Source: a virus
Length of the DNA: 64,000 bases
IMG/VR virus record: IMGVR_UViG_3300045988_082442
Location: 149,709 to 213,708 of that record
Direction: 5' to 3' (one strand)
In this document: positions 1 to 64,000 of the stretch, one piece after another
How positions within the stretch are numbered: the first letter of the stretch is position 1
How the letters are laid out: each line of letters opens with the position of its first letter
The notes under the pieces: model-generated
The model's input: the letters and a program-made list of their open reading frames with translations, nothing else
Database searches by the model: none
Told to the model about the DNA's origin: nothing
Program-made: the position numbers and the translations under genes

Positions 1-1
1 A

Positions 2-220
2 GATGAGTATATTACAAAAGTAGTGGACGATTATCTAAAAGATGTATTACCAATTAGAGAATATTGTGATAAAATAGGGGTTTCTAATAGACAATTCCAT
101 ACAATATTAAACAGATATAAAGAGATACATCCAAATCAACCAGTAGATGACTTTATAAAAAGTCATAGAAATACAGTACACAGAAAGAGAATAGAAGCAT
201 ATAAACAAGTAGATGTATAA
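2..220 (+). CDS. 3' end of a gene cut by the window edge; helix-turn-helix-like segment (IREYCDKIGVSNRQFHTILNRY)
   Basis: Frame is open from base 2 to TAA 218-220; hairpin terminator follows at 230-261. Confidence 0.5.
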   Translation, partial: DEYITKVVDDYLKDVLPIREYCDKIGVSNRQFHTILNRYKEIHPNQPVDDFIKSHRNTVHRKRIEAYKQVDV

Positions 221-229
221 TTAGATAAA

Positions 230-261
230 ATTGTAGATAAAAAATATCTACAATTTTTTTA
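230..261 (+). terminator. rho-independent terminator
   Basis: ATTGTAGATA / TATCTACAAT 10-bp stem plus T7 run. Confidence 0.8.
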
Positions 262-342
262 TTTTATCTATTGACAAATAAAAATATCTATTATATAATA
301 CAACCAGAGTTAAAAATATCTAAAAAGATATTTAAGATATTT
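241..342 (+). promoter_or_regulatory. cluster of AAATATCT / AGATATTT motifs around promoter 271-299
   Basis: Direct copies at 242-249, 282-289 and 314-321; inverted copies at 326-333 and 335-342. Confidence 0.4.
271..299 (+). promoter_or_regulatory. sigma-70/sigA-type promoter TTGACA-17-TATAAT
   Basis: Exact consensus hexamers, 17-nt spacer, about 60 nt before ATG 360. Confidence 0.7.
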
Positions 343-359
343 ATTAGGAGGTAGTATTT

Positions 360-1268
360 ATGAAAGAAAAGAAATTAGTGATTACGCCAGAAAAGTATAA
401 TTGGAGAGAGGAAGGATTTAACTTTACAAAGGTATTAAAATTAGAGTGTTTTAGAGAGGATAAACCTTTAATAATAGTAAAACAACCAAAGACATGGGCA
501 GGATTAGCAAGGGAAGTAATAAGAACATTTGACTATATAATAGAAGCAGAAGTTCAAAACAATCAAATGCTATTTATGGACAAGTTTAATGAAGCATTAC
601 ATGGGGTAATAAAAGAATCAGGAGTAAGACCAAATACAAGTTTTTCAGAAGATTTATTTATATTTCCAACTAATGCAGAAATAAATACATCAAGAGGAAT
701 ATATCCAGACCATTTACATAGTACAGTTTATATGAATAATGCAAATAGCTTATTAAAGATATTTGAAATACCAGATTCAACATTGTCAGCATATATAACA
801 GCAGTATATAGTGGAGAAGTTGTGTGGGTTATAAATGCACTTATAAAAGCATTAGCTCAATATGATGTTAAAGTAGTAATAACATATATGGATAGAGAAA
901 AAGTAAACACAGAAAAACCAGTTCAAATGAGTATAGATGAGATAGAAACAAATAATGAGGAAAAAGTAGAAGATAAATCATTGAAAGAACAACTAAATGA
1001 TATAATAACAACACTAGAAATAGTAGCAGATGCATCTAGTGAAAAACTAAAAAGAACAGTAACATCAGCTAATGAGATAGACTTAGCAAATAGGGAGATG
1101 AGATTAGCATTAAGCCATCCAGAAGAAACAGACAATGAACTATTAAATGAGTATCAAAAATCAATAGATGAGGGAAGTATATCAATGTTAGAAAATATGG
1201 CATATTTAAGGGCATCAATATATTGTATTAAGACTAATTTAAACAATATAAAAGAACTTCTTTCTTAA
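360..1268 (+). CDS. hypothetical protein, 302 aa
   Basis: Long ORF with AGGAGG about 8 nt before the ATG, downstream of promoter 271-299; no family recognised by eye. Confidence 0.75.
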   Translation: MKEKKLVITPEKYNWREEGFNFTKVLKLECFREDKPLIIVKQPKTWAGLAREVIRTFDYIIEAEVQNNQMLFMDKFNEALHGVIKESGVRPNTSFSEDLFIFPTNAEINTSRGIYPDHLHSTVYMNNANSLLKIFEIPDSTLSAYITAVYSGEVVWVINALIKALAQYDVKVVITYMDREKVNTEKPVQMSIDEIETNNEEKVEDKSLKEQLNDIITTLEIVADASSEKLKRTVTSANEIDLANREMRLALSHPEETDNELLNEYQKSIDEGSISMLENMAYLRASIYCIKTNLNNIKELLS

Positions 1269-1287
1269 TCATAGATAATATAAAGTT

Positions 1288-1305
1288 GGTAAAATATTAA
1301 TGAGG
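1288..1305 (+). promoter_or_regulatory. late-type conserved motif copy 1 (GGTAAAATATTAATGAGG)
   Basis: 51 nt before ATG 1356; forms the 5' arm of hairpin 1291-1331. Confidence 0.6.
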
Positions 1306-1337
1306 AATATGTAAAACCTCATTAATATTTTTTATTT
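1291..1337 (+). terminator. terminator whose 5' arm is the late motif
   Basis: AAAATATTAATGAGG 1291-1305 pairs with CCTCATTAATATTTT 1317-1331, then a T run. Confidence 0.7.
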
Positions 1338-1355
1338 TGTAAAGGAGAGTGTAGA

Positions 1356-4300
1356 ATGGCATCAGTTACAACACCAACTATAAATAAGATAATTAGATTA
1401 AAGAATTATGATTTACTAGGTACACAATGTAAGAAATACAATATGTATATGTGCCTAGATACACTTCAATTATGGTATGACGAATCTGATTCAAAGAGAG
1501 TATTATATGCCTATGTAGGGGTAGACACAGTAAATGATTTACAGAAAAATTTAATACCAGAATTAGGAACAACATATTACTGTTGGGAGAGTAATTCATT
1601 ATGGTTATGGATGAACAGATGGATATGTTTATATACAGATGGTAAATACCCTAGTGCATATAGAACAGATAACGGTTATATAGAAGAAGTATATTTAAGT
1701 GATGACCAACCAACAATAGTAGATAATAATGGATTATTGAGAGATGGCTCTGTTGTTGTTAGGGATGCTAATAGAATAATCAAAGGTAGATTATATATAA
1801 GTGATAGCATGGATAATCTAGTTATATCATCATATTTAGGTGGTGGTGTAAGAATACTTCCAAATGGTGCATTCTCAAGTGATGGGGAATTATACATAGA
1901 TGATGATGCTAGAGCATATATTAGGGGAGAATGGAATGTAAGAAACCATGAAATTTATGTAGACTATACAGAAAAGCCAAATGAGGATAAAAATGAATAT
2001 AGAGATAGTACACATAGATATAGAGTATGGCATGAAGGAAACCTAAAATTATCTAGCTTTGATTTAACAGGAGAGAATATTTATAATAAGATTATAGATG
2101 CACAAAAGAATGGAACATTACCAGACCCATTAGTATTAAATGTAGATAGATTAAATGGATTACATTCAACAGATTTTGCATTGAAGAGTCATGTGCATAC
2201 AACTAGCGAAATATCAGACTTTAAGGAAGCAACAGAAGCAGCAGCAGAAGCAGTATTAAAGAATAGATTAACAAATATGATATTCAAAGGTGCAAAAATA
2301 ACATGGGTAGAAGCATCAAAGAAGTTTATGTTAAGTACAGATAACTTCATATTAACATTAACAGGTGGAGTTACAGGACAAGGTACTGTTACAAATAATA
2401 CAAATACAACAATAGCAGTAACAGTAGACCCAAATAAACATAAGCACAAAGATATAACTGATAGATTAGATAAATTAGAAAAAGGTGGAGGAGCAGACTT
2501 ATCAAACTACTATAATAAACAAGAGGTAGATAAAAATATAAGTGATATGTTCTCAGCAACACCAATACAAGGAAAAGCATTATTAGTAGATAAAAATAAG
2601 AATTTACCAGGAAATGCTTTAACAGCAAGTGATTTAGACCATGATACGGAATTAGAATTAGATGGAGATATAACAGGAGCAGTTACATTTGGTTATGATT
2701 TAACTAGATTAACATTAACAACAGATGCATCAAAAATAGTATCAGATACAGCAACAGCAGGAAAAGCATTAAAATTAGATAGTAATGCAGAATTACCAGC
2801 AACCTCATATAAAGCGAAACAATTAGACCATGATATAGAATTTAATATAGCAGGAGCAGTAACTGGAAGAGCAACATTAGATACATCTCAATCATCATTT
2901 ACAATAAATACAACAATACCAGCAGGCTCAAAGATACTAACAAAAGATGATTTAGGTGTAACAGTAGCATCATTAGGAAGTGATGGAAAAGTATTAAGTT
3001 CACAATTACCAGATACAGCAATAGGTGGTATGAAAATAGTAGATACATGGTCAGGAGGAATAGCACCAAGTACAAAGCCAGGAGAAGGTAATGTATGGTA
3101 TGTAGATACAGACTGCACATTTAATGGAAAGAGCTATAAAGCAGGGGACTGGATTTATTATCATAATTCAAGTTGGAATAGAGCAGACTTAGGAGTAAGT
3201 GTTAAATCTGTAAATGGAAAATCAGGAGAAAGTATTACACTAACACCAGCAGATGTAAAAGCAATATCAGAAGATTATATAGACTATACAATAGGTGCAG
3301 ATATACCACAAAATAAAATAGTAGTCACAGATAAAGATAGGCATATAGCAGGAGCAACAGTTGATAAATTAACAAAAGAATTTTCAATAGGAAGTACTAA
3401 TGGGGATGTTTCAATAAGTGCAACAAAGAGTACAAATTTAAAAACAGATGGCTCAAAGAACTTAAATTTAACAATGGAAATAACACAGGATGGATATGAT
3501 AACATAGCAAAAAATGTTAGAAGAGATATAAAAAACAATAATTCAAATGTACCATTTAGAAAGAATTTGAACTTTGTTGACTTTGCCATAGCAGATGATA
3601 GTGGAACGAATACAGTTACAATTAAACCTGATTATACTAATGTTGATGAAATATTATATTTTAATGGAACGCTTACAGATGATTTTAAGAAAAGATTAAC
3701 TAATAACTATTATAATAAAAATGACAGACCTTTTTATATAGCATATAGAGATGCTAACAATAGAATACAATTAGTTGGAATAAATGGAAGTATTGCAGAC
3801 GCAGCAGATAATACAACTATTTCTATACCAACAGGAGAATACTCTACAGTATTAGAAAGTAATAAAGTTATAACTAAAGTAGCAACAGCTAATATAACAT
3901 TTGATTCTGGTGGGAATATATCTAATTTTACAATAACAAGAACTAATTCAACAGAGGCATTACCAATATCTGGTGGTACATTAACAGGAAATATAACATT
4001 ATCAAAATCATCAGGAGATGTAAGTTATTATGCCAAAAGAAGTGATACAGGAACTCAAGTTTGGATGGGTATAGGTTCAGGTGGTGTTAATCATGGATTA
4101 TACTCTAATAAGTTAAATAAATGGATGGTATATGCAGATGCAACAAATGTTTATCTAAATGGAAATGCCACATCAGCAACAAAAGCAACTCAAGATAGTG
4201 ATGGAAATGCAATAAATACAACATATTTGAAAAAGTCAGGTGGCACAATGACAGGTACTATTACAACAAGAGCACTAACACCATCAGCAAACAATACTTA

Positions 4301-4451
4301 TAGTGTAGGAACAAGTAGTGCGAGATATAGTAATGGTTACTTTACAAATACAAATACAACAAATCTAATTGTAAATGGAAGAAAAGTATTTCTACAAAGT
4401 GGTACACCATCAGGAGCATCAAATGGTGATATATGGATAGTAACAAAGTAG
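1356..4451 (+). CDS. tail fibre protein, 1031 aa
   Basis: Fibre-type motifs LNGLHSTDFALKSHVHTTSEISDF and repeated GGTLTGNI / GGTMTGTI near the C-terminus; late motif 1288-1305 upstream. Confidence 0.8.
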   Translation: MASVTTPTINKIIRLKNYDLLGTQCKKYNMYMCLDTLQLWYDESDSKRVLYAYVGVDTVNDLQKNLIPELGTTYYCWESNSLWLWMNRWICLYTDGKYPSAYRTDNGYIEEVYLSDDQPTIVDNNGLLRDGSVVVRDANRIIKGRLYISDSMDNLVISSYLGGGVRILPNGAFSSDGELYIDDDARAYIRGEWNVRNHEIYVDYTEKPNEDKNEYRDSTHRYRVWHEGNLKLSSFDLTGENIYNKIIDAQKNGTLPDPLVLNVDRLNGLHSTDFALKSHVHTTSEISDFKEATEAAAEAVLKNRLTNMIFKGAKITWVEASKKFMLSTDNFILTLTGGVTGQGTVTNNTNTTIAVTVDPNKHKHKDITDRLDKLEKGGGADLSNYYNKQEVDKNISDMFSATPIQGKALLVDKNKNLPGNALTASDLDHDTELELDGDITGAVTFGYDLTRLTLTTDASKIVSDTATAGKALKLDSNAELPATSYKAKQLDHDIEFNIAGAVTGRATLDTSQSSFTINTTIPAGSKILTKDDLGVTVASLGSDGKVLSSQLPDTAIGGMKIVDTWSGGIAPSTKPGEGNVWYVDTDCTFNGKSYKAGDWIYYHNSSWNRADLGVSVKSVNGKSGESITLTPADVKAISEDYIDYTIGADIPQNKIVVTDKDRHIAGATVDKLTKEFSIGSTNGDVSISATKSTNLKTDGSKNLNLTMEITQDGYDNIAKNVRRDIKNNNSNVPFRKNLNFVDFAIADDSGTNTVTIKPDYTNVDEILYFNGTLTDDFKKRLTNNYYNKNDRPFYIAYRDANNRIQLVGINGSIADAADNTTISIPTGEYSTVLESNKVITKVATANITFDSGGNISNFTITRTNSTEALPISGGTLTGNITLSKSSGDVSYYAKRSDTGTQVWMGIGSGGVNHGLYSNKLNKWMVYADATNVYLNGNATSATKATQDSDGNAINTTYLKKSGGTMTGTITTRALTPSANNTYSVGTSSARYSNGYFTNTNTTNLIVNGRKVFLQSGTPSGASNGDIWIVTK

Positions 4452-4464
4452 GAGGTAGGTAAAT

Positions 4465-5220
4465 ATGGCTTTACAAGAAGTAACTACATTTGGAGCAACA
4501 GGTTATACACCTTATCATAATCATGCATCTACAACTACCTATGATGTACAAAGTAATTTAAGGGTTAGAAATGGACCAGGAGTTAATTACACACAATTAT
4601 ATTACAGATACCCAGGAGATTGGTGGACAGTTGCAGAAAACTATAATGGATGGTGTAGGGTACCAAATGCAAATGAATGGACATCTAATTCATATATGAG
4701 TAACCCAAACCCATCTCAGCCAACACCAGGTGAGTTTAGAGTAAATTCATTTAAAGTAACAGCAACCAGAGAAACTGCAAGTACAAAGCAAATATCTGTA
4801 AAGTATGAATGGTGGTGGAATAATGTAGGTGGTACAACAGAAACTTATTATCATTGGAGAGTATATTGCTTTGCACGTAAAAATGGTGGTGAGGCACAGT
4901 ATAATATTCACGGAGATACACAAAGCATAGGTAGAGATGGTAGTGGTTATTTTACAGAAACATGGACAATGGACGAAACATCTGGAAATACTACATTACA
5001 CTTTGGTAATTATGGTGTATGGTACACAAGTTATGGTGGTTATTGGAATCCTGGGGGTGGTGTAGGAAATAGCTTTACATTTAATATACCAAAGTACCAA
5101 CCAAGCCCAGTAAGACAATTAGTAAATGGTACCTGGGAAACAATACCTATTAGACATACATCAGATAATTCAAATGTAGTAATAAAACAATTCAATGGTT
5201 CAAGTTGGATAGATTTATAG
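4465..5220 (+). CDS. virion-associated protein with N-terminal bacterial SH3-like domain
   Basis: LRVRNGPGVNYTQLYYRYPGDWWTVAENYNGWCRV resembles SH3b cell-wall-binding domains; tightly packed after the fibre gene. Confidence 0.55.
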   Translation: MALQEVTTFGATGYTPYHNHASTTTYDVQSNLRVRNGPGVNYTQLYYRYPGDWWTVAENYNGWCRVPNANEWTSNSYMSNPNPSQPTPGEFRVNSFKVTATRETASTKQISVKYEWWWNNVGGTTETYYHWRVYCFARKNGGEAQYNIHGDTQSIGRDGSGYFTETWTMDETSGNTTLHFGNYGVWYTSYGGYWNPGGGVGNSFTFNIPKYQPSPVRQLVNGTWETIPIRHTSDNSNVVIKQFNGSSWIDL

Positions 5221-5229
5221 AATATGAAA

Positions 5230-5259
5230 AAGACTACAAATAATGTAGTCTTTATTTTT
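5230..5259 (+). terminator. rho-independent terminator
   Basis: AAGACTACA / TGTAGTCTT stem plus T-rich tail. Confidence 0.75.
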
Positions 5260-5260
5260 A

Positions 5261-5276
5261 GTAAAATATTAATGAG
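5261..5276 (+). promoter_or_regulatory. late-type motif copy 2 (GTAAAATATTAATGAG)
   Basis: 30 nt before ATG 5306, right after terminator 5230-5259. Confidence 0.6.
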
Positions 5277-5305
5277 TAATAAGTATTATAGAAAGGAGAT
5301 TATAT

Positions 5306-7510
5306 ATGGCAGATGTTTGGTGTGATAATGGTTGGCATACTGGTGGAGCACCTAGAAGAAAAGTATCTGGAACTTTAAGTGCTAATTATTCAGGTTTAAC
5401 CATAAGTGCTTCTTTTAGTGGAAATCAAGTATTAACTGCTTCAGGTTTCTCTTCAATGTCAGATACAGCAAGACTTTACATAGATGGTAATCAGGTTGGC
5501 AGTACAACAGTTGCAATGACTGGTGGTGGAATATCTATGTCAGGTTCTTTAAATGTAGGTGCTGGAAATCATACAATTTCAGTAACTATGGAATGTCCTG
5601 ATGTTACAAATGGAAGACATTGTTCTGCCAGTCTAAGGGGACCTATAACTATTGGTTCATTAACATTATATGTACCAGACCCATATTCTCCCCCTTCTTA
5701 TGATATATGGAGTGCTACCCAAATTGTAAAGGTTGATAGGGATAAAGTAGATGTAAACTATAAAATAGATGGTGGTACAAATGGACTTGATTGGGTTATT
5801 GCAAGAGTAGACGGTGTAAAGGATTTTAATGCAAGTAAAAATAAAGGTGGTTCTTTATGGACATCTTTCTACCCAACATGGGGTGATGGCTTTAGACATG
5901 GAAGCTCTTATAATGTTAGAATAAGATTTAGCGATAATCATGCAGAATATCAAACAGGACATAAGACCTTTTATACATATCAAGAACCTAAACTTACAGG
6001 AGTATCTGTAAGTCCATCATCTGCAAATGCACAAAACCAATCTATAACATTTACACAATCAGGAATAAACGATAGAGCTTGGTCAACATTAGAACAAAAA
6101 TTCTATACATTAGCACATTGTACAGCTGGTGGTTCAAATGTAGGTAATGGATGGACACAAGTAGGTACAGTGGGAAACAATGCTTCATTTACATTAAACG
6201 GAGCATCATTAAGGGGATTTGTACCAAAGGCTTATGATAATCAAACAGTAACAATGCATGTTAAAAGAAGGAACAGTTCAGCAAACTGGGAAAGTGCAGA
6301 GCAAACTTGCACATTTAAAGTTATATATAGACCTCAAAAAGGTGTAACCTGTGCTAATACATCATACAAGAAGAATAACTCATTTGGTGCTGCAGTAGGT
6401 AAGGGGGCATTAGTAATAAATGATAATACTACAACTGGAATACATATATCTTGGAATTATGATACAACAACATCTGATGCAGGATATACACAGGGTTATA
6501 GAATAAGATTATATAATACATCTAAAGTAGTAGTAAAAACATATTATACATCTAGCAAGAACTATACAATACCTAAAGCAGATATACCTAAAATGCAGAA
6601 TACTTATATAGATATAACTCCATATTTTGCAAATGACCAAAGTAGTGTTGCTTCATCAGCTGTTGCAGGAAATTATTGGTATTTTGCAAACCCAGTTAAA
6701 TGTGATTTTGTAGTGTTGGCTACTAAATTGAGCAAACCAACAATAACATACCCAGTAGAAGGAAGTGAGTGGATAAATACAAAATTTAGAGTTTGTTTCC
6801 AATTACCATCAGATGGAGATAAGGGTGCAGAACTAGAAACATATCATTATGAGGATATAGAGGTAAGTGTAAATGGAAAAGTATTTAGAATGACATCAAA
6901 TCCAGAAGGTTTAACATCTGGTGGAGTTCAAGCAGCTGGAGCATTTAGTTCAACAGCATCAAATTTAACATATACAAAAAAGATAGTTGTTGCACCATTT
7001 AAAGCATCTAATTTCCCTACAGCATCAACATATCAAATAAGGGTAAGAGTTAAAAAGAAATATACAACAGTAAAGAATAACTGGAGCCCATGGAGTGATG
7101 TTAGAACATTTAGAGTAAAGACAGCTACATTTACACCAGCAGTAGGAGATATAATTTATGCTTCCCACTATAATGATTCTAAAAAGGTTATAGATAGGGT
7201 AAGAAAAACATATAGTGTAGCTTGGAATACAAAACCATCAGATGTAGCAAGAGGAACAGAGATATTAAGAACACAATATCCATATACAAATTTATATAGT
7301 ATTATTGTTGATACTAAAAAGAAAGTAAATAACTATGCAACATTTGATTCTTCTCAAACATCTGTAAAATTTGATAGCACAAATGCAATACAAGAAAACT
7401 TTACACAATATGTTGAATTGGTAACAGCAGCGAGTAATGAAAGCAAGTCTGATGCAAGTGGTAGAAACTATATGAGAATAGTTTACGATAGATGCAACAA
7501 GTTAATTTAG
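5306..7510 (+). CDS. large structural protein with Ig/FN3-like repeats, 734 aa
   Basis: Beta-rich S/T/N/G composition; FN3-like stretch GIHISWNYDTTTSDAGYTQGYRIRLYN; late motif 5261-5276 upstream. Confidence 0.5.
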   Translation: MADVWCDNGWHTGGAPRRKVSGTLSANYSGLTISASFSGNQVLTASGFSSMSDTARLYIDGNQVGSTTVAMTGGGISMSGSLNVGAGNHTISVTMECPDVTNGRHCSASLRGPITIGSLTLYVPDPYSPPSYDIWSATQIVKVDRDKVDVNYKIDGGTNGLDWVIARVDGVKDFNASKNKGGSLWTSFYPTWGDGFRHGSSYNVRIRFSDNHAEYQTGHKTFYTYQEPKLTGVSVSPSSANAQNQSITFTQSGINDRAWSTLEQKFYTLAHCTAGGSNVGNGWTQVGTVGNNASFTLNGASLRGFVPKAYDNQTVTMHVKRRNSSANWESAEQTCTFKVIYRPQKGVTCANTSYKKNNSFGAAVGKGALVINDNTTTGIHISWNYDTTTSDAGYTQGYRIRLYNTSKVVVKTYYTSSKNYTIPKADIPKMQNTYIDITPYFANDQSSVASSAVAGNYWYFANPVKCDFVVLATKLSKPTITYPVEGSEWINTKFRVCFQLPSDGDKGAELETYHYEDIEVSVNGKVFRMTSNPEGLTSGGVQAAGAFSSTASNLTYTKKIVVAPFKASNFPTASTYQIRVRVKKKYTTVKNNWSPWSDVRTFRVKTATFTPAVGDIIYASHYNDSKKVIDRVRKTYSVAWNTKPSDVARGTEILRTQYPYTNLYSIIVDTKKKVNNYATFDSSQTSVKFDSTNAIQENFTQYVELVTAASNESKSDASGRNYMRIVYDRCNKLI

Positions 7511-7525
7511 TAAAATATTAATGAA
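7510..7525 (+). promoter_or_regulatory. late-type motif copy 3 (GTAAAATATTAATGAA)
   Basis: 28 nt before ATG 7553; overlaps the stop codon of the upstream gene. Confidence 0.6.
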
Positions 7526-7552
7526 TGAAATTTTAATAAAGGAGAGGTTGAA

Positions 7553-8593
7553 ATGATAAAAGATTATAGTAAAGTACCTCGTACATTTAGTGTTACAAAT
7601 AACACAGGAGCAGACAAGGAGATAGATTTAAGATTTATCAAATTAGTAGTTAAAAATGAAGAAACAATATCTGTAAAAGTAGAGGTAAGCGAACACCTTG
7701 CATTATTTACAGCAAGAGCAAATGAATTAGGTTTAGAGTTAGGAGAACCAGCAACAGAAGTAACTGATGAAGCTTCTATGAAAGAAGCATTAGTAGATGA
7801 AAATGTTAAAGAAGTTGTATTGTCAGCAGATTTAGAATTAGCAGAAGCATTAGTACCTACACATGATATAACAATAGATGGTAATGGAAAAACAATAACA
7901 TCTACTAAAAGAATCGCAAATGCTGAAGGTGTTACAGTTGAATTAAAAAATGTTAATGTAAATGTTACAGAAGACACAGCAGTTAGAGCATCAAAAGGTG
8001 GAAAAGTAATTATAGGAAGTGATGCTAAAATAACTAACACAAAAGGTTGGGGTGTAACAGCATTTGAAGAAGGAACAACAGTAGAAATAAATGGAACTAT
8101 TGAAACTGGTTCAGAACCTTGTATTGCAGGAAATGGTTCAGCAGGTAAAGGAAATACAAATATAGTAATAAATGAAGGAGCTAAATTAGTGTCTGATGAT
8201 ATAACTATATTCATACCACAAGACGGAACAGTTACAATCAATGGTGGTGAAATAGTAGGTAAAACTGCAATAGGTATAAAAGCAGGTACACTTAACATAA
8301 ATGGTGGTACATTGACAGCAAATGGTGAAAAAGTAGAAACACCAAAAGCAAATAACAATGGTATGGCTGCTTGGGGAGATACAATAGCAATAGAAGTAAA
8401 TAAAGGATATGCTGGTGGAAAAACAGATAAGAACATCAAAGTAAATGTATCAGACAAAGCAGTATTAACTTCAGCAAACGCAGAAGTAATAAGAGAATTC
8501 AACCCACTAAAAGAAACAATATCAACAGAAGTAACAGGTGCTTATGCAAATAAAGAAGAAGTTGCAGAAAACATATTTGTATATACAAAATAA
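7553..8593 (+). CDS. beta-helix repeat protein, putative spike/adhesin, 346 aa
   Basis: Repeats of the type VTINGGEIVGKTAIGIKAGTLNINGGTLTANG; late motif 7510-7525 upstream; terminator 8613-8650 downstream. Confidence 0.5.
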   Translation: MIKDYSKVPRTFSVTNNTGADKEIDLRFIKLVVKNEETISVKVEVSEHLALFTARANELGLELGEPATEVTDEASMKEALVDENVKEVVLSADLELAEALVPTHDITIDGNGKTITSTKRIANAEGVTVELKNVNVNVTEDTAVRASKGGKVIIGSDAKITNTKGWGVTAFEEGTTVEINGTIETGSEPCIAGNGSAGKGNTNIVINEGAKLVSDDITIFIPQDGTVTINGGEIVGKTAIGIKAGTLNINGGTLTANGEKVETPKANNNGMAAWGDTIAIEVNKGYAGGKTDKNIKVNVSDKAVLTSANAEVIREFNPLKETISTEVTGAYANKEEVAENIFVYTK

Positions 8594-8612
8594 TAATGAA
8601 ATAGATATATGA

Positions 8613-8650
8613 ACAAGGGATATGTAATAGTATCCCTTGTTTTATTATTT
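8613..8650 (+). terminator. rho-independent terminator
   Basis: ACAAGGGATA / TATCCCTTGT stem plus TTTT. Confidence 0.75.
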
Positions 8651-8651
8651 G

Positions 8652-8667
8652 GTAAAATACTAATGTA
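8652..8667 (+). promoter_or_regulatory. late-type motif copy 4, degenerate (GTAAAATACTAATGTA)
   Basis: 28 nt before remnant ATG 8695; drives the endonuclease cassette. Confidence 0.45.
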
Positions 8668-8682
8668 AAGGAAATTTAAGGA

Positions 8683-8719
8683 GGAGGTAATCAAATGGCA
8701 AATTCAGTAGCATATTATG
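8683..8719 (+). repeat. 37-bp direct repeat, copy A (RBS plus first codons of the spike gene)
   Basis: Identical to 10387-10423 except one T/C difference. Confidence 0.85.
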
Positions 8720-8733
8720 CTAAGATGTTGTAG
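8695..8733 (+). other. 12-codon remnant ORF (MANSVAYYAKML) duplicating the 5' end of gene 10399..12939
   Basis: 37-nt block 8683-8719 matches 10387-10423 (RBS, ATG and first 8 codons) with one mismatch. Confidence 0.7.
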
Positions 8734-8749
8734 TAAGTAGGAGGAAGAG

Positions 8750-10318
8750 ATGGGTAATAATAGAGTAAAGCTAAATGACAAGATTTTGTCAGATGAGGAG
8801 TTAAAGAACGAGATAATAAAATATTATATAAATAATAATCATACAATACAAGAAACAGCAGATTACTTTGACGTGAATATAACAACCATTACTAGAAAGT
8901 TAAAGAAGTTCAAAATTAGAAAATCAAAAGAACTTATAGAAGAATCTAAAAAGATGAGAAATAGAGAAAAATATGGTGTAGATTACCCTCTACAATTAGA
9001 AGAGACTACAAGGAAAAGGGAGCAAACCAATTTAGAGAAATATGGTTATAAAAATCAATTTCAAAGACCAGATATAATAGAAGATATACAAGATGCTAGA
9101 AGTGAAAAGATGGACAAGATTGTATCTAAAACAAAAGATACTTGGAATAAAAGATACGGTGGGCATCCATTATCAAATAAAGGGGTACAGCTTAAAGCAA
9201 AACAAACTAACTTAAAAAGATATGGTGTAGAATATTCATCCCAAAATGATGATATAAAGAAGAGGAAGAAAATTTCCAGAATAAAATACTTTGAGGAAAA
9301 TTCAGAAGAATATAATCTGTTAAGAGATAAAGAGAGATTTAAACAAATAGTATTAAGTATTCCTTACGAAGAAAGAACATCAACATCATGTGCAGAAAAA
9401 ATGGGCATACATACAACTACATTTAATAAGTGGTTTAAGCTTCATAATCTTAAAGAAGAGATTTCAATGAACTTTCAAAGAAGTAGACAGGAACAAGAAA
9501 TAACAGAATATATAAAATCATTTTATACAGGTATTGTAATAAATAACTATAAGCTAGATATGGAACTAGACATTTATTTACCAGAATTAAAATTAGGAAT
9601 AGAGTTTAATGGAACATATTATCATGATGTGGAACATAAAGGAAAAGGTTACCATCAAGAGAAATCATTCTATTTTAAAGAAAAAGGAATATTTGTATAT
9701 CATATATATGAATGGGAATGGGAAGATGATATAAAAAGAGAAATAATAAAAAATAGTTTAAGAAGAATGATACTAAACGATAACAAAGTTATCTATGCAA
9801 GAAAATGTGAACTTAAAGAAGTAGGTTCATCTGAATCATCTAAATTCTTAAATCAATATCATATACAAGGTAATGTAAATGCAACTATAAGATATGGTTT
9901 ATATTATGAAGATACCCTTGTAGAGATAATGACATTTTCAAAAGCAAGATATACAGACGGATATGAAATAATAAGATTGTGTTCTAAATCAGATATAAAT
10001 GTAGTAGGTGGAACAGAAAGATTATTTAAGCATTTTATAGAACAATATAATCCTAGTAGAATTATCTCATATTGTAACATAGATAAGTTTAAGGGAACAA
10101 TATATGAGAAAGTAGGCATGAAGCTGGACAAGATAAATCCACCAAATTATAAATGGGTAAATTGTAATGATAATGATGTTAAGTCAAGATACCAATGTCA
10201 AAAGCATCTAATAAGGGAAGATGAAAATGATACTAGAACTGAATCAGAAATTATGAAATCAAGAGGATATATAAAAGTAGAAGACGCTGGGACTTATAGA
10301 TTTATATTGGAGAGATAA
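8750..10318 (+). CDS. free-standing homing-endonuclease-like protein, paralog 1 (HTH, KYG repeats, Vsr/PD-(D/E)XK-like core, conserved C-terminal domain)
   Basis: Repeated EKYGV/KRYGV modules; LDIYLPELKLGIEFNGTYYHD nuclease-like core; C-terminal IYARKCELKEV..FLNQYHIQG..VVGG shared with 57655..59361 and 62020..63012. Confidence 0.65.
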   Translation: MGNNRVKLNDKILSDEELKNEIIKYYINNNHTIQETADYFDVNITTITRKLKKFKIRKSKELIEESKKMRNREKYGVDYPLQLEETTRKREQTNLEKYGYKNQFQRPDIIEDIQDARSEKMDKIVSKTKDTWNKRYGGHPLSNKGVQLKAKQTNLKRYGVEYSSQNDDIKKRKKISRIKYFEENSEEYNLLRDKERFKQIVLSIPYEERTSTSCAEKMGIHTTTFNKWFKLHNLKEEISMNFQRSRQEQEITEYIKSFYTGIVINNYKLDMELDIYLPELKLGIEFNGTYYHDVEHKGKGYHQEKSFYFKEKGIFVYHIYEWEWEDDIKREIIKNSLRRMILNDNKVIYARKCELKEVGSSESSKFLNQYHIQGNVNATIRYGLYYEDTLVEIMTFSKARYTDGYEIIRLCSKSDINVVGGTERLFKHFIEQYNPSRIISYCNIDKFKGTIYEKVGMKLDKINPPNYKWVNCNDNDVKSRYQCQKHLIREDENDTRTESEIMKSRGYIKVEDAGTYRFILER

Positions 10319-10340
10319 AAGTATCTCTCTTTATTTATTT
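10309..10340 (+). terminator. rho-independent terminator overlapping stop codon
   Basis: GAGAGATA / TATCTCTC stem plus T-rich tail. Confidence 0.65.
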
Positions 10341-10356
10341 GTAAAATATTAATGAG
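10341..10356 (+). promoter_or_regulatory. late-type motif copy 5
   Basis: 43 nt before ATG 10399, after terminator 10309-10340. Confidence 0.6.
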
Positions 10357-10386
10357 AGACATCAAGATAATAGATGTTATTATAAA

Positions 10387-10423
10387 GGAGGTAATCAAAT
10401 GGCAAATCCAGTAGCATATTATG
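10387..10423 (+). repeat. 37-bp direct repeat, copy B
   Basis: See 8683-8719; the two copies bracket the endonuclease gene. Confidence 0.85.
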
Positions 10424-12939
10424 ATGGAGGTAATATAACTTGTTTCCCATCATCTAATGCAAAAGACTTTGGTAAGTTGCATACAGAATTTAATGAAGCA
10501 AGATTTGTAACAAGAGTAGCAAAAAAGAACTTTTGTATAAAGAATCCTAGTTTTACATTAAAAGCAGCAGTAGATATAACAACAAATACACCAATGCTTG
10601 AAATATCAGAAGGTGAGGCTTCTATAAATGGTATGGATATAATAGCATCAGTACCAATTCAAATAGCACCCCCAGGAACAGCAGGTAAATGGTATGTTGC
10701 ATTTAAACTAGGTAGAGATAATTTAGGTAGAGATTTTAAAGTAGGAAAATATAAATTAAAAGGTAATGTTTTAGGAGACCTAGTAGTAGGTGTTACAAAA
10801 ACATTTGAGGGTATGTATTTAACATATTTTGATAAAAGATTAGATGAGGGTGATGAAGACCCAGATATGTTATATTTAGGTAGTATATATTGGGATGGTC
10901 ATGATTTCTCAGATATAAAAGAAGACCCTCAAAAATATACTAGAATAGAAGCAGAAGATGTAGGATGTTACATAAAAGACCCAAAACATGCAGATATAAC
11001 ATATATGGATTTACAAAGTTTAATATACAAACTTCCTGACTGGTATTTCTCAAAAGAGGGAGATGTATGTTATGGAGAGATAAATGTAGTTCCAGGTAGA
11101 GGTTCAGCTCCATCTCCTTATAATGACCCAATGCCAGGATTCCAATTAAGAGCTTATGATGGCAATACGACTAAAATGGTTATTAAAGCATCTAGTATAG
11201 AAAACAGTACATTGATGAGATATGGAGATATAAATAATGATGGTGTTATAGACCAAGCAGATTTAGATTTAGTAACAAAGTTTGTTAATGGAACAGTAAA
11301 ACCAACACCTTTACAAAAAGAACTAGCTTGTGTAAGTGGAAATAGAGAAGGAAAGCTAACTGATAATGATGTTACTATGATTAAGAATTATGTAGCAGGT
11401 GAAAGACCAGTTGGTAAGAAAGGTGAAAAGAACCCAATAGGAAAAACAGGTTGTATCTATGGTATAGGGGATATAGAGAATGGAATGACATTATATTCTT
11501 CAAATTCTAAATCAGAAATAGATATGGACCATGCACAATTATATACTAACTTTGATGATGATATATTCCATATACACAATCCAGAAGGTATATGTGTTGA
11601 ATCTGGTGGTGGAAATATCAAGTTAGAAGCATATAATGATATTATAATGAAAAGATTTGATTCTCATGCACCAACATTAAAATTAACTGGAAATGTTCTT
11701 CAAATGACAGACCCAGATACACCAAACTTAAAATGGAAGCTTGATTTTATATTAGATAATAAGAAAGAGAAATTACAACAAACAATAGGTAAATCAATAC
11801 TACAATATGATTTATCAAATAAATACCTATCATTATTAGGAACAGATACATCAAGATTTGATATAATACCACCATTCTATATGGAAAATGCAGTAAATAG
11901 ATGTATAGGAACATTATACTTTGGACCAGAAGATGGTAATAATGATAACTACATGAGAAAAAATGAGATACAATTAGATAGTAATGCAGCAGATAAGGTT
12001 GAACTAAAAATGACTGACAGATTTATATATTTAAAAGATGAAAATAAAGGTTCAACAAATAGCTACTTCAAAGTAGGTGCAGCAGATGATAATAACTATG
12101 TTAAAATAAATTCTAATGGAAATACAGAAATAAAAAATACAACAGGAACAGCAGAGATTAAATTTGCAGGTAGTGGAACAAATACAGCAAGAATATATCA
12201 TAATCATAATGACAACTATATCAGAATAGATACTAATTTATGGGTTAAAAATGATATAGAAGCAGGTGGTGATGGATACTTTAATGGTGGAGATGTTCAT
12301 ATCAAAAATGCAGGTGGACAATCTAATCTATACTTTACAGATGGAAGCAAAACATATAAGATTTATCATATTAATGGTGAAACTGTATTAAGAATGAATA
12401 CTACACTTAATATGAACAATAACAATATAGAAAATGTAAACAATATAAAAACAACTACATTAAATGTAGGAACAGGCTATAATAAATTGACAGTTGATAA
12501 AGATGGTAACTTAAATACAACAGGAACAATTACTGGTAAAAAGGTATATGGAGCTGTATATAATGGATTTGGTGAGATATTTAAGAAAGCCAAAGATGAA
12601 GTTATTGAATATGGATACATTGTATATATGGGAACTGATGGACTAGTTCATAAGGTATCTAAAAAAGAAGACCTAAATTCTATTGTTGGTATATGTTCTA
12701 ATACAATAGGTATGGAGATGGCTGGTGATGCTCAAAACTTAGCTGAAGATGAAAAAGTAGAAGTAGAAATGTTAGGTAAAATATGGGTTAAATCAGAAGA
12801 TACATCTATAAAACCAGGAGATATGATAATGGCATTAGAAGATGGTACAATAGCAAAAACAATAGTTAAAGAAGATAAGTTCGGTATTGCAATGACATCA
12901 AATATAGATGGTAAAGTAAGAATAGTTTATAATGGCTAA
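10399..12939 (+). CDS. tail spike/fibre protein with internal dockerin-like module, 846 aa
   Basis: Late motif 10341-10356; two Ca-binding dockerin-type repeats at 11224-11400; beta-rich N/G/T repeats. Confidence 0.7.
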   Translation: MANPVAYYDGGNITCFPSSNAKDFGKLHTEFNEARFVTRVAKKNFCIKNPSFTLKAAVDITTNTPMLEISEGEASINGMDIIASVPIQIAPPGTAGKWYVAFKLGRDNLGRDFKVGKYKLKGNVLGDLVVGVTKTFEGMYLTYFDKRLDEGDEDPDMLYLGSIYWDGHDFSDIKEDPQKYTRIEAEDVGCYIKDPKHADITYMDLQSLIYKLPDWYFSKEGDVCYGEINVVPGRGSAPSPYNDPMPGFQLRAYDGNTTKMVIKASSIENSTLMRYGDINNDGVIDQADLDLVTKFVNGTVKPTPLQKELACVSGNREGKLTDNDVTMIKNYVAGERPVGKKGEKNPIGKTGCIYGIGDIENGMTLYSSNSKSEIDMDHAQLYTNFDDDIFHIHNPEGICVESGGGNIKLEAYNDIIMKRFDSHAPTLKLTGNVLQMTDPDTPNLKWKLDFILDNKKEKLQQTIGKSILQYDLSNKYLSLLGTDTSRFDIIPPFYMENAVNRCIGTLYFGPEDGNNDNYMRKNEIQLDSNAADKVELKMTDRFIYLKDENKGSTNSYFKVGAADDNNYVKINSNGNTEIKNTTGTAEIKFAGSGTNTARIYHNHNDNYIRIDTNLWVKNDIEAGGDGYFNGGDVHIKNAGGQSNLYFTDGSKTYKIYHINGETVLRMNTTLNMNNNNIENVNNIKTTTLNVGTGYNKLTVDKDGNLNTTGTITGKKVYGAVYNGFGEIFKKAKDEVIEYGYIVYMGTDGLVHKVSKKEDLNSIVGICSNTIGMEMAGDAQNLAEDEKVEVEMLGKIWVKSEDTSIKPGDMIMALEDGTIAKTIVKEDKFGIAMTSNIDGKVRIVYNG

Positions 12940-12947
12940 TATAAAAA

Positions 12948-12969
12948 GAGGAAGTAAACTTACTTCCTC
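12948..12969 (+). terminator. hairpin, possible terminator (no T run)
   Basis: GAGGAAGTA / TACTTCCTC 9-bp stem. Confidence 0.45.
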
Positions 12970-12999
12970 AATCATTTATAGATAGGAGGTATCTGTGTA

Positions 13000-13107
13000 T
13001 TGAACTGGAGAGATAGAGTTTTATTATTACTATTATTTATATACTGCATAACATTCTGGGTACTTATTATAGGTGCAGCAAACTTCCTATTACAAATAAT
13101 ATTTTAG
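13000..13107 (+). CDS. possible 35-aa single-pass membrane peptide (TTG start)
   Basis: AGGAGG at 12984-12989; product LNWRDRVLLLLLFIYCITFWVLIIGAANFLLQIIF is one hydrophobic helix; below the ORF-track size cutoff. Confidence 0.3.
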   Translation: MNWRDRVLLLLLFIYCITFWVLIIGAANFLLQIIF

Positions 13108-13128
13108 TATATAGGGAGATGGAATATT

Positions 13129-13632
13129 ATGAGTGATAACAAGTCAGCTAGAATGGAATTAGAGAAAATATTTGGCAAAATATGTATGATAGAAGAAGCT
13201 GGTATAAGATATATTCCAAAAGAGAAGAGAAAGAAAATAAAAGGTTATACAAAATATGATGAAGTACTGACATATCATCATATAAAAGAGAAGCATACTG
13301 GTGGTAAAGCAACTTTTGAAAATGGGGCTTTGATAAGGGGTTATAATCATAGATGGTTACACTCATTACCAGAAGATGAGAAAGAGTTAGTAAACCAACA
13401 ATTACAAGAATATAAAATGAGAATTATGACATTACAGGGAAATGGTCAAGTAACAGATAGTAAATCAATTAGTTTAGATTTTAATATGGATGATTGCATC
13501 ACTATTCCTGTATATAATAATAAGAATAAACATAGGGGTTCAGCAAAGAAAAGACAGGCATTAGATAGAGAAGAAAGAAAATTAAGAAAATATAATAAAT
13601 TAACACTTGACGATGATGATTATGAGTTATAA
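13129..13632 (+). CDS. HNH-family nuclease, 167 aa
   Basis: LTYHHIKEKHTGGKATFENGALIRGYNHRWLH fits the HNH beta-beta-alpha-metal motif; basic C-terminus. Confidence 0.6.
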   Translation: MSDNKSARMELEKIFGKICMIEEAGIRYIPKEKRKKIKGYTKYDEVLTYHHIKEKHTGGKATFENGALIRGYNHRWLHSLPEDEKELVNQQLQEYKMRIMTLQGNGQVTDSKSISLDFNMDDCITIPVYNNKNKHRGSAKKRQALDREERKLRKYNKLTLDDDDYEL

Positions 13633-13649
13633 ATGGGGGTAGATAAATT

Positions 13650-13745
13650 ATGGGATTTATAATATTTATGATAGGATTGATAATTGGATTGCTTTCAGGA
13701 GTTTCAATAATATGTTTATTAAATGCAGGAAAGGATGAAGATTAA
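13650..13745 (+). CDS. possible 31-aa membrane peptide
   Basis: MGFIIFMIGLIIGLLSGVSIICLLNAGKDED; GGGGG-type RBS 6-10 nt upstream; stop 2 nt before the next ATG. Confidence 0.35.
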   Translation: MGFIIFMIGLIIGLLSGVSIICLLNAGKDED

Positions 13746-13747
13746 TT

Positions 13748-14047
13748 ATGTGTGAAAAATGTGGAAGAACAATATTATTACAATCACATGATGGTAGAGA
13801 ACATGTAGATATAAAAGATAATGAAATCAGACTTAGACGTTTTTCTTTTGAAGAAGGATATGAATATACAATGGAGTCAGAGACATTGAATTATTGTCCA
13901 ATATGTGGAAATAAAATTGGAAATAAACCAGTAGAAAAATATGTAATTGCTAGTAATAATGACGATGATGATGAAGATTGGGATGACGACGAAGACAACG
14001 AAGATGTTGAAGACTGGGATGAAGAAGATGATGACGATAAAGACTAA
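13748..14047 (+). CDS. zinc-ribbon protein with extremely acidic Trp-containing tail, 99 aa
   Basis: CEKCG...CPICG pairs; tail DDDDEDWDDDEDNEDVEDWDEEDDDDKD. Confidence 0.7.
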   Translation: MCEKCGRTILLQSHDGREHVDIKDNEIRLRRFSFEEGYEYTMESETLNYCPICGNKIGNKPVEKYVIASNNDDDDEDWDDDEDNEDVEDWDEEDDDDKD

Positions 14048-14294
14048 TAATGAACAATCAGCAAAACAACAAATAATAAATAGATTATTTAATGTATTAC
14101 AAGGACAAGGTATGTATGTTAGAGAAGATGGAACATTATCACCAAATGACAAATTAGAACAAACAAGTATATTAGTAGATACAGTGAAGTTTTTAAAAGA
14201 CTATGATGAAAACATAAAAGTATTAAATAAATATTGGTTAGATAAGCATAGAAAAGAAAAGTTTAGTAAACCAGAGGAAGATATTGAAAGATAG
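14019..14294 (+). CDS. hypothetical protein; start uncertain (in-frame ATGs at 13947, 14004, 14019 overlap the acidic tail of the upstream gene)
   Basis: ORF in a second frame overlapping 13748..14047; product is paralogous to 14372..14596. Confidence 0.45.
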   Translation: MKKMMTIKTNNEQSAKQQIINRLFNVLQGQGMYVREDGTLSPNDKLEQTSILVDTVKFLKDYDENIKVLNKYWLDKHRKEKFSKPEEDIER

Positions 14295-14371
14295 TATGAG
14301 ATTCTTATGAGATTCAATTTCTAGGCATTTTTATATAATAAATATATAATTTTATATCAGGAGGTATAAAT

Positions 14372-14596
14372 ATGGATAAACTAGAAGCTAAACAACAGAT
14401 GTTAAAAACAATGCTAGGTACAATAAAAGATGAAGCTATGCAAGTTAAGGATTCCACAATACCAGACAAAGATAAATTAGAGAAAGTAAATGTGCTGTTA
14501 AACATTATGTATTATGTTCAAAACTATAATGAATATACACAGGTTATAGCAGAATATAAAAGAAAGAAATCAAGACTAATGGGAAGGGAGATATAG
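14372..14596 (+). CDS. hypothetical protein, 74 aa, tandem paralog of 14019..14294
   Basis: AKQQ...PDKDKLEKVNVLLNIMYYVQNYNEYTQVIAEYKRKK aligns with AKQQ...PNDKLEQTSILVDTVKFLKDYDENIKVLNKYWLDKHRKEK. Confidence 0.7.
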   Translation: MDKLEAKQQMLKTMLGTIKDEAMQVKDSTIPDKDKLEKVNVLLNIMYYVQNYNEYTQVIAEYKRKKSRLMGREI

Positions 14597-14599
14597 ATA

Positions 14600-15187
14600 A
14601 TGAGTTTTAATCAAGTATTGAATAATAGACTAAATAAAGCTAATTTACCAGAAAATACAAATATAGTAGTATTATCATTAGTTCCAGAGTTAGATTATGT
14701 AGATGACTATATATTTGTATTTAGAAAAGAATATCAAGATACTAAAACTCATATCTATAATCTAAAAAGAGTATATGTCATCAAATGTAGTACATTATTT
14801 TATGATAATAGAGTAATAATAACAAAATTGTTAGATTGTGTTAATGAAGCTTGGGAATCATATAATACTTTTGGAAATAAGGTATATGTTGAAAGATATA
14901 ACTGGGGAAGTACATCTGATATAGCAATTGTAGAATTTGAAGAATTAGATATAATATATCAATATGAAAACACAGAAGGAAACCTTACAGAAGGAGATAT
15001 AAAGAGCTATACCTTAAATGAAAAGAAGAGTATAAATAAATTTTTAGGAAGTGCAGTTGTATATCAATACGGAGCAGATGTAACAATAGAGCTAGAATAT
15101 GATAAAAAACCAACAGAATCCAAATTTAAAAAAGATATTATAGCTGAATACGAAAAGACACATACTAAGAAAGGGGATACCAAATGA
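14600..15187 (+). CDS. hypothetical protein, 195 aa
   Basis: Long ORF, start 4 nt after the preceding stop. Confidence 0.8.
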   Translation: MSFNQVLNNRLNKANLPENTNIVVLSLVPELDYVDDYIFVFRKEYQDTKTHIYNLKRVYVIKCSTLFYDNRVIITKLLDCVNEAWESYNTFGNKVYVERYNWGSTSDIAIVEFEELDIIYQYENTEGNLTEGDIKSYTLNEKKSINKFLGSAVVYQYGADVTIELEYDKKPTESKFKKDIIAEYEKTHTKKGDTK

Positions 15188-15564
15188 ATTTAGTAGATAT
15201 AACCAGAAATATGATGTTAGAGGATTATGACTATTACGATGATGACGATGATTGGTCATATACACCATCAGAAGAGGAAATAAAATCTGAAAAAACTAAG
15301 AGAGCAAAAAGACTATTCCCAATGGAATATAAGACAACAGAAAAAGAAGAAATAAATGTAGATAATTGGGATTTAAAGGATTGTGTAGAAGAAGCTGAGA
15401 AATTAGCAAATAAATATAAAACAATACTTCTAAATGAATATAATCTTACTATAAATGACTTACAAAGAGCTAGTTATTCTAATACTGATAAAAGCATTAT
15501 GGATATTATAGTATGCTGGAAAAGATGGAATAACTTTATACTATCATTTAAAAGATATGTATAA
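15184..15564 (+). CDS. hypothetical acidic protein, 126 aa
   Basis: ATGA start/stop overlap with the upstream gene; N-terminal YDYYDDDDDW. Confidence 0.8.
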   Translation: MNLVDITRNMMLEDYDYYDDDDDWSYTPSEEEIKSEKTKRAKRLFPMEYKTTEKEEINVDNWDLKDCVEEAEKLANKYKTILLNEYNLTINDLQRASYSNTDKSIMDIIVCWKRWNNFILSFKRYV

Positions 15565-15569
15565 AATAC

Positions 15570-15598
15570 TTGACAAAATTTAAAACTTATATTATAAT
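15570..15598 (+). promoter_or_regulatory. conserved early-type promoter cassette (TTGACAAAATTTAAAACTTATAT TATAAT)
   Basis: Consensus hexamers, 17-nt conserved spacer. Confidence 0.7.
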
Positions 15599-15634
15599 GA
15601 ATTTAGGTTATAATATGAGAAGGAGTATTTTATA

Positions 15635-16068
15635 ATGAAAGATGTAATTGAAGAAACAAAAAGATTGATATTAAATAATAATAGAAAAAATTTAACAGAA
15701 ATGGCTAGAATTGGTTATTTATATGATAAGAAAGGAAGAAAGGAAGACCAGAAGAGCAGTTTGAAGTATATGTAAATACAAATGATGATGGGGATAGACC
15801 ACACTTTCATTTAAGATATGAACCAGACTGGGATGAATTTCATATCTGTATTAGAATTGACTGTTGTGAATACTTTGAACACGAGGGAAAAGAGAGTACT
15901 TTAAATAGTAGTATGAGAAAAAGGTTAGTAAACTTTCTAACATCTATAAATGAGGATGATGATAGCAAAACAAACTGGCAAGTTTTAGTTATTGAATGGA
16001 ACAGAAATAACTCTAATCAAAAAGTAGATAAAGATATTGAGATGCCAGATTATTTGAATTTGAAGTAA
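15635..16068 (+). pseudogene. frame-disrupted small gene with PHFH motif (DUF4160-like by memory)
   Basis: ATG 15635 frame stops at 15773-15775. A second frame, open from 15730, encodes ...FEVYVNTNDDGDRPHFHLRYEPDW... to TAA 16066-16068 with no start of its own. The shift lies in the A/G-rich run 15730-15750. Confidence 0.55.
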
Positions 16069-16080
16069 AATATTAATGAA
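16065..16080 (+). promoter_or_regulatory. late-type motif copy 6 (GTAAAATATTAATGAA)
   Basis: Overlaps stop 16066-16068; followed by a hairpin and then early promoter 16132-16160. Confidence 0.45.
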
Positions 16081-16131
16081 AGCAGGTAGGACATACAAAT
16101 TCTACCCGCTTTAAACTTTTAAGAAAAATGC

Positions 16132-16160
16132 TTGACAAAATTTAAAACTTATAATATACT
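16132..16160 (+). promoter_or_regulatory. conserved early-type promoter cassette (-10 TATACT)
   Basis: Same spacer AAATTTAAAACTTATAA. Confidence 0.7.
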
Positions 16161-16190
16161 ATCAACAGTTTAAGTTTGGGGGTATAAATA

Positions 16191-16431
16191 ATGAATTTGG
16201 AAGAATTTATAAATGATATAAAAGAACAAGAATTAAACTTATATAGAAATTGCATAGAGGCACTAAAAACAGAATATAACACAGGTAAATATAATGGAGA
16301 TTTACAATCATTTTGGAGATGATTATTCTTTTGAAGGTGAAAAGGGAAGTTGTGTAATTGAAGTAATTTGGGCAGGAGGATATAATATACAAAGACTTCA
16401 TACTAGATGGATAGTTAAGAATAGTTTATAG
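16191..16431 (+). pseudogene. small gene broken at a T4 run, or two overlapping mini-ORFs (16191..16322 and 16294..16431)
   Basis: First frame stops at 16320-16322; removing one T from TTTT 16311-16314 gives one continuous 79-codon ORF. Confidence 0.4.
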
Positions 16432-16445
16432 GAGATATATAAGAT

Positions 16446-16724
16446 ATGAAAATATTAAAGATGTATTACGAAAGATTAAAAGGGAATATGCCATATAATA
16501 AAGCAAAAGAAGCATTATATAACTTTGGAGATTTATTAGAGAAACATGGTTGGGTAAATGATATGATGGAAGCTGGTTATGTTTCCCCAGATTTAAGTAC
16601 AATATTCTATTATGGAAGAAGTCCTTATAATGGACAATTTGTTCAGTTTACAGCAGGAACAAAAGCAAATAATAAGTATGTAGAAATACAAGAAAGATAT
16701 TCAGAATACTTTGTAGAGGTATAG
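16446..16724 (+). CDS. hypothetical protein, 92 aa
   Basis: ORF with GGAG RBS. Confidence 0.75.
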   Translation: MKILKMYYERLKGNMPYNKAKEALYNFGDLLEKHGWVNDMMEAGYVSPDLSTIFYYGRSPYNGQFVQFTAGTKANNKYVEIQERYSEYFVEV

Positions 16725-16804
16725 AAATAAATAAGTAGATTTAGATGTTAATATAAGTAGAACACCAATCTTTAAAAAAAATTAAAAATATTTTACAAAA
16801 ATGC

Positions 16805-16833
16805 TTGACAAAATTTAAAACTTATAATAATAT
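16805..16833 (+). promoter_or_regulatory. conserved early-type promoter cassette (-10 TAATAT)
   Basis: Same spacer. Confidence 0.65.
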
Positions 16834-16868
16834 ATGTGCATAATAAAAATACAAAGGAGGTAAATGTA

Positions 16869-17180
16869 ATGAAAAGAGGTAGAAGAGAAAGTGTTGGGGA
16901 GGCTATTGAACAGCTTCAAAAAATGAAAAGAAAGGTAGATACAGAACATAAAAGATATAAAGAAATGTATATAACAGAAACTGTAAAAGAATCCCAAAAC
17001 ACTGTAAGAAGGCTTTCATCTAAATTAGAAACATTACAAGGGAAAGAAACAAACGAGGAAACAATACTAAAAGTAGTTGATGAATTATTTAGCATATTGT
17101 TTGAAAGTCATAAAAACTTAGATAAGATTGAAGATAATTATACATTTTATAAAGACCTTGATGATAAGTTCAATCAATAG
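16869..17180 (+). CDS. hypothetical basic/coiled protein, 103 aa
   Basis: AAGGAGG 7 nt before ATG 16869; the ORF-track start 16836 lies at the predicted transcription start of promoter 16805-16833, so it is unlikely. Confidence 0.7.
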   Translation: MKRGRRESVGEAIEQLQKMKRKVDTEHKRYKEMYITETVKESQNTVRRLSSKLETLQGKETNEETILKVVDELFSILFESHKNLDKIEDNYTFYKDLDDKFNQ

Positions 17181-17197
17181 TTTAGGAGGAAACTAAA

Positions 17198-18026
17198 ATG
17201 ATAAAAAGAAATAAGAGAAAATCAACAACAAACAGAAGATTTAAAGATACTAAAAGGAGTAGTCACCTGAGAAGGAACAATAAGTTTAGTGTAAAGAAAG
17301 GTTTTAAAAAGCCACATTTAAGAATAGACAGAATAATATTAGTTATAATGATTATAGTTTTTATAATATTAATACATAATCAATATAAGAAACAACATGA
17401 AACAGACAATACATTAAATAAAATGATAAATACTTTAGAAACAATACAGACAGAGCTAGAAGATATGACTGATAAACAAGTGCAATTAGAAGAGAAACAA
17501 AAAGAGTTAGAAGTATCAAAAGCTCAAAAGAAAGAAGAGAAAGCAAGATTAGCAAGGGAAGCAGAAGAAAAGGCTAGAATTGCTAAGGAAGAAGCTAGAA
17601 AAGCAGAAGAAGCTAGAAAAGCAGAAGAAGCTAAGAAACAAGAACAAATAAGAGTTGCCAGTACAAAACCAGTTACATCAAGAGGTGGAACAACAGTAAG
17701 GGAATCAAGCTCTAGTTCTAAATCAGGATTACAATCTTATGCACATGATTTATGTATAAATACTTATGGTTGGTCAGAAAATGATTATCAATGTTTAGTT
17801 AAATTATGGAATAGAGAATCAGGATGGAATCCAAATGCCCATAATAAATCATCAGGATCCCATGGTATTCCACAGTCATTACCAGCATCTAAGATGGCTA
17901 GTGAAGGTTCTGATTATTATACAAATGGAAAAACCCAGATACGCTGGGGATTACGGGTATATTAAAAATAGATATAGCAATCCTTCTAGTGCCTGGGCTC
18001 ACTCACAGCAGACAGGGTGGTATTAA
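17198..18026 (+). pseudogene. membrane-anchored lytic-transglycosylase-like cell-wall hydrolase; reading frame broken near 17946-17955
   Basis: TM helix, KAEEARKAEE coiled coil, ESGWNPNAHNKSSGSHGIPQ motif. The conserved C-terminal YIKNRYSNPSSAWAHSQQTGWY lies in another frame (ORF 17835..18026). Confidence 0.7.
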
Positions 18027-18562
18027 TGGAAATATGGAAAGATATTAAAGGCTATGAAGGTTACTATCAAGTAAGTAATCAAGGAAGGGTTAAAAGTCTA
18101 AGCAGAACTGTAAGTAAGAATTATAATCCAAGAAGAATAAGGGAAAGAATACTAAAAGTGAGACCAGATAAAGACGGTTATCTTTGTGTTACACTATCTG
18201 TTGATAATGTTAAAAAGGGTTTCCCTGTCCATAGGCTTGTTGCAATGACTTTTATTCCAAATCCAGAAAATAAAAGAACTGTAAATCACATAGATGGAGA
18301 TAAAACTAATAATTGTGTTGAAAATTTAGAGTGGGCTACTGATTTAGAACAAACAGTTCATGGAATCAGGCTTGGGATTATAAATCCACATCATACAAAG
18401 AATAGAAGACGTAGAAGGGTTATAAGGAGTGACGGTATTATTTATGATTCTATAAAGGAGGCTGCAGAGAAAAATAATCTTTTTACTTCTAATATAATTG
18501 TATGCTGTCAAGGTAAGGTAAATTCTATTGGTGGCTATCATTGGGATTATTATAGTGGTTAA
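18026..18562 (+). CDS. HNH homing endonuclease (NUMOD4-like N-terminus plus HNH)
   Basis: MEIWKDIKGYEGYYQVSNQGRVKS and HRLVAMTFIPNPENKRTVNHIDGDKTNNCVENLEWAT. Confidence 0.85.
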   Translation: MEIWKDIKGYEGYYQVSNQGRVKSLSRTVSKNYNPRRIRERILKVRPDKDGYLCVTLSVDNVKKGFPVHRLVAMTFIPNPENKRTVNHIDGDKTNNCVENLEWATDLEQTVHGIRLGIINPHHTKNRRRRRVIRSDGIIYDSIKEAAEKNNLFTSNIIVCCQGKVNSIGGYHWDYYSG

Positions 18563-18565
18563 AGT

Positions 18566-18596
18566 AAGGAAGTGTAAAATACACTTCCTTTTTCTT
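18566..18596 (+). terminator. rho-independent terminator
   Basis: AAGGAAGTGT / ACACTTCCTT stem plus T5. Confidence 0.8.
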
Positions 18597-18608
18597 TGTG
18601 TTATTTGT

Positions 18609-18624
18609 GTAAAATATTAATGAG
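18609..18624 (+). promoter_or_regulatory. late-type motif copy 7
   Basis: 48 nt before ATG 18672 (gene preceding portal), after terminator 18566-18596. Confidence 0.6.
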
Positions 18625-18632
18625 GGAAAACC

Positions 18633-18661
18633 TTGACAAAATTTAAAATTAGAGGTAGGAG
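18633..18661 (+). promoter_or_regulatory. partial early-type cassette (TTGACAAAATTTAAAA, poor -10)
   Basis: The -35 and half the spacer are conserved; the -10 position is occupied by the RBS. Confidence 0.35.
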
Positions 18662-18671
18662 GAAGATATCC

Positions 18672-19145
18672 ATGAAACAATTAACAAAACAAGATATTTT
18701 AAACAAATTGTATGAAATTGCAGAGAAAGAAGGATTAGATTTTACACGAGAGGTACAAAAAACAATAAGAAATGAAGTAGTGCCAATGGAGGTTATTAAG
18801 ATTTTAAACAAATATGATAAGTCTTTTTTACCAATATATGATACATATAACACAGTGTATTTAAAAAGGTTTAAAAACCCATTATATAGAAATCTAAGAA
18901 ACCCATACATAGAAGAAGCAGAGGCAGCAATAGCATTAAGTTCATTAGTAACTAAGATGCTAATAAGCATTAGTATGATGAAAGAGGAAGATGTAAAGAT
19001 ATTCTCTGCTGTAATGAATATACAAGGAATAAATGAAGCTCTAACTGATTATGCCTTAAATAGAGATGCAGAAGGTATTATGGAACGACACAGACAAGTT
19101 AGAGAATTGTTAGAATTGTTATTTTTAGAAGATAAGGAGGCATAA
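18672..19145 (+). CDS. hypothetical protein upstream of portal, 157 aa
   Basis: GGAGG 8 nt before ATG 18672; the ORF-track start 18633 coincides with a TTGACA box. Confidence 0.7.
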   Translation: MKQLTKQDILNKLYEIAEKEGLDFTREVQKTIRNEVVPMEVIKILNKYDKSFLPIYDTYNTVYLKRFKNPLYRNLRNPYIEEAEAAIALSSLVTKMLISISMMKEEDVKIFSAVMNIQGINEALTDYALNRDAEGIMERHRQVRELLELLFLEDKEA

Positions 19146-19146
19146 A

Positions 19147-21063
19147 ATGGGGTTTAGAGATAGAATGCAAAACTTTATGGAAAGCACATTCAAAGTCAGA
19201 ATAATACCTAAACAAACACCAAGAGAAGGAATGGCTATTACATCTGAAAAGAACTCTTTACCAAACCAATTAGATGAAGCTGTTGAATCTGGAAAAAGGA
19301 TTGACCTATCTGGATTAAGAGATTTAATGTCATTAAAAACAGATAGAAATGAGCAATATAAAGCTTACGAAGAAATGGTTGCAGATGGACGTATAGGTGC
19401 AGCTGTTGAGATGTATGCTAACGATACAGTACAACAATCTCCAGAGGGTAAAGTTATTTGGGTAGAAAGCGATAATGCTGATGTAGCATCCTATGGAAAT
19501 AAACTATTAGAAGATTTAGGTGTTGCACAAAATCTTTGGAGTTGGGCATACTGTTTATGGTTATATGGTGACGTGTATTTAGAGTTATTTGAAAATACTT
19601 CTACATTAGGAAATAAACCAACATTATTGACAGAACCAGTAAATCATAATGCTAATTTCCAAAAACAAGTTCCTATTGAAGGAGCATATCTTGAAAGATA
19701 TGTGGAAAAGGTTCCAAACCCAGCAGATGTATATGACCTACAATTCAAAGGTAAGACATCTGGATTTGTTAAATCAAGAGAACCATTAACACCAACATAT
19801 AAAAATAGAATAAACACATATAATGTTACATCATCAACTGAAAAGATAGATATATTATCTCCTATGAAGTTTGTTCATATATGTTTATCACCTAATATTT
19901 CAAGATACCCAGAGAAATTTAGTATAGTACAAGAAACACCAGATAATAAGAATGTGCATACAACTGGTGGAGATGCAATAAATGAAAATTCAGTAGGTGG
20001 ATCTACTTATACTGTATTAAGAGGACAATCAATGTTAGAGAATGTATATGGACCATATCAAGCATTGAAACTAAAAGAAGATAGTATATTATTAGAAAGA
20101 ATAACAAAAGCTTCCATTACAAGAATTATACAAATAGAGCTAGGTGATATGCCAGAAAGTCAAAAAGACAGGGTATTAAGGGATTTAAAGGAACAAATAG
20201 AACAACAACTTCAAATGAATAAATTTACTGGTGATATAAATAGCAGAGCAAGTGCTAACCCATCAGAGAATATAATCTACACAACTACTAAAAATGGTAA
20301 GGGTGTAATTAATACAGTAAATATTGGTGGAGAAGCAGATTTAGGTAATATAGAAGATATTACACAATCTGAGAATAAACTATATGGTGCTTTACAAGCT
20401 AATAAAGCAGCTTTAGGTGCAGATATGGATGGTACTGGATTATCAAATGGTGGTTCATTAACAGAATTAAACTCAATATATGCTAGAAGAATAGTTAGAG
20501 GGCAAACAGCACTAACATCTGGAATAACTACTTTAATAAATATATTTGCATTAAAAGAAGGACTTGCAGTTACTCATGTAAATAACTTTAGAGTTAGAAT
20601 GGTTAAACCAGTAACATCAGAAGATACAAGAAGAGATGATTTATTATCTAATAAGATTAGAAATGTAAGTGATTTACTAAATCTATTAAATGATAAAGAT
20701 ATAATTGACTCAGTATCAAGATTAAAGATTATAGCTAACTTAATGGTTAACTACCTATCTCAACAAGATATTGCAGATGTATTAAATGAAATACTTGAAT
20801 CTCAAGAAGCAGAAGTTGAAGATACAGATAAGGGAGATGGTGATGATACATTTGATGATATTACAACACATGGGGGTTCTGGAAGTAGTTTAAGAGAACC
20901 ACCATCAGGAGGGGAAGCACCTAGTAAACCAAATAGCCCAGATTTAGATACTGAAACAGATACTGAAACAGAACCTAATACGCCAGATTTAGAATCTAAT
21001 GTAGGAGCAGGTTCTACTGATGATATAGACTTATCAGAAATAGAAGGTAAAGATTTATTATAG
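19147..21063 (+). CDS. portal protein, T4 gp20-like
   Basis: By memory of T4 gp20: YKAYEEMVADGRIGAAVEMYANDTV and LKLKEDSILLERITKASITRIIQIELGDMP parallel the gp20 TYRNLM..AVSEIVSDAI and [30 protein letters not shown]. Confidence 0.8.
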   Translation: MGFRDRMQNFMESTFKVRIIPKQTPREGMAITSEKNSLPNQLDEAVESGKRIDLSGLRDLMSLKTDRNEQYKAYEEMVADGRIGAAVEMYANDTVQQSPEGKVIWVESDNADVASYGNKLLEDLGVAQNLWSWAYCLWLYGDVYLELFENTSTLGNKPTLLTEPVNHNANFQKQVPIEGAYLERYVEKVPNPADVYDLQFKGKTSGFVKSREPLTPTYKNRINTYNVTSSTEKIDILSPMKFVHICLSPNISRYPEKFSIVQETPDNKNVHTTGGDAINENSVGGSTYTVLRGQSMLENVYGPYQALKLKEDSILLERITKASITRIIQIELGDMPESQKDRVLRDLKEQIEQQLQMNKFTGDINSRASANPSENIIYTTTKNGKGVINTVNIGGEADLGNIEDITQSENKLYGALQANKAALGADMDGTGLSNGGSLTELNSIYARRIVRGQTALTSGITTLINIFALKEGLAVTHVNNFRVRMVKPVTSEDTRRDDLLSNKIRNVSDLLNLLNDKDIIDSVSRLKIIANLMVNYLSQQDIADVLNEILESQEAEVEDTDKGDGDDTFDDITTHGGSGSSLREPPSGGEAPSKPNSPDLDTETDTETEPNTPDLESNVGAGSTDDIDLSEIEGKDLL

Positions 21064-21081
21064 AAAGGAGAGAGGGTTTGT

Positions 21082-21504
21082 ATGAAAGTTAATATTATAA
21101 ATGAATGTGATGGTGGCTTTACACAACCCTCTGCTATTTCTGGAATAAGGCAAGATATATTTAAAAGAAAAGTAGAGGAAGCTTCTATTGATAGAAATTC
21201 AAAAGATGCTGGTATTCAGTTTAGAGATTTGGTAGAAAAGACACAGGATGAACTTAATGATTATATAGATATATCAGGATGGGACAATATACCACAGAAA
21301 AATAAGGTTATAATAAAGAAATTTCAAGGTGAATTTGATAATATAATGAATAGCTATAGTACACCACCTAGAGATTTACCATTATATAAACTTTGGGATT
21401 TACTATCAGAAAAAGAACAAACTAAACTACTATATGAAATAGAAGAAATAAACAAACTTTTAGATAGGGGTTATGTAGTCAAGAAAGAAATAAAAAGAGT
21501 TTAA
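21082..21504 (+). CDS. hypothetical protein, 140 aa
   Basis: ORF with GGAGAG RBS directly after portal. Confidence 0.75.
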   Translation: MKVNIINECDGGFTQPSAISGIRQDIFKRKVEEASIDRNSKDAGIQFRDLVEKTQDELNDYIDISGWDNIPQKNKVIIKKFQGEFDNIMNSYSTPPRDLPLYKLWDLLSEKEQTKLLYEIEEINKLLDRGYVVKKEIKRV

Positions 21505-21512
21505 TAAAATGC

Positions 21513-21541
21513 TTGACAAAATTTAAAACTTATAATAAAAT
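21513..21541 (+). promoter_or_regulatory. conserved early-type promoter cassette (-10 TAAAAT)
   Basis: Same spacer; precedes the acidic gene block. Confidence 0.7.
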
Positions 21542-21579
21542 GTTATAAAGTTAAATTAAGAGATTGGAGGAATTATATA

Positions 21580-21933
21580 ATGGAAGAAGTAAACATCTTA
21601 AATCCAGAGGATAAAGATTACTATGAAGGTAAACTATTTAGAGTTTGTATTTGGAGTGGTATGGGTTACAGTTTATACTCATACGATGTATATGCAAATC
21701 ACGAAGAAGAAGCTTTGAATCTTGCTGTTAAATATGCAGAAAGAGAAGGAGACCCAATTTTATTTAGCTGGGATGAAGTTGAACAAGATGCAGAGGAAAA
21801 TGATGAGGGTGATGATGCAGAATCATATATAGATGAATATTATGTTTATGTAGATGCAACTATGGAGGGAGCAGAGAATCCTTGGTTTATATTAAGGGAA
21901 AATTTAAGAATAGAAAGATTGGAGGAAAATTAA
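21580..21933 (+). CDS. acidic hypothetical protein, 117 aa
   Basis: Promoter 21513-21541 and GGAGG RBS upstream. Confidence 0.8.
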   Translation: MEEVNILNPEDKDYYEGKLFRVCIWSGMGYSLYSYDVYANHEEEALNLAVKYAEREGDPILFSWDEVEQDAEENDEGDDAESYIDEYYVYVDATMEGAENPWFILRENLRIERLEEN

Positions 21934-21934
21934 A

Positions 21935-23086
21935 ATGGCAAATGTAAATAAGATTGCAAAATTTCTAAAAGATAGTGTTGAAGAACTTATTAAAATAGAC
22001 GAGGGTTGCTGTGAGCTTAAACTTGATGATGACTTATCATTATTTGTAGGTTGGTCAGGTGGTTATGATAATCAACCAGACAATACAATAATTCAAAGCA
22101 AAAATGACCCAGAATATGCTATAAATGCTGGTATTAAATCAAACCATGAATATCTAAAAACAGACTTTGATTGGTTAAATTATCCTTATGAAGAGGAAAG
22201 CGGAGAAGTTTGGGATTCAGGAATAACAATATCTCCAAATGAAGATTATGAAAAAGATGCTCAATGGTTTGTAGACCAATATGCAGAAATAAGAACAGCA
22301 TTAGATAAAGGTGAAATAGTATTAGAAAGTAAGAAAGTAGAAAATGTATATAAAAGTGAAGATATAACATTTCAAGAAATAGAAGCAAGAATGGATAATG
22401 CTGAAGACTATGCAGATTTATATGAGGCAGCAAGTCTAATAGCAGATACAAGTTTAAGAATAGATGTAGAAAATCTAATTGGACAATGTGAAGATGATGA
22501 AGATGAAATAGACCAAGCAGTATCAATTATATGTAGTGATTTATTAGACGCTTATGCAAATGAAGAAAATGTAGAACATTTTGAAGAAAGCAAAAAAGTA
22601 GGAGAAAAGAAACTACAAGAAGATTGGGCAGAGGATGTTGACTTTGTTGCAGACTATGTATTAGCAAATGTAGATGGAAAAGACAATGTTGAATTTGAAG
22701 ATTTAAGAAATATCATACATGATGGTTTAAAAGAATTTTACCCAGAAATGAGTGAAGAAGAATTAGAAGATAAAGAATCTGATATAGAACCAGATATAAG
22801 AACTATATTATCTTTAAATGGTTATGGTACAGACTTTGTAACAGGGAATGTAACAACAGACATTGATAGTTTAGAAGAAGGCAAGAAGATAGAAGAAAAA
22901 GATACTAAACAAGAATATCAAGACTATTGTAAAGATTTAAAAATAGATGCTAATAAGAAATCTTCTGTAAATAAATTCTTAAATGACTATGCTCAAAATT
23001 ATACTAAAATGAATGGTGTGTCTAATCTACAATCAGAAATTGACAGAGTTAAGAAAGAACTAAGAGAAAGTATTACAAGAAAATAA
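21935..23086 (+). CDS. acidic multi-module protein, 383 aa
   Basis: Long ORF, start 2 nt after the upstream stop; D/E-rich. Confidence 0.8.
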   Translation: MANVNKIAKFLKDSVEELIKIDEGCCELKLDDDLSLFVGWSGGYDNQPDNTIIQSKNDPEYAINAGIKSNHEYLKTDFDWLNYPYEEESGEVWDSGITISPNEDYEKDAQWFVDQYAEIRTALDKGEIVLESKKVENVYKSEDITFQEIEARMDNAEDYADLYEAASLIADTSLRIDVENLIGQCEDDEDEIDQAVSIICSDLLDAYANEENVEHFEESKKVGEKKLQEDWAEDVDFVADYVLANVDGKDNVEFEDLRNIIHDGLKEFYPEMSEEELEDKESDIEPDIRTILSLNGYGTDFVTGNVTTDIDSLEEGKKIEEKDTKQEYQDYCKDLKIDANKKSSVNKFLNDYAQNYTKMNGVSNLQSEIDRVKKELRESITRK

Positions 23087-23156
23087 TAAATAATTACCAG
23101 TAAAGAGGATTTATATAAAATCCTCTTGAATGGGATTTATATAAAGGAGTAATGAT

Positions 23157-23450
23157 ATGGCAAAGCAAATTGTTGAATATAAAGTAAAAGACAGAGCTTC
23201 TTTAAATGAACTTGAAAATAAAGTAAAGAATGCCAGAAATAGTAACGATTATATCCTTATCAAGTTTGGTAGAAAAGGAGAATTTATTAGAGTAGATTTT
23301 GCAAAAGACCAAACTTATGGTGTTTCACATAACCTATACAATATGGAATTTATAGTTAAGTTAAATGTTATGACAAGACAATATAAAGTAGTAAATATTA
23401 GAAAGATTGCTGATTTCATATTTGATTGGGTTAATAGATTAAATCGTTAG
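23157..23450 (+). CDS. small basic hypothetical protein, 97 aa
   Basis: AAGGAG RBS. Confidence 0.75.
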   Translation: MAKQIVEYKVKDRASLNELENKVKNARNSNDYILIKFGRKGEFIRVDFAKDQTYGVSHNLYNMEFIVKLNVMTRQYKVVNIRKIADFIFDWVNRLNR

Positions 23451-23517
23451 GCGTCAGGTTCGGTTCTGTGCCAATTTAATTACATAGGTAATAAATTTAT
23501 ATAGGAGGTTAGTAAAA

Positions 23518-25569
23518 ATGGAAAATAATCAAAAAGAAATCATTGACATTGCATTAGATAGACTAAACCAAGAAGGATTATGGTTTACTACAAAAGAAGA
23601 TAAACTATATGCTAATGCAAAAGATTTATACAAACTAGATAAGTTTGGTGAACTAGAAGATAAATCAAAAGAAAGACTAATTGCTGAAGTGGAATCATAT
23701 TTAGGCGATGGAGCTACATTTATTATAGAAGCAGTAGACCAATGGATAGAGGATAATATTGCAGAAGGATTATTAGGTTATGTAGATACATTAGCTATGG
23801 ATTTTGAAATTCCAGAAGCAGTTGAAAATACAAATTCTTATTCTGAACAAGGTGTTGATAATTTAGAAACAACAGTTGCTAAAGAAGCAGACAAAGCTAA
23901 AAAAGAAGAAGGAAAAAAGATAGTGGAAGATAACGATAGAGATTTTGATGTATATCAACAATACATAATGAGTAATGTTTATTGTGATAATGAAACAATG
24001 ATGACAAGCCCAGAAATAATAGAAGATAATGCTGGTTTAATAGCAGAAGATGCTGCTAAAGAAGTTGTTGCACAAATATTTGATGGGAAAGAACCAGAGG
24101 GAATATATCAAGCAACATTAGAAGATTATACAGAAGAAATAAAAAGAGTTATCTTAGCAAATATTGACAGAATTGTATATCTTCAAAATACAGAACAAGA
24201 AGAGTTAAATGCAAAACTAACAGAAGCAAAAGCAGATGGTTATTCAAAACCAGTTAAAGTAGATGGTAAATGGTTTAGATATAATTATAAATATAATGAA
24301 TTAGAATATATAACACATTCTAGTAATGAATTTGGACCTATTGAAGTAATAGATAGTATAGGTGTTGACCCAGAAGATTGGAGAGAAGATAAAGACTTAT
24401 GTATTCAAAGATTTTTAGAAGATATTAAATCAGAAGAAGATGTAGATATATCAGAATTTGATAGTTTATTTCCTAAAAAATTAAAAGAAATAAGCAGTAA
24501 AGTAAATTGTATGCACTATGCTTATAATGAACCAAATGTATATAGGTATATGTTTACAAATAAGAAAGATGCTGAAGAAGCTAAATCTATTTTAGGTCAA
24601 TACGGAAAAGTAGAAGAAGTAGACCCTATGGAATTTTCTGAATATGAAGATAAGAAAGACTTAGATAAAGCAAAAGCATGTCTTGTAGTTACATTTAATT
24701 CTGGTGTTTTAACTGAAAGTAAGAAAGAGGAAGATGCTGGTAGTGATGATAATACATTATCAATGGATGTAATTAAATTCTTAAAGAATACAACATATAA
24801 AAATAAACCAGTTGCAGTATTAGATTATGAAGGTGTTGAAGATACATTTGGAAATGAATATATAGTTAGAATGAGAGTTTATATTGAAGAAGCAGATGGA
24901 GATTATAGACTTGTAATTAAAGGCTCTTATACTAATGAAAATGGAACACCTTTTGCTTGGAGCAATGGTGGTTGGGAAGATAAATCAGGTTACACAAGGG
25001 AATTTACTATAAATGAAGCTGAAGTAGAACAACTATGCCAAGCTATTATAACAAAAGACGAAGATGAATTATATGGTTTCCTTGAAACATACGATAACAA
25101 TTTCAGAGATGACTTTGCTTCTTATCTTGCAAAAGGTTATGACAAATATAGTGATGAAGGAAAGAAGGATAAATCTGTAAATTTTAATGAAGCCCTTGAT
25201 GTTAAATCTAACAGAAAGGCTCTAACAGAGGGGGCTAGAGAAAGACTTGATGAAAGAAATGAACAAAGTGCCTCTATCATAGATAAAGCTTTACAAGGAA
25301 TATCAGAAGATACATCTGATAAAGAAAGTGGAATAATAATTAAAACAAGTGAACTATTTAAGAAACTATCAGACAGGGGATATGACGTACAAGTAAGTTT
25401 TGATAATGGGGAAAGTACAAGTTCAATAGCTATTGGACAACAAGGTGCAAATGTTCTTATAACAATAACAGATGCTGACCAACCATTAAGAGCCTTTATT
25501 AGTGGAAATCTTGAAATAAATGATGACAGTTTAAAAATGATAAAGAGTATAATGGAGGTGCTTAAATAA
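23518..25569 (+). CDS. acidic giant protein, 683 aa
   Basis: Long ORF, AGGAGG RBS. Confidence 0.85.
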   Translation: MENNQKEIIDIALDRLNQEGLWFTTKEDKLYANAKDLYKLDKFGELEDKSKERLIAEVESYLGDGATFIIEAVDQWIEDNIAEGLLGYVDTLAMDFEIPEAVENTNSYSEQGVDNLETTVAKEADKAKKEEGKKIVEDNDRDFDVYQQYIMSNVYCDNETMMTSPEIIEDNAGLIAEDAAKEVVAQIFDGKEPEGIYQATLEDYTEEIKRVILANIDRIVYLQNTEQEELNAKLTEAKADGYSKPVKVDGKWFRYNYKYNELEYITHSSNEFGPIEVIDSIGVDPEDWREDKDLCIQRFLEDIKSEEDVDISEFDSLFPKKLKEISSKVNCMHYAYNEPNVYRYMFTNKKDAEEAKSILGQYGKVEEVDPMEFSEYEDKKDLDKAKACLVVTFNSGVLTESKKEEDAGSDDNTLSMDVIKFLKNTTYKNKPVAVLDYEGVEDTFGNEYIVRMRVYIEEADGDYRLVIKGSYTNENGTPFAWSNGGWEDKSGYTREFTINEAEVEQLCQAIITKDEDELYGFLETYDNNFRDDFASYLAKGYDKYSDEGKKDKSVNFNEALDVKSNRKALTEGARERLDERNEQSASIIDKALQGISEDTSDKESGIIIKTSELFKKLSDRGYDVQVSFDNGESTSSIAIGQQGANVLITITDADQPLRAFISGNLEINDDSLKMIKSIMEVLK

Positions 25570-26363
25570 TGAATATTACAGATTTAATTGGGGAAGATAA
25601 AGTTGATAGTATGATAAGAAATAACCCTTGCTTTGGTTTTGTAGAAAATTATACAATAGATGGTGATATTCTTACTATCAAATCAAAAATGTCAATTACC
25701 TATTATAGACTAAAAGAAGATAACGGAGTTATGTATGCCTATATGATAGGATTAGATGGTAGCCAATTAGGGGATGAATTTCCCCTTGATTGGCAAGAGG
25801 CAGAAGCTGATGGTTTAGTAGAAGAAAAAGAATTACCTGAAGATTTCAATGAAGATGAGTTAGATAGCAGAAAACAAAACCTACAAGAAAGTGTAAATTG
25901 GAGTTACTTTGACAAATTTAGAGATGTAATAGATAAATTTATGCCAGACCAAGGAGAGGGAGAAACTTATGCTTCTCAAATAGCAACTGCCATAAATAAA
26001 TTAGTTTATAAATGGTACAATGATGGTGATGTTTATGATAACAGCTGTTATTTAGAAGGATGGGCTAATGATTTATCTGACTATGCAAACTGGTTAGCAA
26101 AAAATGTTGACGGTGCAAAAGATATACTTGACAATATCTTTGAAGCTAGAAACGATAGTGATTACGAAAACATTTTAAAAGCACTTGCAGACAATTATTT
26201 ATCTATGGAATTTTTAGATAGAGCATCTGAAAAATCTAAAACTGGAAGCATTTATGATTGTGCTGGAGATTATAGTTTTGATGAACATAGATGGGATGAA
26301 GATGAGGACGACTATTGGGAAGATGATTATGATGAAGATGAGGAAGATGAGGAGGATTACTAA
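25569..26363 (+). CDS. acidic protein with DE/W-rich tail, 264 aa
   Basis: TAATG overlap with the upstream gene; tail WDEDEDDYWEDDYDEDEEDEEDY. Confidence 0.85.
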   Translation: MNITDLIGEDKVDSMIRNNPCFGFVENYTIDGDILTIKSKMSITYYRLKEDNGVMYAYMIGLDGSQLGDEFPLDWQEAEADGLVEEKELPEDFNEDELDSRKQNLQESVNWSYFDKFRDVIDKFMPDQGEGETYASQIATAINKLVYKWYNDGDVYDNSCYLEGWANDLSDYANWLAKNVDGAKDILDNIFEARNDSDYENILKALADNYLSMEFLDRASEKSKTGSIYDCAGDYSFDEHRWDEDEDDYWEDDYDEDEEDEEDY

Positions 26364-26950
26364 TGGATGAGGTTGCAGATTATATAAATAATATGGAACA
26401 AGATATGCCAGTAGAATATTCTACACTTCTATTCAATAATAAATGGGAGTATCTATTAGATGCAGCAAAAGATAGAAAGAGAGCAATAAATAAAGCATTT
26501 AAAGATAAAAGTTGTAGATACTCTGATTCTTTTCTAAGAACTCAACTAGACATAACAGAAAGAGCAATAGATGAGTTAAAGAGAAGAAGTAAGGAGGAAA
26601 CTATGAAAAAGGAAAATCTAAACGAAGCAGTTGATAAAGATATATTTGATGAAAGAGATAAAAAGATATTCCAAGATTTAAAAGATAAAGAAGAACCAGA
26701 AACTGTTTATGATTTACTTGTTGCAAGAATTGGACAAGAAATAACAGTTGGAGAATTAAATACAGTTCTACAAAGCATCTTTGGTAAATATGATGATATA
26801 TTCTTACTTGAAAATGATTTGTATAATGCAGATAGAGACCAATTACAAGATTTAGTAATTTGGGATGACGATGATGAATATACACTTACATTTAAAGTAA
26901 TTGATATGTTAGATGGAACTATTGAACTTACTGATGTCAATGTGGAATAA
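26363..26950 (+). CDS. acidic protein, 195 aa, with in-frame internal SD-ATG at 26603
   Basis: TAATG overlap; internal AAGGAGG plus 6 nt plus ATG at 26591-26605. Confidence 0.8.
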   Translation: MDEVADYINNMEQDMPVEYSTLLFNNKWEYLLDAAKDRKRAINKAFKDKSCRYSDSFLRTQLDITERAIDELKRRSKEETMKKENLNEAVDKDIFDERDKKIFQDLKDKEEPETVYDLLVARIGQEITVGELNTVLQSIFGKYDDIFLLENDLYNADRDQLQDLVIWDDDDEYTLTFKVIDMLDGTIELTDVNVE

Positions 26951-26979
26951 AACAAATACCATAAGTTTTGAAAAACCCC

Positions 26980-27008
26980 TTGACAAGATTTAAAACTTAT
27001 GGCATTAT
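26980..27008 (+). promoter_or_regulatory. early-type promoter cassette variant (TTGACAAGATTTAAAACTTATGG CATTAT)
   Basis: One spacer change, weaker -10. Confidence 0.55.
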
Positions 27009-27036
27009 TCATATAATAATTTAAGGAGGTAAGTGT

Positions 27037-29385
27037 ATGAGATTAGAAGAAAGTCATTTAGATGATTACCTTGCAGACAATGAATATGCAGTAACTTACA
27101 TAGACGGGGAAGGTAAAGAAAAACAGATTAAATTTAAACCTAATAAGAACACTAATATTGCAGGTATTCAAAAACAATTAGGTGAAACATATAAAGATTT
27201 CTTTAAGTTAAAAGAAATCAAAGGAGGAGAAAAAATGCAAGAAAGTAAAAATATTAAGGACTTAACATTAGCAGAAAGAATATTGTTAAATGCAATCAAG
27301 ACAGTAAATAGTGCTTATGATTTAGATAATGTAGTTTGCACAACGATACCATCTACTGGAGATGTATTAGTATCAACTAAAGATGGTAAGGATATATGCA
27401 CAATAGCAAGACATAAATTTGCAATAAATGGTGATGACACAGAACTTATTGATGAATTAAGATTTAATGGTTATTGGAAAGAACCAGACTTTGAGGATAA
27501 AGATACATTAGAGGAAGAAGTTTTAATTGAAAAAGATGGTAAATACGATACAATGGCATTTGCACAATGGCTACCAATGTCATTTACAGATTATGTTGAT
27601 AGTCATATTAAAGATGATTATGAAGAAATGGGAAGTAACTATAATAAGATAGAAAACTTTATTGAAGATTATGTATTACAATATCAAGAGGACCATTTAG
27701 ATGCAGAAGAGCAAGAAGAGTTTGAATATGATTTAGCAAAAGATTATGTTAGATATAAATTAGATAATATTGAAAAGAAGGAAGAAAAAGTATTAACATT
27801 ATCAAATGGTAAATTCAAAAAAGGAGACATATATGTAAATGGTAATGGTGCATTGATTAGAATAACAGATTATACAAAATCAGGAACACCTCAATATGAT
27901 ATAGGTATGCCAACAGATTTTGCAATGGGTACTCACACTTGTAAAGGAATGGCAAGTGATGAGGAATTACAAGCACTTTTAGATAATAATGGATATAGAA
28001 AGATAAGTGAAAGCAGGGAAATCAAAACAGAAGCATCTGCTTTATCAGCAAAAGACGAAGCAAATACAGTTATAGTAAATAAAAATCAATTTGGGTATAA
28101 TACAATAGCAATAATAATAGATGACACAAATAAAAGATACCAATTAGTATCTGGACAATCATTACCAAATGGAAGATATAAGAAAGCATCAAAGAAAGCA
28201 ATTAGACAAAAAGCTGAAGATTTAAAAGCATCTGGTTATACAGAAGTTAAAGGTCCTAATAGTTTAAGTGAATCAGTAGAACTAAAGACTGGTTCTGCTG
28301 AAGATATAATGAAAGGTAAAGCATTCTCTGTAAAAGATACAGAAATATTAAATACAGTTATGGATGCTTTAAAATCAGAATTAGGTCCAGATTGGGAAGG
28401 AAAATCATTGATAGATATTGAAGATATAACATTTAATACTATTGATGAATATTCAAAAGACCATAATGAAGATATAGACCCACAACCATACTATACACAA
28501 CTAAAGATGTTGATTGGTAGAAATGATTTATCAGAAGGTAAAGATACAAAATCAGATGAATTGAGTAAAGAAGATATTGTTAATTTATTAGATAATGGTC
28601 ATATCTTAACTGCTGGTAAAAAGAACTATACACCAACAGAGTTCTTATCTGAAAAAGGTAAGATTTACTTTAACAATAGAGAAATTAGCTTTGGTTGGCA
28701 AGAACATCCTAGCTTAAAAACTGCTGATGATTTAGCAGATTTCCTATTAAATTTACAAAAAGAAGGATTTGAAGTAACACATAGTGATAGAACAGAAAAG
28801 GACACAATTACTGAGAGTGCTTCAAAAGAAGATACACTAACAAAACTTGCAAATAAGATACTAGATTTCTATGGGGAAGATATGGGAAATTATTTTGATG
28901 AGATAGCAGGAAAAGAAGAAGATGTTTTTAATAATATACTTTCTTCACTAGAAAATAAAGATGAAAGTGATATAAATAAGTTTATAGAAGATATGGAAGA
29001 AGACGAAGGTAATGAAGATACTGTAAATCAACTTAAATCTATATTAAATGAATGTAAAGAAACACTTATAGAAAAAGATGAAGTAGATGAACCAGATACA
29101 GTAATTGAGTATGGTATATTATTTGAAAATGGTGATGATGAATTTTATTCAGATAAAGAAGAAGCTGATAAAAGATTTCAAGAAATTATAGATAATGGAA
29201 ACCTAGAAGATGTTGTTCAATACTATAAGAAAGAATGGATAAAAGGGGAAAAAGATTACGAAGAAGGAGATGTAGAGGTATATTACACAGAAGGTGATAT
29301 TCTACATGAAGAATTATTTGGTGCTTCTGACAAAGTATATCAAGATAGTAAAGAAAAAGGTTTATATTCAGAAAACTTAAAATAA
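27037..29385 (+). CDS. acidic giant protein, 782 aa, with in-frame internal SD-ATG at 27235
   Basis: Promoter 26980-27008; internal AAGGAGGAG plus ATG at 27221-27237. Confidence 0.85.
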   Translation: MRLEESHLDDYLADNEYAVTYIDGEGKEKQIKFKPNKNTNIAGIQKQLGETYKDFFKLKEIKGGEKMQESKNIKDLTLAERILLNAIKTVNSAYDLDNVVCTTIPSTGDVLVSTKDGKDICTIARHKFAINGDDTELIDELRFNGYWKEPDFEDKDTLEEEVLIEKDGKYDTMAFAQWLPMSFTDYVDSHIKDDYEEMGSNYNKIENFIEDYVLQYQEDHLDAEEQEEFEYDLAKDYVRYKLDNIEKKEEKVLTLSNGKFKKGDIYVNGNGALIRITDYTKSGTPQYDIGMPTDFAMGTHTCKGMASDEELQALLDNNGYRKISESREIKTEASALSAKDEANTVIVNKNQFGYNTIAIIIDDTNKRYQLVSGQSLPNGRYKKASKKAIRQKAEDLKASGYTEVKGPNSLSESVELKTGSAEDIMKGKAFSVKDTEILNTVMDALKSELGPDWEGKSLIDIEDITFNTIDEYSKDHNEDIDPQPYYTQLKMLIGRNDLSEGKDTKSDELSKEDIVNLLDNGHILTAGKKNYTPTEFLSEKGKIYFNNREISFGWQEHPSLKTADDLADFLLNLQKEGFEVTHSDRTEKDTITESASKEDTLTKLANKILDFYGEDMGNYFDEIAGKEEDVFNNILSSLENKDESDINKFIEDMEEDEGNEDTVNQLKSILNECKETLIEKDEVDEPDTVIEYGILFENGDDEFYSDKEEADKRFQEIIDNGNLEDVVQYYKKEWIKGEKDYEEGDVEVYYTEGDILHEELFGASDKVYQDSKEKGLYSENLK

Positions 29386-29388
29386 ATC

Positions 29389-29404
29389 ATAAAATATTAA
29401 TGAG
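29389..29404 (+). promoter_or_regulatory. late-type motif copy 8 (ATAAAATATTAATGAG)
   Basis: 52 nt before ATG 29456; its 3' end is the 5' arm of hairpin 29399-29431. Confidence 0.55.
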
Positions 29405-29434
29405 GGCTGTATATGTCTTGCAGCCCTCATTTTA
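29399..29434 (+). terminator. terminator-like hairpin overlapping late motif copy 8
   Basis: AATGAGGGCTG / CAGCCCTCATT 11-bp stem plus TTTT. Confidence 0.65.
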
Positions 29435-29455
29435 AATAAGATAGGAGGAATTATA

Positions 29456-32400
29456 ATGTCTAACAAGCTAATTGAAGCATTAGAAGTACATGATGAATTA
29501 AATCCAGTACTTTGGGATGGAATGGAATTAAAAGATGAAGTTAAAAATAAACTATTAGAGATTGCTGATACCTTTATAAAGGGGCTAGAATATCCAATAA
29601 ATGTAGCTGATATAAGATTTTTAGGTTCAAATGCTAGTTTTAATTACAATGAAAACTCTGATATAGACTTACATATTATTTCTAATTTTGATTTAACTTA
29701 CATAGATAAGAACATATTACAACTATTGTATAATTCTAGTAAGAATAACTTTAATAACAATCATGATATATCTATACATGGTATTCCAGTAGAAATTTAT
29801 GTTGAAGATATGAACAGTATGAATGCTACAAATGGTTCTTATAGTTTAATAAAAGATGAGTGGGTTAAGATACCAAAACCAATAGACTATGTCATTCCAG
29901 ATTATTCCAAAGAGTTAAATGATTATTTAGATGAATATAATCAAGTTATGAAAGATGGAACATTAGATGAAATAGAAGAACTAATAAACAGAATTTATAT
30001 TGGAAGAAAAGATGGTTTAGCAACTGAGGGGGAAGCAAGTATTGGAAACTGTGTATTTAAAGAATTAAGAAATAGAGATGTTATTAGTAATTTAAGAGAT
30101 AGATTACATGAATTAGAAAGCGAAGAACTTACACTTGAAAACAAGAAACTTGAGGAAGATGTAATTGACGATGTTGCTGTTGAAATGCAAGACGAACCAA
30201 CACCAGAGCAAATAAAAGAAAAAGAAGATGAATATACTGAATATATAGAAACACATATAAAAAATGTAAGAAAAGCTTATGATAGAATTGTAAAAGATTT
30301 AATCAAAGATGAATTTACTGATACACAACTAAAACAGTTAGAAGATAATTTAGAAGTACACGATAAAGATAAATATATACCATTTATGTTTGATGCTTAT
30401 AGAAGAGACCATTTACCAGTAAATGAAAAAGAAAAACAAGAAGCCAAAGAGGATTATGATATTGCCTGGGATTATCATAAGCATAATAATACTCATCATT
30501 GGGAATATTGGTTAAATAGTGCTGGTGAGTTTGCTCAAAACATAGATGGGGAAGCAATGAAACTTGCTTATGCAGAAATGTTTTGTGATTGGTTATCTTT
30601 TGGTTTTAGAAAGGAAGAAACATCAGCTACTGGTGAGTCTACTGAATTTAAAACATGGTATGGTGAGAGTGGTAAGAATATAAAAATACATCCACAATTA
30701 AGAGAATGGTTTGATGATAAAGTTGATACTATTATAAAATATATTGACGAGAATAAAGATACTATTTATGTAGATAAAGAACAAGAAGGAAAATGCTTGA
30801 CAAAATTTAAAAATTGTAATAAAATAGAAGAAGATGATAATATTAATAGAGAGGTAGGTGAAAATATTATGTCTAATGAAGATAAAGAAAAAGAATTAAA
30901 AAGAATGCAAGAATGGGTAAATAAAGTACTAGAAAACAGAAAACTTGAAGAAAGCTCTATGAGTAAAGTAGCAGAATATATTTCTCATTACCAAGTTGGG
31001 TTTATAACAGCTTTTAGACAAGGTAATACAAAAGCAGTAAATCAAGATAATAATCACTGGTTAAAGCTAGATATAATACAAGATTTAGATAAAACAAAAT
31101 TATCTTATATAAAAGTAGATGGTACTTATCCAGAACAAAAGAAGAATGCAGATGGTACAGACGCTGAAGGAGAATATGTGCAAATATTTGAAGAAACTTT
31201 TGCAGTAATAAATGACCAATATAGAAGTGATGACTTTATAAAAATTATGTGCAGTCTAGTTAAGAAATATAATCAAGATAGTACATTGATAGTATTCCCA
31301 CCATCAAATGATTCTAAAAAGATAGAGGATAATATAACAGCAGCTGAATATGATGGAGATGGTAATAAGAAAGCAACATATAAAGGTTTTACTGTTAGTG
31401 TTTATGACAAATATAAGGATAAAAATACTGCAGTTGAAGAATATTACACAAAAGTTGGAAACAAGAAACTAAGTTTCACTAATAGACAAGAAGTAAAAGA
31501 ATGTATTGATAAAGAACCAGAATATGATGTTTACACTTATAGATTAAAGAAACAAGGAAATCAAGGAAGTATGCTAGAATCCCAAAGAAAACATATCTAT
31601 GTAGAAGGATTATTAAATGAATTTAATAAGTTAGAAGAAAGTAGTATGTCAAGGATATTACAACTAATTCAACAAGGATATTTTGCAACAGTAAGTGCTG
31701 ATATTAGTATTATAAGATATGCTTTCTATGTAGCAAAAGATGAAGAATTTATTAAATTAGTTGATAATGATATTCAAAACTTTAATAAACTAGACAACCA
31801 AGAAGAAATAGAAAGTGAACTAAGCTCTAAATATGGTAAAGATTTATTGACATATAATAAAGATGCTTATAAGCAATTACAAGAATCTGTAAGAAATACT
31901 GGATTAGGATATGTTCCAATAGAAGGAGTTTATACTTACTCTGATAGCAATCAAGAAAGTACAGAACCATCATTGTTCATATCTATATCAAAAGACAAAC
32001 GAGCTTCATTTGAGGACTTTAAAAATACTATAATAGATATAGGTAATACTTACTATCAAGAAAGTGTTGTTATAGGCAATTCTGATAAGTCTGACAATGG
32101 GGATATAAAAGCAGATAATGATGGAAAAATAACTATTGATGCTTCTTTATATGATTGTGAAACAGGTTCAGTCATAGCATCAGAGTATTATGATACAGAA
32201 TATAATAAAATTAAGTTATCTGATTTTTCAGGTTTCTTATCAAGATTAGTTAAAGATAAGAATAAAGCATTTGCAATGTATAAATTTGATGAAAGTGTAG
32301 AAGTATTTAATGGTATTGATACATCTTCATATACAAAATGTTTACAAGCAGGTGGAGTACATGAAAGATGGAAACAACATATAAACCCAGTAGCAAATAA

Positions 32401-32986
32401 AATGACAGAAAAATATTCTAAGCTACAAGAAGATTATGATGACTATAGAAGTAAAGTTAAGTTTGATTTGGAATATAGAGTAATAGCTCCTATTACTGTA
32501 AAACAAGAAGATGAATTTGACACATACGGAAAATATGACCAAGAAATGGACATTGATATAGATAGTCTTTATGAATCTTATGAAGATGTAGCTAAACAAA
32601 TTCAAGACTTAGTTGATGATGAAGATTTATTAAAAGAAATCTTCCCTAATGTAGGTTTAGGTAGAGTATATGTTGGAAATATTGAACTTGATGAAGATAA
32701 ACTTGATTTTGATATTGGTTTCAGTAGTATAGTAGACCCAGTAGAGAGAGGTAATGATATAAAACTTGATGAAGATGAGATTAAAGAACAAATAAAAGAT
32801 TTAGTTATTTGTATCATTGAAAATGTTGATTATGTATCAGCAAAGCAAGTATATACAGAATATACTGGGGAAGTAGATGAGGATGGAGAACCTATTGAAG
32901 AAGAAATTACTTCTGATAATGAAATAAGCTATTCTATAAATCTTGATAAATCAAAAGATATTGAAATACACAAAATAAGTGAATAG
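29456..32986 (+). CDS. 1176-aa composite protein: Pol-beta-type nucleotidyltransferase domain, HD/HHW-motif domain, then duplicated acidic modules
   Basis: LGSNASFNYNENSDIDLHI fits G[SG]-x10-DxD; HDKDKY...HNNTHHWEYW...EMFCDW; two KLEESSMS(K/R)-led paralogous modules. Confidence 0.8.
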   Translation: MSNKLIEALEVHDELNPVLWDGMELKDEVKNKLLEIADTFIKGLEYPINVADIRFLGSNASFNYNENSDIDLHIISNFDLTYIDKNILQLLYNSSKNNFNNNHDISIHGIPVEIYVEDMNSMNATNGSYSLIKDEWVKIPKPIDYVIPDYSKELNDYLDEYNQVMKDGTLDEIEELINRIYIGRKDGLATEGEASIGNCVFKELRNRDVISNLRDRLHELESEELTLENKKLEEDVIDDVAVEMQDEPTPEQIKEKEDEYTEYIETHIKNVRKAYDRIVKDLIKDEFTDTQLKQLEDNLEVHDKDKYIPFMFDAYRRDHLPVNEKEKQEAKEDYDIAWDYHKHNNTHHWEYWLNSAGEFAQNIDGEAMKLAYAEMFCDWLSFGFRKEETSATGESTEFKTWYGESGKNIKIHPQLREWFDDKVDTIIKYIDENKDTIYVDKEQEGKCLTKFKNCNKIEEDDNINREVGENIMSNEDKEKELKRMQEWVNKVLENRKLEESSMSKVAEYISHYQVGFITAFRQGNTKAVNQDNNHWLKLDIIQDLDKTKLSYIKVDGTYPEQKKNADGTDAEGEYVQIFEETFAVINDQYRSDDFIKIMCSLVKKYNQDSTLIVFPPSNDSKKIEDNITAAEYDGDGNKKATYKGFTVSVYDKYKDKNTAVEEYYTKVGNKKLSFTNRQEVKECIDKEPEYDVYTYRLKKQGNQGSMLESQRKHIYVEGLLNEFNKLEESSMSRILQLIQQGYFATVSADISIIRYAFYVAKDEEFIKLVDNDIQNFNKLDNQEEIESELSSKYGKDLLTYNKDAYKQLQESVRNTGLGYVPIEGVYTYSDSNQESTEPSLFISISKDKRASFEDFKNTIIDIGNTYYQESVVIGNSDKSDNGDIKADNDGKITIDASLYDCETGSVIASEYYDTEYNKIKLSDFSGFLSRLVKDKNKAFAMYKFDESVEVFNGIDTSSYTKCLQAGGVHERWKQHINPVANKMTEKYSKLQEDYDDYRSKVKFDLEYRVIAPITVKQEDEFDTYGKYDQEMDIDIDSLYESYEDVAKQIQDLVDDEDLLKEIFPNVGLGRVYVGNIELDEDKLDFDIGFSSIVDPVERGNDIKLDEDEIKEQIKDLVICIIENVDYVSAKQVYTEYTGEVDEDGEPIEEEITSDNEISYSINLDKSKDIEIHKISE
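30797..30825 (+). promoter_or_regulatory. early-type promoter cassette embedded in frame inside ORF 29456..32986 (-10 TAAAAT)
   Basis: AAAATGCTTGACAAAATTTAAAAATTGTAA TAAAAT, including the upstream AAAATGC context of the intergenic copies. Confidence 0.55.
30869..32986 (+). CDS. possible nested 705-aa C-terminal product started from an internal promoter, RBS and ATG
   Basis: Full promoter copy 30797-30825, GAGGTAGGTG RBS and ATG 30869, in frame with 29456..32986. Confidence 0.4.
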   Translation: MSNEDKEKELKRMQEWVNKVLENRKLEESSMSKVAEYISHYQVGFITAFRQGNTKAVNQDNNHWLKLDIIQDLDKTKLSYIKVDGTYPEQKKNADGTDAEGEYVQIFEETFAVINDQYRSDDFIKIMCSLVKKYNQDSTLIVFPPSNDSKKIEDNITAAEYDGDGNKKATYKGFTVSVYDKYKDKNTAVEEYYTKVGNKKLSFTNRQEVKECIDKEPEYDVYTYRLKKQGNQGSMLESQRKHIYVEGLLNEFNKLEESSMSRILQLIQQGYFATVSADISIIRYAFYVAKDEEFIKLVDNDIQNFNKLDNQEEIESELSSKYGKDLLTYNKDAYKQLQESVRNTGLGYVPIEGVYTYSDSNQESTEPSLFISISKDKRASFEDFKNTIIDIGNTYYQESVVIGNSDKSDNGDIKADNDGKITIDASLYDCETGSVIASEYYDTEYNKIKLSDFSGFLSRLVKDKNKAFAMYKFDESVEVFNGIDTSSYTKCLQAGGVHERWKQHINPVANKMTEKYSKLQEDYDDYRSKVKFDLEYRVIAPITVKQEDEFDTYGKYDQEMDIDIDSLYESYEDVAKQIQDLVDDEDLLKEIFPNVGLGRVYVGNIELDEDKLDFDIGFSSIVDPVERGNDIKLDEDEIKEQIKDLVICIIENVDYVSAKQVYTEYTGEVDEDGEPIEEEITSDNEISYSINLDKSKDIEIHKISE

Positions 32987-32991
32987 AAATA

Positions 32992-33018
32992 AAAGACAGG
33001 TTATAACCTGTCTTTTTA
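32992..33018. terminator. bidirectional terminator between convergent genes
   Basis: AAAGACAGG..CCTGTCTTT palindrome flanked by A run and T run. Confidence 0.75.
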
Positions 33019-33417
33019 TACTTCTGGTTTTGGTTTAAATTTAACATTACCTTTTACTGATTTTTCCATAAGGTAAGAGTTAAACTTTTCTTCTCCTAAA
33101 TCTTCTTTTAATTTATCTTGGTCTAATTCTTTCTTTGTATAGGCATGTGTTAGATTTGCTATTATTGACATTCCTTCAAGGTAATCAATATCAGAAGCTT
33201 CCATACCTTCATACATATTTTTCTTTGCATCATTATAAATTATGTTATTATCTTCTAGTTTCTTTTGTAATGCTAGATATTCTTGTAATACCTCATTATC
33301 CCTATTCTTTTCTAGTAGTTCTTCTAGCATTACCTCTATTTGATTATTCTCAGTAGCTGCGTTATCAGCTTTGATAAACTCCTCTTTAAAATCATATACA
33401 ACTTTCTTCTTTGCCAT
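33016..33417 (-). CDS. hypothetical coiled-coil protein, 133 aa, reverse-strand moron-like cassette
   Basis: Own reverse promoter 33490-33518, GGAGG RBS, bidirectional terminator 32992-33018. Confidence 0.8.
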   Translation of the reverse strand: MAKKKVVYDFKEEFIKADNAATENNQIEVMLEELLEKNRDNEVLQEYLALQKKLEDNNIIYNDAKKNMYEGMEASDIDYLEGMSIIANLTHAYTKKELDQDKLKEDLGEEKFNSYLMEKSVKGNVKFKPKPEV

Positions 33418-33489
33418 TGTACTTTACCTCCTACATAAATATTTCTATAATAACAACATCTTCTGTGTTGCTTTATTTTAACTATAACC

Positions 33490-33518
33490 ATCTTACTATA
33501 AGTTTTAAATTTTGTCAA
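33490..33518 (-). promoter_or_regulatory. early-type promoter cassette on the reverse strand (-10 TAAGAT)
   Basis: Reverse complement reads GCTTGACAAAATTTAAAACTTATAG TAAGAT; drives 33016..33417. Confidence 0.65.
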
Positions 33519-33560
33519 GCATTTTTATAAAATATTTTAAACTTATATTATTACTATTTT

Positions 33561-33576
33561 GTAAAATATTAATGAG
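33561..33576 (+). promoter_or_regulatory. late-type motif copy 9
   Basis: 27 nt before ATG 33603. Confidence 0.6.
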
Positions 33577-33602
33577 AGATATTATTCAAGGAGGTTTTGA
33601 AA

Positions 33603-33791
33603 ATGTTTATATTTCTAAATGATGGTAGAAAAGTTAATATGATGTGGGTAGCAACATTTTACCAAGAAAAGAATGAAGTTATATATGAAATGGTTAAAGG
33701 ACAAACAGTAAAAGTAGTAGAATCTTTTGGAACAGAAGCTGAAGCCAAAGCAAGAATAGATGAATTAGAGGATATTTATTTATATCATTAG
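33603..33791 (+). CDS. 62-aa protein paralogous to the N-terminus of fibre gene 36419..38146
   Basis: MFIFLNDGRKVN...TEAEAKARIDELE matches MFIKLKDGRKLN...TPEEAEARVKEVD; AAGGAGG 8 nt upstream of ATG 33603. Confidence 0.75.
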   Translation: MFIFLNDGRKVNMMWVATFYQEKNEVIYEMVKGQTVKVVESFGTEAEAKARIDELEDIYLYH

Positions 33792-33802
33792 GAGGGATTA
33801 AA

Positions 33803-34318
33803 ATGGCTGTAAAATATAGAAAACAAAAACCAGAAGAAATAATAGAAACAGGTCATGTGGTTATGATTTCCCCAGATACTTCTTTTGTTACAAAAGCTCA
33901 AAGGGACCCTTTTGGAATAAATGAAAGATTAGTAGTAGGTGTTGCTGATAATACAGATAATAAAACACCTGTACCTATTGAGTTTAAATGTGGTAATGCA
34001 AAAGAAGTAACAGCATTAAATATAAATGGTGGAAATTCTAGTTCTAATAGTACATTAAACATAAATGGTGGAAATTCTTTAATAAGTTCAAGAGAATATA
34101 TAGACACTGTTGAATATGGAATTGTTACAATGACTATTGATGTACCACCTTGTTCAAGGGTTAGAGTAGGAGATAAACTAGCAATAAGTAGAAAAAATGC
34201 TGGTAATATAGAAGTTATGAGGGTTACTAATAACCATCCCTTTGGGAATAGAAGTGTTGGTAAAGTAATTAAAATTATAGATGGAACACATGTAGAAGTT
34301 CTATTGAATATAGAATAG
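33803..34318 (+). CDS. small beta-rich structural-type protein, 171 aa
   Basis: Paralogous to 34890..35258 and to the C-terminus of 10399..12939; contains the LNINGGNS tandem duplication. Confidence 0.7.
   Translation: MAVKYRKQKPEEIIETGHVVMISPDTSFVTKAQRDPFGINERLVVGVADNTDNKTPVPIEFKCGNAKEVTALNINGGNSSSNSTLNINGGNSLISSREYIDTVEYGIVTMTIDVPPCSRVRVGDKLAISRKNAGNIEVMRVTNNHPFGNRSVGKVIKIIDGTHVEVLLNIE
34016..34078 (+). repeat. in-frame tandem duplication (24-nt cores TTAAAYATAAATGGTGGAAATTCT spaced 39 nt)
   Basis: Encodes LNINGGNSSSNST LNINGGNS. Confidence 0.8.
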
Positions 34319-34333
34319 GAGGATTTATAGATT

Positions 34334-34864
34334 ATGGAAGATGAAAATAAGCCTGTTGTTGTAATAACACCAGAAGAAATAAAAAAGGCAGTAGAAGATT
34401 ATTTTAAAGATGTAGTATGTGTTATAATACCTAGACACGATACATCTTCAAATTGGGTATTAAATGATACTATATTATCTAATGGAGAATATGGTATTGA
34501 GGATGATACACATAGAGTAAAAAGAGGAAATGGTACTGATAAATGGTCTGACCTAGATTATGAAACATTTGGAATAGAACACTTAATGACAGCAAAAGCA
34601 GAAGATGTTTCTTATAATAATACAACATCTGGAATATCAAAAGTAAATGTTCAAGAGTGTTTAGATTATATTATAGATAGTCAGTTACAATTAAAACAAA
34701 TTCTAAGTGCTCAAGAAAGTGTAAAGAATAAAGTTTATAACATTGACGCTGATAAAATATCTAGTAGCAGTTACCCATCAGCTAGAGCTGTTATGGAATA
34801 TGTAAATAATATCACATCTCAATATGAAGATAGAATAACAAGACTAGAAAATAAATTAAAATAA
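34334..34864 (+). CDS. short fibre-like protein with Mtd-N/hyaluronidase-type N-terminal motif
   Basis: PRHDTSSNWVLNDTILSNGEYGIEDDTHRVKRGNGTDKWSDLDY matches the RxDT..W....L..GE.G.E.DT...K.GDG...W..L.Y pattern common in fibre N-termini. Confidence 0.65.
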   Translation: MEDENKPVVVITPEEIKKAVEDYFKDVVCVIIPRHDTSSNWVLNDTILSNGEYGIEDDTHRVKRGNGTDKWSDLDYETFGIEHLMTAKAEDVSYNNTTSGISKVNVQECLDYIIDSQLQLKQILSAQESVKNKVYNIDADKISSSSYPSARAVMEYVNNITSQYEDRITRLENKLK

Positions 34865-34889
34865 AAGCATTAGAATAGTAGGTGATAAA

Positions 34890-35258
34890 ATGAGTGAAAT
34901 TCTAAAATATAAAGCAGAAGAAGATATACAAATAGGTGACTTGATTGCAATGGACCAAGTTTCAAATTTAGTACATAAAGCAACTATGCTTGATAGAAAA
35001 AAAGTTATAGGTGTATGTGCTGATGTATTTCCAGATACAGAAGAAGTTTTAATCTGTAATCAAGGTGTTATAGATGTTAATGTTACTGGTATAATTTGTC
35101 TAGGAGACCATATAGGTGTATCACAGAAGCCAGGAAAAGCAGAAGCAATAAACTATGAAATACAGGAAGAAAGACAATTTGATGTTAGAAGTGTAGGTAA
35201 AGTAGTAGGTTTATATGATGTCTATTCCAAAGCAAGAGTGCTACTAAATATTAAGTAA
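34890..35258 (+). CDS. small beta-rich protein, 122 aa, paralog of 33803..34318
   Basis: Shared ...VIGV.AD...GD.I..S...G..E......RSVGKV......A/VLLNI(K/E) ending. Confidence 0.7.
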   Translation: MSEILKYKAEEDIQIGDLIAMDQVSNLVHKATMLDRKKVIGVCADVFPDTEEVLICNQGVIDVNVTGIICLGDHIGVSQKPGKAEAINYEIQEERQFDVRSVGKVVGLYDVYSKARVLLNIK

Positions 35259-35344
35259 TTCTGGGGCGTCAGGATGCCCTAGAAATGATTTTTATATTTA
35301 ATTAGATAAATTATATTACTAAACTAGAAAGGTAGGAAATAAAT

Positions 35345-35704
35345 ATGAGTTTAGAAGGATTTGATACTGATATATCTAATAAGGAAGTAATGAGAGCAAT
35401 TCCAGAGGAGATTAAAAGAAAAATAAATGAACATGGAGCAATATGTGATTATTTAAAAGATTTATATAAAACTAAAAATGCTGATTATGGGGATTGTATG
35501 CACCCACTATTTAAAGAATATGGTTTAACTGCATTCTTAGTAATGTTAGACATAAAGTTAAGTAGAATAAAATCATTACAATATAAATCTAATCATTATG
35601 AAAGTCTTGAAGATAGTTTGTTAGATTTAGCTAATTATGCTATGATAGCAGTAACAGAATTAAGAGATAAGAAAAATAATCATAAAACACTTGACAAAAT
35701 TTAA
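35345..35704 (+). CDS. DUF1599-like protein (all-alpha NTP-pyrophosphohydrolase-like), 119 aa
   Basis: KNADYGD...DIKLSRIKSL...ESLEDSLLDLANYAMIA matches the remembered DUF1599 pattern. Confidence 0.5.
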   Translation: MSLEGFDTDISNKEVMRAIPEEIKRKINEHGAICDYLKDLYKTKNADYGDCMHPLFKEYGLTAFLVMLDIKLSRIKSLQYKSNHYESLEDSLLDLANYAMIAVTELRDKKNNHKTLDKI

Positions 35705-35719
35705 AACTTATTGTATAAT
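35691..35719 (+). promoter_or_regulatory. early-type promoter cassette with extended -10 (TGTATAAT), overlapping the 3' end of 35345..35704
   Basis: TTGACAAAATTTAAAACTTATTG TATAAT. Confidence 0.7.
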
Positions 35720-35759
35720 TGTCTTAAAATAAGTTTATAATAAGTGAAAGGTGATTGAG

Positions 35760-36200
35760 ATGAAAAAAGAGGATATAGTTACAAAAGAAACAATGAGGAT
35801 GATAATTGAAGAAGAAAAAGAACAATTATTTGAAATGGCTAACTTACAACCAAGAACAACAGGACTAAAAACAGTATTATACTCAACATTCGATGGTGAC
35901 GAAGAAAGTTATCAACATAGTAGTCCGAGAGTTAAAATAAAAACAATAAATGCAGGAAGATTTCCAATATTATTAGAACCTAATGTAGAGCCATTAAATA
36001 GTAATGGTGAATATAATAGATTAAAAAATGAAGACTTAAAAATAGTAGATGAAGCCGTTGAGTATGTTAAAGAAAATAAAGAATCTTTTCTATCTCATTG
36101 GTATGGTAGAATAGGTGATGAGCAATTGAGAAAAGTATTGACTGGAATAATGTCATTAAAAGAAGCAGAAGAAGATGCAATGCAAAATGGAGTTGAATAA
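35760..36200 (+). CDS. hypothetical protein, 146 aa
   Basis: Promoter 35691-35719; ATG 35760 preferred to GTG 35751 by RBS spacing. Confidence 0.7.
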   Translation: MKKEDIVTKETMRMIIEEEKEQLFEMANLQPRTTGLKTVLYSTFDGDEESYQHSSPRVKIKTINAGRFPILLEPNVEPLNSNGEYNRLKNEDLKIVDEAVEYVKENKESFLSHWYGRIGDEQLRKVLTGIMSLKEAEEDAMQNGVE

Positions 36201-36217
36201 ATAAATTTAATTTTTAA

Positions 36218-36257
36218 AAAGTATCTAAAATTATTAGATACTTTCTTTTTTGTTTTT
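36218..36257 (+). terminator. rho-independent terminator
   Basis: AAAGTATCTA / TAGATACTTT stem plus T-rich tail. Confidence 0.8.
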
Positions 36258-36273
36258 GTAAAATATTAATGAG
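36258..36273 (+). promoter_or_regulatory. late-type motif copy 10
   Basis: After terminator 36218-36257; 146 nt before GTG 36419. Confidence 0.6.
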
Positions 36274-36418
36274 GCGAATAGTCTATACAAAATTAAATAC
36301 TTTGGTATGGTGGGAAAGGCTCTGGGATACAGAGATGTCATACATATATAATATAAATTCAAGACCCTAGTTCTATCCCATCGACTAGGGTCTTATTATA
36401 TGAAAGGAGGAAACTTAA

Positions 36419-38146
36419 GTGTTTATAAAACTTAAAGATGGAAGAAAGCTAAATCTATTTTATTTATCAGATTGTTTCATTGGTAAACATGATAAGACAG
36501 TAGTTATCTTTTATTTAGTAAATAGTGTGAAAATAATAGAAGGATATGCAACACCAGAAGAAGCTGAGGCGAGAGTAAAAGAAGTTGATTTAGCAATGGA
36601 AGCAGCAAGAGGTGGAGGATTAATTCAAAAAGATACTTTTTCAGATTTTCCTGATAAAGGAAATAAAGGATTTGTTTATATAGCAAAAGATACAGGTCAA
36701 ACATATTATTGGGATGAAATAACAAAAACATACATCTCAACAGGTACTGCTGGTAGAACTGGTGTTTATTCTACTGATATTGCTTTACCTGTAACAATAG
36801 GTTCTGAAATTAAAATAAATAAGTCAGACCTAACTGAAATATTAAAACCAACAGTAGATTATTCAGATGGTTCTGAAATAATAGGAAATAATAATATGCA
36901 TGGTATTATTGTAGGAAGTGATGCTACGACAGTTACTGTAAAAACAATAACTGACTTAACAATAGATAGCTTTCAACAAGTAGAAACACTATCTGATTTA
37001 CCAGCAACAAATACACCTAATGTTTTATACTATGTTAAAGATATAGACGAGTTTAGAGTTTGGGACGATACAACAAATTCATGGGTAGAACCATTCCACC
37101 CTATAATATTTGGTACTGTAAATGTAGCAGATGCTAGAACAGGAACATTGTATGTTGAAGATGGTGTTGCTAAGTACACAATTGACAATGTAAATTGGAT
37201 TGAATTAGATAAACATGTCTTTGAGTATAATAAAGATACAGATTATCTAAAAGATACTTTTGTGTATGTAGGTGATTTAACTGCAAGAGTTGTAGCTGAT
37301 TATAAATCAGATAATACGAAACCAACAATAGCAGAATCATTTGAAAAAGATATAGCAGATGGTAAATTAGCACTAGTAAGTGCATCAGCAGAATTAGAAA
37401 GGGACATTACTTCAAATGTTGACTGTGGTGCAGCTCCAAAAGGTTCTTTCTTCCCAGAAGGAATGTCATTTACAGATTTTGCTGAAAAGATACTAAGAAA
37501 AGATATAGTACCAACAATAAGTACTTCATTCTCAAATTCTGGAGTAAAACAAGTTGGCTCAACAGTAAATAATACATTAATGAAATTAACAATAACAAAT
37601 TTAGCTGATGTTACAGTAGGAGTAAATACAATAGATTTCTATATAGGAACTACATTAGTTGATAGTCAACCATTTGTAGCAGGTCAAAATGTATATCAAT
37701 ATAATTACACAACACCTATTACATCTAATACACCAACAACAATCACTGCGAAAGCAGTATTGACATATCAAACAAGTAAAAAAGCTCAAGGAACTGGAAA
37801 CTTTATATTTGTTTACCCATCATATTCAGGAGTTACAAAATTAGCAACAATTACAGATGCTGATGCAACAGGATTCCAAACAACATTTACTAAAAATGTT
37901 AAAACAGCAAAAGGCTATACATGGAACAATATAACTGTAAATGATGAAAGATTCTGTTATATGTACCCAAAATCAATGGGAGCTTTAACAAGTATTATAG
38001 ATGGAAATGGATTTAATCAAATGGATTCATATACAAGATTTACAGTAAATGTTACAGACGCTACTACAAGTAATGTAGAACCTTATTATGTTTATTTATT
38101 AACTGACCCAACAACAGGTACAGGATTTAAACAAGTATATGCTTAA
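36419..38146 (+). CDS. tail fibre protein, 575 aa, GTG start
   Basis: AAGGAGG 8 nt before GTG; shares the LARVV.DY.SDN module with 38165 and 40969 products. Confidence 0.75.
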   Translation: MFIKLKDGRKLNLFYLSDCFIGKHDKTVVIFYLVNSVKIIEGYATPEEAEARVKEVDLAMEAARGGGLIQKDTFSDFPDKGNKGFVYIAKDTGQTYYWDEITKTYISTGTAGRTGVYSTDIALPVTIGSEIKINKSDLTEILKPTVDYSDGSEIIGNNNMHGIIVGSDATTVTVKTITDLTIDSFQQVETLSDLPATNTPNVLYYVKDIDEFRVWDDTTNSWVEPFHPIIFGTVNVADARTGTLYVEDGVAKYTIDNVNWIELDKHVFEYNKDTDYLKDTFVYVGDLTARVVADYKSDNTKPTIAESFEKDIADGKLALVSASAELERDITSNVDCGAAPKGSFFPEGMSFTDFAEKILRKDIVPTISTSFSNSGVKQVGSTVNNTLMKLTITNLADVTVGVNTIDFYIGTTLVDSQPFVAGQNVYQYNYTTPITSNTPTTITAKAVLTYQTSKKAQGTGNFIFVYPSYSGVTKLATITDADATGFQTTFTKNVKTAKGYTWNNITVNDERFCYMYPKSMGALTSIIDGNGFNQMDSYTRFTVNVTDATTSNVEPYYVYLLTDPTTGTGFKQVYA

Positions 38147-38164
38147 GAAGGGAGGAGTTAAATA

Positions 38165-40954
38165 ATGGCTATTAAAATAGCAGATAACTTTTTATATCAA
38201 GGTAGAAAACCCTTGGACAATAGAATTTTAATAGATACAGTGGCTGATATGGTGGCAATGATTCCAGCAATTATATATGATGGTATGATTGCATATGTTA
38301 AAGATACTAAAGAATACTATATGTATGATTCAACAAACACAGTTGACCCCGTATTAGCTAAATGGAGATTATTCTCAGATGGACAACCATCATTAAAAGA
38401 ATATCTACAAAATACTAAATATAAAAAAGATGACCTTGTATATTTAGGCGAAAGTTTAGCAAGAGTAGTATCAGATTTTACATCAGATAATACTAAATCT
38501 ACAATAGATGGTTCATTTGAATTTGATATTGATAATGCAAAACTAATACCAGTTGGAGCTACAACTGAGTTTAAAATATATAAGAGCAATAATGCTTTAG
38601 ATACTAATATTGATGGTATATCAACACTTCAATTTACAGATTTAGTAACTGCAGGAATTACAATAGATGATATAGAAGTTAATCAATTAGTATATGACAT
38701 CGATGGTACAGTTGCTAAAGTAGACAGCATAAATATAGGTGCTTCAACTCTAACTGTAACAACTATTACATCTAGTGGTAGTGGTGCTTCTGGAATATAT
38801 TTAAGTAATGATATACTAAATAAAACAATACTAGGTACTACATCTGTATCAATTTTAAATTTATCATGTGTAGGAACACCATCAGCATTAGAAATAAATA
38901 CTCACGTATATGATAGTGAGGGTACAGTTGCTAGAGTAAAAGGAATTAATACTGCTGGAGATATTATAGATTTAGAAACAATAACTATTTCTGGAAAAGA
39001 TTATTCTATATATAGAAGCACTAAAGAATTAAGTAGTGTTATAACAGATACTTCAATTTTATCTTTTACAGATATTATAACACCAATGGGAACTACAATA
39101 GCAGATTTAAAAGTAAATCAAATAGTATTTGATGAGAAAGGAACAGTTGCAAAAATAGATGCAGCTGATGAGGTTAATGGTAAATTTACAGTTACAACTA
39201 TGACAACCGCAGACAATATAAATCACATGCCTATCGCACCAGATACTAAAGAGTTAAAGATAAATAATGGTGGTTCAGGTTATCAAGTAGGAGATATAGT
39301 TGAAACAACCGAAACAGGTGTATTTGCAGAAATAACTTCTGTTATAGCAAGTGGTGTTATAGATGGTGTTAAGTATTCAACTAGCACAACTCAAACAACT
39401 ACTGGTACAGGTGCAATAATTGATAATAAACAAGTTATATATGGTGGTTATGGAAGTAATTGGGCTGCATTATCTGAGGCAGCAGTATTAGTTGCACAAA
39501 CACTAGTTGACCAATTTGACTATGAAGTTGGATATAGTTTTGAAATTACAGCACAAGGTACAGGATATGTAGTAGGTGATGTAGTAAGTACAGATACTAC
39601 AGGACAATTTGTTAAGGTAACTAAAATAGGTACTGCAGGTGAAATTCTTGAAGTTGAATATACAAGAAATTTAACAGCAACTACAAGTGGTACGGGTGCA
39701 GTAATCAAAGCAACTTTAGATACAAATGTATTTAAAATACCAGACCAATATTGGAATGCTGGGTTATCATTATTCTATCTAACAAATGATGATGGTGCTA
39801 GTGTTCAATATTATAGAACAGGAGATATTCTAGTTAAATATAATGCTGGTAATAATAACCAGGTTTTTGAATTTACATTTAACGAAGTAAATGGAACTAT
39901 TACACAAAAAGTAACAACAGCAGGAGGAACTACAAAAGGTTCATCTATGAAAGAATATCAAACAACTGCTACGATTAGTAGGACAATAAATGACTTAACT
40001 ATAATAAATGTAACAGATATACCAAGTGTTACAGTAGTTGCAGATTTAGAAGTAGAACAACTAGTATATGACATTAAAGGTACAGTTGCTAAAATTACAA
40101 GTATTGATACAACAACAGGAGATATTGCATTACAAACTATGACTATTTCAGGTGCTGATGGTGATTTATTTATGCCTATTGCACCAGACACAAAGGAATT
40201 GAAAATTAAAAATTCTGGTAATGGTTATGTAGTAGGAGATATAATTGAAACTACAACTACAGGTATATTTGCAACAGTAGATAGTGTTGATGCAAATGGT
40301 TCAATAACTCAAGTATCATTATCTTCAGCAACTACTCAAAGTGTAACAGGTACAGATGCTATAATTTCTTATGAACAAGTAATTTATGGTGGTTATAACA
40401 ATCAATGGGCTCCTTTAATAGATGCAGCTGTTTTAAATGCAAAAGTAGTAGCAGATATTGATGGTTACGAAATTGGTTATGATTACACAATAGCAAATGC
40501 AGGTACAGGTTATCAAGTAGGAGATATAGTTGCAACAGATATAGCTGATGTATTTATAGTAGTTAATTCTGTTGGTGCTTCTGGGGAAATTACAGATGTT
40601 GGATTTACAAGATTAAAAGCACCAAATACAACAGGCACAGGTGCAAATATAACTGCTGTACAAAATACAGATAAATTAGTTATACCTGATATTCAATGGA
40701 ATGGTGGCTGCACAATATTTGGTTTAACAAATAATGATGGTGCTTCTACCGAGTTCTGTAGAACAGGTGATATAAACACTAAATATGGTGTGAGTGAAAA
40801 TAATATATATAAATTTGAATATGATGATGTTAATGGAATAATTACACAAACTGCACTTCCTTTTGGAAATGGTTGTAGTTGTGATTCAGACTCACTAACT
40901 GATGCTGATATAGACGCAGCAATACTAGATTCATTGACAACATTAAATATATAG
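38165..40954 (+). CDS. tail fibre protein with large internal duplication, 929 aa
   Basis: Two blocks of about 230 aa, both starting MPIAPDTKELKI; four copies of a module of about 35 aa (VNQLVYDIDGTVAKVDSI type). Confidence 0.8.
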   Translation: MAIKIADNFLYQGRKPLDNRILIDTVADMVAMIPAIIYDGMIAYVKDTKEYYMYDSTNTVDPVLAKWRLFSDGQPSLKEYLQNTKYKKDDLVYLGESLARVVSDFTSDNTKSTIDGSFEFDIDNAKLIPVGATTEFKIYKSNNALDTNIDGISTLQFTDLVTAGITIDDIEVNQLVYDIDGTVAKVDSINIGASTLTVTTITSSGSGASGIYLSNDILNKTILGTTSVSILNLSCVGTPSALEINTHVYDSEGTVARVKGINTAGDIIDLETITISGKDYSIYRSTKELSSVITDTSILSFTDIITPMGTTIADLKVNQIVFDEKGTVAKIDAADEVNGKFTVTTMTTADNINHMPIAPDTKELKINNGGSGYQVGDIVETTETGVFAEITSVIASGVIDGVKYSTSTTQTTTGTGAIIDNKQVIYGGYGSNWAALSEAAVLVAQTLVDQFDYEVGYSFEITAQGTGYVVGDVVSTDTTGQFVKVTKIGTAGEILEVEYTRNLTATTSGTGAVIKATLDTNVFKIPDQYWNAGLSLFYLTNDDGASVQYYRTGDILVKYNAGNNNQVFEFTFNEVNGTITQKVTTAGGTTKGSSMKEYQTTATISRTINDLTIINVTDIPSVTVVADLEVEQLVYDIKGTVAKITSIDTTTGDIALQTMTISGADGDLFMPIAPDTKELKIKNSGNGYVVGDIIETTTTGIFATVDSVDANGSITQVSLSSATTQSVTGTDAIISYEQVIYGGYNNQWAPLIDAAVLNAKVVADIDGYEIGYDYTIANAGTGYQVGDIVATDIADVFIVVNSVGASGEITDVGFTRLKAPNTTGTGANITAVQNTDKLVIPDIQWNGGCTIFGLTNNDGASTEFCRTGDINTKYGVSENNIYKFEYDDVNGIITQTALPFGNGCSCDSDSLTDADIDAAILDSLTTLNI

Positions 40955-40968
40955 GAGGTGAGATATAG

Positions 40969-42969
40969 ATGAATTTAGCACAAGTTAAAAAATATGTAGA
41001 AGGAGTTCTAAAAGGTTGGTTTCAAAATAAGAAAATATTAGACAAATTAAGTGTAAATACAGATGGTAATCTTACCTTCGATGGTAGTGAAATTAAAGGT
41101 GGCTCTGCATCAATACTAGAATACACACAAGGAACACAATATGCAAAAGATAATCTAGTTTATGTTGACGAGGTATTAGCAAGAGTTGTTGCAGATTATA
41201 CATCAGATAATTCAAGACCTACACTACAAGATAGTTTCCAATACGATATAGACAATGGTGCATTGGTTGAGGTATCATCAGAATTAGCATCATGTTTAGG
41301 AAATGTAAGAGATGATAATACATCAAGTTTCCCTACTACAGCAAATAATGGAGATTGGGTATTAGTAGAAGATTGTGTTAACAATTTCCCAGGAGAAGCT
41401 GGTATAGCAGTATTTGATGGTGTTAGTTGGATAGTGTATAAAATACCAAGACCATCAAGTAGTTTCCCAGAACCAAGTGCTGATGGTAAGAATTACTTTA
41501 GAACATTAGATGTTGGAAATACAGTGGGTACTTGGACATTATTTGATAAAGTATCTGGAGATGAAATAGAGATAACATTAAAAACTATGAATAGTTCTGA
41601 TGTATCTTATGTTCCAAAGAAAGGTGAACTTATATTCTTACAAGATACTGGAAAATTAGTATTAGGTGATGGAACAAGTAGTTTAGGTTTATTAAAACCA
41701 TTTTATGAAGGAACACTAACAAGTGCTGATGTAATTTCAGCATTAGGGTATCAACCAGAAGATGCAAGTATGAAAGGACAACCTAATGGTTATGCTCCTT
41801 TAGGTGCAGATGGCAGAGTACCAAATGCAAACTTACCTGCAAGTTTAACAGATACTTATTCAAAATCTGAAATAGATAATAAAGATACTACAATTCAAAA
41901 TGCTGTAACTACTTTAATAAATAATGAAGCAACAACAGCAAGAGCAGCAGAAACAGCTTTAAGAACAGATTTAGATGCACATACAACAAATAATGCAATA
42001 CATGTAACTCAAACAGAAAAAGATACATGGAATGATAAAGTAGATGATGCAGATTTAGTACCATTTACAAATCATATATCAGATACAGCTATACACGTAA
42101 CACAGGCAGATAAAGATAAGTGGAATGGTATGAATAAAGCAGTATATGTTACAGATATAGCAGATTTACCTATGACAGATAATGAAGTAGGAAATATGGG
42201 TTATGTTCAAGTTTCAGAAGCAGGAGTAACACCCATAGTATGTGATACTTATATATGGGATGGAACTGCTTGGCAACTAATGGACGTAGACCAAGTATCG
42301 CTACAATTTAATTGGGGTAATTTGATAGATAGACCTACATCAACACCACTTGCAATAGACAATACTGTTAATGTTGCACACAATCATACTAATAGACTTA
42401 TATTAGATAAGATAGGGCAATCAGCAACAGGAAGCTTTACATTTGATGGTATAGAAATAGGTGTTAGAGTTAGATTTGTAGCAAATGCTGCTGCATTACC
42501 AACAGAAGGAGAAGAAGAAACTTTATATGTAGTATATGAAGATTCAAGAGTAAGAGGTTATCCATCAATATCTGTATGGAAGGATAATGCTTTCCAAATA
42601 CTTGGTAGAGGTACACAAGATACACCACAAGTAGTAGGAGATATGTCAATATTACAAGCAGAGTATTTCTCAGTAGTTCCTGATTCTAGTGTTATAATAA
42701 ATGTAACACAAAACCAATTCTTTGCATTTATGCCTTTAGAAATTCTTAAAGAAATAGAGGGTGCAAAGGGTGAGACTAGAGTAATAACAGATTTTACAGA
42801 CCCAGAAGATTTTAAATATGACCAATATCTAATAAATGTAGATGCAATTGGTAATTTGAAAATAAGATTAGAAGATTATGCTGCAACATTAGATACTGTT
42901 GGAGATAAATATTATTCACACGTAGAAATAGACTTATCAAAATATAAAGATATAGCTGGTATTCAGTAG
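40969..42969 (+). CDS. tail fibre protein, 666 aa
   Basis: Shared LARVVADYTSDN module; repeated AIHVTQ(T/A)(E/D)KD(T/K)WN motif. Confidence 0.8.
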   Translation: MNLAQVKKYVEGVLKGWFQNKKILDKLSVNTDGNLTFDGSEIKGGSASILEYTQGTQYAKDNLVYVDEVLARVVADYTSDNSRPTLQDSFQYDIDNGALVEVSSELASCLGNVRDDNTSSFPTTANNGDWVLVEDCVNNFPGEAGIAVFDGVSWIVYKIPRPSSSFPEPSADGKNYFRTLDVGNTVGTWTLFDKVSGDEIEITLKTMNSSDVSYVPKKGELIFLQDTGKLVLGDGTSSLGLLKPFYEGTLTSADVISALGYQPEDASMKGQPNGYAPLGADGRVPNANLPASLTDTYSKSEIDNKDTTIQNAVTTLINNEATTARAAETALRTDLDAHTTNNAIHVTQTEKDTWNDKVDDADLVPFTNHISDTAIHVTQADKDKWNGMNKAVYVTDIADLPMTDNEVGNMGYVQVSEAGVTPIVCDTYIWDGTAWQLMDVDQVSLQFNWGNLIDRPTSTPLAIDNTVNVAHNHTNRLILDKIGQSATGSFTFDGIEIGVRVRFVANAAALPTEGEEETLYVVYEDSRVRGYPSISVWKDNAFQILGRGTQDTPQVVGDMSILQAEYFSVVPDSSVIINVTQNQFFAFMPLEILKEIEGAKGETRVITDFTDPEDFKYDQYLINVDAIGNLKIRLEDYAATLDTVGDKYYSHVEIDLSKYKDIAGIQ

Positions 42970-42986
42970 AAAGGAGGAAATCTTTA

Positions 42987-44702
42987 ATGGCTAAGAAAAT
43001 ATTACAATTCAAATCTTGTGCTCAAGGAGGAGAATATACAAGTTGGGGACAACAATCACATAAGTATTCTGGATATACTTGTATAGGAAGTAATCAAACA
43101 AATACACAAGCACAAATAGATTTAACTTATGCCTCTGACCCATTACTTGCAAATAAAGTAACTGGTATAGGTTATGGGTGGCAAAAATATATTGTACCTA
43201 CTACTGGAAAATGTAAAGTTACAGTAAGAGGAGCAGCAGGAGGTTGTTGTGGTTATACAAATGGTAAAATAGACCCAATTACTGGTGCTGTTACTGGACG
43301 TCTTAACAGAGGTGGTAGAGGTGCTAAACTTGTCGGAGATGTGGTTTTAAAGAAAGACGATGTTCTTTATATTCTTGTTGGTATGAGAGGTTGGTGTAAC
43401 TCTGGTGGTACTGACTGGGGTGCTGGAGGTGGAGGAGCTTCTGTTATATTAAGGGCAAATCCATCAGGTGCTTATAAATTCCAACCTACAAATGAACAAG
43501 TTGATGTACTATTTGTAGCAGGTGGTGGAGGAGGTTCATTTGACCAATCTTTTCACGGAAATAACTACGGAACTGACGCATCTTATAATAATGGTACATC
43601 TACTGCTGGTGGTAGTTCAGGTTCTGCTACAGGTGGGGCTGGTTTAACAGGAAATAGTTCATCTGGTTCTCAAGGCTCTGCTCGTTCATTGTTATCTGGT
43701 GCTAATCAAGTTACAACCCCTAAAACTCAAAAATACGGAGGATGGGGTGGAGGTGGACACCCTTACGATGGTGGTGGTGGAGGTGCTGGTTATTCTGGTG
43801 GCTCTGCAAACAATAATAGAGGTGGTTATGGTGGTACATCATATATCAACCCATCTCTAGTAACAGAAACATTTAGAGGATATGCCACAGTAGCAGAGGA
43901 TGGAAATAGAAACCTTACAAACCCTTGGACAGCTTATGGTTTTGTAGAGATAGAATTAGGAAGAGATGATAAAAAATATATACTTGCAGAAGATAGTGAT
44001 GGTTATAAGTGGTTTAATGGTGAAATTAATATTGACGGAACATCAAATGAAACATTTACTGACACATGGGAATTGCTAGATAATCAAGATACACCTGATG
44101 AAACAACATTTGAAACCTTTGGTAAAACTGTAATAAATAATGCAACAGGATTACAAGATAATGTAAAATTCTTAATTAGTTCTATGGAACCAGAGGAGAC
44201 AATAAGTATAGATGGTTATGTAAATGGTGCAATAGTAGAATTAACAGAAGATGCTATAACATCTGATGTATCTGCTTATAAATCATTTACACTTGATGCT
44301 AATCTATCTAATGTTGATGTTAGATTTGCAGTATCTAAAGACTTTGGTAAAACTTATCAGACATACTCTTCAGGACAATGGGTTGATATTGATATAACGA
44401 ATAAAGCAGAGTTTCAAAACAATGGTTATGAGTTAACATCATTTACAACTATACCCGCAACAGATTGGGATACTTATAATGCAAAAACATTAAGATTTGC
44501 TTTCTGCATTAGTCAAAATGGAAACTCAACAGGAGCATTATTGAAAGCAATCAGTTATATTGCAGATTTAACAGGTTCATGGAAAAGATTTACAGAAGAC
44601 CAAGCAACTTATGAATATATCTCAACAAGTCAAGTAAAAGTAACATTCTTTGAGGGTGGAAACTACAAAGTAAATTATTTAGACAAAATAATAAATACAT
44701 AG
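42987..44702 (+). CDS. glycine-rich-domain (ALK/LTK-type Gly_rich) tail protein, 571 aa
   Basis: GAAGGCCG...RGGRGAKL.GDV.L.KDDVLYILVG...GAGGGGASV...LFVAGGGGGS...GGGGAGYSGG. Confidence 0.6.
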   Translation: MAKKILQFKSCAQGGEYTSWGQQSHKYSGYTCIGSNQTNTQAQIDLTYASDPLLANKVTGIGYGWQKYIVPTTGKCKVTVRGAAGGCCGYTNGKIDPITGAVTGRLNRGGRGAKLVGDVVLKKDDVLYILVGMRGWCNSGGTDWGAGGGGASVILRANPSGAYKFQPTNEQVDVLFVAGGGGGSFDQSFHGNNYGTDASYNNGTSTAGGSSGSATGGAGLTGNSSSGSQGSARSLLSGANQVTTPKTQKYGGWGGGGHPYDGGGGGAGYSGGSANNNRGGYGGTSYINPSLVTETFRGYATVAEDGNRNLTNPWTAYGFVEIELGRDDKKYILAEDSDGYKWFNGEINIDGTSNETFTDTWELLDNQDTPDETTFETFGKTVINNATGLQDNVKFLISSMEPEETISIDGYVNGAIVELTEDAITSDVSAYKSFTLDANLSNVDVRFAVSKDFGKTYQTYSSGQWVDIDITNKAEFQNNGYELTSFTTIPATDWDTYNAKTLRFAFCISQNGNSTGALLKAISYIADLTGSWKRFTEDQATYEYISTSQVKVTFFEGGNYKVNYLDKIINT

Positions 44703-44755
44703 CCAGAAATAATCTGGTTATGTATGCCAATATAAATTTTAAAAGGAGGTAAATT

Positions 44756-47700
44756 ATGCCAAGAGGAATATTTCAATATGCACAAGACCTAATAAATGAC
44801 TCTTCTAAAAGTATTAATACAACTTATTCAAGTAATAGAATAGAAGAATTATTAGGTAATATGCAACTAACATTTCATAAAACAACTAACGTTTTAACAG
44901 AAAAGGTTATAGGTAATGTTCAAACTATTAATATTGCAGATATAACAACAAATATCTCAGATTTGAAAATAGGGCATATTATATTTGACACTTCTGAAAT
45001 ATTAGGAAGAATAATATCTATTGATAATACAGTTAATCAAGTTGATGTAGAAATATTACACGCTAACCTATCATCAGGTGGTTGTATTGAAATAAAAGGT
45101 TGTTTAGATACTGCTCCAACAGTATTTAATGCAGGAGATAAATATTTTAACACAACAACAAGCCTGTTATACACAGCCAATGCTAGTGGTTGGGATACAG
45201 GTTCAGCACCAGAATCAGAAACATTATATATAAATACAGATAATAATAAATTGTATGCTTATGTAAATGGTATATTTGATGTGTATGGTGGAAATGATTA
45301 TCAAATATCAACTAAAGTTGATAATGCTTTAAAAGAAATTACAGGAAGTGCAATATCATCTGAGGATGGTTTATATGTAAAAGATTTAGAGTTAGAATTA
45401 GCAAAATTAAATTGGGCACAAAAAACAGTTAATGAAGTTGGAGAATTTGAATTACTTGATGCACCAACTACTTTTAATCTTAAGAATGCTACAACATCTG
45501 GTAATGCAATAATTACAACTATACATCAAGATATCATATTAAAAGATGATATTACTAACTATGATAGTATTGAAATATATTTCGCACCTATTACAACTCT
45601 TGCTTCAGGTGTTCCACAGTCAACTCAATGTAGAGTAAACCAAATAGTATATAATAATTCAAATACAGCTATTGGAAATAATGGTTCTATACTAACTATT
45701 ACATTTGATTCTAATACAACAAGTGTATCAGGTTTTGGATTATACCATATTTCTCTACAAGGTTGGTTCAAAGATACCAAAACTTTACACATTTTGCAAG
45801 GAGTCAATTCAAGTGGTCAAGGATTTGATAAAATGTCCTTAGTAAGCATAGTTGGTAAGAAAACAAAATCAATTATAATTGACCCAGTAGAGTATGTCAA
45901 CACTACACAAGGAATAGAAGATACTCCAGTAGGACATATAATGGCAACTATGTCAAATAATGCTCCATTACATTACTTAATGTGCGATGGTAGCATTTAT
46001 AATATAGTAGATTATCCTTATTTAGCAGAACACTTTAAAACTGAATTTGGAAGTTATAATCATTTTGGAGGAGATGGAACTACAACATTTGCAGTACCAG
46101 ATTTACGAGGAGAATTCTTAAGAGGTACAGGAGCTAATAGTCATGCAAATCAAGGTAGCGGTGGAGCAATTGGTGAACACCAAGACGGTACATCTAGTCC
46201 TCTTATATTATCTAATACCAATAAGCGTATTTATTTTAGAGGTTACGCAACTACTACTGATTATGATTACAAAACAGGTGCTAAATCAACATCAATGATG
46301 ACTCCTGAAGGAGCATTATCAGGTACAGAAACACAAGAAGCAGCATATACATCAAGACCAACAAATACATCAGTTCTATATTGTATTAAATATGAACCAA
46401 CATACTTTATGAACATAGGTGATATTACTTATGAATATGGTTGTGAAAAGATATTAGGGTGTTTTGATACACCTCCTGCTAGTTTCATAATAGGTGATAA
46501 ATATTTTAATACAATTGATAATTTGATATATGAAGCAGATACTTCTACAACTTGGGGTGTGGGGCAAAATCCTAATACTGATGTAATATACTTAAACTTA
46601 GATAATAAGAAAATATATAATTTCAATAATGGTGTATTTGAGGTATTTGGTGGTTCAAGTTCAACATCAAGTGCAACTATCTCAAAACAACCTAATAATG
46701 CGATAGAACAAAAAGCAGATGGTATTTATGTATATGATTATGCATCAATGATTGCAAAGATACAAGATAAAAGATTTAGTGGTTTAGATAAAGGATATTA
46801 CTTTATTACTGGTAAAATGTCAGATACTACTAAAACTTGGAATGCTGGTTATTCTTTAATATCATTTATTAAAAATTCATTGGGTACAGGAAACTATATA
46901 GAAAATTCTGATTTAGCAGTTAGTACTAATGGTTATATTTCATTAACTGAAGGTGCTTGGTCATTATCTGCAGGAACAGTAAATGAATCTACAAATGCAA
47001 TAAAATATGTTTGGAAAGATAGTGATGGTAATGTATTAGGAAACCAAGGATTTGTACCAAGTGGAACAGATGGAAATACAAATATAGATGCTAATGCACT
47101 CGTAACAGTTAACAAAGGAGAAGTTTTAAATGTTGCACCTATAAGACTAGATACTAATGGAGCTATAGAGCAATTATATTCATTTGTGTCAATTCAAAGA
47201 GTTGGTACAACAGATGTTGACCCAGTAGCTTACTTATCAAAAGATGGTAACCTAGAAGAAACACCAGTAGGTTCAATAATTTCATACATGGGTAATAATG
47301 TACCAAAACATTATTTAGCTTGTGATGGTACTGTTTATAATATAGTTGATTACCCAGAATTAGCTTTACACATTAAAAATGAGTTTGGTTCTTATAATTA
47401 CTTTGATGGAGACGGTATAAATACATTTGCAGTACCTAATTTATCAGGTGAGTTCTTAAGAGGAACAGGAGCTAATTCGCGTACTAATCAAGGTAGCGGA
47501 GCTAATGTAGGTGAACACCAAGACGCAACCGAGTTTCCTAATTTATATGTATATGATGGTACTTTCCAATATTTATTTCCTGAAGACAGTACAAAAGGAA
47601 ATAATCTAGTTACATCACCTGATACAATGTTTGGTACAAGAAAATCATCAAGATATACTACTACTGGAACATCAGATGAAGATGATTATCCAGATTGTTT

Positions 47701-48601
47701 AAGATACACAACAAGACCAACAAATACATCAGTTCTATATTGCATTAAATATGAAACAACTCATAAAATATTCTTTGGAGACCAAACAACATATAAAGTT
47801 TCAGTACCAGTAACATATAACTTCCCACAAACAGCACAAATGGTTTGGGCAGAATTTGATACAGCAAATGCTGAAGATGATATATCAATGCTTGGTAGTT
47901 CATTAATTACATCACAAGGAGATGCATTTGTTGCTCCAATGGATGGTTATTATCATGCAACATTTATGTTTCCAGAACAGGCAGATATACCTGGAACAAA
48001 AGTAACTTATCATTGTACTTATATTTATAAAAATGGGGACGTTATAGGTGGTTCTGATAGACAAGATAATTCTACAAATATAAGAGTACCTCTAAATGAA
48101 TCATTTACATTAAAATTGAAGAAGGGTGATACAATAAATGTAGGTATGTATATGGGTGGTCAAACAGGTGCATTTACAAGAAATGGTCAAGCAACATTCT
48201 GCTTAGTTAACACTTTAAATGAAAACAAAACAGCAGAACTAATGAACAAACCAAATACTTGGGTAGTAGGACAAGAATATGACTTTGGTGATGGAATATA
48301 TGGACAAAGATTTACAGGTTCAAAAACAGCATCAAGTAATGTTGATACAGATGTATCTATTTCATTAGGTAATATGTCAGCACCAAAATTGATTGAAATG
48401 GGAGGATATTGGCAACCAACATCTACATTAGTTTCAGGTTTTCAACAATTTAATATGAATACCTATATTGGATCAGCTTTTTCAGGAGGTTGGTTATCTA
48501 GTGATGGTTCAACAGGAGCTTTAACACTTAGATTTAATAGATACGATCCTGGAATTAAATCATTATATTATGATGTATGGATACTATATACAAAACAATA
48601 A
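44756..48601 (+). CDS. composite tail fibre/receptor-binding protein, 1281 aa, with two tail-collar domains
   Basis: Two copies of IEDTPVG...Y..CDG..YNIVDYP.L......FG.YN.F.GDG..TFAVP.L.GEFLRGTG; two copies of the GC.EI.GC.DT.P module. Confidence 0.85.
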   Translation: MPRGIFQYAQDLINDSSKSINTTYSSNRIEELLGNMQLTFHKTTNVLTEKVIGNVQTINIADITTNISDLKIGHIIFDTSEILGRIISIDNTVNQVDVEILHANLSSGGCIEIKGCLDTAPTVFNAGDKYFNTTTSLLYTANASGWDTGSAPESETLYINTDNNKLYAYVNGIFDVYGGNDYQISTKVDNALKEITGSAISSEDGLYVKDLELELAKLNWAQKTVNEVGEFELLDAPTTFNLKNATTSGNAIITTIHQDIILKDDITNYDSIEIYFAPITTLASGVPQSTQCRVNQIVYNNSNTAIGNNGSILTITFDSNTTSVSGFGLYHISLQGWFKDTKTLHILQGVNSSGQGFDKMSLVSIVGKKTKSIIIDPVEYVNTTQGIEDTPVGHIMATMSNNAPLHYLMCDGSIYNIVDYPYLAEHFKTEFGSYNHFGGDGTTTFAVPDLRGEFLRGTGANSHANQGSGGAIGEHQDGTSSPLILSNTNKRIYFRGYATTTDYDYKTGAKSTSMMTPEGALSGTETQEAAYTSRPTNTSVLYCIKYEPTYFMNIGDITYEYGCEKILGCFDTPPASFIIGDKYFNTIDNLIYEADTSTTWGVGQNPNTDVIYLNLDNKKIYNFNNGVFEVFGGSSSTSSATISKQPNNAIEQKADGIYVYDYASMIAKIQDKRFSGLDKGYYFITGKMSDTTKTWNAGYSLISFIKNSLGTGNYIENSDLAVSTNGYISLTEGAWSLSAGTVNESTNAIKYVWKDSDGNVLGNQGFVPSGTDGNTNIDANALVTVNKGEVLNVAPIRLDTNGAIEQLYSFVSIQRVGTTDVDPVAYLSKDGNLEETPVGSIISYMGNNVPKHYLACDGTVYNIVDYPELALHIKNEFGSYNYFDGDGINTFAVPNLSGEFLRGTGANSRTNQGSGANVGEHQDATEFPNLYVYDGTFQYLFPEDSTKGNNLVTSPDTMFGTRKSSRYTTTGTSDEDDYPDCLRYTTRPTNTSVLYCIKYETTHKIFFGDQTTYKVSVPVTYNFPQTAQMVWAEFDTANAEDDISMLGSSLITSQGDAFVAPMDGYYHATFMFPEQADIPGTKVTYHCTYIYKNGDVIGGSDRQDNSTNIRVPLNESFTLKLKKGDTINVGMYMGGQTGAFTRNGQATFCLVNTLNENKTAELMNKPNTWVVGQEYDFGDGIYGQRFTGSKTASSNVDTDVSISLGNMSAPKLIEMGGYWQPTSTLVSGFQQFNMNTYIGSAFSGGWLSSDGSTGALTLRFNRYDPGIKSLYYDVWILYTKQ
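45365..45437 (+). repeat. 73-nt near-identical block shared by the two giant fibre genes, copy A
   Basis: GATGGTTTATATGTAAAAGATTTAGAGTTAGAATTAGCAAAATTAAATTGGGC(A/T)CAAAAAACAGTTAATGAAG; one mismatch to 50857-50929. Confidence 0.85.
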
Positions 48602-48609
48602 ATTTATTA

Positions 48610-48643
48610 AGCTTTAGGTAGTTGAAATATACTACTTAAAGCT
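48610..48643 (+). terminator. 13-bp hairpin between the two giant fibre genes
   Basis: AGCTTTAGGTAGT / ACTACTTAAAGCT (one G.T pair); weak T tail. Confidence 0.5.
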
Positions 48644-48675
48644 AAACTATAAATAAAAAGGAGGTTATTAAAATT

Positions 48676-51600
48676 ATGGCAAAAGGTATTATTCAATATT
48701 CAAAAGACATAGTAAATGATTCATTTGCTAGTACAGAAACAACTTATTCAAGTGTAAAGATAGAACAATTACTATCTACACTTTCAAGTGATATGTACAA
48801 GGTAAGTGATAAATTGTCTATGAAAACTGTGGGTGGTGTACAAACAATAAATCAGTCTGATTTACCAATAACACCAACAACACAGTTAAAACTAAATCAA
48901 ATAGTTTATGATACAAATAAGATATTAGGAATTATATCTGCTATTGATACTGTTAATCTTACTGTGGATGTTACAACTATACACTCAAATGAAGGTGAGG
49001 GTGGTTGTGAAATAATATTAGGGTGTTTTAATACACCTCCAACAGCAACATCAGCAGGAGATATGTATTACAATACTACAAATGGATTATTATATACAGC
49101 AGATGCTTCATTGACTTGGGATGTTGGTTCATTACCAGTTGAAAAAATAACATATCTTAATTTAGATGACCATAAAATATATGCTTTTACGAATAATCAA
49201 TTCGAGATATATGGCGGAAGTGAAGTTGAAATATCTTCAAAAATTGATAATGCTTTAACAGAGATAGCTTCAGGACCTGAGAAAGGTTTATATGTAAAAG
49301 ATTTAGAAGCAAAACTAAATCAAATAAGTTCTATACAAAGGGTAAATATAGGAAATGCTCCTGAATATATGTTAATTTATACAAGGGCAAAAGGAACCCC
49401 ATCTAGTAGAGCAGTTTCTCAAGGAACATACAATGTAACAAGTTGGCACAATGATTTAGAAACAAATATGGACTCTTCAAGATATGATGTAACATCTGCT
49501 AATGGATATGTAATTCTTAAAAAAGGTATTACCTATGAATTAGAATTTAGTACATTATCTAATTCTCTAGGAGCAAGCTATTATATTAGAAATGAAGCAG
49601 GACAAAACATTGGTAATAGAGGTTATATGTCCGCAAACTTAGGTAAGTGGTCAGATGAATCTATTAAAGGAATATATACACCTGAGAAAGATGAAAAAAT
49701 AACATTTGAAGTTACTTATCAAACACAGTTTTTTGCAGCTGACCTAGGAACAACAACTTTATCAACAACAGGTTCATACTATATGGATTGCTCTCATATA
49801 TTTATAAGACAGATAAATCCTTATGTGGTAGACCCAGTAGAACATGTTAATATAGACAAAGGAATAGAAGATACTCCAGTTGGACATATAATGTCTACAG
49901 CAGGAGAAACAACACCACCTCATTACTTACCTTGTGATGGATCAATATATAATATTGCAGATTATCCTTATTTATCTGAATATTTCAAAACAGAACTAGG
50001 TGCTTATAATTGTTATGGTGGTGATGGTATAACTACATTTGCAGTACCAAACATAAAGAATATTGAGAAACTAGGTACAACATCAATAGCAAATAATGCT
50101 TGGGCATCATCAATATATAGTAGTAATTATCCAGCAGCAAAAGCTTTCAATGGTATATTAGACACTAATAGTAATTACTGGCAAACAGTGGCATCTCCAA
50201 CTTTCCCTGTAGAAATAGGAATTGATTTAGAGAGTGGTTATGTAATCAAAAAATATGTATTACATAACTATGGTTGGTCAGCTGGGGCAATAGATGATAG
50301 ACCAACAAGCTGGACATTTGAAGGAAGTATAAATAAAGCAGATTGGGATATATTAGATACTCAAACAAATTATATTTGGACAACAGGTAAAGAAGGATTT
50401 AATATACCAAATGTTAGACCTTATAGATATTACAGATTTATAATAACAGCAACAATAGGAGGACAAAAATCACCTATATTAAACCAAGTAGAATTATTTG
50501 TAAATACAGAAAATCCCTCTCATATAAAATATGAACCAACTTATTTCTTCAATGTAGAAGGAGATGTAACATATGAATATGGATGTGAAACAATACTTGG
50601 TTGTTTTGATACAGCTCCAGCTATAACTGCAATAAATGATATGTATTACAACACAACTGATGGAAGAATATATACTTCAGTAGATGGAGTATCTTGGGAC
50701 ACAGGAACATATCCACAAAAAGATATATTATATGTTAGTATAGATGATAAAAAGATTTATGCTTATACTAATAATCAATTCGAAGTATATGGTGGCAATA
50801 CATTAATTTCTCCAAAAGCAGATAATGCATTAGAAGAAATAGCAGATGGAACAAACGATGGTTTATATGTAAAAGATTTAGAGTTAGAATTAGCAAAATT
50901 AAATTGGGCTCAAAAAACAGTTAATGAAGATTTAGAATATTTTAGTGCAACTGGAACAGAAAATGGTATATCTTTACCTGCATCTCCAAATTATAATTTC
51001 TTACCTTATTTAGATACTATTAAAACAAACTTAGACAGCTCAAGATATACAACACAGTATATAACATTAAAAGCTGGAAAGACATATCAATTATCATTTG
51101 GAACATTAAAATCTACCAATAATGCAACTGGTTCATCTTATCATATTGTTGATAGTCTTGGTAACCAAATTGGAAATAGAGGTTATACAGGTGGAGGTTA
51201 TGGTGATAGTATGGTTGATGTAATTTATACACCAACTTCTGATATTAAAATTAATCCGATGATTGTCACTAATGTAACAACATCTACATCTAAATATTTC
51301 CCTGACTGTTCATTCTTTATGGTAAAAGAAGTTAGTAGGACAATAACAATAGATCCAGTTGAATATGTTGATTCAACAAAAGGAATAGAAGATACACCAG
51401 TTGGTAGCTTAGTGCATTTACTTAAAGACACATCAATACCAAAACATTATTTAGCCTGTGATGGTACTGTTTATAATATAACTGATTACCCATATTTATC
51501 TGAATATATCAAAACTGAATTTGGGTCTTATAATCATTTCGGTGGTGATGGTATAACAACATTTGCTGTACCTTCTTTAGGAATAGCAGCAGGAGAAACT

Positions 51601-52392
51601 GTATATTCTTATGCATCAACAGGAAACAGAAATGATGAAGACACTTGGAATGCCACAGCAGATTGTACAGTAACATATACATTAGCTACTGGACTAGGAT
51701 ATAATGCAGTACTTTATGTAGATGGGGTTCAAGTTGATATGTCTAATCCCAATGTTCCTAATGTATCTACTTCTGGTACTATTACTTTAAATAAAGGACA
51801 AACACTTAAAGTTGAATGTGGAGATGCGGTAACTACTATTAAAGCTACTTCATTAAAAACAATTGCAGACCATTGGATTAAATATGAACCAACTTATTAC
51901 ATGGAATTAAATCAAGATGCTTATATAAATCAATATTGTGACTACTATGATACAAACGAAAGAATAGTTGGTAAATGGACTGATGGTAAACCAGTATATA
52001 GAAAAGTAGTTCCTGTAACCCTTCCTTCTGGTACTGGTGGTACAAGTACGGCACATGGAATTTCAAATATGGATACATTAGTAAATTATTCTTTAACTTG
52101 GTATGATACTTTAGATGGTGCATGGTATGATAGATTTAGATTATGGGAAGGATCTTATGGCATAGCTATGGAAATGAACATCAATGGAACAAATATAAAC
52201 ATAATCTCTAACAAAACCAATACCATTAATTGGACATCAAGAACTTCAAAAGCATATTCTATTTTAGAATATACTAAAACAACAGATGCACCAAATTCAT
52301 TTGATTATGGAATGATAATGGATCAATTTGCACAAGAAGCATTAGTAGATGTAGCAGTTACAGATGCTGAAGTAGATAAATGCTTTGAATAA
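48676..52392 (+). CDS. composite tail fibre/receptor-binding protein, 1238 aa, with two tail-collar domains and a discoidin (F5/8 type C)-like domain
   Basis: Paralog of 44756..48601; NNAWASSIYSSNYPAAKAFNG...YWQT...PTSWTFEGS resembles a discoidin carbohydrate-binding domain. Confidence 0.85.
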   Translation: MAKGIIQYSKDIVNDSFASTETTYSSVKIEQLLSTLSSDMYKVSDKLSMKTVGGVQTINQSDLPITPTTQLKLNQIVYDTNKILGIISAIDTVNLTVDVTTIHSNEGEGGCEIILGCFNTPPTATSAGDMYYNTTNGLLYTADASLTWDVGSLPVEKITYLNLDDHKIYAFTNNQFEIYGGSEVEISSKIDNALTEIASGPEKGLYVKDLEAKLNQISSIQRVNIGNAPEYMLIYTRAKGTPSSRAVSQGTYNVTSWHNDLETNMDSSRYDVTSANGYVILKKGITYELEFSTLSNSLGASYYIRNEAGQNIGNRGYMSANLGKWSDESIKGIYTPEKDEKITFEVTYQTQFFAADLGTTTLSTTGSYYMDCSHIFIRQINPYVVDPVEHVNIDKGIEDTPVGHIMSTAGETTPPHYLPCDGSIYNIADYPYLSEYFKTELGAYNCYGGDGITTFAVPNIKNIEKLGTTSIANNAWASSIYSSNYPAAKAFNGILDTNSNYWQTVASPTFPVEIGIDLESGYVIKKYVLHNYGWSAGAIDDRPTSWTFEGSINKADWDILDTQTNYIWTTGKEGFNIPNVRPYRYYRFIITATIGGQKSPILNQVELFVNTENPSHIKYEPTYFFNVEGDVTYEYGCETILGCFDTAPAITAINDMYYNTTDGRIYTSVDGVSWDTGTYPQKDILYVSIDDKKIYAYTNNQFEVYGGNTLISPKADNALEEIADGTNDGLYVKDLELELAKLNWAQKTVNEDLEYFSATGTENGISLPASPNYNFLPYLDTIKTNLDSSRYTTQYITLKAGKTYQLSFGTLKSTNNATGSSYHIVDSLGNQIGNRGYTGGGYGDSMVDVIYTPTSDIKINPMIVTNVTTSTSKYFPDCSFFMVKEVSRTITIDPVEYVDSTKGIEDTPVGSLVHLLKDTSIPKHYLACDGTVYNITDYPYLSEYIKTEFGSYNHFGGDGITTFAVPSLGIAAGETVYSYASTGNRNDEDTWNATADCTVTYTLATGLGYNAVLYVDGVQVDMSNPNVPNVSTSGTITLNKGQTLKVECGDAVTTIKATSLKTIADHWIKYEPTYYMELNQDAYINQYCDYYDTNERIVGKWTDGKPVYRKVVPVTLPSGTGGTSTAHGISNMDTLVNYSLTWYDTLDGAWYDRFRLWEGSYGIAMEMNINGTNINIISNKTNTINWTSRTSKAYSILEYTKTTDAPNSFDYGMIMDQFAQEALVDVAVTDAEVDKCFE
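50857..50929 (+). repeat. 73-nt near-identical block, copy B
   Basis: See 45365-45437. Confidence 0.85.
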
Positions 52393-52407
52393 AGGAGGTA
52401 AAGAAAT

Positions 52408-52809
52408 ATGTCAAAACCAAATGTAGGAATATTAGCAACTAAGGATTGGGTTACTAGTTTAATAAATAAAGTTATTAAAAAAGGGTTTAATGGTTATAGT
52501 ACTGACGAGAAAAGAATAGGAACTTGGTTAAATAATAAACCTTTATATAGAAAGGTAATTAGTATAAATCAATCTTATTCAACTGGTACAGATAATATTA
52601 TAATGACATTACCAGATACTGATGTTTTTGTAAGAACAGATGCCTTTCTAATATGGAGTGATGGGTCTAAACAAATGGTTTGTAGTTCAGGTGCTGATGA
52701 TGTTAGTCTTTATGTATCTAATAAGGATGAATTAAGATTTTTTAATCACTCTGGCTATGCTATAAATATGAAATATGCAATTCTAGAATATACAAAAACA
52801 ACAGATTAA
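52408..52809 (+). CDS. stand-alone receptor-binding head-domain paralog, 133 aa
   Basis: YSTDEKRIGTWLNNKPLYRKV...AILEYTKTTD matches the C-terminus of 48676..52392 (YDTNERIVGKWTDGKPVYRKV...SILEYTKTTD). Confidence 0.75.
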   Translation: MSKPNVGILATKDWVTSLINKVIKKGFNGYSTDEKRIGTWLNNKPLYRKVISINQSYSTGTDNIIMTLPDTDVFVRTDAFLIWSDGSKQMVCSSGADDVSLYVSNKDELRFFNHSGYAINMKYAILEYTKTTD

Positions 52810-52819
52810 TAGTTTAAAA

Positions 52820-52853
52820 TAGGCTTGTGATAATATCAAACTACACAAGCCTA
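52820..52853 (+). terminator. hairpin, possible terminator
   Basis: TAGGCTTGTG / CACAAGCCTA 10-bp stem. Confidence 0.5.
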
Positions 52854-52869
52854 CTTATCCATAAATTGA

Positions 52870-52885
52870 GTAAACTATTAATGAA
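52870..52885 (+). promoter_or_regulatory. late-type motif copy 11, variant (GTAAACTATTAATGAA)
   Basis: 18 nt before GTG 52903. Confidence 0.5.
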
Positions 52886-52902
52886 GGGAGGGGAACTGTA
52901 TA

Positions 52903-53559
52903 GTGGACTTTAAAACATTTTTCTCAGCAGAAAATATTACAGCTCTTGCAACTAATCTAGCTATTATTGTATTTGCATTAGTTACAGGGTATCACACATT
53001 TTCTAAAAAGTTTGCTGAGCTAAAGAAGAAAAGTAATGAGAGAACATCAATTAGAGGAGAGATAAAAAGACAGTCTGATACCGACATTAAAATATCAAAG
53101 AAGCTAGAAGAAATAAAAGAAATATTAAATGCTGATAGAGTTCAGATATATGACTTCCATAATGGTATACACTATGCAAATGGTAGAAGTGCTATAAAGA
53201 TAACTTGTACTTATGAGATTTGCAGATATGGAATAAAATCATATCAAAATCAATTAGCAGGAATTCCTATAAGCTGTCTACCAAATTTTATATCTTCCTT
53301 ATTATCAGATGGTGAATTTGTTTGCAAGGATATAGAATCCTTAAAGGAAACAAATCCTGCAACATATACTTTTAAAAAGAACATGCAAATATCTTCATTC
53401 TATGACGTAGTATTTCATAATGAAGAAGGAGAGATAGTAGGTTTTATTGCAATTCAATTCTGCAATAATAAATTTAATATAGATAGAGAAGTAGTACAAA
53501 AGTTAGTAGGTTATATAGAAGCTGAATTATCATCATTAATTGAGCCATCTAATAACTAA
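52903..53559 (+). CDS. membrane-anchored protein with GAF-like cytoplasmic domain, 218 aa, GTG start
   Basis: N-terminal TM helix ALATNLAIIVFALVTGY; ADRVQIYDFHNG...GEIVGFIAIQF pattern; late-type motif 52870-52885. Confidence 0.55.
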   Translation: MDFKTFFSAENITALATNLAIIVFALVTGYHTFSKKFAELKKKSNERTSIRGEIKRQSDTDIKISKKLEEIKEILNADRVQIYDFHNGIHYANGRSAIKITCTYEICRYGIKSYQNQLAGIPISCLPNFISSLLSDGEFVCKDIESLKETNPATYTFKKNMQISSFYDVVFHNEEGEIVGFIAIQFCNNKFNIDREVVQKLVGYIEAELSSLIEPSNN

Positions 53560-53612
53560 TATAATGTGAGCAAGAAGTTTGAAAGTATGTCAAGCTTCTT
53601 ATTTTTATTTTA

Positions 53613-53628
53613 GTAAAATATTAATGAG
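53613..53628 (+). promoter_or_regulatory. late-type motif copy 12
   Basis: 14 nt before ATG 53642. Confidence 0.6.
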
Positions 53629-53641
53629 GGGGTAGGTATAT

Positions 53642-53857
53642 ATGGGTAAATCCACATTTTCTTATGATACTATTGACGAAGCACATGAAATATCTGTAAA
53701 TGCTCATATTGCAGAGGTATCTCGTATGATAGAAGAAGTCAGAAACTATGCTCGTCATTTGGATAAATATGAAGAAAGAAAAGAAATCCCAACAGATGAA
53801 GTAGCAGATACATTGTTTGATTTAACATCTGGATGGGGTTATATAGAAAAGATGTAA
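53642..53857 (+). CDS. hypothetical protein, 71 aa
   Basis: Late motif 53613-53628 upstream. Confidence 0.7.
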   Translation: MGKSTFSYDTIDEAHEISVNAHIAEVSRMIEEVRNYARHLDKYEERKEIPTDEVADTLFDLTSGWGYIEKM

Positions 53858-53870
53858 TAAGGAGGTTATT

Positions 53871-54134
53871 ATGAATATAAAATATGACTTAAAAACAGTA
53901 GCAAATCAGATAGCTCAAACATCTGGTGGACTAATTAGAAGAATGAAGAAATATGAAGATAGTACTGAGGAATATTTTATTTCTGAAGTTACAGAACAAA
54001 TGCTATTAGATTTAGGTTTTACATATAAAGGTTATACAAGCTATGGGGTTGCTCCTTATTATGAAAAGAGCAATATACTTGCATACTTTGACGATGTAGT
54101 TCTACATGTAATGGAAATAACATATAGTGCTTAA
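53871..54134 (+). CDS. hypothetical protein, 87 aa
   Basis: AAGGAGG RBS. Confidence 0.75.
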   Translation: MNIKYDLKTVANQIAQTSGGLIRRMKKYEDSTEEYFISEVTEQMLLDLGFTYKGYTSYGVAPYYEKSNILAYFDDVVLHVMEITYSA

Positions 54135-54173
54135 GCCAAGTTTTAAAATATGTCAAGTTTTTATTTTGGTTAA

Positions 54174-54189
54174 GTAAAATATTAATGAG
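54174..54189 (+). promoter_or_regulatory. late-type motif copy 13
   Basis: 72 nt before protease ATG 54261. Confidence 0.6.
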
Positions 54190-54260
54190 GACGGAAGAAT
54201 ATTATTATTTTCTTTCTATTCTCATACATGTATTTGAATAAAAAGAAGAGAGGTAATAGC

Positions 54261-55790
54261 ATGGGAAAGTCAATGATAATTGAAGCTCAAGATTCTTCTC
54301 TTGTATATGAAAAAGGACAAAAAGGTGTTCTTGGAAAACTTAGTGGGGTATTTGCTAATTTCCGTACTGGCACTAGAAATGGTGGTAGATTATACAATGA
54401 GGAGCTTATTGATAAAAGAATATTTGGAAATGAAGATGTAATGGAAGCTCTTGAAACAAGAACTCTATTTGGTGAATTAGACCACCCTGAAGGAGATAGA
54501 TGTGAAACTTTAGCTCAAAATGCTGCAGTATCTATAATAAAATTAGAAAAAGATGCTGAAGAAGGAGTTGTAAAAGGGGAAGCATTAATTCTTGATACAC
54601 CATCTGGTAGAACTTTAAAAGCATTAGTAGATAGTGGAGCAAAAATGGGAATATCAAGTAGAGGTATAGGAGAAGAAATTATAAGTAATGGTCAAACAAT
54701 AATAGACCCAGATACATACGATTTCATAACATTTGATATAGTTGTTACACCAGCAAATAAAGGTGCAAGACTTTCATTAGTTGAAAGTAAACAAAAAGAT
54801 ACAATGCTATATAAATCAATTAAAAAAGAAATCAATGAGTGTATAAGTTTAAATCAGCTAGACCAATTAAGTAAAGTTGTTGAAAATAACATCCCAGTTG
54901 GTAAAGCAAGATTAAAGAAACTTATTGAAGATAAGATAACTACACTTACATCTGATGAAGATATTACAGATAAAAGTGAAGATATACAAGGTAATGAAGA
55001 TATTATACCTAACAATGTTCAAGAGGAACCAGTTGAAAAGACTGATAAACTTGAGGAACAAAAACTTGTAAACAATGAATTACAAGATGCATCTGCTAAA
55101 CTATTAGAGGAAAATAAATCTTTATTAGAAAGAGCAGAAAAAGCTGAAAGAAACAATAAGCTATTGCAAATTAAACTAAAAGAAAGCAGAAAGTTAGAGA
55201 AGAAATCAGAAGTATCTTTAAATGAATCTAAAACAGATAAAGAAGAAATCATTAGAAAACTTAAAAAGATAAATGAAAGTAAACTTAAAAATGTAGAAGG
55301 AACATATAAAGATAAGATTAAATCTTTACAAGAAAGCTTAAAGAATAGTGAAATTGAAAATAGTAAGTTACTTGAAGCAAACAAACTACTAGGAAAGAAG
55401 TCAGTTGAATTGAATAACAAATTAGTAGAATCTAATAAGTTAAACGAAGAAACTAAATCTAAACTAGAAGAAGCACAATCTAAATTAGTTGAGAGTGCAA
55501 ACCAAATTAAAATGTTAGAAAATAAAGTTGTAGAAACTAAAGATGCTAACAAATCAAAGCTTGAAGAAAATAGAAAGCTTGAAGAAAGTAAGATTTTAAA
55601 TCTACAAAATCAATTAGAAGAAGCTAGAAATCAAATATCACAACTAACTGAAGCCAAAGAAAGAATAGCTAAGTTACCATTTAATATAACACAAGCAAAT
55701 CTTAAATATGAAGGCTTACAGCATGAAATAAGTATAAGTGATGATGATAAAGCATTATTCGATACAATGGTTGAAATGAACCAAAAATAA
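54261..55790 (+). CDS. T4 gp21-like prohead core protease fused to a coiled-coil scaffold domain
   Basis: GGRLYNEELI...LFGELDHP...KMGISSRGIGE parallels the remembered T4 gp21 NKRLYPKRIL...LGELNHP...GVSSRGLGS. The C-terminal 300 aa or so is K/E/L/N coiled coil. ATG 54261 is preferred by RBS. Confidence 0.8.
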   Translation: MGKSMIIEAQDSSLVYEKGQKGVLGKLSGVFANFRTGTRNGGRLYNEELIDKRIFGNEDVMEALETRTLFGELDHPEGDRCETLAQNAAVSIIKLEKDAEEGVVKGEALILDTPSGRTLKALVDSGAKMGISSRGIGEEIISNGQTIIDPDTYDFITFDIVVTPANKGARLSLVESKQKDTMLYKSIKKEINECISLNQLDQLSKVVENNIPVGKARLKKLIEDKITTLTSDEDITDKSEDIQGNEDIIPNNVQEEPVEKTDKLEEQKLVNNELQDASAKLLEENKSLLERAEKAERNNKLLQIKLKESRKLEKKSEVSLNESKTDKEEIIRKLKKINESKLKNVEGTYKDKIKSLQESLKNSEIENSKLLEANKLLGKKSVELNNKLVESNKLNEETKSKLEEAQSKLVESANQIKMLENKVVETKDANKSKLEENRKLEESKILNLQNQLEEARNQISQLTEAKERIAKLPFNITQANLKYEGLQHEISISDDDKALFDTMVEMNQK

Positions 55791-55816
55791 TTAAAAATTG
55801 AATGGAGGAATTTATA

Positions 55817-56026
55817 ATGACAGGTAAAGCATTAGTAGAAGCAAATGCTAAATCAACAGTTGCTTCAAAATTTGAAAGCAGAATTAAATTAATAGAATCT
55901 GCAAGAAAAGCTGCTGGAAAACCAGCTATGTCTGCATATGAAAAAAATTATGTAGGACAATTATTTGAAAATGTTAGAAAAGGTAACTTATATAAAGAAG
56001 GATATACTCAAGTATCAAATGTTGCT
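55817..56026 (+). CDS. major capsid protein (T4 gp23-like), exon 1
   Basis: GGAGG RBS; ends at GCT 56024-56026, the proposed 5' splice site; an in-frame TAA follows immediately. Confidence 0.75.
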
Positions 56027-56372
56027 TAACTAATATTTAGTAATTTTCTAAATTCGGGTAACATTAAACACTGTGAATTGCTGGAACATCCTAAAGCTCA
56101 AAGTACCAAAGTGTGAAAATCTTTGAGATGTAACAATGGACAATCAGCAGCTGTTATTTGACAAATAAATGTCAAATATGCAGTTCAACGACTATCGAAA
56201 GTATAGACTAAGAGAAATACTTAGTTGAATAAATGAGTAGAGTACAACCTAAGTAGGTTGGAAGTGCAGTGCAACATATAAAGGTTAAAACAATATATGT
56301 TGAAGATATAGTCTAATCTTATATGAAAGTATAAGAGTTATAATGGAAACGATTATAGCGTAATGAATAATG
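56027..56372 (+). ncRNA. group I intron (IA2-like, td-like), ORF-less, 346 nt
   Basis: P1: exon AATGTTGCT 56018-56026 pairs with GGTAACATT 56057-56065, with the terminal U.G pair. P7: GACTAT 56190-56195 pairs with ATAGTC 56308-56313. AACGACTATC and GAAGATATAGTCT match remembered td-intron strings. P8 hairpin 56272-56302. P9 hairpin (6-nt TGAAAG loop) 56318-56335 plus a further 3' hairpin. Terminal G at 56372. Confidence 0.8.
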
Positions 56373-57542
56373 GGAATAAGAAAAGACTTATTTAATATGA
56401 CAACATTAGCTGTTCAAAACAGAGTATTACCAGAAGTAGTATCTGTTCAAGCTATGAGTTCAGCATTACAATATCTACCAATATTAGAATTTAAAGCAGG
56501 AGAAACAAAAGGACAAGTACAAGAAGGTATGATATTCAATAGTGGTGCTGGATACCAAGATATAGCTGATAGCCACTATGATGGAAAATATGTTGTAAAT
56601 GAAGTTTTAGCACCAGCTGGAACAACAGGTACAGTAGACATAGTTATATCAAGATTACCAATCAACGCTGGAACAATCAAAATCGTTGAAGGAACAAAAG
56701 TTGCAACAGATGACGGTAGCGGAAATATTACAGGTGATTTCACAGGTAAAATAGATTATACAACTGGTACAGGTACAATTACAGCTGCAGCTGCAGCTAC
56801 AGAAGACATCAAAATTTCTTATACTTATGCAAATGAAGAAATAAGAAATGGAGATAAAGGACCAGCTAAAGTTACATTAGGAATTACACCAGTTGAAATG
56901 AAAGCTGAAGAACATCAATTACAAGCTGTATATGCTTTATCAGCAGCATACAGACTAGACAAAGAATTTGGTGTATCTATGCCATTAGTATTTGAACAAC
57001 AAGTTGCTAATGAAATGAACAAAGAACAAGAAAGATTAGTATTCTCAGATATGTTTAACAATGCTCAAGGTGGAGCTGCAGTAGTATGGAGTTCAACACC
57101 AAGACCAGGTGTATCTGATAAAGACCATATTGATAGTTTACCAATAGCTGTAAACTTAGCTGCTGCTAAAATTTACCAAGCTACAGGTGGAAACTTAGGA
57201 GCAAGCTTTATACTAGCTGGTTCAAACGCTGGAGCTTACTTCGCTAAAACAACAGGATTCAATGCTGAAAATATGCCTTTAAATGGTGGAAGCTTCTATT
57301 TAGGAAAAATGGGTAACCTAGATGTATTCCAAGTACCAAGTTTAGCACCAAATGACTTCTTAATTGGAGCAAAAGGAAATGAATATTACAACGCAGGATA
57401 TGTTGTTGGGGACTACATGCCAATTACATTTACAGCCCCAGTATCTCTTGCAGATTTATCTACACAACAAGGTTGGTTATCAATCTATGCTAACAAAATT
57501 GTTAATGCTAAATTATATATCAGAGGAAGAATTACTGTTTAG
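56373..57542 (+). CDS. major capsid protein (T4 gp23-like), exon 2
   Basis: LFNMTTLAVQNRVLPEVVSVQAMS, EEHQLQAVYALSAAYRLDKEFG and the C-terminus parallel remembered gp23 segments; the frame joins exon 1 to give ...QVSNVA/GIRKDLF... Confidence 0.8.
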   Translation, partial: GIRKDLFNMTTLAVQNRVLPEVVSVQAMSSALQYLPILEFKAGETKGQVQEGMIFNSGAGYQDIADSHYDGKYVVNEVLAPAGTTGTVDIVISRLPINAGTIKIVEGTKVATDDGSGNITGDFTGKIDYTTGTGTITAAAAATEDIKISYTYANEEIRNGDKGPAKVTLGITPVEMKAEEHQLQAVYALSAAYRLDKEFGVSMPLVFEQQVANEMNKEQERLVFSDMFNNAQGGAAVVWSSTPRPGVSDKDHIDSLPIAVNLAAAKIYQATGGNLGASFILAGSNAGAYFAKTTGFNAENMPLNGGSFYLGKMGNLDVFQVPSLAPNDFLIGAKGNEYYNAGYVVGDYMPITFTAPVSLADLSTQQGWLSIYANKIVNAKLYIRGRITV

Positions 57543-57565
57543 TACCCTTTCAAAGATTAGAAATA

Positions 57566-57594
57566 AGAGATGTGAGAAATCACATCTCTTTTTG
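57566..57594 (+). terminator. rho-independent terminator after the capsid gene
   Basis: AAGAGATGTG / CACATCTCTT stem plus T5. Confidence 0.8.
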
Positions 57595-57603
57595 ATTTCA
57601 TGC

Positions 57604-57632
57604 TTGACCTATTACATAACCTATGGTATAAT
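57604..57632 (+). promoter_or_regulatory. sigA-type promoter TTGACC-17-TATAAT for endonuclease paralog 2
   Basis: Located just after capsid-gene terminator 57566-57594. Confidence 0.65.
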
Positions 57633-57654
57633 ATACTTATAGGGGGGTAATAAA

Positions 57655-59361
57655 ATGATAATTAAATGTGCTAATTGTAATAAAGAATTTGAACCAAGTA
57701 AACAAATTCAAAATAGAATAAAAAAGGAACCAGACAAACCTAGGTTCTGTTCTCCTAAATGTAGAGCAGAATATACTGGTAAGAAAAGAAAAATAATAGA
57801 AGAGTATATATGCGATTATTGTGGTAAGAAATTTATATTATCTAGTGACCAAAGACATGATAAAGCAAAGAATCCTAATAATAAATACTTTTGTGGTAGA
57901 CAATGCTCTGGTAAGTATAATATGTCAATAGAAGATAATGTCATAAAAAGAAACAAAAACTCAGAACAAACAAAACTAAATAAGTATGGAGATGCCCATT
58001 TTAATAATCATGATAAAACTGTAAGGACATTACAAGATAAATATAATGTAGATAATGTCTTTCAACTTGATAGTATCAAAGAGTTATCAAAATCAACAAA
58101 GCTAGAAAGATATAATGATGCTAACTACAATAACAAAGAACAAATTAGTAAAACACTTTTAAATATGGATGCTGATAAGAAGAAAGAATGGGTAAGTAAG
58201 AGAAAGAAATCACAATGTGATACTATTCAAAACAGAACAGATGAGGAATGGGAAGTTATAAAGAATAAATTATCAGAAAGTAATGCAAGAGCATGGAGTA
58301 ATTTCACAGATGATGAAAAGAATAGTATTAGAAAGTCTATGTCTGATAGTCAAAAGAAAAGATGGGAAGAAATGCCTATTGAAAAGAAGCGAGAATTATT
58401 TAAGAAGTATAGAATATCAATGATGGATAGATATGGAACCATTTGTAACTTTACAAGAGAAGAAGTACAAGAGAAGTCAAGACTAAATAACGGACATACT
58501 ATATCAAAAACTAATATAAAGTTTAGGCAAAGAGTACTAGAAGAAACTGGTGTGAACTTTACACTAGAAAAAGATGGATTTGATTTAGTGAAAGATGATG
58601 TTGCAATAGATATAAACCCAACATTTACCCATAACTGTGCTTTTGGGTTTGCATATTTAACAGGTAGAACTACTGAGAATAAACCCATTGCTGAAGATTA
58701 TCACTATAAAAGATATTTAAAGGCATCAGAACTAGGATACCATCTAATAAATGTGTGGGATTGGGACGATATAAATAAAATACTAGATATGATAAGAGAT
58801 AAGGAAACATTATATGCTAGAAAGTTACATATAAAAGAAGTATCTACAAAAGATACAGCTGAATTTTTAAATAATTATCATATACAAAATACATGTAAGG
58901 GACAAACTGTCAGATTAGGTTTATATATGGATGATGAACTTGTAGAACTAATGACATTTGGTAAACCAAGATATAATAAGAACTATGAATGGGAATTACT
59001 TAGATTATGTACTAAACCAAATTATATAGTAGTAGGTGGTGCTGAAAAACTATTTAATTGTTTTGTATCTAGCTATGAACCTAACTCTATTATAAGTTAT
59101 TGTGATTTATCTAAGTTTACTGGTAATGTTTACAAGAGATTAGGATTTACACAAAATAATAAAATATTTCCTAGTAAGCATTGGTCAAAAGGAAGTGAGC
59201 ATATTACTGATAACTTATTAAGACAAAGAGGTTATGACCAATTATTTAATGCTAATTATGGTAAAGGTACTTCTAATGAAGAATTAATGATTTTAAATGG
59301 TTGGTTACCAGTATATGATTGTGGTCAAGCAAGTTATACCTGGACAAATTCAAAGGGGTAA
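57655..59361 (+). CDS. free-standing homing-endonuclease-like protein, paralog 2 (two Zn ribbons, KYG repeats, nuclease core, C-terminal domain)
   Basis: CANC...CSPKC, CDYC...CGRQC; NKYGDAHFNN, DKYNVDNVFQ; LYARKLHIKEV..FLNNYHIQN..VVGG; own promoter 57604-57632. Confidence 0.65.
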   Translation: MIIKCANCNKEFEPSKQIQNRIKKEPDKPRFCSPKCRAEYTGKKRKIIEEYICDYCGKKFILSSDQRHDKAKNPNNKYFCGRQCSGKYNMSIEDNVIKRNKNSEQTKLNKYGDAHFNNHDKTVRTLQDKYNVDNVFQLDSIKELSKSTKLERYNDANYNNKEQISKTLLNMDADKKKEWVSKRKKSQCDTIQNRTDEEWEVIKNKLSESNARAWSNFTDDEKNSIRKSMSDSQKKRWEEMPIEKKRELFKKYRISMMDRYGTICNFTREEVQEKSRLNNGHTISKTNIKFRQRVLEETGVNFTLEKDGFDLVKDDVAIDINPTFTHNCAFGFAYLTGRTTENKPIAEDYHYKRYLKASELGYHLINVWDWDDINKILDMIRDKETLYARKLHIKEVSTKDTAEFLNNYHIQNTCKGQTVRLGLYMDDELVELMTFGKPRYNKNYEWELLRLCTKPNYIVVGGAEKLFNCFVSSYEPNSIISYCDLSKFTGNVYKRLGFTQNNKIFPSKHWSKGSEHITDNLLRQRGYDQLFNANYGKGTSNEELMILNGWLPVYDCGQASYTWTNSKG

Positions 59362-59418
59362 TGTTATAATATATTCATATATTTTAGTTGTGTCATAAAT
59401 AATACCTAAAAAATAAAA

Positions 59419-59448
59419 AATCTGGAAGTGTAAGTCCCAGATTTTTTC
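59419..59448. terminator. bidirectional terminator between convergent genes
   Basis: AATCTGG / CCAGATT stem flanked by A6 and T6. Confidence 0.65.
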
Positions 59449-60333
59449 TTATATCTCATCTATATAATATATTGGTGTATTATCTTTCTTGAAATGTTGT
59501 TTTATCTCTCTATTTATTGTTATACCTTCATTATTATCCTTCTTTACTTTTTCTTTCAGATTATCTTTTGTTACTCTGTATTTATCTCCATTTGTTAATA
59601 TTAGATACTTTGTTACAAATGTTATTTCTATTATCCTTGACACAAATTCACTAAATATATCTTTACTAAATGTAAATCCATACCCTGTTCCTAGGCTATC
59701 TTTTTCTACATCTACCCTCATTTTCCAATCCATATCTAATGGATATTCTAATACTGTATTACCAGAAAGTACTTCTTTAAAAATATTATTCTTATCCTCT
59801 ACACCATCTTTCTTACGAATTATTGGTAAACCACTTGATGTATATATGTCCATTCCCACTAATAATTTACAATCTGGTTCACTTCTTGCTAATACTGTTA
59901 CATTACTTAAATGAGATTCTACTCTTTCTTTTAATCCCTCTAAGCCATCTAGTACATCTGTACTATTATTCTCCTGTATTATTTGTAGTACTTCTTGTTC
60001 ATCTGGGTATGAATATTTAAACATATTTTCTAATGTTGGTTTAATATACAAGTATGGAATATCTATATTTAACTCTTTAGCCTTATTCTCAAAGTAATCA
60101 TAAGGTTTTCCTAACATATCTTTATTGTGAAAATTTAGTAAGTTTATTACACCCTTTCCTGATACATACACTATTGGATAATCTTTATTCATTTTTAGTC
60201 TGTGGCTATTGGCTTTTACCATTGTATTATATTTAGCAATCTCATTTTTAAGTACCATATTCAACACCTTGGTTGATGGACCATTTCCTGTACCTTTCAA
60301 TGATTGTGCAATTTCTAATTTACTTTCTAACAT
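59449..60333 (-). CDS. hypothetical protein, 294 aa, reverse-strand cassette divergent from the methyltransferase operon
   Basis: Own reverse promoter 60368-60396, GGAGG RBS, bidirectional terminator 59419-59448. Confidence 0.8.
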   Translation of the reverse strand: MLESKLEIAQSLKGTGNGPSTKVLNMVLKNEIAKYNTMVKANSHRLKMNKDYPIVYVSGKGVINLLNFHNKDMLGKPYDYFENKAKELNIDIPYLYIKPTLENMFKYSYPDEQEVLQIIQENNSTDVLDGLEGLKERVESHLSNVTVLARSEPDCKLLVGMDIYTSSGLPIIRKKDGVEDKNNIFKEVLSGNTVLEYPLDMDWKMRVDVEKDSLGTGYGFTFSKDIFSEFVSRIIEITFVTKYLILTNGDKYRVTKDNLKEKVKKDNNEGITINREIKQHFKKDNTPIYYIDEI

Positions 60334-60367
60334 AATCTACCTCCTCTATATTGATAATATCTATTTA

Positions 60368-60396
60368 AGTATATTATAAGTTTTAAATTTTGTCAA
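60368..60396 (-). promoter_or_regulatory. early-type promoter cassette on the reverse strand (-10 TATACT)
   Basis: Reverse complement reads CACTTGACAAAATTTAAAACTTATAA TATACT; drives 59449..60333. Confidence 0.65.
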
Positions 60397-60443
60397 GTGT
60401 TTTTATAAACTTTAAAAGATGTTATTATAGATGAGGTGAAATT

Positions 60444-60710
60444 ATGATTATTACTTATAATGGAAAATCTTTTGAAACAAAGTTCTATGAGCCAATTTCA
60501 GAAGAATATTATCAAGAATTAAAGAAAGAATATTTTAAAAAACCAGATATTGAAGAAGTTAAAGACCAAATATATAAATTATCACAGGGAAGCATTCAAA
60601 ACAATAAAATAACATCATATTACTTTAAAGATATAATGGCTAAAGTAAGATTATACTCTTGTAAATTCTCAGTAGAAGAAGTATTTGATTGTAAGCTTCT
60701 TTATTGCTAA
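60444..60710 (+). CDS. hypothetical protein, 88 aa, overlapping the methyltransferase ORF
   Basis: GAGGTG RBS; the 26-nt overlap with the next ORF in another frame may hide a frameshift. Confidence 0.6.
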   Translation: MIITYNGKSFETKFYEPISEEYYQELKKEYFKKPDIEEVKDQIYKLSQGSIQNNKITSYYFKDIMAKVRLYSCKFSVEEVFDCKLLYC

Positions 60711-61452
60711 AACAAGGGAAAACACAAAAGTCTTTCAAGAAGATGAAACTATGATAAATAAGATTACAAGAGCTATTCAACTAGGTGGTAAAGGTTGTGC
60801 TTTATTTCCTACACAGTTTCCTATTAAAACTATAAATGATGTCCTAAACTTCTATAATATAAATGGTAATTACTATGATTTTAGTTGTGGTTGGGGTGTT
60901 AGATTAACAGGAGCATTAACTCATAGAATAAACTATTTTGGAACTGACCCTAATTATTTACTTACAGAAAAGCTAAATCAATTTGCTAATGATTATAAAT
61001 CTGTTATTAGAACTAATAGTACTGTTGATATTAGAACTCAGGGAAGTCAATACTTTATTCCAGAATGGGAAAATAAGATAGGTTTAGCATTTAGTAGCCC
61101 ACCATACTTTTACTTAGAAGATTATAAAATAGGAGACCAGTCTTATACAGAAGGGACTAGTTATGATAGCTGGAAATCAGACTATTTAAAACCTACTTTT
61201 GAAAACATATATAAATATTTAATTGATGATGGATATTTCCTATTAAATATAAATAACTTTGATAAGTTTAAACTTGCTGAAGATAGCATTAAAATTGCTC
61301 AAGAAGTAGGTTTTCATTTAATTGGATATCATACATTAGAAAACATTAAAAGATGTAAATCATCTGGTGGTTTTAATGATAATAGTGAGAAGATATTTGT
61401 ATTTAATAAGAATAAAGACAAAGGTATAAGGGAAGCAAATCACCTATTTTAG
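60685..61452 (+). CDS. DNA methyltransferase (N6-adenine or N4-cytosine type; motif I before motif IV); start may be ATG 60751
   Basis: YDFSCGWG (FxGxG-like motif I), FGTDPN, SSPPYF ((D/S)PPY motif IV). Confidence 0.7.
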   Translation: MIVSFFIAKTRENTKVFQEDETMINKITRAIQLGGKGCALFPTQFPIKTINDVLNFYNINGNYYDFSCGWGVRLTGALTHRINYFGTDPNYLLTEKLNQFANDYKSVIRTNSTVDIRTQGSQYFIPEWENKIGLAFSSPPYFYLEDYKIGDQSYTEGTSYDSWKSDYLKPTFENIYKYLIDDGYFLLNINNFDKFKLAEDSIKIAQEVGFHLIGYHTLENIKRCKSSGGFNDNSEKIFVFNKNKDKGIREANHLF

Positions 61453-61467
61453 GGTATCTAATTTATT

Positions 61468-61483
61468 GTAAAATATTAATGAG
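61468..61483 (+). promoter_or_regulatory. late-type motif copy 14, inside the loop of inverted repeat 61450-61498
   Basis: 49 nt before ATG 61532; flanked by TTAGGGTATCTA / TAGATACCCTAA arms. Confidence 0.55.
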
Positions 61484-61531
61484 GGATAGATACCCTAATC
61501 ATTTACAGAATGAAAAGGGGGTTATATTTTA

Positions 61532-63012
61532 ATGATTAAGAAATGTGAAATATGTGGAATGGAGTTTAATGCAGCAAGACATAGTTCTAGAAAGTGTAAT
61601 AGAGAACATCATTCTAAGTGCAGTGTATGTGGAAAGGATATTATATTAACACCCAGCCAGGAACAAAGAGTTTTAGATGGGAGAAAGATTATATGTAGTC
61701 AGAAATGTCGAGCACAGGTTGTTAAGGATGCAACAATGGAAAAGTACGGTGTTGACAATGTATTTAAGTTAAAGTGCATACAAGACAAAGTAAAAAGCAA
61801 TAATATTAAACTATATGGTTGTGAAAATCCATTTACTGCTGAATCTTTTAAAAGTAAAGCAAAAAGTACAAAAATACAAAAATATGGGAATGAGAATTTT
61901 AATAATAGAACTAAGTCTAGGAAACAAGTATTCAGAAATATGGTGTAGATAACCCTTGTAAGTCTGATAAGATTAAAGCCAAAATCAGTAAAAATATAGT
62001 AACTGCAAAGAGAAGTCTAATGTCTGATAGAGCATTGTATGTTATCAACAACTTTAAACAATTTGTATCAGGATTAAGTGATGACAATAAAACATTAGGA
62101 TATTTATGTCAATATACTGGTTTAAGTGAAAGTTATATTAGAAGTTTAATACATGAAAACAATTTAGATGATAATATATTAAAACAATATTCACTTCCTG
62201 AGACTGATATTAAAGCATTCCTAGATAAACATGATATATGTTATATACATAATACTAGAACTATAATAAAACCACTAGAACTTGACTTCTATATTCCAGA
62301 TTATAATTTAGCAATAGAGTATAATGGTTTGTATAGACATGCTGACTTAGGAAAGTATTACCATTATAATAAATCAAAAATGTGTGAAGAAAAAGGTATA
62401 AGACTAATACATATATGGGAACATGAATGGAATAATGAAAGACAAAGACCTATTTTAGAGAATATGATATTAAGTGCGTGTAATAAGAATACAAATAAAG
62501 TATATGCAAGAAAATGTAATATTGTAGTAAAGCCATCTAGTGAAATGAGACAGTTTTATGAGAAAAACAATATACAAGGTTTCAGAGGTGGAAAATTCTC
62601 TATATGTTTAGAATATAATAATGAGATAATTATGGCTTACAACATGGGAAGTGCTTTCTTTGGTAAAGGTAAATATGAATGGGAAGTTATCAGGGGTGCT
62701 ACTAAACTAGGTTATACAGTAGTTGGTGGTGCATCAAAAATATTCAGCTATTTTATTAAAACATATAACCCCCAAAGTTGTGTATATTATATAGACTATA
62801 ATTATTTCAATGGAAATTCATTAAAAAACTTACCAGATATGAAATTTATTAAATCACAAATTTCATTTAAAAACTGGTGGGTAAAAGAGAATATAGTAAA
62901 AAACAGGGAACCAGCTAGAAATGCAGAGATAAAGAAATTGCAGGGGGAAGGTTTAGTTAAACCTTTATATAATGCTGGTACCAAGGTATATTTATGGGAA
63001 AGGAAGAATTGA
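61532..63012 (+). pseudogene. homing-endonuclease-like gene, paralog 3, split by a frameshift near 61921-61945
   Basis: ORF 61532..61948 (Zn ribbons plus KYG repeats) continues as ...IQKYGVDNPCKSDK... in the frame of ORF 62020..63012, which is open from 61921. An A3 run lies at 61922-61924. Confidence 0.65.
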
Positions 63013-63013
63013 T

Positions 63014-63826
63014 ATGAGCACATTAAGTACAAGTGAGGCAGCATTTAACATGGGTGTAAATGTATGTGTAACTAAAAGAGATAAAAAGACAGGTAGAATA
63101 TTACAGCAAGAAAAGGGACATAATAGATGTCTAAAACAAACTTTATTAGGTATTGCCAAGTTTTTAAATGGCGAATTTAACCCAACACAACCACTATCAA
63201 ATGAGCAAAACCCTTCATATAGATTAGAAGATGATTGGATACCATCATACCTAGGTGTAGGTACAAATATTGGAAGCTACTCAAGTGGTACTTCTAATGT
63301 AACTAGCGTTGTTAGTGTAAATGATACAAAGTTATTATCTGAAATCTCTCCTAGAATGAGATTACCAGAAAGAAATAAACTTATTTCAAGAAATGAACAA
63401 GCTTATGTTCAACTTGTTATAAACACATATCTACCAGATGAAGAATATGTTGGTCAAAGAATAGGGGAATGTGGTTTATTTGCACAGGAAACAGGTAATA
63501 ACTGTTTGTTCAGAATTGCATTAGCTGAGCCAATATTAAAAGAACAAGATACTATTGTTGAAGTAATGTGGACAATAAGTATTGTTTCTATTGATAGTCA
63601 AAATAGTAAGTATGTAGAAGTTGATAAATCAGACTTAAAACAAATATTAGACCACTTACTAGATAAGTATGCTGGCTATACAAAAGCAGGTAAAAAAGTA
63701 AATATAGATGCTTCTGTTGCTGACTTTAAAGATGCAATGTATGACTACTATAGAAAAGATATTGACCAAGATGGTATTGATGCTACTGTTGCTAAAATGA
63801 ATGCTGATTATAAAGATTTACCTTAA
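63014..63826 (+). CDS. tail-collar-fibre-type (DUF3751-like) structural protein, 270 aa
   Basis: YLGVGTN...VNDTKLLSEISPRMRL...GQRIGECGLFAQETGNNCLFRIAL...KEQDTIVEVMWTISI fits the remembered P2 gpH-N-terminal-type pattern; ATG 63014 preferred by RBS. Confidence 0.55.
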   Translation: MSTLSTSEAAFNMGVNVCVTKRDKKTGRILQQEKGHNRCLKQTLLGIAKFLNGEFNPTQPLSNEQNPSYRLEDDWIPSYLGVGTNIGSYSSGTSNVTSVVSVNDTKLLSEISPRMRLPERNKLISRNEQAYVQLVINTYLPDEEYVGQRIGECGLFAQETGNNCLFRIALAEPILKEQDTIVEVMWTISIVSIDSQNSKYVEVDKSDLKQILDHLLDKYAGYTKAGKKVNIDASVADFKDAMYDYYRKDIDQDGIDATVAKMNADYKDLP

Positions 63827-63831
63827 TACTC

Positions 63832-63860
63832 TTGACAAGCTACTTTAAAAGTGGTACACT
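63832..63860 (+). promoter_or_regulatory. sigA-type promoter TTGACA-17-TACACT
   Basis: Followed by at least 140 nt with no ORF but strong hairpins. Confidence 0.55.
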
Positions 63861-64000
63861 AGGGTTAAGTTGTAGATAATCATATTAAAATATGATATAC
63901 AATCCATCAGATTTATTTATCAACTGAAATGATAAATAAATCTAATCCCCAATAAACTATGTACTACCAATTGAGTTGATAGTATAAAAACAAAAAAAAT

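Follow-up and report, generated by a model that had tools for sequence, protein, structure and literature searches.

T7 gene 4A/4B, lambda C/Nu3 and T4 gene 49, the last with an internal late promoter, are in-frame nested genes, and the early gene for T3 SAMase is read from a host-type promoter. The two-polypeptide endolysins of Gram-positive phages (PMC9430671, PMC12203907) are likewise encoded by in-frame nested genes in which translation can start internally. The T3 SAMase belongs to SAM lyase family PF23780 (PMC7877911). Polyvalent proteins are known from phages and conjugative elements (Iyer, Burroughs, Anand, de Souza and Aravind, 2017; PMC5512222). They carry several unrelated effector or anti-defence domains per polypeptide, their genes lie beside portal or virion genes, and their architectures are highly variable among relatives. 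T4-type phages also have mobile regulatory cassettes, the PeSLs, which are intergenic composites of a promoter and a stem-loop in Gram-negative T4-like phages (Arbiol et al., 2010, PMC2839356; Comeau et al., 2014, PMC4122927). Finally, the T4 internal proteins, Alt and the ejection proteins of giant phages are processed by gp21-type prohead proteases (PMC5694885, PMC10052503).

We analyzed a 64-kb stretch of DNA (hereafter the window) from a jumbo phage of ∼220 kb from gut Firmicutes. The window contains a T4-like head module (Portal_T4, Peptidase_S77, Gp23). Three ORFs of 1176, 782 and 195 aa are part of a block of multi-module (polyvalent) proteins (21935..32986) that lies 3' of the T4-type portal gene (Portal_T4 match; 19147..21063, + strand). 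A preliminary description had reported complete expression signals inside these ORFs, translated in frame. A sequence check recovered every one of its signal strings in place, and the sizes that it predicted for the inner products (705, 716 and 115 aa) are correct. Beyond its scope were the multi-module nature of the post-portal proteins, protease-type motifs at their seams and a different promoter class before the full-length ORF. The three ORFs resemble polyvalent proteins in combining unrelated domains (here an NTase, DUF5662, two SAM-lyase-like modules and more), in their position beside virion genes and in their variable architecture. They differ in that the seams carry retained expression signals; neither "internal promoter" nor "SAMase" occurs in the text of PMC5512222. 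In our interpretation every module is an exchangeable cassette, which in relatives can be an independent small gene or be fused in another order or with other partners, and in-frame joining of such cassettes causes their expression signals to be translated as linker peptide.

The 1176-aa ORF (29456..32986, + strand) was divided into modules by Pfam searches and by mapping its segments against relatives. Residues 1–235 form an NTase module, whose GS...DxD motif is visible in the translation, and residues 257–422 match DUF5662 (Pfam E = 3e-22). SAM-lyase-like module 1 (residues ∼490–715), the SAM-lyase-like module 2 (residues ∼716–980) and module D (residues ∼985–1176) complete the protein. The Pfam match to S-AdoMet_lyase (PF23780) falls in two stretches and scores 49.0 bits against a 28-bit cut-off (E = 7.7e-13). 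A sequence search of the PDB gave no match. When the AF2 domain at residues 502–649 was submitted to Foldseek, the top matches were the phage SAM lyases 6ZM9, 6ZNB and 8BB1_E, all of them weak (E of at least 4.5e-3, TM-scores 0.37–0.58) and obtained on a low-confidence model (mean pLDDT 54). The putative lyase identity rests on a Pfam score that exceeds the curated cut-off and on top fold matches, weak ones, that are SAM lyases. Both are points of likeness to the T3 SAMase family, as is a host-type promoter before the predicted lyase. Unlike T3 SAMase, the predicted lyase domain is tandemly duplicated and fused to further modules, and the long isoform carries an NTase-DUF5662 head.

The inter-domain linker at residues 436–471 (30761..30868, + strand) is encoded by a promoter cassette, a 5' leader and an SD. 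The sigma70-type cassette AAAATGCTTGACAAAATTTAAAAATTGTAATAAAAT (30791..30825, + strand) consists of a −35 TTGACA (30797–30802), a 17-nt spacer and a −10 TAAAAT (30820–30825). An SD (GAGGTAGGTGA) and an in-frame ATG at 30869 follow (30851..30871, + strand): GAGGTAGGTG occupies 30851–30860, and AGGTGA (30856–30861) ends 7 nt 5' of the ATG. The predicted 705-aa inner product (30869..32986, + strand) would comprise the two SAM-lyase-like modules and module D. Outer and inner products both begin with MSN, as had been pointed out; the coincidence is trivial. In the AF2 model the linker has no secondary structure (pLDDT <50), and the linker region is indel-rich among relatives.

The phage's own sigma70-type promoter cassette is present in full at 30797–30825. 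The 17-mer CTTGACAARATTTAAAA occurs in 11 exact copies in the window; at up to 3 mismatches it has 14 matches versus 2.3 expected, a number reached in 0 of 100 shuffles. The copy at 30796 is the sole intragenic one. An intergenic copy of the same cassette (26979..27008, + strand) lies upstream of the 782-aa ORF, and every relative carries near-identical intergenic copies of its own. Of six intergenic cassettes, five have the TTG-codon frame (TTG-ACA) as their sole open frame, and this is the one in which the embedded cassette is translated. The embedded cassette also ties for the best sigma70 match within 13 kb (11/12). The signals could still be chance matches in AT- and purine-rich coding sequence, and a generic sigma70 scan of the region indeed found no surplus of promoter-like sites (72 versus 85 expected); however, chance does not account for an exact 17-mer and cassette flanks that are repeated 11 times and conserved in relatives.

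The cassette resembles the PeSLs in being a near-identical early-type promoter present in many genome copies at the borders of variable genes, and exchange break-points among relatives coincide with it. Unlike PeSLs, to which its sequence is unrelated, it lies inside an ORF and joins protein domains instead of genes. It has no adjacent stem-loop and, being inside an ORF, is not a PeSL composite. Stem-loop and promoter composites do occur elsewhere in the window, for example at 16068–16147.

We compared the 30797–30871 junction between the window and nine distinct relatives (10 genomes, 46–99% identical). The spacer measures exactly 17 nt in 10/10 genomes despite varying linker length, and the −10 hexamer and an in-frame TTG Leu codon are likewise kept in 10/10, counts that overstate independence because the relatives are phylogenetically linked. 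Only 9.7% of Leu codons are TTG. The −35 reads TTGACA in 7/10 genomes, and the remaining three keep a TGn-extended −10. In seven canonical genomes (the window and six relatives) an SD with ATG, or with GTG in L005, lies 43–49 nt after the −10; two more genomes have SD-starts farther downstream. The −35 is degraded in L167–169 and L169 has no convincing SD-start at the junction, showing that the inner unit can weaken while the fusion stays.

Third-position identity was 0.905 for the cassette and 0.76 from the SD to the start, versus 0.65 in the NTase, 0.635 in DUF5662 and 0.53–0.59 in the adjoining linker. The amino-acid identity of the cassette stretch is just 0.57. Stronger synonymous conservation in the cassette than in the catalytic domains is the signature expected of maintained nested expression. 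Relatives were checked for stop codons at the junction, as the preliminary description had advised: 50 codons contain no in-frame stop in any of the 10 genomes, whereas the other frames contain 5–14 stops each (P ∼2e-4 per genome if the frame were unconstrained). Judged by these identities and stop counts, both the continuity of the ORF across 30797–30871 and the signals at this junction are under selection. The same cassette is followed by different modules in different relatives: the part upstream of it is 46–72% identical, and the module that comes first after it varies between genomes, being C1, C2 or D.

A continuous ORF might also reflect an artefact of assembly or sequencing in which a true stop or frameshift separating two genes is masked. 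We found nothing in support of this, and the same continuous ORF was recovered in independent assemblies (P0001, 99% identical, 19 member sequences on 2 contigs) and in the nine distinct relatives, which come from different samples. The 195-aa ORF (P0054) is present on 12 contigs. An artefact is therefore exceedingly improbable.

The preliminary description had offered two readings, nested full-length and C-terminal isoforms or a recent fusion of neighboring genes by stop loss. For the 1176-aa ORF recent fusion is rejected: the ORF, with its promoter, SD and start, is common to relatives down to 46% identity. The contrast in third-position identity between the cassette and the enzyme domains implies that the fusion is old and that the signals are under selection. 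The opposite outcome that had been envisaged, strings that are unconserved and due to chance, does not describe this junction either, as the cassette is conserved above the enzyme domains.

The other two ORFs are also modular. An exhaustive homology search showed the 782-aa ORF (27037..29385, + strand) to be a chain of at least seven modules (residues ∼2–66, 66–161, 164–252, 331–412, 500–590, 588–677 and 669–763). Every segment is found again elsewhere, both at different positions and in different proteins, and for several there are stand-alone proteins of 65–116 aa. The seam between modules 1 and 2 carries an internal SD and ATG 27235 (27220..27237, + strand), with AAAGGAGG at 27220–27227, 7 nt before the ATG. 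This SD-start is conserved in part: it is found in 3/7 relatives and is absent from the seam in the other four (L166, L167, L168 and L171). L001 and L003 have an SD with ATG or GTG at the same seam, and their linker peptides differ.

In the 195-aa ORF (26363..26950, + strand), an 80-aa N-module is joined to module X (residues 82–195). The internal SD AAGGAGG (26591–26597) and ATG 26603 (26591..26605, + strand) are the retained start of module X; the gap between them is 5 nt and not 6 nt as given before. Stand-alone forms of module X (113–117 aa, nine clusters) start with MKENLNE at the Met of 26603, and in L172 a stop codon and TAGGAGGT precede the ATG of module X. The fused 195-aa form makes up 10 clusters of 57–100% identity, and all keep the Met. 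The SD-ATG of 26603 is absent where module X is fused to other partners. Among the predicted proteins, module X shows a split/fused polymorphism. A fusion at 26603 is borne out by the relatives in which module X is a separate gene; its supposed recency is not, since the fused form spans 57–100% identity.

Across 42 window genes, a full GGAGG-type SD was found at 2 of 283 in-frame internal ATGs, namely 27235 and 26603, and at 0 of 1,229 out-of-frame ATGs. In-frame SD-starts are enriched (17/628 versus 30/3381, odds ratio 3.1, p = 4e-4). As chance matches would predict, weak strings resembling an SD occur often, but the full type occurs at just 2/1,512 internal ATGs, both of them sites already singled out in the preliminary description. 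Together, the cassette repeats, the SD counts and the conservation in relatives effectively refute chance matching, which we regard as very improbable.

Recent fusions could nevertheless have left promoter, SD and ATG strings as decaying, non-functional relics of genes whose stops were lately lost. The polymorphism of module X is real, an o264-like module and module X are fused in L003 and apart in the window, the 27235 SD-start persists in a minority of relatives and the −35 is degraded in L167–169, all of which suits decay. However, relics would not outdo coding sequence in conservation (0.905 versus ∼0.64 at third positions). Decay also fits poorly with the depth to which the 30797–30871 junction is shared, with its invariant 17-nt spacer and alternation of ATG and GTG, and with a Met retained in every cluster of the 195-aa form. 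We consider recent fusion quite unlikely as a general explanation. The fusion theme had been extended to the fibre genes as well. The string IKYEPTYF is indeed present there three times, but it sits where tandemly duplicated fibre units end, and its seams are without SD or promoter. The fibre seams are domain duplications, a phenomenon different from the embedded signals.

We asked how the full-length 1176-aa ORF might be transcribed. A motif of a second class (GTAAAATATTAATGAGG family; 29392..29405, + strand), a putative late-type promoter, lies 64 nt upstream of the ORF. The family has 13 loci in the window, all intergenic and 12/13 on the + strand. For ten of the 12 + strand loci the distance to the next start in the same orientation is 25–64 nt, and for the other two it is 158 and 378 nt; the portal and tail operons and the prohead protease are among those preceded by the motif. 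It is also found upstream of the homologous ORF in 9/10 genomes, and may well be a promoter. The motif overlaps the 5' arm of a 13-bp hairpin with a T-run (29399..29435, + strand), which is terminator-like (−21.5 kcal/mol, z = −3.7) and has similar counterparts in relatives. A sigma70 cassette is absent immediately upstream of the ORF, where motif and hairpin sit (9/10 genomes). A bidirectional terminator (32991..33016, either strand) separates the ORF from the convergent gene 33016..33417. With this terminator 3' of the ORF, the internal promoter can serve only the predicted 705-aa product.

We propose the following model. The embedded sigma70-like, host-type promoter, with its leader of ∼40 nt, AGGTGA SD and ATG, would yield a 705-aa product that starts with a SAM-lyase module of the T3 SAMase anti-restriction type. 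The full-length NTase-DUF5662-SAM-lyase protein would come only from transcripts starting upstream, where the promoter-like motif of virion genes is combined with a hairpin expected to halt read-in from the upstream sigma70 promoter. One frame would then give two products whose transcription is controlled separately, and the gene probably gives rise to a shorter anti-restriction enzyme as well as to the long fusion protein. We infer an early role for one promoter class and a late role for the other; other post-portal ORFs are also driven by sigma70-type cassettes, which counts against a clean early/late split. Initiation is predicted at the inner sites 30869 and 26603 and may occur at 27235. 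As in nested two-polypeptide genes, an SD and start lie in frame inside the ORF, the stop codon is shared, and full-length and C-terminal products are expected; selection on the signals and on the continuity of the ORF lends indirect support to the production of both. Unlike in those genes, a complete promoter and 5' leader are embedded and translated too, the inner start lies at a cassette seam where downstream modules are swapped among relatives, and the two products are predicted ones.

The seams also carry protease-type motifs. The window encodes a gp21-type prohead protease (Peptidase_S77, E = 1e-10; 54228..55790, + strand) with a scaffold-like C-terminal half. The protease contains 13 [LI]xE[SA] sites, carried by this half, versus 1.7 expected. 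The post-portal block contains 20 versus 6.5 expected (0/2000 shuffles), and the rest of the window 16 versus 14.7. The surplus replicates in relatives (69 versus ∼31), whose control genes show no enrichment. Sites in the 782-aa ORF fall at module edges (1/20,000 random placements as good); for the two focal ORFs alone the enrichment is weak (p about 0.05–0.06). By analogy with T4, L-x-E-[SA] is a putative site of the phage's own gp21-type protease. A cleavable N-terminal leader on every module is unsupported, since L-x-E at 6/46 gene starts equals background, and no capsid-targeting leader could be demonstrated near the N-termini of these 46 gene starts. The locus shares with the T4 internal-protein and Alt systems its T4-type head genes (portal, S77 protease, Gp23) and an x-E-type motif, here L-x-E, that is strongly over-represented in the protease-scaffold and the candidate cargo. 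Known sites remove propeptides, whereas the putative sites here would separate whole modules. Polyvalent proteins, too, have been proposed to be delivered with the DNA, as we propose here with indirect support from the enrichment of the motif and its place at module edges. In these ORFs no MuF or zincin-type (MPTase) peptidase domain was found (Pfam E <= 0.01); unlike in polyvalent proteins, the candidate processing enzyme is the separate prohead protease. We give somewhat less than an even chance to the idea that full-length proteins are packaged and cut at L-x-E-[SA] seams by this enzyme. Such packaging and cleavage would explain why missing stops between cassettes are tolerated.

Might full-length proteins, packaged and cut at L-x-E seams, be the only products, and the embedded signals have no role in expression? 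The enrichment of the motif, its coincidence with module edges, the position of the block 3' of the portal gene next to a T4-like head module and the selected continuity of the ORF would all follow. This leaves unexplained the conservation of the −35, spacer, −10 and SD at the nucleotide level beyond the need of the peptide, the rare TTG codon in every genome and the GTG at start positions. We judge cleavage without internal expression improbable; it is compatible with our preferred explanation and does not exclude it.

Taken together, the observed anatomy, conservation and modularity of the junctions and modules are best explained by polyvalent polyproteins that are assembled from gene cassettes and have nested isoforms, and the signals at 30797–30871 are probably functional and maintained. 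As a tentative extension, which we think rather unlikely as a whole, cassettes open in a single frame might act as in-frame joints that build and reshuffle protease-separable polyproteins. The SAM lyase would then be delivered twice, in the capsid as the late full-length protein cut at L-x-E and by host RNAP from the embedded early promoter. If true, gene trains would turn into polyvalent proteins by a general route that has not been described before, and deployment would be dual-mode.

The locus bears on how the widespread polyvalent phage proteins arise and how their parts are deployed, since its seams can be seen directly. Expression signals of the genes themselves form the joints, and modules alternate between stand-alone gene and fused domain. 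For annotation, the locus warns that a long ORF of such a phage may conceal products expressed on their own, and that gene calls differ among relatives for biological reasons. The locus is a clean natural case of dual coding, in which regulatory DNA doubles as a protein linker. It offers a testable mechanism of domain shuffling, by frame-compatible, cassette-mediated fusion, and a testable model of an anti-restriction enzyme that may be deployed in two stages.

We located the expression signals that the preliminary description had reported as embedded in frame within three long plus-strand ORFs, and all of the strings lay where it had placed them. The sole correction concerns the 195-aa ORF (26363..26950), where AAGGAGG stands 5 nt, not 6 nt, upstream of ATG 26603. 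All three ORFs are part of a series of large acidic ORFs (21935..32986) that lies downstream of the portal gene. The promoter at 30797-30825, inside the 1176-aa ORF 29456..32986, goes beyond a match to the consensus, being a complete copy of the sigma70-type cassette that recurs in this phage, AAAATG-CTTGACAAAATTTAAAA-N7-TAnAAT. The 17-nt cassette core has 11 exact copies in the 64 kb; with up to 3 mismatches allowed, the count is 14 against 2.3 expected, and none of 100 shuffles reached 14. Only the 30797 copy sits deep within an ORF. All other copies are intergenic, with the next listed ORF start 39-101 nt downstream (three copies at 15570-16805 precede small ORFs absent from the gene list used for these distances). 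In a generic sigma70 scan, the embedded promoter tied with the bona fide intergenic copy at 21513 for the best match in 13 kb. A survey of 42 genes covered 283 internal ATGs in frame and 1,229 out of frame; of these, only ATG 26603 and ATG 27235 (inside the 782-aa ORF 27037..29385) have a full GGAGG-type Shine-Dalgarno (SD) sequence at proper spacing.

The window has a G+C content of 30% and carries a T4-type head module, which includes Portal_T4 (19147..21063), a gp21-type prohead protease (Peptidase_S77, 54228..55790) and a Gp23-type capsid protein (56370..57542). Three paralogous HNH/homing-endonuclease genes are also present (8750-10318, 57655-59361 and 62020-63012), one directly after the Gp23 capsid gene, and the gap before the capsid gene (56030-56369) is an unusually long stretch of ~340 nt without an ORF; the head module may contain mobile elements of the intron or intein type. 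The closest relatives come from metagenomes, as contigs of 216-224 kb that carry the label uncultured Clostridium or Bacilli. Searching GenBank phages for near-identical DNA to the region gave no match, and a protein-mode search gave distant NTase matches only (Lak, cyanophage and other genomes), so the search points to no annotated relative. When the N-terminal alignment was run against collections of viral and genome contigs, most of the relatives retrieved had the NTase alone. When checked, the distant NTase-only loci had no promoter cassettes of this kind, and the phenomenon is thus limited to the close clade, from which we obtained DNA of nine distinct relatives (L007 was left out as a duplicate of L001).

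The 1176-aa protein consists, in order, of an NTase, DUF5662, a linker, two SAM-lyase-like modules and module D, and it is one continuous ORF also in 24 homologous protein clusters (46-99% identity in the N-terminal half). In each of the 10 genomes (the window and nine relatives), the -35 element opens with TTG as an in-frame Leu codon, although TTG makes up just 9.7% of Leu codons. The spacer between -35 and -10 is exactly 17 nt in every genome, with linker length variable on both sides. Seven of the 10 have TTGACA; the -35 of the remaining three is TTGAAA, TTGCAA or TTGTAT, each with a TGn-extended -10. Seven canonical genomes (the window and six relatives) continue with (A)GGTGA or GGAGGTGA and then an ATG 43-49 nt past the -10 (30869 in the window), while the L005 relative has GTG at the inner start. 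The internal cassette of each genome resembles that genome's own intergenic cassettes. Codon alignment of the seven canonical genomes gave a third-position identity of 0.905 over the ten cassette codons and 0.76 across the SD-to-start stretch. The same measure came to 0.65 for the NTase domain, 0.635 for DUF5662 and 0.53-0.59 for the adjacent linker. At the amino-acid level, identity within the cassette was just 0.57. High third-position identity combined with low amino-acid identity argues that selection acts on the nucleotides, not the peptide. The 50 junction codons contain no in-frame stop in any of the 10 genomes, against 5-14 in each of the other frames (P ~2e-4 for each genome under an unconstrained frame). 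Because the signals are conserved and the frame is open, the fusion and the embedded signals must both be old and maintained, and the proposed recent loss of a stop codon fails at this junction. The first module after the junction differs by genome (C1, C2 or D), so the cassette marks an exchange point. PeSL cassettes of T4-type phages are likewise exchange points, but between genes (PMC2839356, PMC4122927).

The full-length form is preceded by different signals. In place of a sigma70 cassette, the sequence upstream of ATG 29456 has a second recurrent motif, GTAAAATATTAATGAGG, and behind it a hairpin of 13 bp with a T-run (-21.5 kcal/mol, z = -3.7 by folding). The terminator scan had missed this hairpin (29399-29431), presumably through its loop-length limit, and folding confirmed it. 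The GTAAAATATTAATGAGG motif has 13 loci in the window (1292-1330, 5264, 7513, 10344, 16068, 18612, 29392, 33564, 36261, 53616, 54177 and 61471), all intergenic and 12 of them on the plus strand, where each points the same way as the next gene. Ten of the 12 plus-strand copies lie 25-64 nt ahead of the next co-oriented start; mostly these are starts of virion-type operons, among them the portal operon, the tail/fibre operon and the prohead protease. Ahead of the homologous ORF, the motif is kept in nine of the 10 genomes. The motif is probably a phage-specific promoter, putatively of late type. The hairpin would block read-in from the upstream sigma70 promoter at 26979, and the full-length and inner products would be under separate transcriptional control. 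The motif often precedes a hairpin whose 5' arm is its own GAGGG, and the copies at 1292 and 1330 form an inverted pair. A hybrid element upstream of the portal operon (18612-18672) joins the motif at once to the sigma70 -35 half CTTGACAAAATTTAAAA, has no -10 and continues straight into GAGGTAGGAGG and ATG. The full-length ORF starts with ATG in the window and is called with a TTG start after the hairpin in several relatives (for example aggaggcattacaTTG); gene starts with TTG calls were noted among L001, L003, L005, L166, L168 and L169.

Behind the 1176-aa ORF come a bidirectional terminator (32991-33016) and then a convergent gene, so a transcript starting past 30825 can encode only the 705-aa C-terminal product. 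The first module of this product exceeds the curated Pfam cut-off for S-AdoMet_lyase; searching PDB with the inner-product sequence gave no match. As a whole, an AlphaFold model of residues 380-720 was poor (mean pLDDT 54), yet its segments were informative. The peptide encoded by the cassette (436-470) was unstructured, with pLDDT below 50, a helix followed the inner Met, a second pLDDT dip fell at NRKLEESSMS, and an alpha/beta domain (502-649) reached pLDDT 65-89. The best PDB matches of this domain were phage SAM lyases (6ZM9, 6ZNB and 8BB1_E), with weak E-values. T3 expresses its SAM lyase gene early, by means of host RNA polymerase, and a host-type promoter before the SAM-lyase module is therefore sensible. 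The T3 enzyme is both anti-restriction and anti-BREX (PMC7877911; bioRxiv 10.1101/2023.02.27.530186).

At 26603, the term "stop-less gene junction" used in the preliminary description is literally correct. Module X (residues 82-195 of the 195-aa ORF) starts exactly at the internal Met. A homolog search gave 10 clusters of fused 195-aa forms (57-100% identity), of which all 10 keep the Met and nine keep KE[EG], matching AAGGAGG. Stand-alone X forms nine clusters of 113-117 aa that begin MKENLNE at that Met; other X forms have different N-terminal partners, sometimes with a YodL-like domain inserted. L172 has X as a separate gene, its ATG preceded by a stop codon and TAGGAGGT. The window and L174 carry an additional 80-aa module that lacks a stop codon, and its frame runs on through the SD-ATG of X itself. 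X is also the C-terminus of 449-, 281- and 528-aa proteins (L001, L003 and L005, respectively), there without the SD-ATG. The internal signals at 26603 are the retained start of a former, elsewhere current, gene. X and a neighbouring, o264-type module show another split/fused polymorphism: they share one 281-aa protein in L003 (2615-3460; o264-type module, residues 93-250) and occupy two adjacent genes in the window (25569-26950), with abutting stop and start (TAA then ATG).

Similar signals recur at other seams. In the 782-aa ORF and its counterparts, a 66-aa N-terminal module ending in DFFKLKEI is followed by a strong SD and a start in three genomes: AAAGGAGG, 7 nt and ATG in the window, GAAGGAGAGGT and then ATG in L001, and AAGGAGG and then GTG in L003. 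The linker peptides at this seam are unlike one another in the three genomes, and the seam has no start in four other relatives. A third recurrent in-frame seam occurs in the upstream polyproteins of four relatives (L167:720, L168:386, L169:190 and L171:430), where AAGGAGG(G/A)... and 7-8 nt precede ATG (L169, L171) or GTG (L167, L168), translated as K-E-E/G-K-x-M/V. Over all long ORFs of the window and close relatives, SD-starts numbered 17/628 in frame versus 30/3381 out of frame (odds ratio 3.1, p = 4e-4, with homologous sites counted repeatedly). The seams of the giant fibre genes, which had been assigned to the same phenomenon, do not belong to it: they reflect tandem unit duplication, with no SD or promoter at the seams. 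The two giant fibre proteins (44756-48601 and 48676-52392) are paralogues with 38-40% identity, each containing tandem copies of a ~450-aa unit with a tail-collar-like segment and IKYEPTYF at its end.

By exhaustive homology search, the 782-aa protein breaks down into seven or more chained segments, all of which reappear at other positions in other proteins; several are also stand-alone proteins of 65-116 aa. A homolog search with its first 160 aa (27037-27516) gave no matches, the tool being insensitive to short low-complexity queries; homologues of this N-terminus do exist and were found by the exhaustive representative search. The prohead protease carries, as a fused C-terminal half, a coiled-coil, scaffold-like region of ~300 aa. 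Its gene encodes 13 near-identical K/S-L-x-E-S/A repeats versus 1.7 expected, most of them (about a dozen) in the C-terminal half, and these resemble T4 gp21 substrates (PMC5694885). The fusion suggests a self-degrading scaffold function, with the repeats defining the likely cleavage motif. This strict motif occurs 20 times in the post-portal block versus 6.5 expected (0/2000 shuffles as high), and 16 times in the remaining window proteins versus 14.7 expected. The relatives' blocks have 69 versus ~31, and control genes are not enriched. Enrichment in each focal ORF alone was marginal, and a loose motif, [LIFVM]xE[SAG], gave z of only ~1 for the two focal ORFs; the strict motif and pooled tests were needed. 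The five internal sites of the 782-aa ORF lie on homology-block edges, with 59 edges within 6 aa of sites versus 13.5 expected, a coincidence matched by only 1 of 20,000 random placements. The idea that a short cleavable M-x(0-6)-[LI]-x-E leader opens every module failed as a general rule, since 6 of 46 gene starts is no more than background.

Taken together, these results support nested expression and cassette fusion, the parts of the original interpretation that stand once "recent" and the fibre genes are set aside. The locus joins three known themes: polyvalent proteins (PMC5512222), in-frame nested genes (PMC9430671, PMC12203907) and PeSL-type regulatory cassettes as recombination joints. 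We did not find a description of a complete, clade-conserved promoter-leader-RBS-start cassette translated as an inter-domain linker, and the term "internal promoter" is absent from the polyvalent-protein paper (PMC5512222). The cleavage-motif evidence favours packaging of the long forms and their cleavage into modules but falls short of proof. Such processing would explain why the cassettes can do without stop codons between them.

Follow-up and report, generated by a model that had tools for sequence, protein, structure and literature searches.

A predicted group I intron without an endonuclease gene in the gp23-type major capsid gene of a gut phage

The DNA analyzed here (hereinafter, the window) is a stretch of 64,000 nucleotides from a gut phage in which the major capsid gene is interrupted after 70 codons. 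Exon 1 (55817..56026, on the plus strand, as are all features described below) starts with an ATG at 55817 downstream of a ribosome-binding site, GGAGGA (55804-55809), ends with the codon GCT and aligns collinearly with residues 1-70 of alleles that lack the intron (protein P0001, locus L001). As originally predicted, the frame that opens at 55817 runs into a TAA at 56027-56029 and is in frame again at 56373, and the intervening 346 nt contain no plus-strand ORF of at least 30 aa. Exon 2 (56373..57542) comprises 389 codons and a TAG stop, and is followed by a terminator-like hairpin with a T run (57565..57590). The predicted spliced product is a 459-aa capsid protein with the junction VSNVA/GIRKD, across which the predicted tryptic peptide is EGYTQVSNVAGIR. 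The gp23-type identity of this protein is borne out by a match to Pfam Gp23 (PF07068; 59.4 bits against a cut-off of 24.4) over residues 69-443 and by a match to the PHROG major head protein family phrog_138; a single-sequence search of PDB yielded 0 matches. A prohead protease gene (Peptidase_S77/phrog_207) lies directly 5' of the capsid gene and a portal gene is located at 19147-21063, as expected of a T4-type head module.

The interrupting segment (56027..56372) is a group I intron of subgroup IA, identified through Rfam, intron-less alleles and covariation, and its splicing, inferred from the fold, is very probable. Its first bases are the in-frame TAA, its last base is, as claimed, a G (omega-G, 56372), and its removal restores the frame exactly. 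The covariance-model search that the original prediction had suggested, run on 55950-56450 (501 nt), retrieved the Rfam family RF00028 (Intron_gpI) with 77 bits (cut-off, 50; E = 6e-20) across model positions 1-253 of 253; the z-score of the fold is -4.1, and a core covariance model of our own scores the intron at 144.5 bits. Rfam cmscan reported this intron neither in the whole 64-kb window, at the gathering threshold and at E-values up to 0.01, nor in a 12.8-kb piece of it, because of the speed filters. Long scans that miss such an intron therefore cannot exclude others; a search of the window for two core motifs (up to 3 mismatches) and with our core model, filters off, recovered the capsid intron alone, with the next-best match to the model at 13 bits.

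Natural alleles without the intron define the splice junction at single-nucleotide resolution. These read AATGTTGCA/GGAATAAGA at the insertion site and give exactly the junction that had been proposed, 56026/56373. The coding sequences of two such alleles, L001 and L002, are 98% identical to that of the window and collinear with it exactly at this point, and the 459-aa intron-less product P0001 differs from the predicted spliced protein at a single residue (458 of 459 agree). All but one of the 28 nucleotide differences between the window and the intron-less alleles are synonymous, which implies that purifying selection acts on the two exons as on a single gene. The final base of codon 70 is A in the 12 of 12 intron-less alleles examined and T, that is, the U needed at the splice site, in all intron-bearing alleles. 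The six differences from L001 within the first 469 coding nucleotides all fall between -43 and +24 around the insertion site, which may hint at co-conversion of the exon flanks in the window allele; against this reading, the three upstream ones (coding positions 168-177) match no sampled donor. The spliced junction (T at -1, a possible cDNA) was not found in JGI metagenome contigs or IMG/VR.

The RNA fold begins with P1 (span 56018..56065), in which the end of exon 1, AATGTTGCT (56018-56026), forms 9 pairs with the internal guide GGTAACATT (56057-56065), closed at the 5' splice site by the wobble pair U56026-G56057, at the coordinates originally given. Within the P1 loop, which is 30 nt long, 56035-56040 and 56048-56053 form a hairpin of their own. 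There is no P2 helix between P1 and P3: AAA alone separates the guide (ending at 56065) from P3 (starting at 56069), as it does in the sister lineages L003 and L027. The previously proposed P10 can indeed form between the candidate strand ATTC (56052..56055) and GAAT of exon 2 (56374-56377), but it consists of just 4 pairs with a one-base offset, finds no support in covariation and shrinks to about 2 pairs in the L027 lineage.

Every helix of the P3-P8 core, including the P3/P7 pseudoknot, can be drawn: P3 (56069-56074 with 56266-56271), P4 (56079-56084 with 56144-56149), P5 (56089-56091 with 56138-56140), P5a (56097-56103 with 56121-56127), the P6 hairpin (56151..56183; 56151-56163 with 56170-56183, loop AAUAAA), P7 (GACTAT, 56190-56195, with ATAGTC, 56308-56313), P7.1 (56206-56212 with 56220-56226), P7.2 (56245-56250 with 56255-56260) and P8 (56272-56280 with 56294-56302), with J6/7 at 56184-56189 and J8/7 at 56303-56307. 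On the 3' side follow P9 (56317-56324 with 56329-56336) and P9.1 (56337-56344 with 56352-56359), whose loops, UGAAAG and GGAAACG, each include a GAAA tetraloop, and a 13-nt tail that ends in AAUG at the omega-G. P7 and the P8 hairpin (56272-56302) are thus located where the original prediction had placed them, and its two 3' hairpins are found at 56317-56336 and 56337-56359.

In an alignment of three intron lineages inserted at the same codon, 98.2% of the cells are paired and 41 of the 93 base pairs are compensatory, compared with 3-7 in slid controls; the pair counts are biased towards the structure because the alignment was built by hand, N-padded and fitted to it after default MAFFT had misaligned P1 of L027. 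Compensatory pairs amount to 4/6 in P3, 1/3 in P5, 6/7 in P5a and 7/8 in P9.1; the introns that contain an ORF show covariation in the long-range P6. In P1, four of nine pairs change on both sides, the terminal U-G pair is kept in all three lineages, and a synonymous exon change, GTT to GTG, is matched by an A to C change in the guide, so that the guide sequence tracks the exon. Given the bias of the fitted alignment, we added an unfitted test (MAFFT, 20 family members), in which P7.1, P7.2 and P8 covary at every pair (22/22; 142 cells against 13-30 in slid controls). P4, P7 and P9 are invariant, and covariation is therefore silent on them; P3, P5, P5a, P6 and P8 all covary.

This conservation bears on whether the insertion splices at all. 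If it did not, the capsid gene would be dead or would produce two polypeptides, of 70 aa and of 390 aa from the ATG at 56370, a situation comparable to that of NrdA of Aeromonas phage Aeh1, which is reportedly split by mobE. The final three bases of the intron are indeed an in-frame ATG, at which gene callers begin a 390-aa ORF (clusters P0006-P0013), and exon 1 lies almost wholly ahead of residue 69, the first residue in the Pfam Gp23 match. However, there is no Shine-Dalgarno sequence ahead of this ATG, and the terminal AAUG is present also in the T4 td intron, which marks the ATG as an intron feature. Furthermore, a complete ribozyme is kept by compensatory changes across three lineages, exon 1 differs from the intron-less allele only synonymously, and the tracking of exon changes by the guide is relevant solely if P1 is used. 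We consider the absence of splicing hardly credible and retain the group I intron as the reading of this segment.

The window intron apparently became ORF-less through the clean deletion of a homing endonuclease gene. The intron of a sister allele, L014, corresponds to the window intron with 868 nt added in the P6 loop, between two ATAAAT repeats; the first 144 nt are identical in the two introns and the last 208 nt contain 1 mismatch. The window retains a single ATAAAT as the deletion scar (56165-56170, inside P6), along with a remnant of the endonuclease gene (56167..56211), namely, its last 14 codons and stop (KCQICSSTTIESID*), which overlaps the 3' strand of P6, J6/7, the 5' strand of P7 and the start of P7.1. 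In a tblastn search of the window with the L014 ORF, this remnant alone was found, with no intact endonuclease in the intron. The L014 ORF encodes 273 aa, contains a GYIY...YIG motif and matches the homing endonuclease family phrog_314 (E = 4e-27); the endonuclease is encoded also by the introns of L003 and L027 (ORFs of 271-274 aa across the three introns; E-values of 4e-27 to 7e-33). The L014 ORF has weak Pfam matches to GIY-YIG and I-TevI, GIY-YIG matches are weak in the sister copies as well, and the Pfam GIY-YIG scores of the relatives' ORF fall slightly short of the curated cut-offs (21.3 versus 22.6; 22.1 versus 25); a single-sequence PDB search with the L014 endonuclease gave 0 matches. 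L003 and L027 share the insertion site and the ORF family, in capsid genes with protein identity down to 49%. A search of IMG/VR for the deletion junction brought up one locus, L290, which was rejected as an intron copy: it shares just a 27-nt AT-rich stretch.

Thus, empty, endonuclease-bearing and endonuclease-less capsid alleles coexist, and closely related genes differ in the presence of the intron: the window has it and L001 does not (98% coding identity), and L014 has it and L017 does not (98.9%). The 346-nt intron is identical at 346 of 346 positions in the window and in four further loci (L009-L012), although exon identity between these and the window is just 90.5-91.5%. In the comparison of the window with L003, the intron is less conserved than the exons (75-81% intron identity against 85% for the exons), so that complete identity within diverged exons points to recent transfer and indicates that the ORF-less intron has spread laterally of late. 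The endonuclease-less intron might still be spreading, mobilized in trans either by the GIY-YIG enzyme that a sister intron encodes in a phage infecting the same cell or by a free-standing nuclease (such as that of the neighbouring phrog_3339 gene). This proposal, for which the identical introns in diverged backgrounds are the evidence (the two capsid lineages are about 9% diverged but share the deletion junction and a G at intron position 338), is tentative and somewhat less probable than its negation. Its chief competitor is that homing took place more than once and was followed each time, independently, by the same microhomology deletion. If trans mobilization is real, all stages of the homing cycle are present side by side in the capsid gene of this population.

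A specific form of this scenario is collaborative homing, for which F-CphI and the psbA intron of cyanophage S-PM2 serve as the documented model (PMC3984707). Here, the partner would be the free-standing gene downstream of the capsid gene (57655-59361), cutting intron-less alleles at the insertion site and thereby mobilizing the ORF-less intron. This gene matches phrog_3339, a PHROG 'homing endonuclease' family (E = 3e-55), has its own sigma-70-like promoter (57604-57632) beyond the capsid terminator, is variable among the relatives and sits at a recombination boundary; the identical ORF-less introns in diverged backgrounds would fit as well. Nevertheless, in L001 and L017 the phrog_3339 gene comes after a capsid gene that has no intron, and it is absent beside the intron-bearing L015 and L016, so that its presence does not track the intron. 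Moreover, Pfam recovers only weak zinc-finger and DUF7487 matches in its product, and a dedicated, intron-encoded endonuclease exists for this insertion site. The distribution of the gene does not support it as the homing partner, and we regard this version as unlikely.

The original prediction described capsid production as coupled to ribozyme activity by the intron; this is true by construction, but nothing in the present data suggests a regulatory role. An adaptive reading, in which the intron is kept as a regulator of the timing or amount of capsid synthesis rather than as a selfish passenger, could appeal to its location in a highly expressed late gene and to condition-dependent splicing of phage introns, which has been reported (cited in PMC10914365). 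However, close kin do without the intron (L001, with its 98% identical coding sequence), the intron-less clusters have more members, and the presence of the intron is polymorphic within lineages. The homing endonuclease in the relatives and the occurrence of the core in many unrelated phage genes are the signature of a selfish element. Retention of the intron for the sake of such regulation thus seems very unlikely.

With the intron taken as a selfish element, a mechanism can be proposed at two levels. In the RNA, the last bases of exon 1 would pair with the guide (56057-56065) to form P1; a free guanosine bound in P7 would attack after U56026, at its wobble with G56057; the terminal G56372 would next occupy the guanosine site; and exon ligation would produce the 459-aa capsid protein. 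At the DNA level, the window element would be a deletion derivative of a mobile intron with a 271-274-aa GIY-YIG-type endonuclease encoded in the P6 loop, a parent intron that would invade capsid alleles that read GCA/GGA at the insertion site. Loss of 868 nt between the ATAAAT repeats would have eliminated the endonuclease and left a compact, intact ribozyme. Such a copy would be unable to home alone and probably moves via an endonuclease acting in trans or via ordinary recombination.

The capsid intron of this gut phage is a new, well-documented example of a known selfish element, judging from its sequence; it involves no new mechanism and leaves the knowledge of how such elements work unchanged. 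What it offers is a natural series at one site of an essential late gene, from the empty allele to the intron with an endonuclease to the intron with a precise microhomology deletion, together with base-level evidence on the splice site, whose last exon base shows a strict A/T polymorphism. Work on the homing cycle, and on trans mobilization if it occurs, should profit from this series. As to annotation, the capsid gene is broken up by gene callers into ORFs of 70-75 aa and 390 aa, and the truncated form has already entered public clusters. Methodologically, standard Rfam scans of long AT-rich sequences lose this intron to speed filters, so that the number of introns in low-GC gut phages is probably underestimated.

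Among the known introns, the one invoked in the original prediction is that of T4 td (group IA2, encoding I-TevI). Here, subgroup IA, the P7.1 and P7.2 helices between P7 and P3', the shared J6/7-P7 and J8/7-P7' segments, the AAUG end, the stop codon that immediately follows the upstream splice site and an endonuclease ORF looped out of P6 all agree; in the relatives of the window intron, the 3' end of this GIY-YIG-type ORF runs into the core. In contrast, the window intron lacks the P2 of td, has a hairpin in the P1 loop and has lost its ORF, the host gene is that for the capsid protein rather than thymidylate synthase, the relatives' endonuclease is just 25% identical to I-TevI over 102 aa, and BLASTN of the window intron gave no T4 match. 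Three strings had been proposed as close matches to the td core: J6/7-P7, AACGACTATC, is the same in T4; J8/7-P7', GAAGATATAGTCT, is one base apart from the td sequence GGAGATATAGTCT; but CGAAAGTATAGAC has 2 mismatches, and its td counterpart is located in J7.2/3 to P3', which is not the homologous place, a positional coincidence that we discarded as a shared core string.

By sequence, the core belongs to a very common family of phage introns of subgroup IA, like that of T4 td. BLASTN detects 72-77% identity over the window core in introns of Staphylococcus Twort/K-like, Bacillus PBS1, Lak and Thomasclavelia phages, and a large IMG/VR intron family shares the core GTTCAACGACTATCGAAA ... GAAGATATAGTCTAATC, with more than 120 exact matches to each motif. 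The order P7.1, GAGUAGAGUA, P7.2, P3' and P8 (with a GGUAAYAGA loop) is the same in all of these and in the window, whereas the host genes and insertion sites are different; the P1 loop, P5a, P6 and P9.1 are specific to the capsid-site lineage, unlike the wider core family. With respect to mobility, a parallel is the T4 nrdB intron, likewise a phage group I intron without a working endonuclease: its I-TevIII is described as defunct and the intron as still movable in trans by a nuclease encoded elsewhere, that of mobE (PMC2790892). The nrdB intron has a known trans nuclease, whereas for the window intron, trans mobilization is proposed only from identical introns in diverged backgrounds.

Self-splicing introns in essential, highly expressed late structural genes were fairly called uncommon, but two precedents in capsid genes are already documented. 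In Bacillus phage SP-15 (KT624200, SP15_032-034), a gp23-type major capsid gene, the product of which is 28% identical to that of the window, is annotated as two joined pieces that enclose an endonuclease ORF; we found no splicing evidence for this gene, the insertion is at another site, far downstream in it, and the endonuclease belongs to another family, Phage_endo_I. In mycobacteriophage LittleE, splicing of the capsid-gene intron was shown by RT-PCR and N-terminal sequencing, the intron type being given only as 'most likely group I' (Pope et al. 2013, PMC3706429). The 819-bp intron of this phage, a temperate siphovirus that infects actinobacteria, has a LAGLIDADG-like ORF on the opposite strand (PMC3706429) and is unrelated in sequence to the window intron. 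As in the window, however, exon 1 of LittleE ends with U and the intron with G, and a related ORF-less copy is present in phage BAKA (PMC3706429).

The major capsid gene in the window is interrupted by a 346-nt group I intron (56027-56372). The capsid ORF starts on the plus strand at ATG 55817, with GGAGGA upstream at 55804-55809; exon 1 ends with GCT at 56024-56026, followed in frame by TAA. Reading in that frame picks up again at 56373 and ends with a TAG stop at 57540-57542. No plus-strand ORF of at least 30 aa was found between the exons, and the frame stop, the resumption and the ORF-less gap are all as first described from the sequence. Joining the exons gives a 459-aa product that matches Pfam Gp23 with 59.4 bits (residues 69-443; cut-off 24.4 bits) and PHROG 138 ‘major head protein’, which bears out the assignment to the gp23 type. 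With ~30% G+C, the window represents the structural part of a large, low-GC phage genome. The gene immediately 5' of the capsid gene encodes a prohead protease of the T4 type (phrog_207, with Peptidase_S77 in relatives), and a portal gene is located at 19147-21063. No tRNA genes were found in the window. Related capsid genes sit on 200-220 kb contigs from animal-gut metagenomes, one of which is assigned to an ‘uncultured Bacilli’ MAG. Exon 1 (70 aa) corresponds almost exactly to the stretch N-terminal of the Gp23 match, which begins at residue 69. The prohead protease removes ~65 N-terminal residues from T4 gp23 and, by analogy, the intron may lie near the propeptide/mature-protein boundary.

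The splice junctions are defined to the base by uninterrupted alleles. With the predicted spliced product as query, the protein collection yielded full-length proteins of 458-461 aa with 85-100% identity (P0001-P0005). In L001 and L002, the contigs encoding P0001, the capsid gene is unbroken, with TCAAATGTTGCA followed directly by GGAATAAGAAAAGAC, and is collinear with the window exactly at 56026/56373, the junction initially proposed. These intron-less contigs have A, not T, as the last exon-1 base and so are not cDNA of a spliced window transcript. P0001 differs from the predicted spliced product by a single residue (T157S), and 27 of the 28 nucleotide differences between the window and L001 capsid coding sequences are synonymous. 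Thus, both exons evolve as one protein-coding gene, an indirect but strong sign that the intron is removed, presumably by actual splicing. The same search also returned 390-391-aa proteins starting with MGIRKD (P0006-P0013). The terminal intron bases, 56370-56372, form an AUG in the frame of exon 2, which explains the 390-aa ‘capsid’ ORF reported by gene callers; no Shine-Dalgarno sequence precedes this AUG, which is retained in T4 td and in all three intron lineages found at this codon boundary, namely, the window type (the window and L009-L014), the L003 type and the L027 type.

A scan of 55950-56450 against Rfam yielded Intron_gpI across the whole model (77 bits, E 6e-20; the Rfam cut-off is 50 bits). 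Searches with the whole 64-kb window, at both thresholds, or with a 12.8-kb piece did not report the intron, and an input of ~500 nt was needed. This silence stems from the search filters acting on AT-rich sequence, so that a negative long Rfam scan of such phage DNA is no proof of absence. The minimum-energy fold (z-score -4.1) contains P1, P3, P4, P5/P5a, P6, P7.1, P7.2, P8, P9 and P9.1. The intron has no P2, L9 and L9.1 carry GAAA tetraloops, and a small hairpin lies inside the P1 loop in the window and L003 types. The previously suggested P10 can be drawn with 4 pairs, but is weak and offset.

Covariation was assessed across the three lineages, the L003-type intron being 75-81% identical to that of the window and the L027 type residing in a phage whose capsid protein shares only 49% identity. 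The alignment was made by hand after excising the ORF-containing loop and is hence fitted to structure; of its 273 cells, 98.2% are paired, and both partners have changed in 41 of the 93 pairs, compared with 3-7 pairs in slid controls (partners shifted 1-3 columns). Because of this fitting, we added a second test, with 20 IMG/VR sequences of the wider core family aligned by MAFFT alone. P7.1, P7.2 and P8 covary at 22 of 22 pairs, and 142 cells show both-side changes against 13-30 in slid controls; P4, P7 and P9 are invariant, so covariation speaks neither for nor against them. The most telling helix is P1, in which AAUGUUGCU pairs with GGUAACAUU in the window. In the L003 type, an A to C change in the guide sequence (the intron strand that pairs with the end of exon 1) compensates a synonymous change from GUU to GUG in the exon, and in the L027 type, GCUCGU in the guide matches ACGGGU in the exon; the splice-site U-G wobble is retained in all three lineages. 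The original prediction of an ORF-less, td-like group I intron was right, with its identity supported by Rfam, its junctions by the intron-less alleles and its fold by covariation.

Related introns in L003-L008, L014 and L027 are 1212-1226 nt long and contain a 271-274-aa ORF. This ORF matches phrog_314 (E 4e-27 to 7e-33), carries a GYIY...YIG motif with Pfam GIY-YIG/SegE matches slightly below the cut-offs, and shares 25% identity with I-TevI, the td intron endonuclease, across the catalytic domain; by these similarities, it is identified as a phage homing endonuclease, presumably an active one. The window and L014 introns are identical over the first 144 nt and differ by one mismatch over the last 208 nt, and the L014 intron carries 868 nt more, between two ATAAAT copies. 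The final 14 endonuclease codons (KCQICSSTTIESID) and the stop persist at 56167-56211, overlapping the P6 3' strand, J6/7 and P7; besides this remnant, no homologue of the intron endonuclease was found in the 64-kb window. In the ORF-bearing introns, the ORF is looped out by a long-range, covarying P6, and the deletion took exactly the looped part, leaving a hexaloop, so that the window intron is a clean endonuclease-deletion derivative. The P6 5' strand of the ORF-bearing introns can alternatively pair with bases just downstream (L014:2410-2450, L003:4905-4950, L027:1860-1905). This local hairpin (strands CUGUUAUUU/AAAUAACAG, CCAUUAU/AUAAUGG and ACAUUUAUA/UAUAAAUGU) shows covariation between the three lineages, precedes a conserved GGACAGGGAG, and is lost from the window copy; it would compete with the long-range P6 and could couple folding to endonuclease expression.

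All three allele states occur in nature, sometimes inside one lineage: among coding sequences that are 97-99% identical, the site is vacant in L017, occupied by the endonuclease-bearing intron in L014 and by the endonuclease-less form in L009, and the window is 98% identical to the empty L001. The window and L009-L012 share one identical 346-nt intron, while their exons are 90.5-91.5% identical; between the window and L003, the exons are better conserved than the intron. The intron identity thus reflects recent lateral transfer, not slow evolution. Codon 70 ends in A (GCA or GGA) in 12 of 12 intron-less alleles examined and in T in all intron-bearing alleles. Over the first 469 coding nucleotides, the window and L001 differ at only six positions, all within -43 to +24 of the insertion site, a cluster that looks like a co-conversion tract; the three upstream differences match no sampled donor. 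How the copy lacking the endonuclease gene would move is inferred. Three contigs terminate within the intron just 5' of exon 2 (L015:1-68, L016:1-162, L013:1-67), probably because the assembly broke on endonuclease-bearing and endonuclease-less alleles that coexist in one sample.

Downstream of the capsid gene lie a terminator-like hairpin at 57565-57590, then a sigma-70-like promoter close to consensus (57604-57632; TTGACC, 17 nt, TATAAT, upstream TG) and a free-standing gene (57655-59361; 568 aa) of PHROG family 3339 (‘homing endonuclease’), the product of which has weak Pfam zinc-finger and DUF7487 matches. Adjacency and family membership would fit collaborative homing, whereby this gene mobilises the ORF-less intron, but it is likewise found behind the uninterrupted capsid genes of L001 and L017, and neither of the intron-bearing alleles L015 and L016 has it downstream. 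The distribution of the gene thus does not follow that of the intron, and we consider such mobilisation highly improbable. The gene marks a recombination boundary: compared with the otherwise closest relative, L001, its 5' half (57598-58606) is swapped for L009/L017-like sequence. A second family member (8750-10318; 522 aa, E 5e-103) shows ~70% DNA identity to part of it.

Several related capsid genes require a +1 frame change for read-through. Where the window reads AGA CCA GGT GTA (~57105-57116), L026:4940-4955 and L028:3952-3967 (capsid aa identity 88% and 52%, respectively) read AGA CCA CGG AGT, and where it reads CAA CAA GGT TGG (~57474-57485), L029:4312-4325 reads CAA CAA CGG TTG; in each, one extra C makes an in-frame CGG. 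Matching truncations are present in many protein clusters (P0014, P0100-P0107, P0073-P0085). Across 34 long window ORFs (17,326 codons), CGN arginine codons are near-unused (CGT 9, CGC 1, CGA 5, CGG 1, versus AGA 466), and the sole in-frame CGG, at 17954, is four codons ahead of a stop. This rarity is consistent with CGG being very slow or unread in the host, and the extra-C genes may either undergo programmed +1 frameshifting at the rare CGG or be capsid genes split in two.

The sole BLASTN matches of the intron region were intron cores from Staphylococcus, Bacillus PBS1, Lak and Thomasclavelia phages. Of the three strings initially likened to the T4 td core, two are homologous core elements in T4 itself, and the third is a coincidental match at a different position. 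Two core motifs have >120 exact IMG/VR matches each, with up to five related copies per contig, which places the window ribozyme in a very common phage family. With a custom core covariance model, the window shows a single copy, at 144.5 bits (next match, 13 bits). In contrast, some IMG/VR viral contigs (L257, L092, L046, L125, L099) are intron-rich, with three to five related cores within a few kb. Capsid-gene introns are already documented in phages. The gp23-type capsid gene of Bacillus phage SP-15 is annotated as a join around an endonuclease, the capsid-gene intron of mycobacteriophage LittleE is backed by RT-PCR and protein evidence (PMC3706429), and gut jumbo phages harbor many introns in essential genes (PMC12880540).
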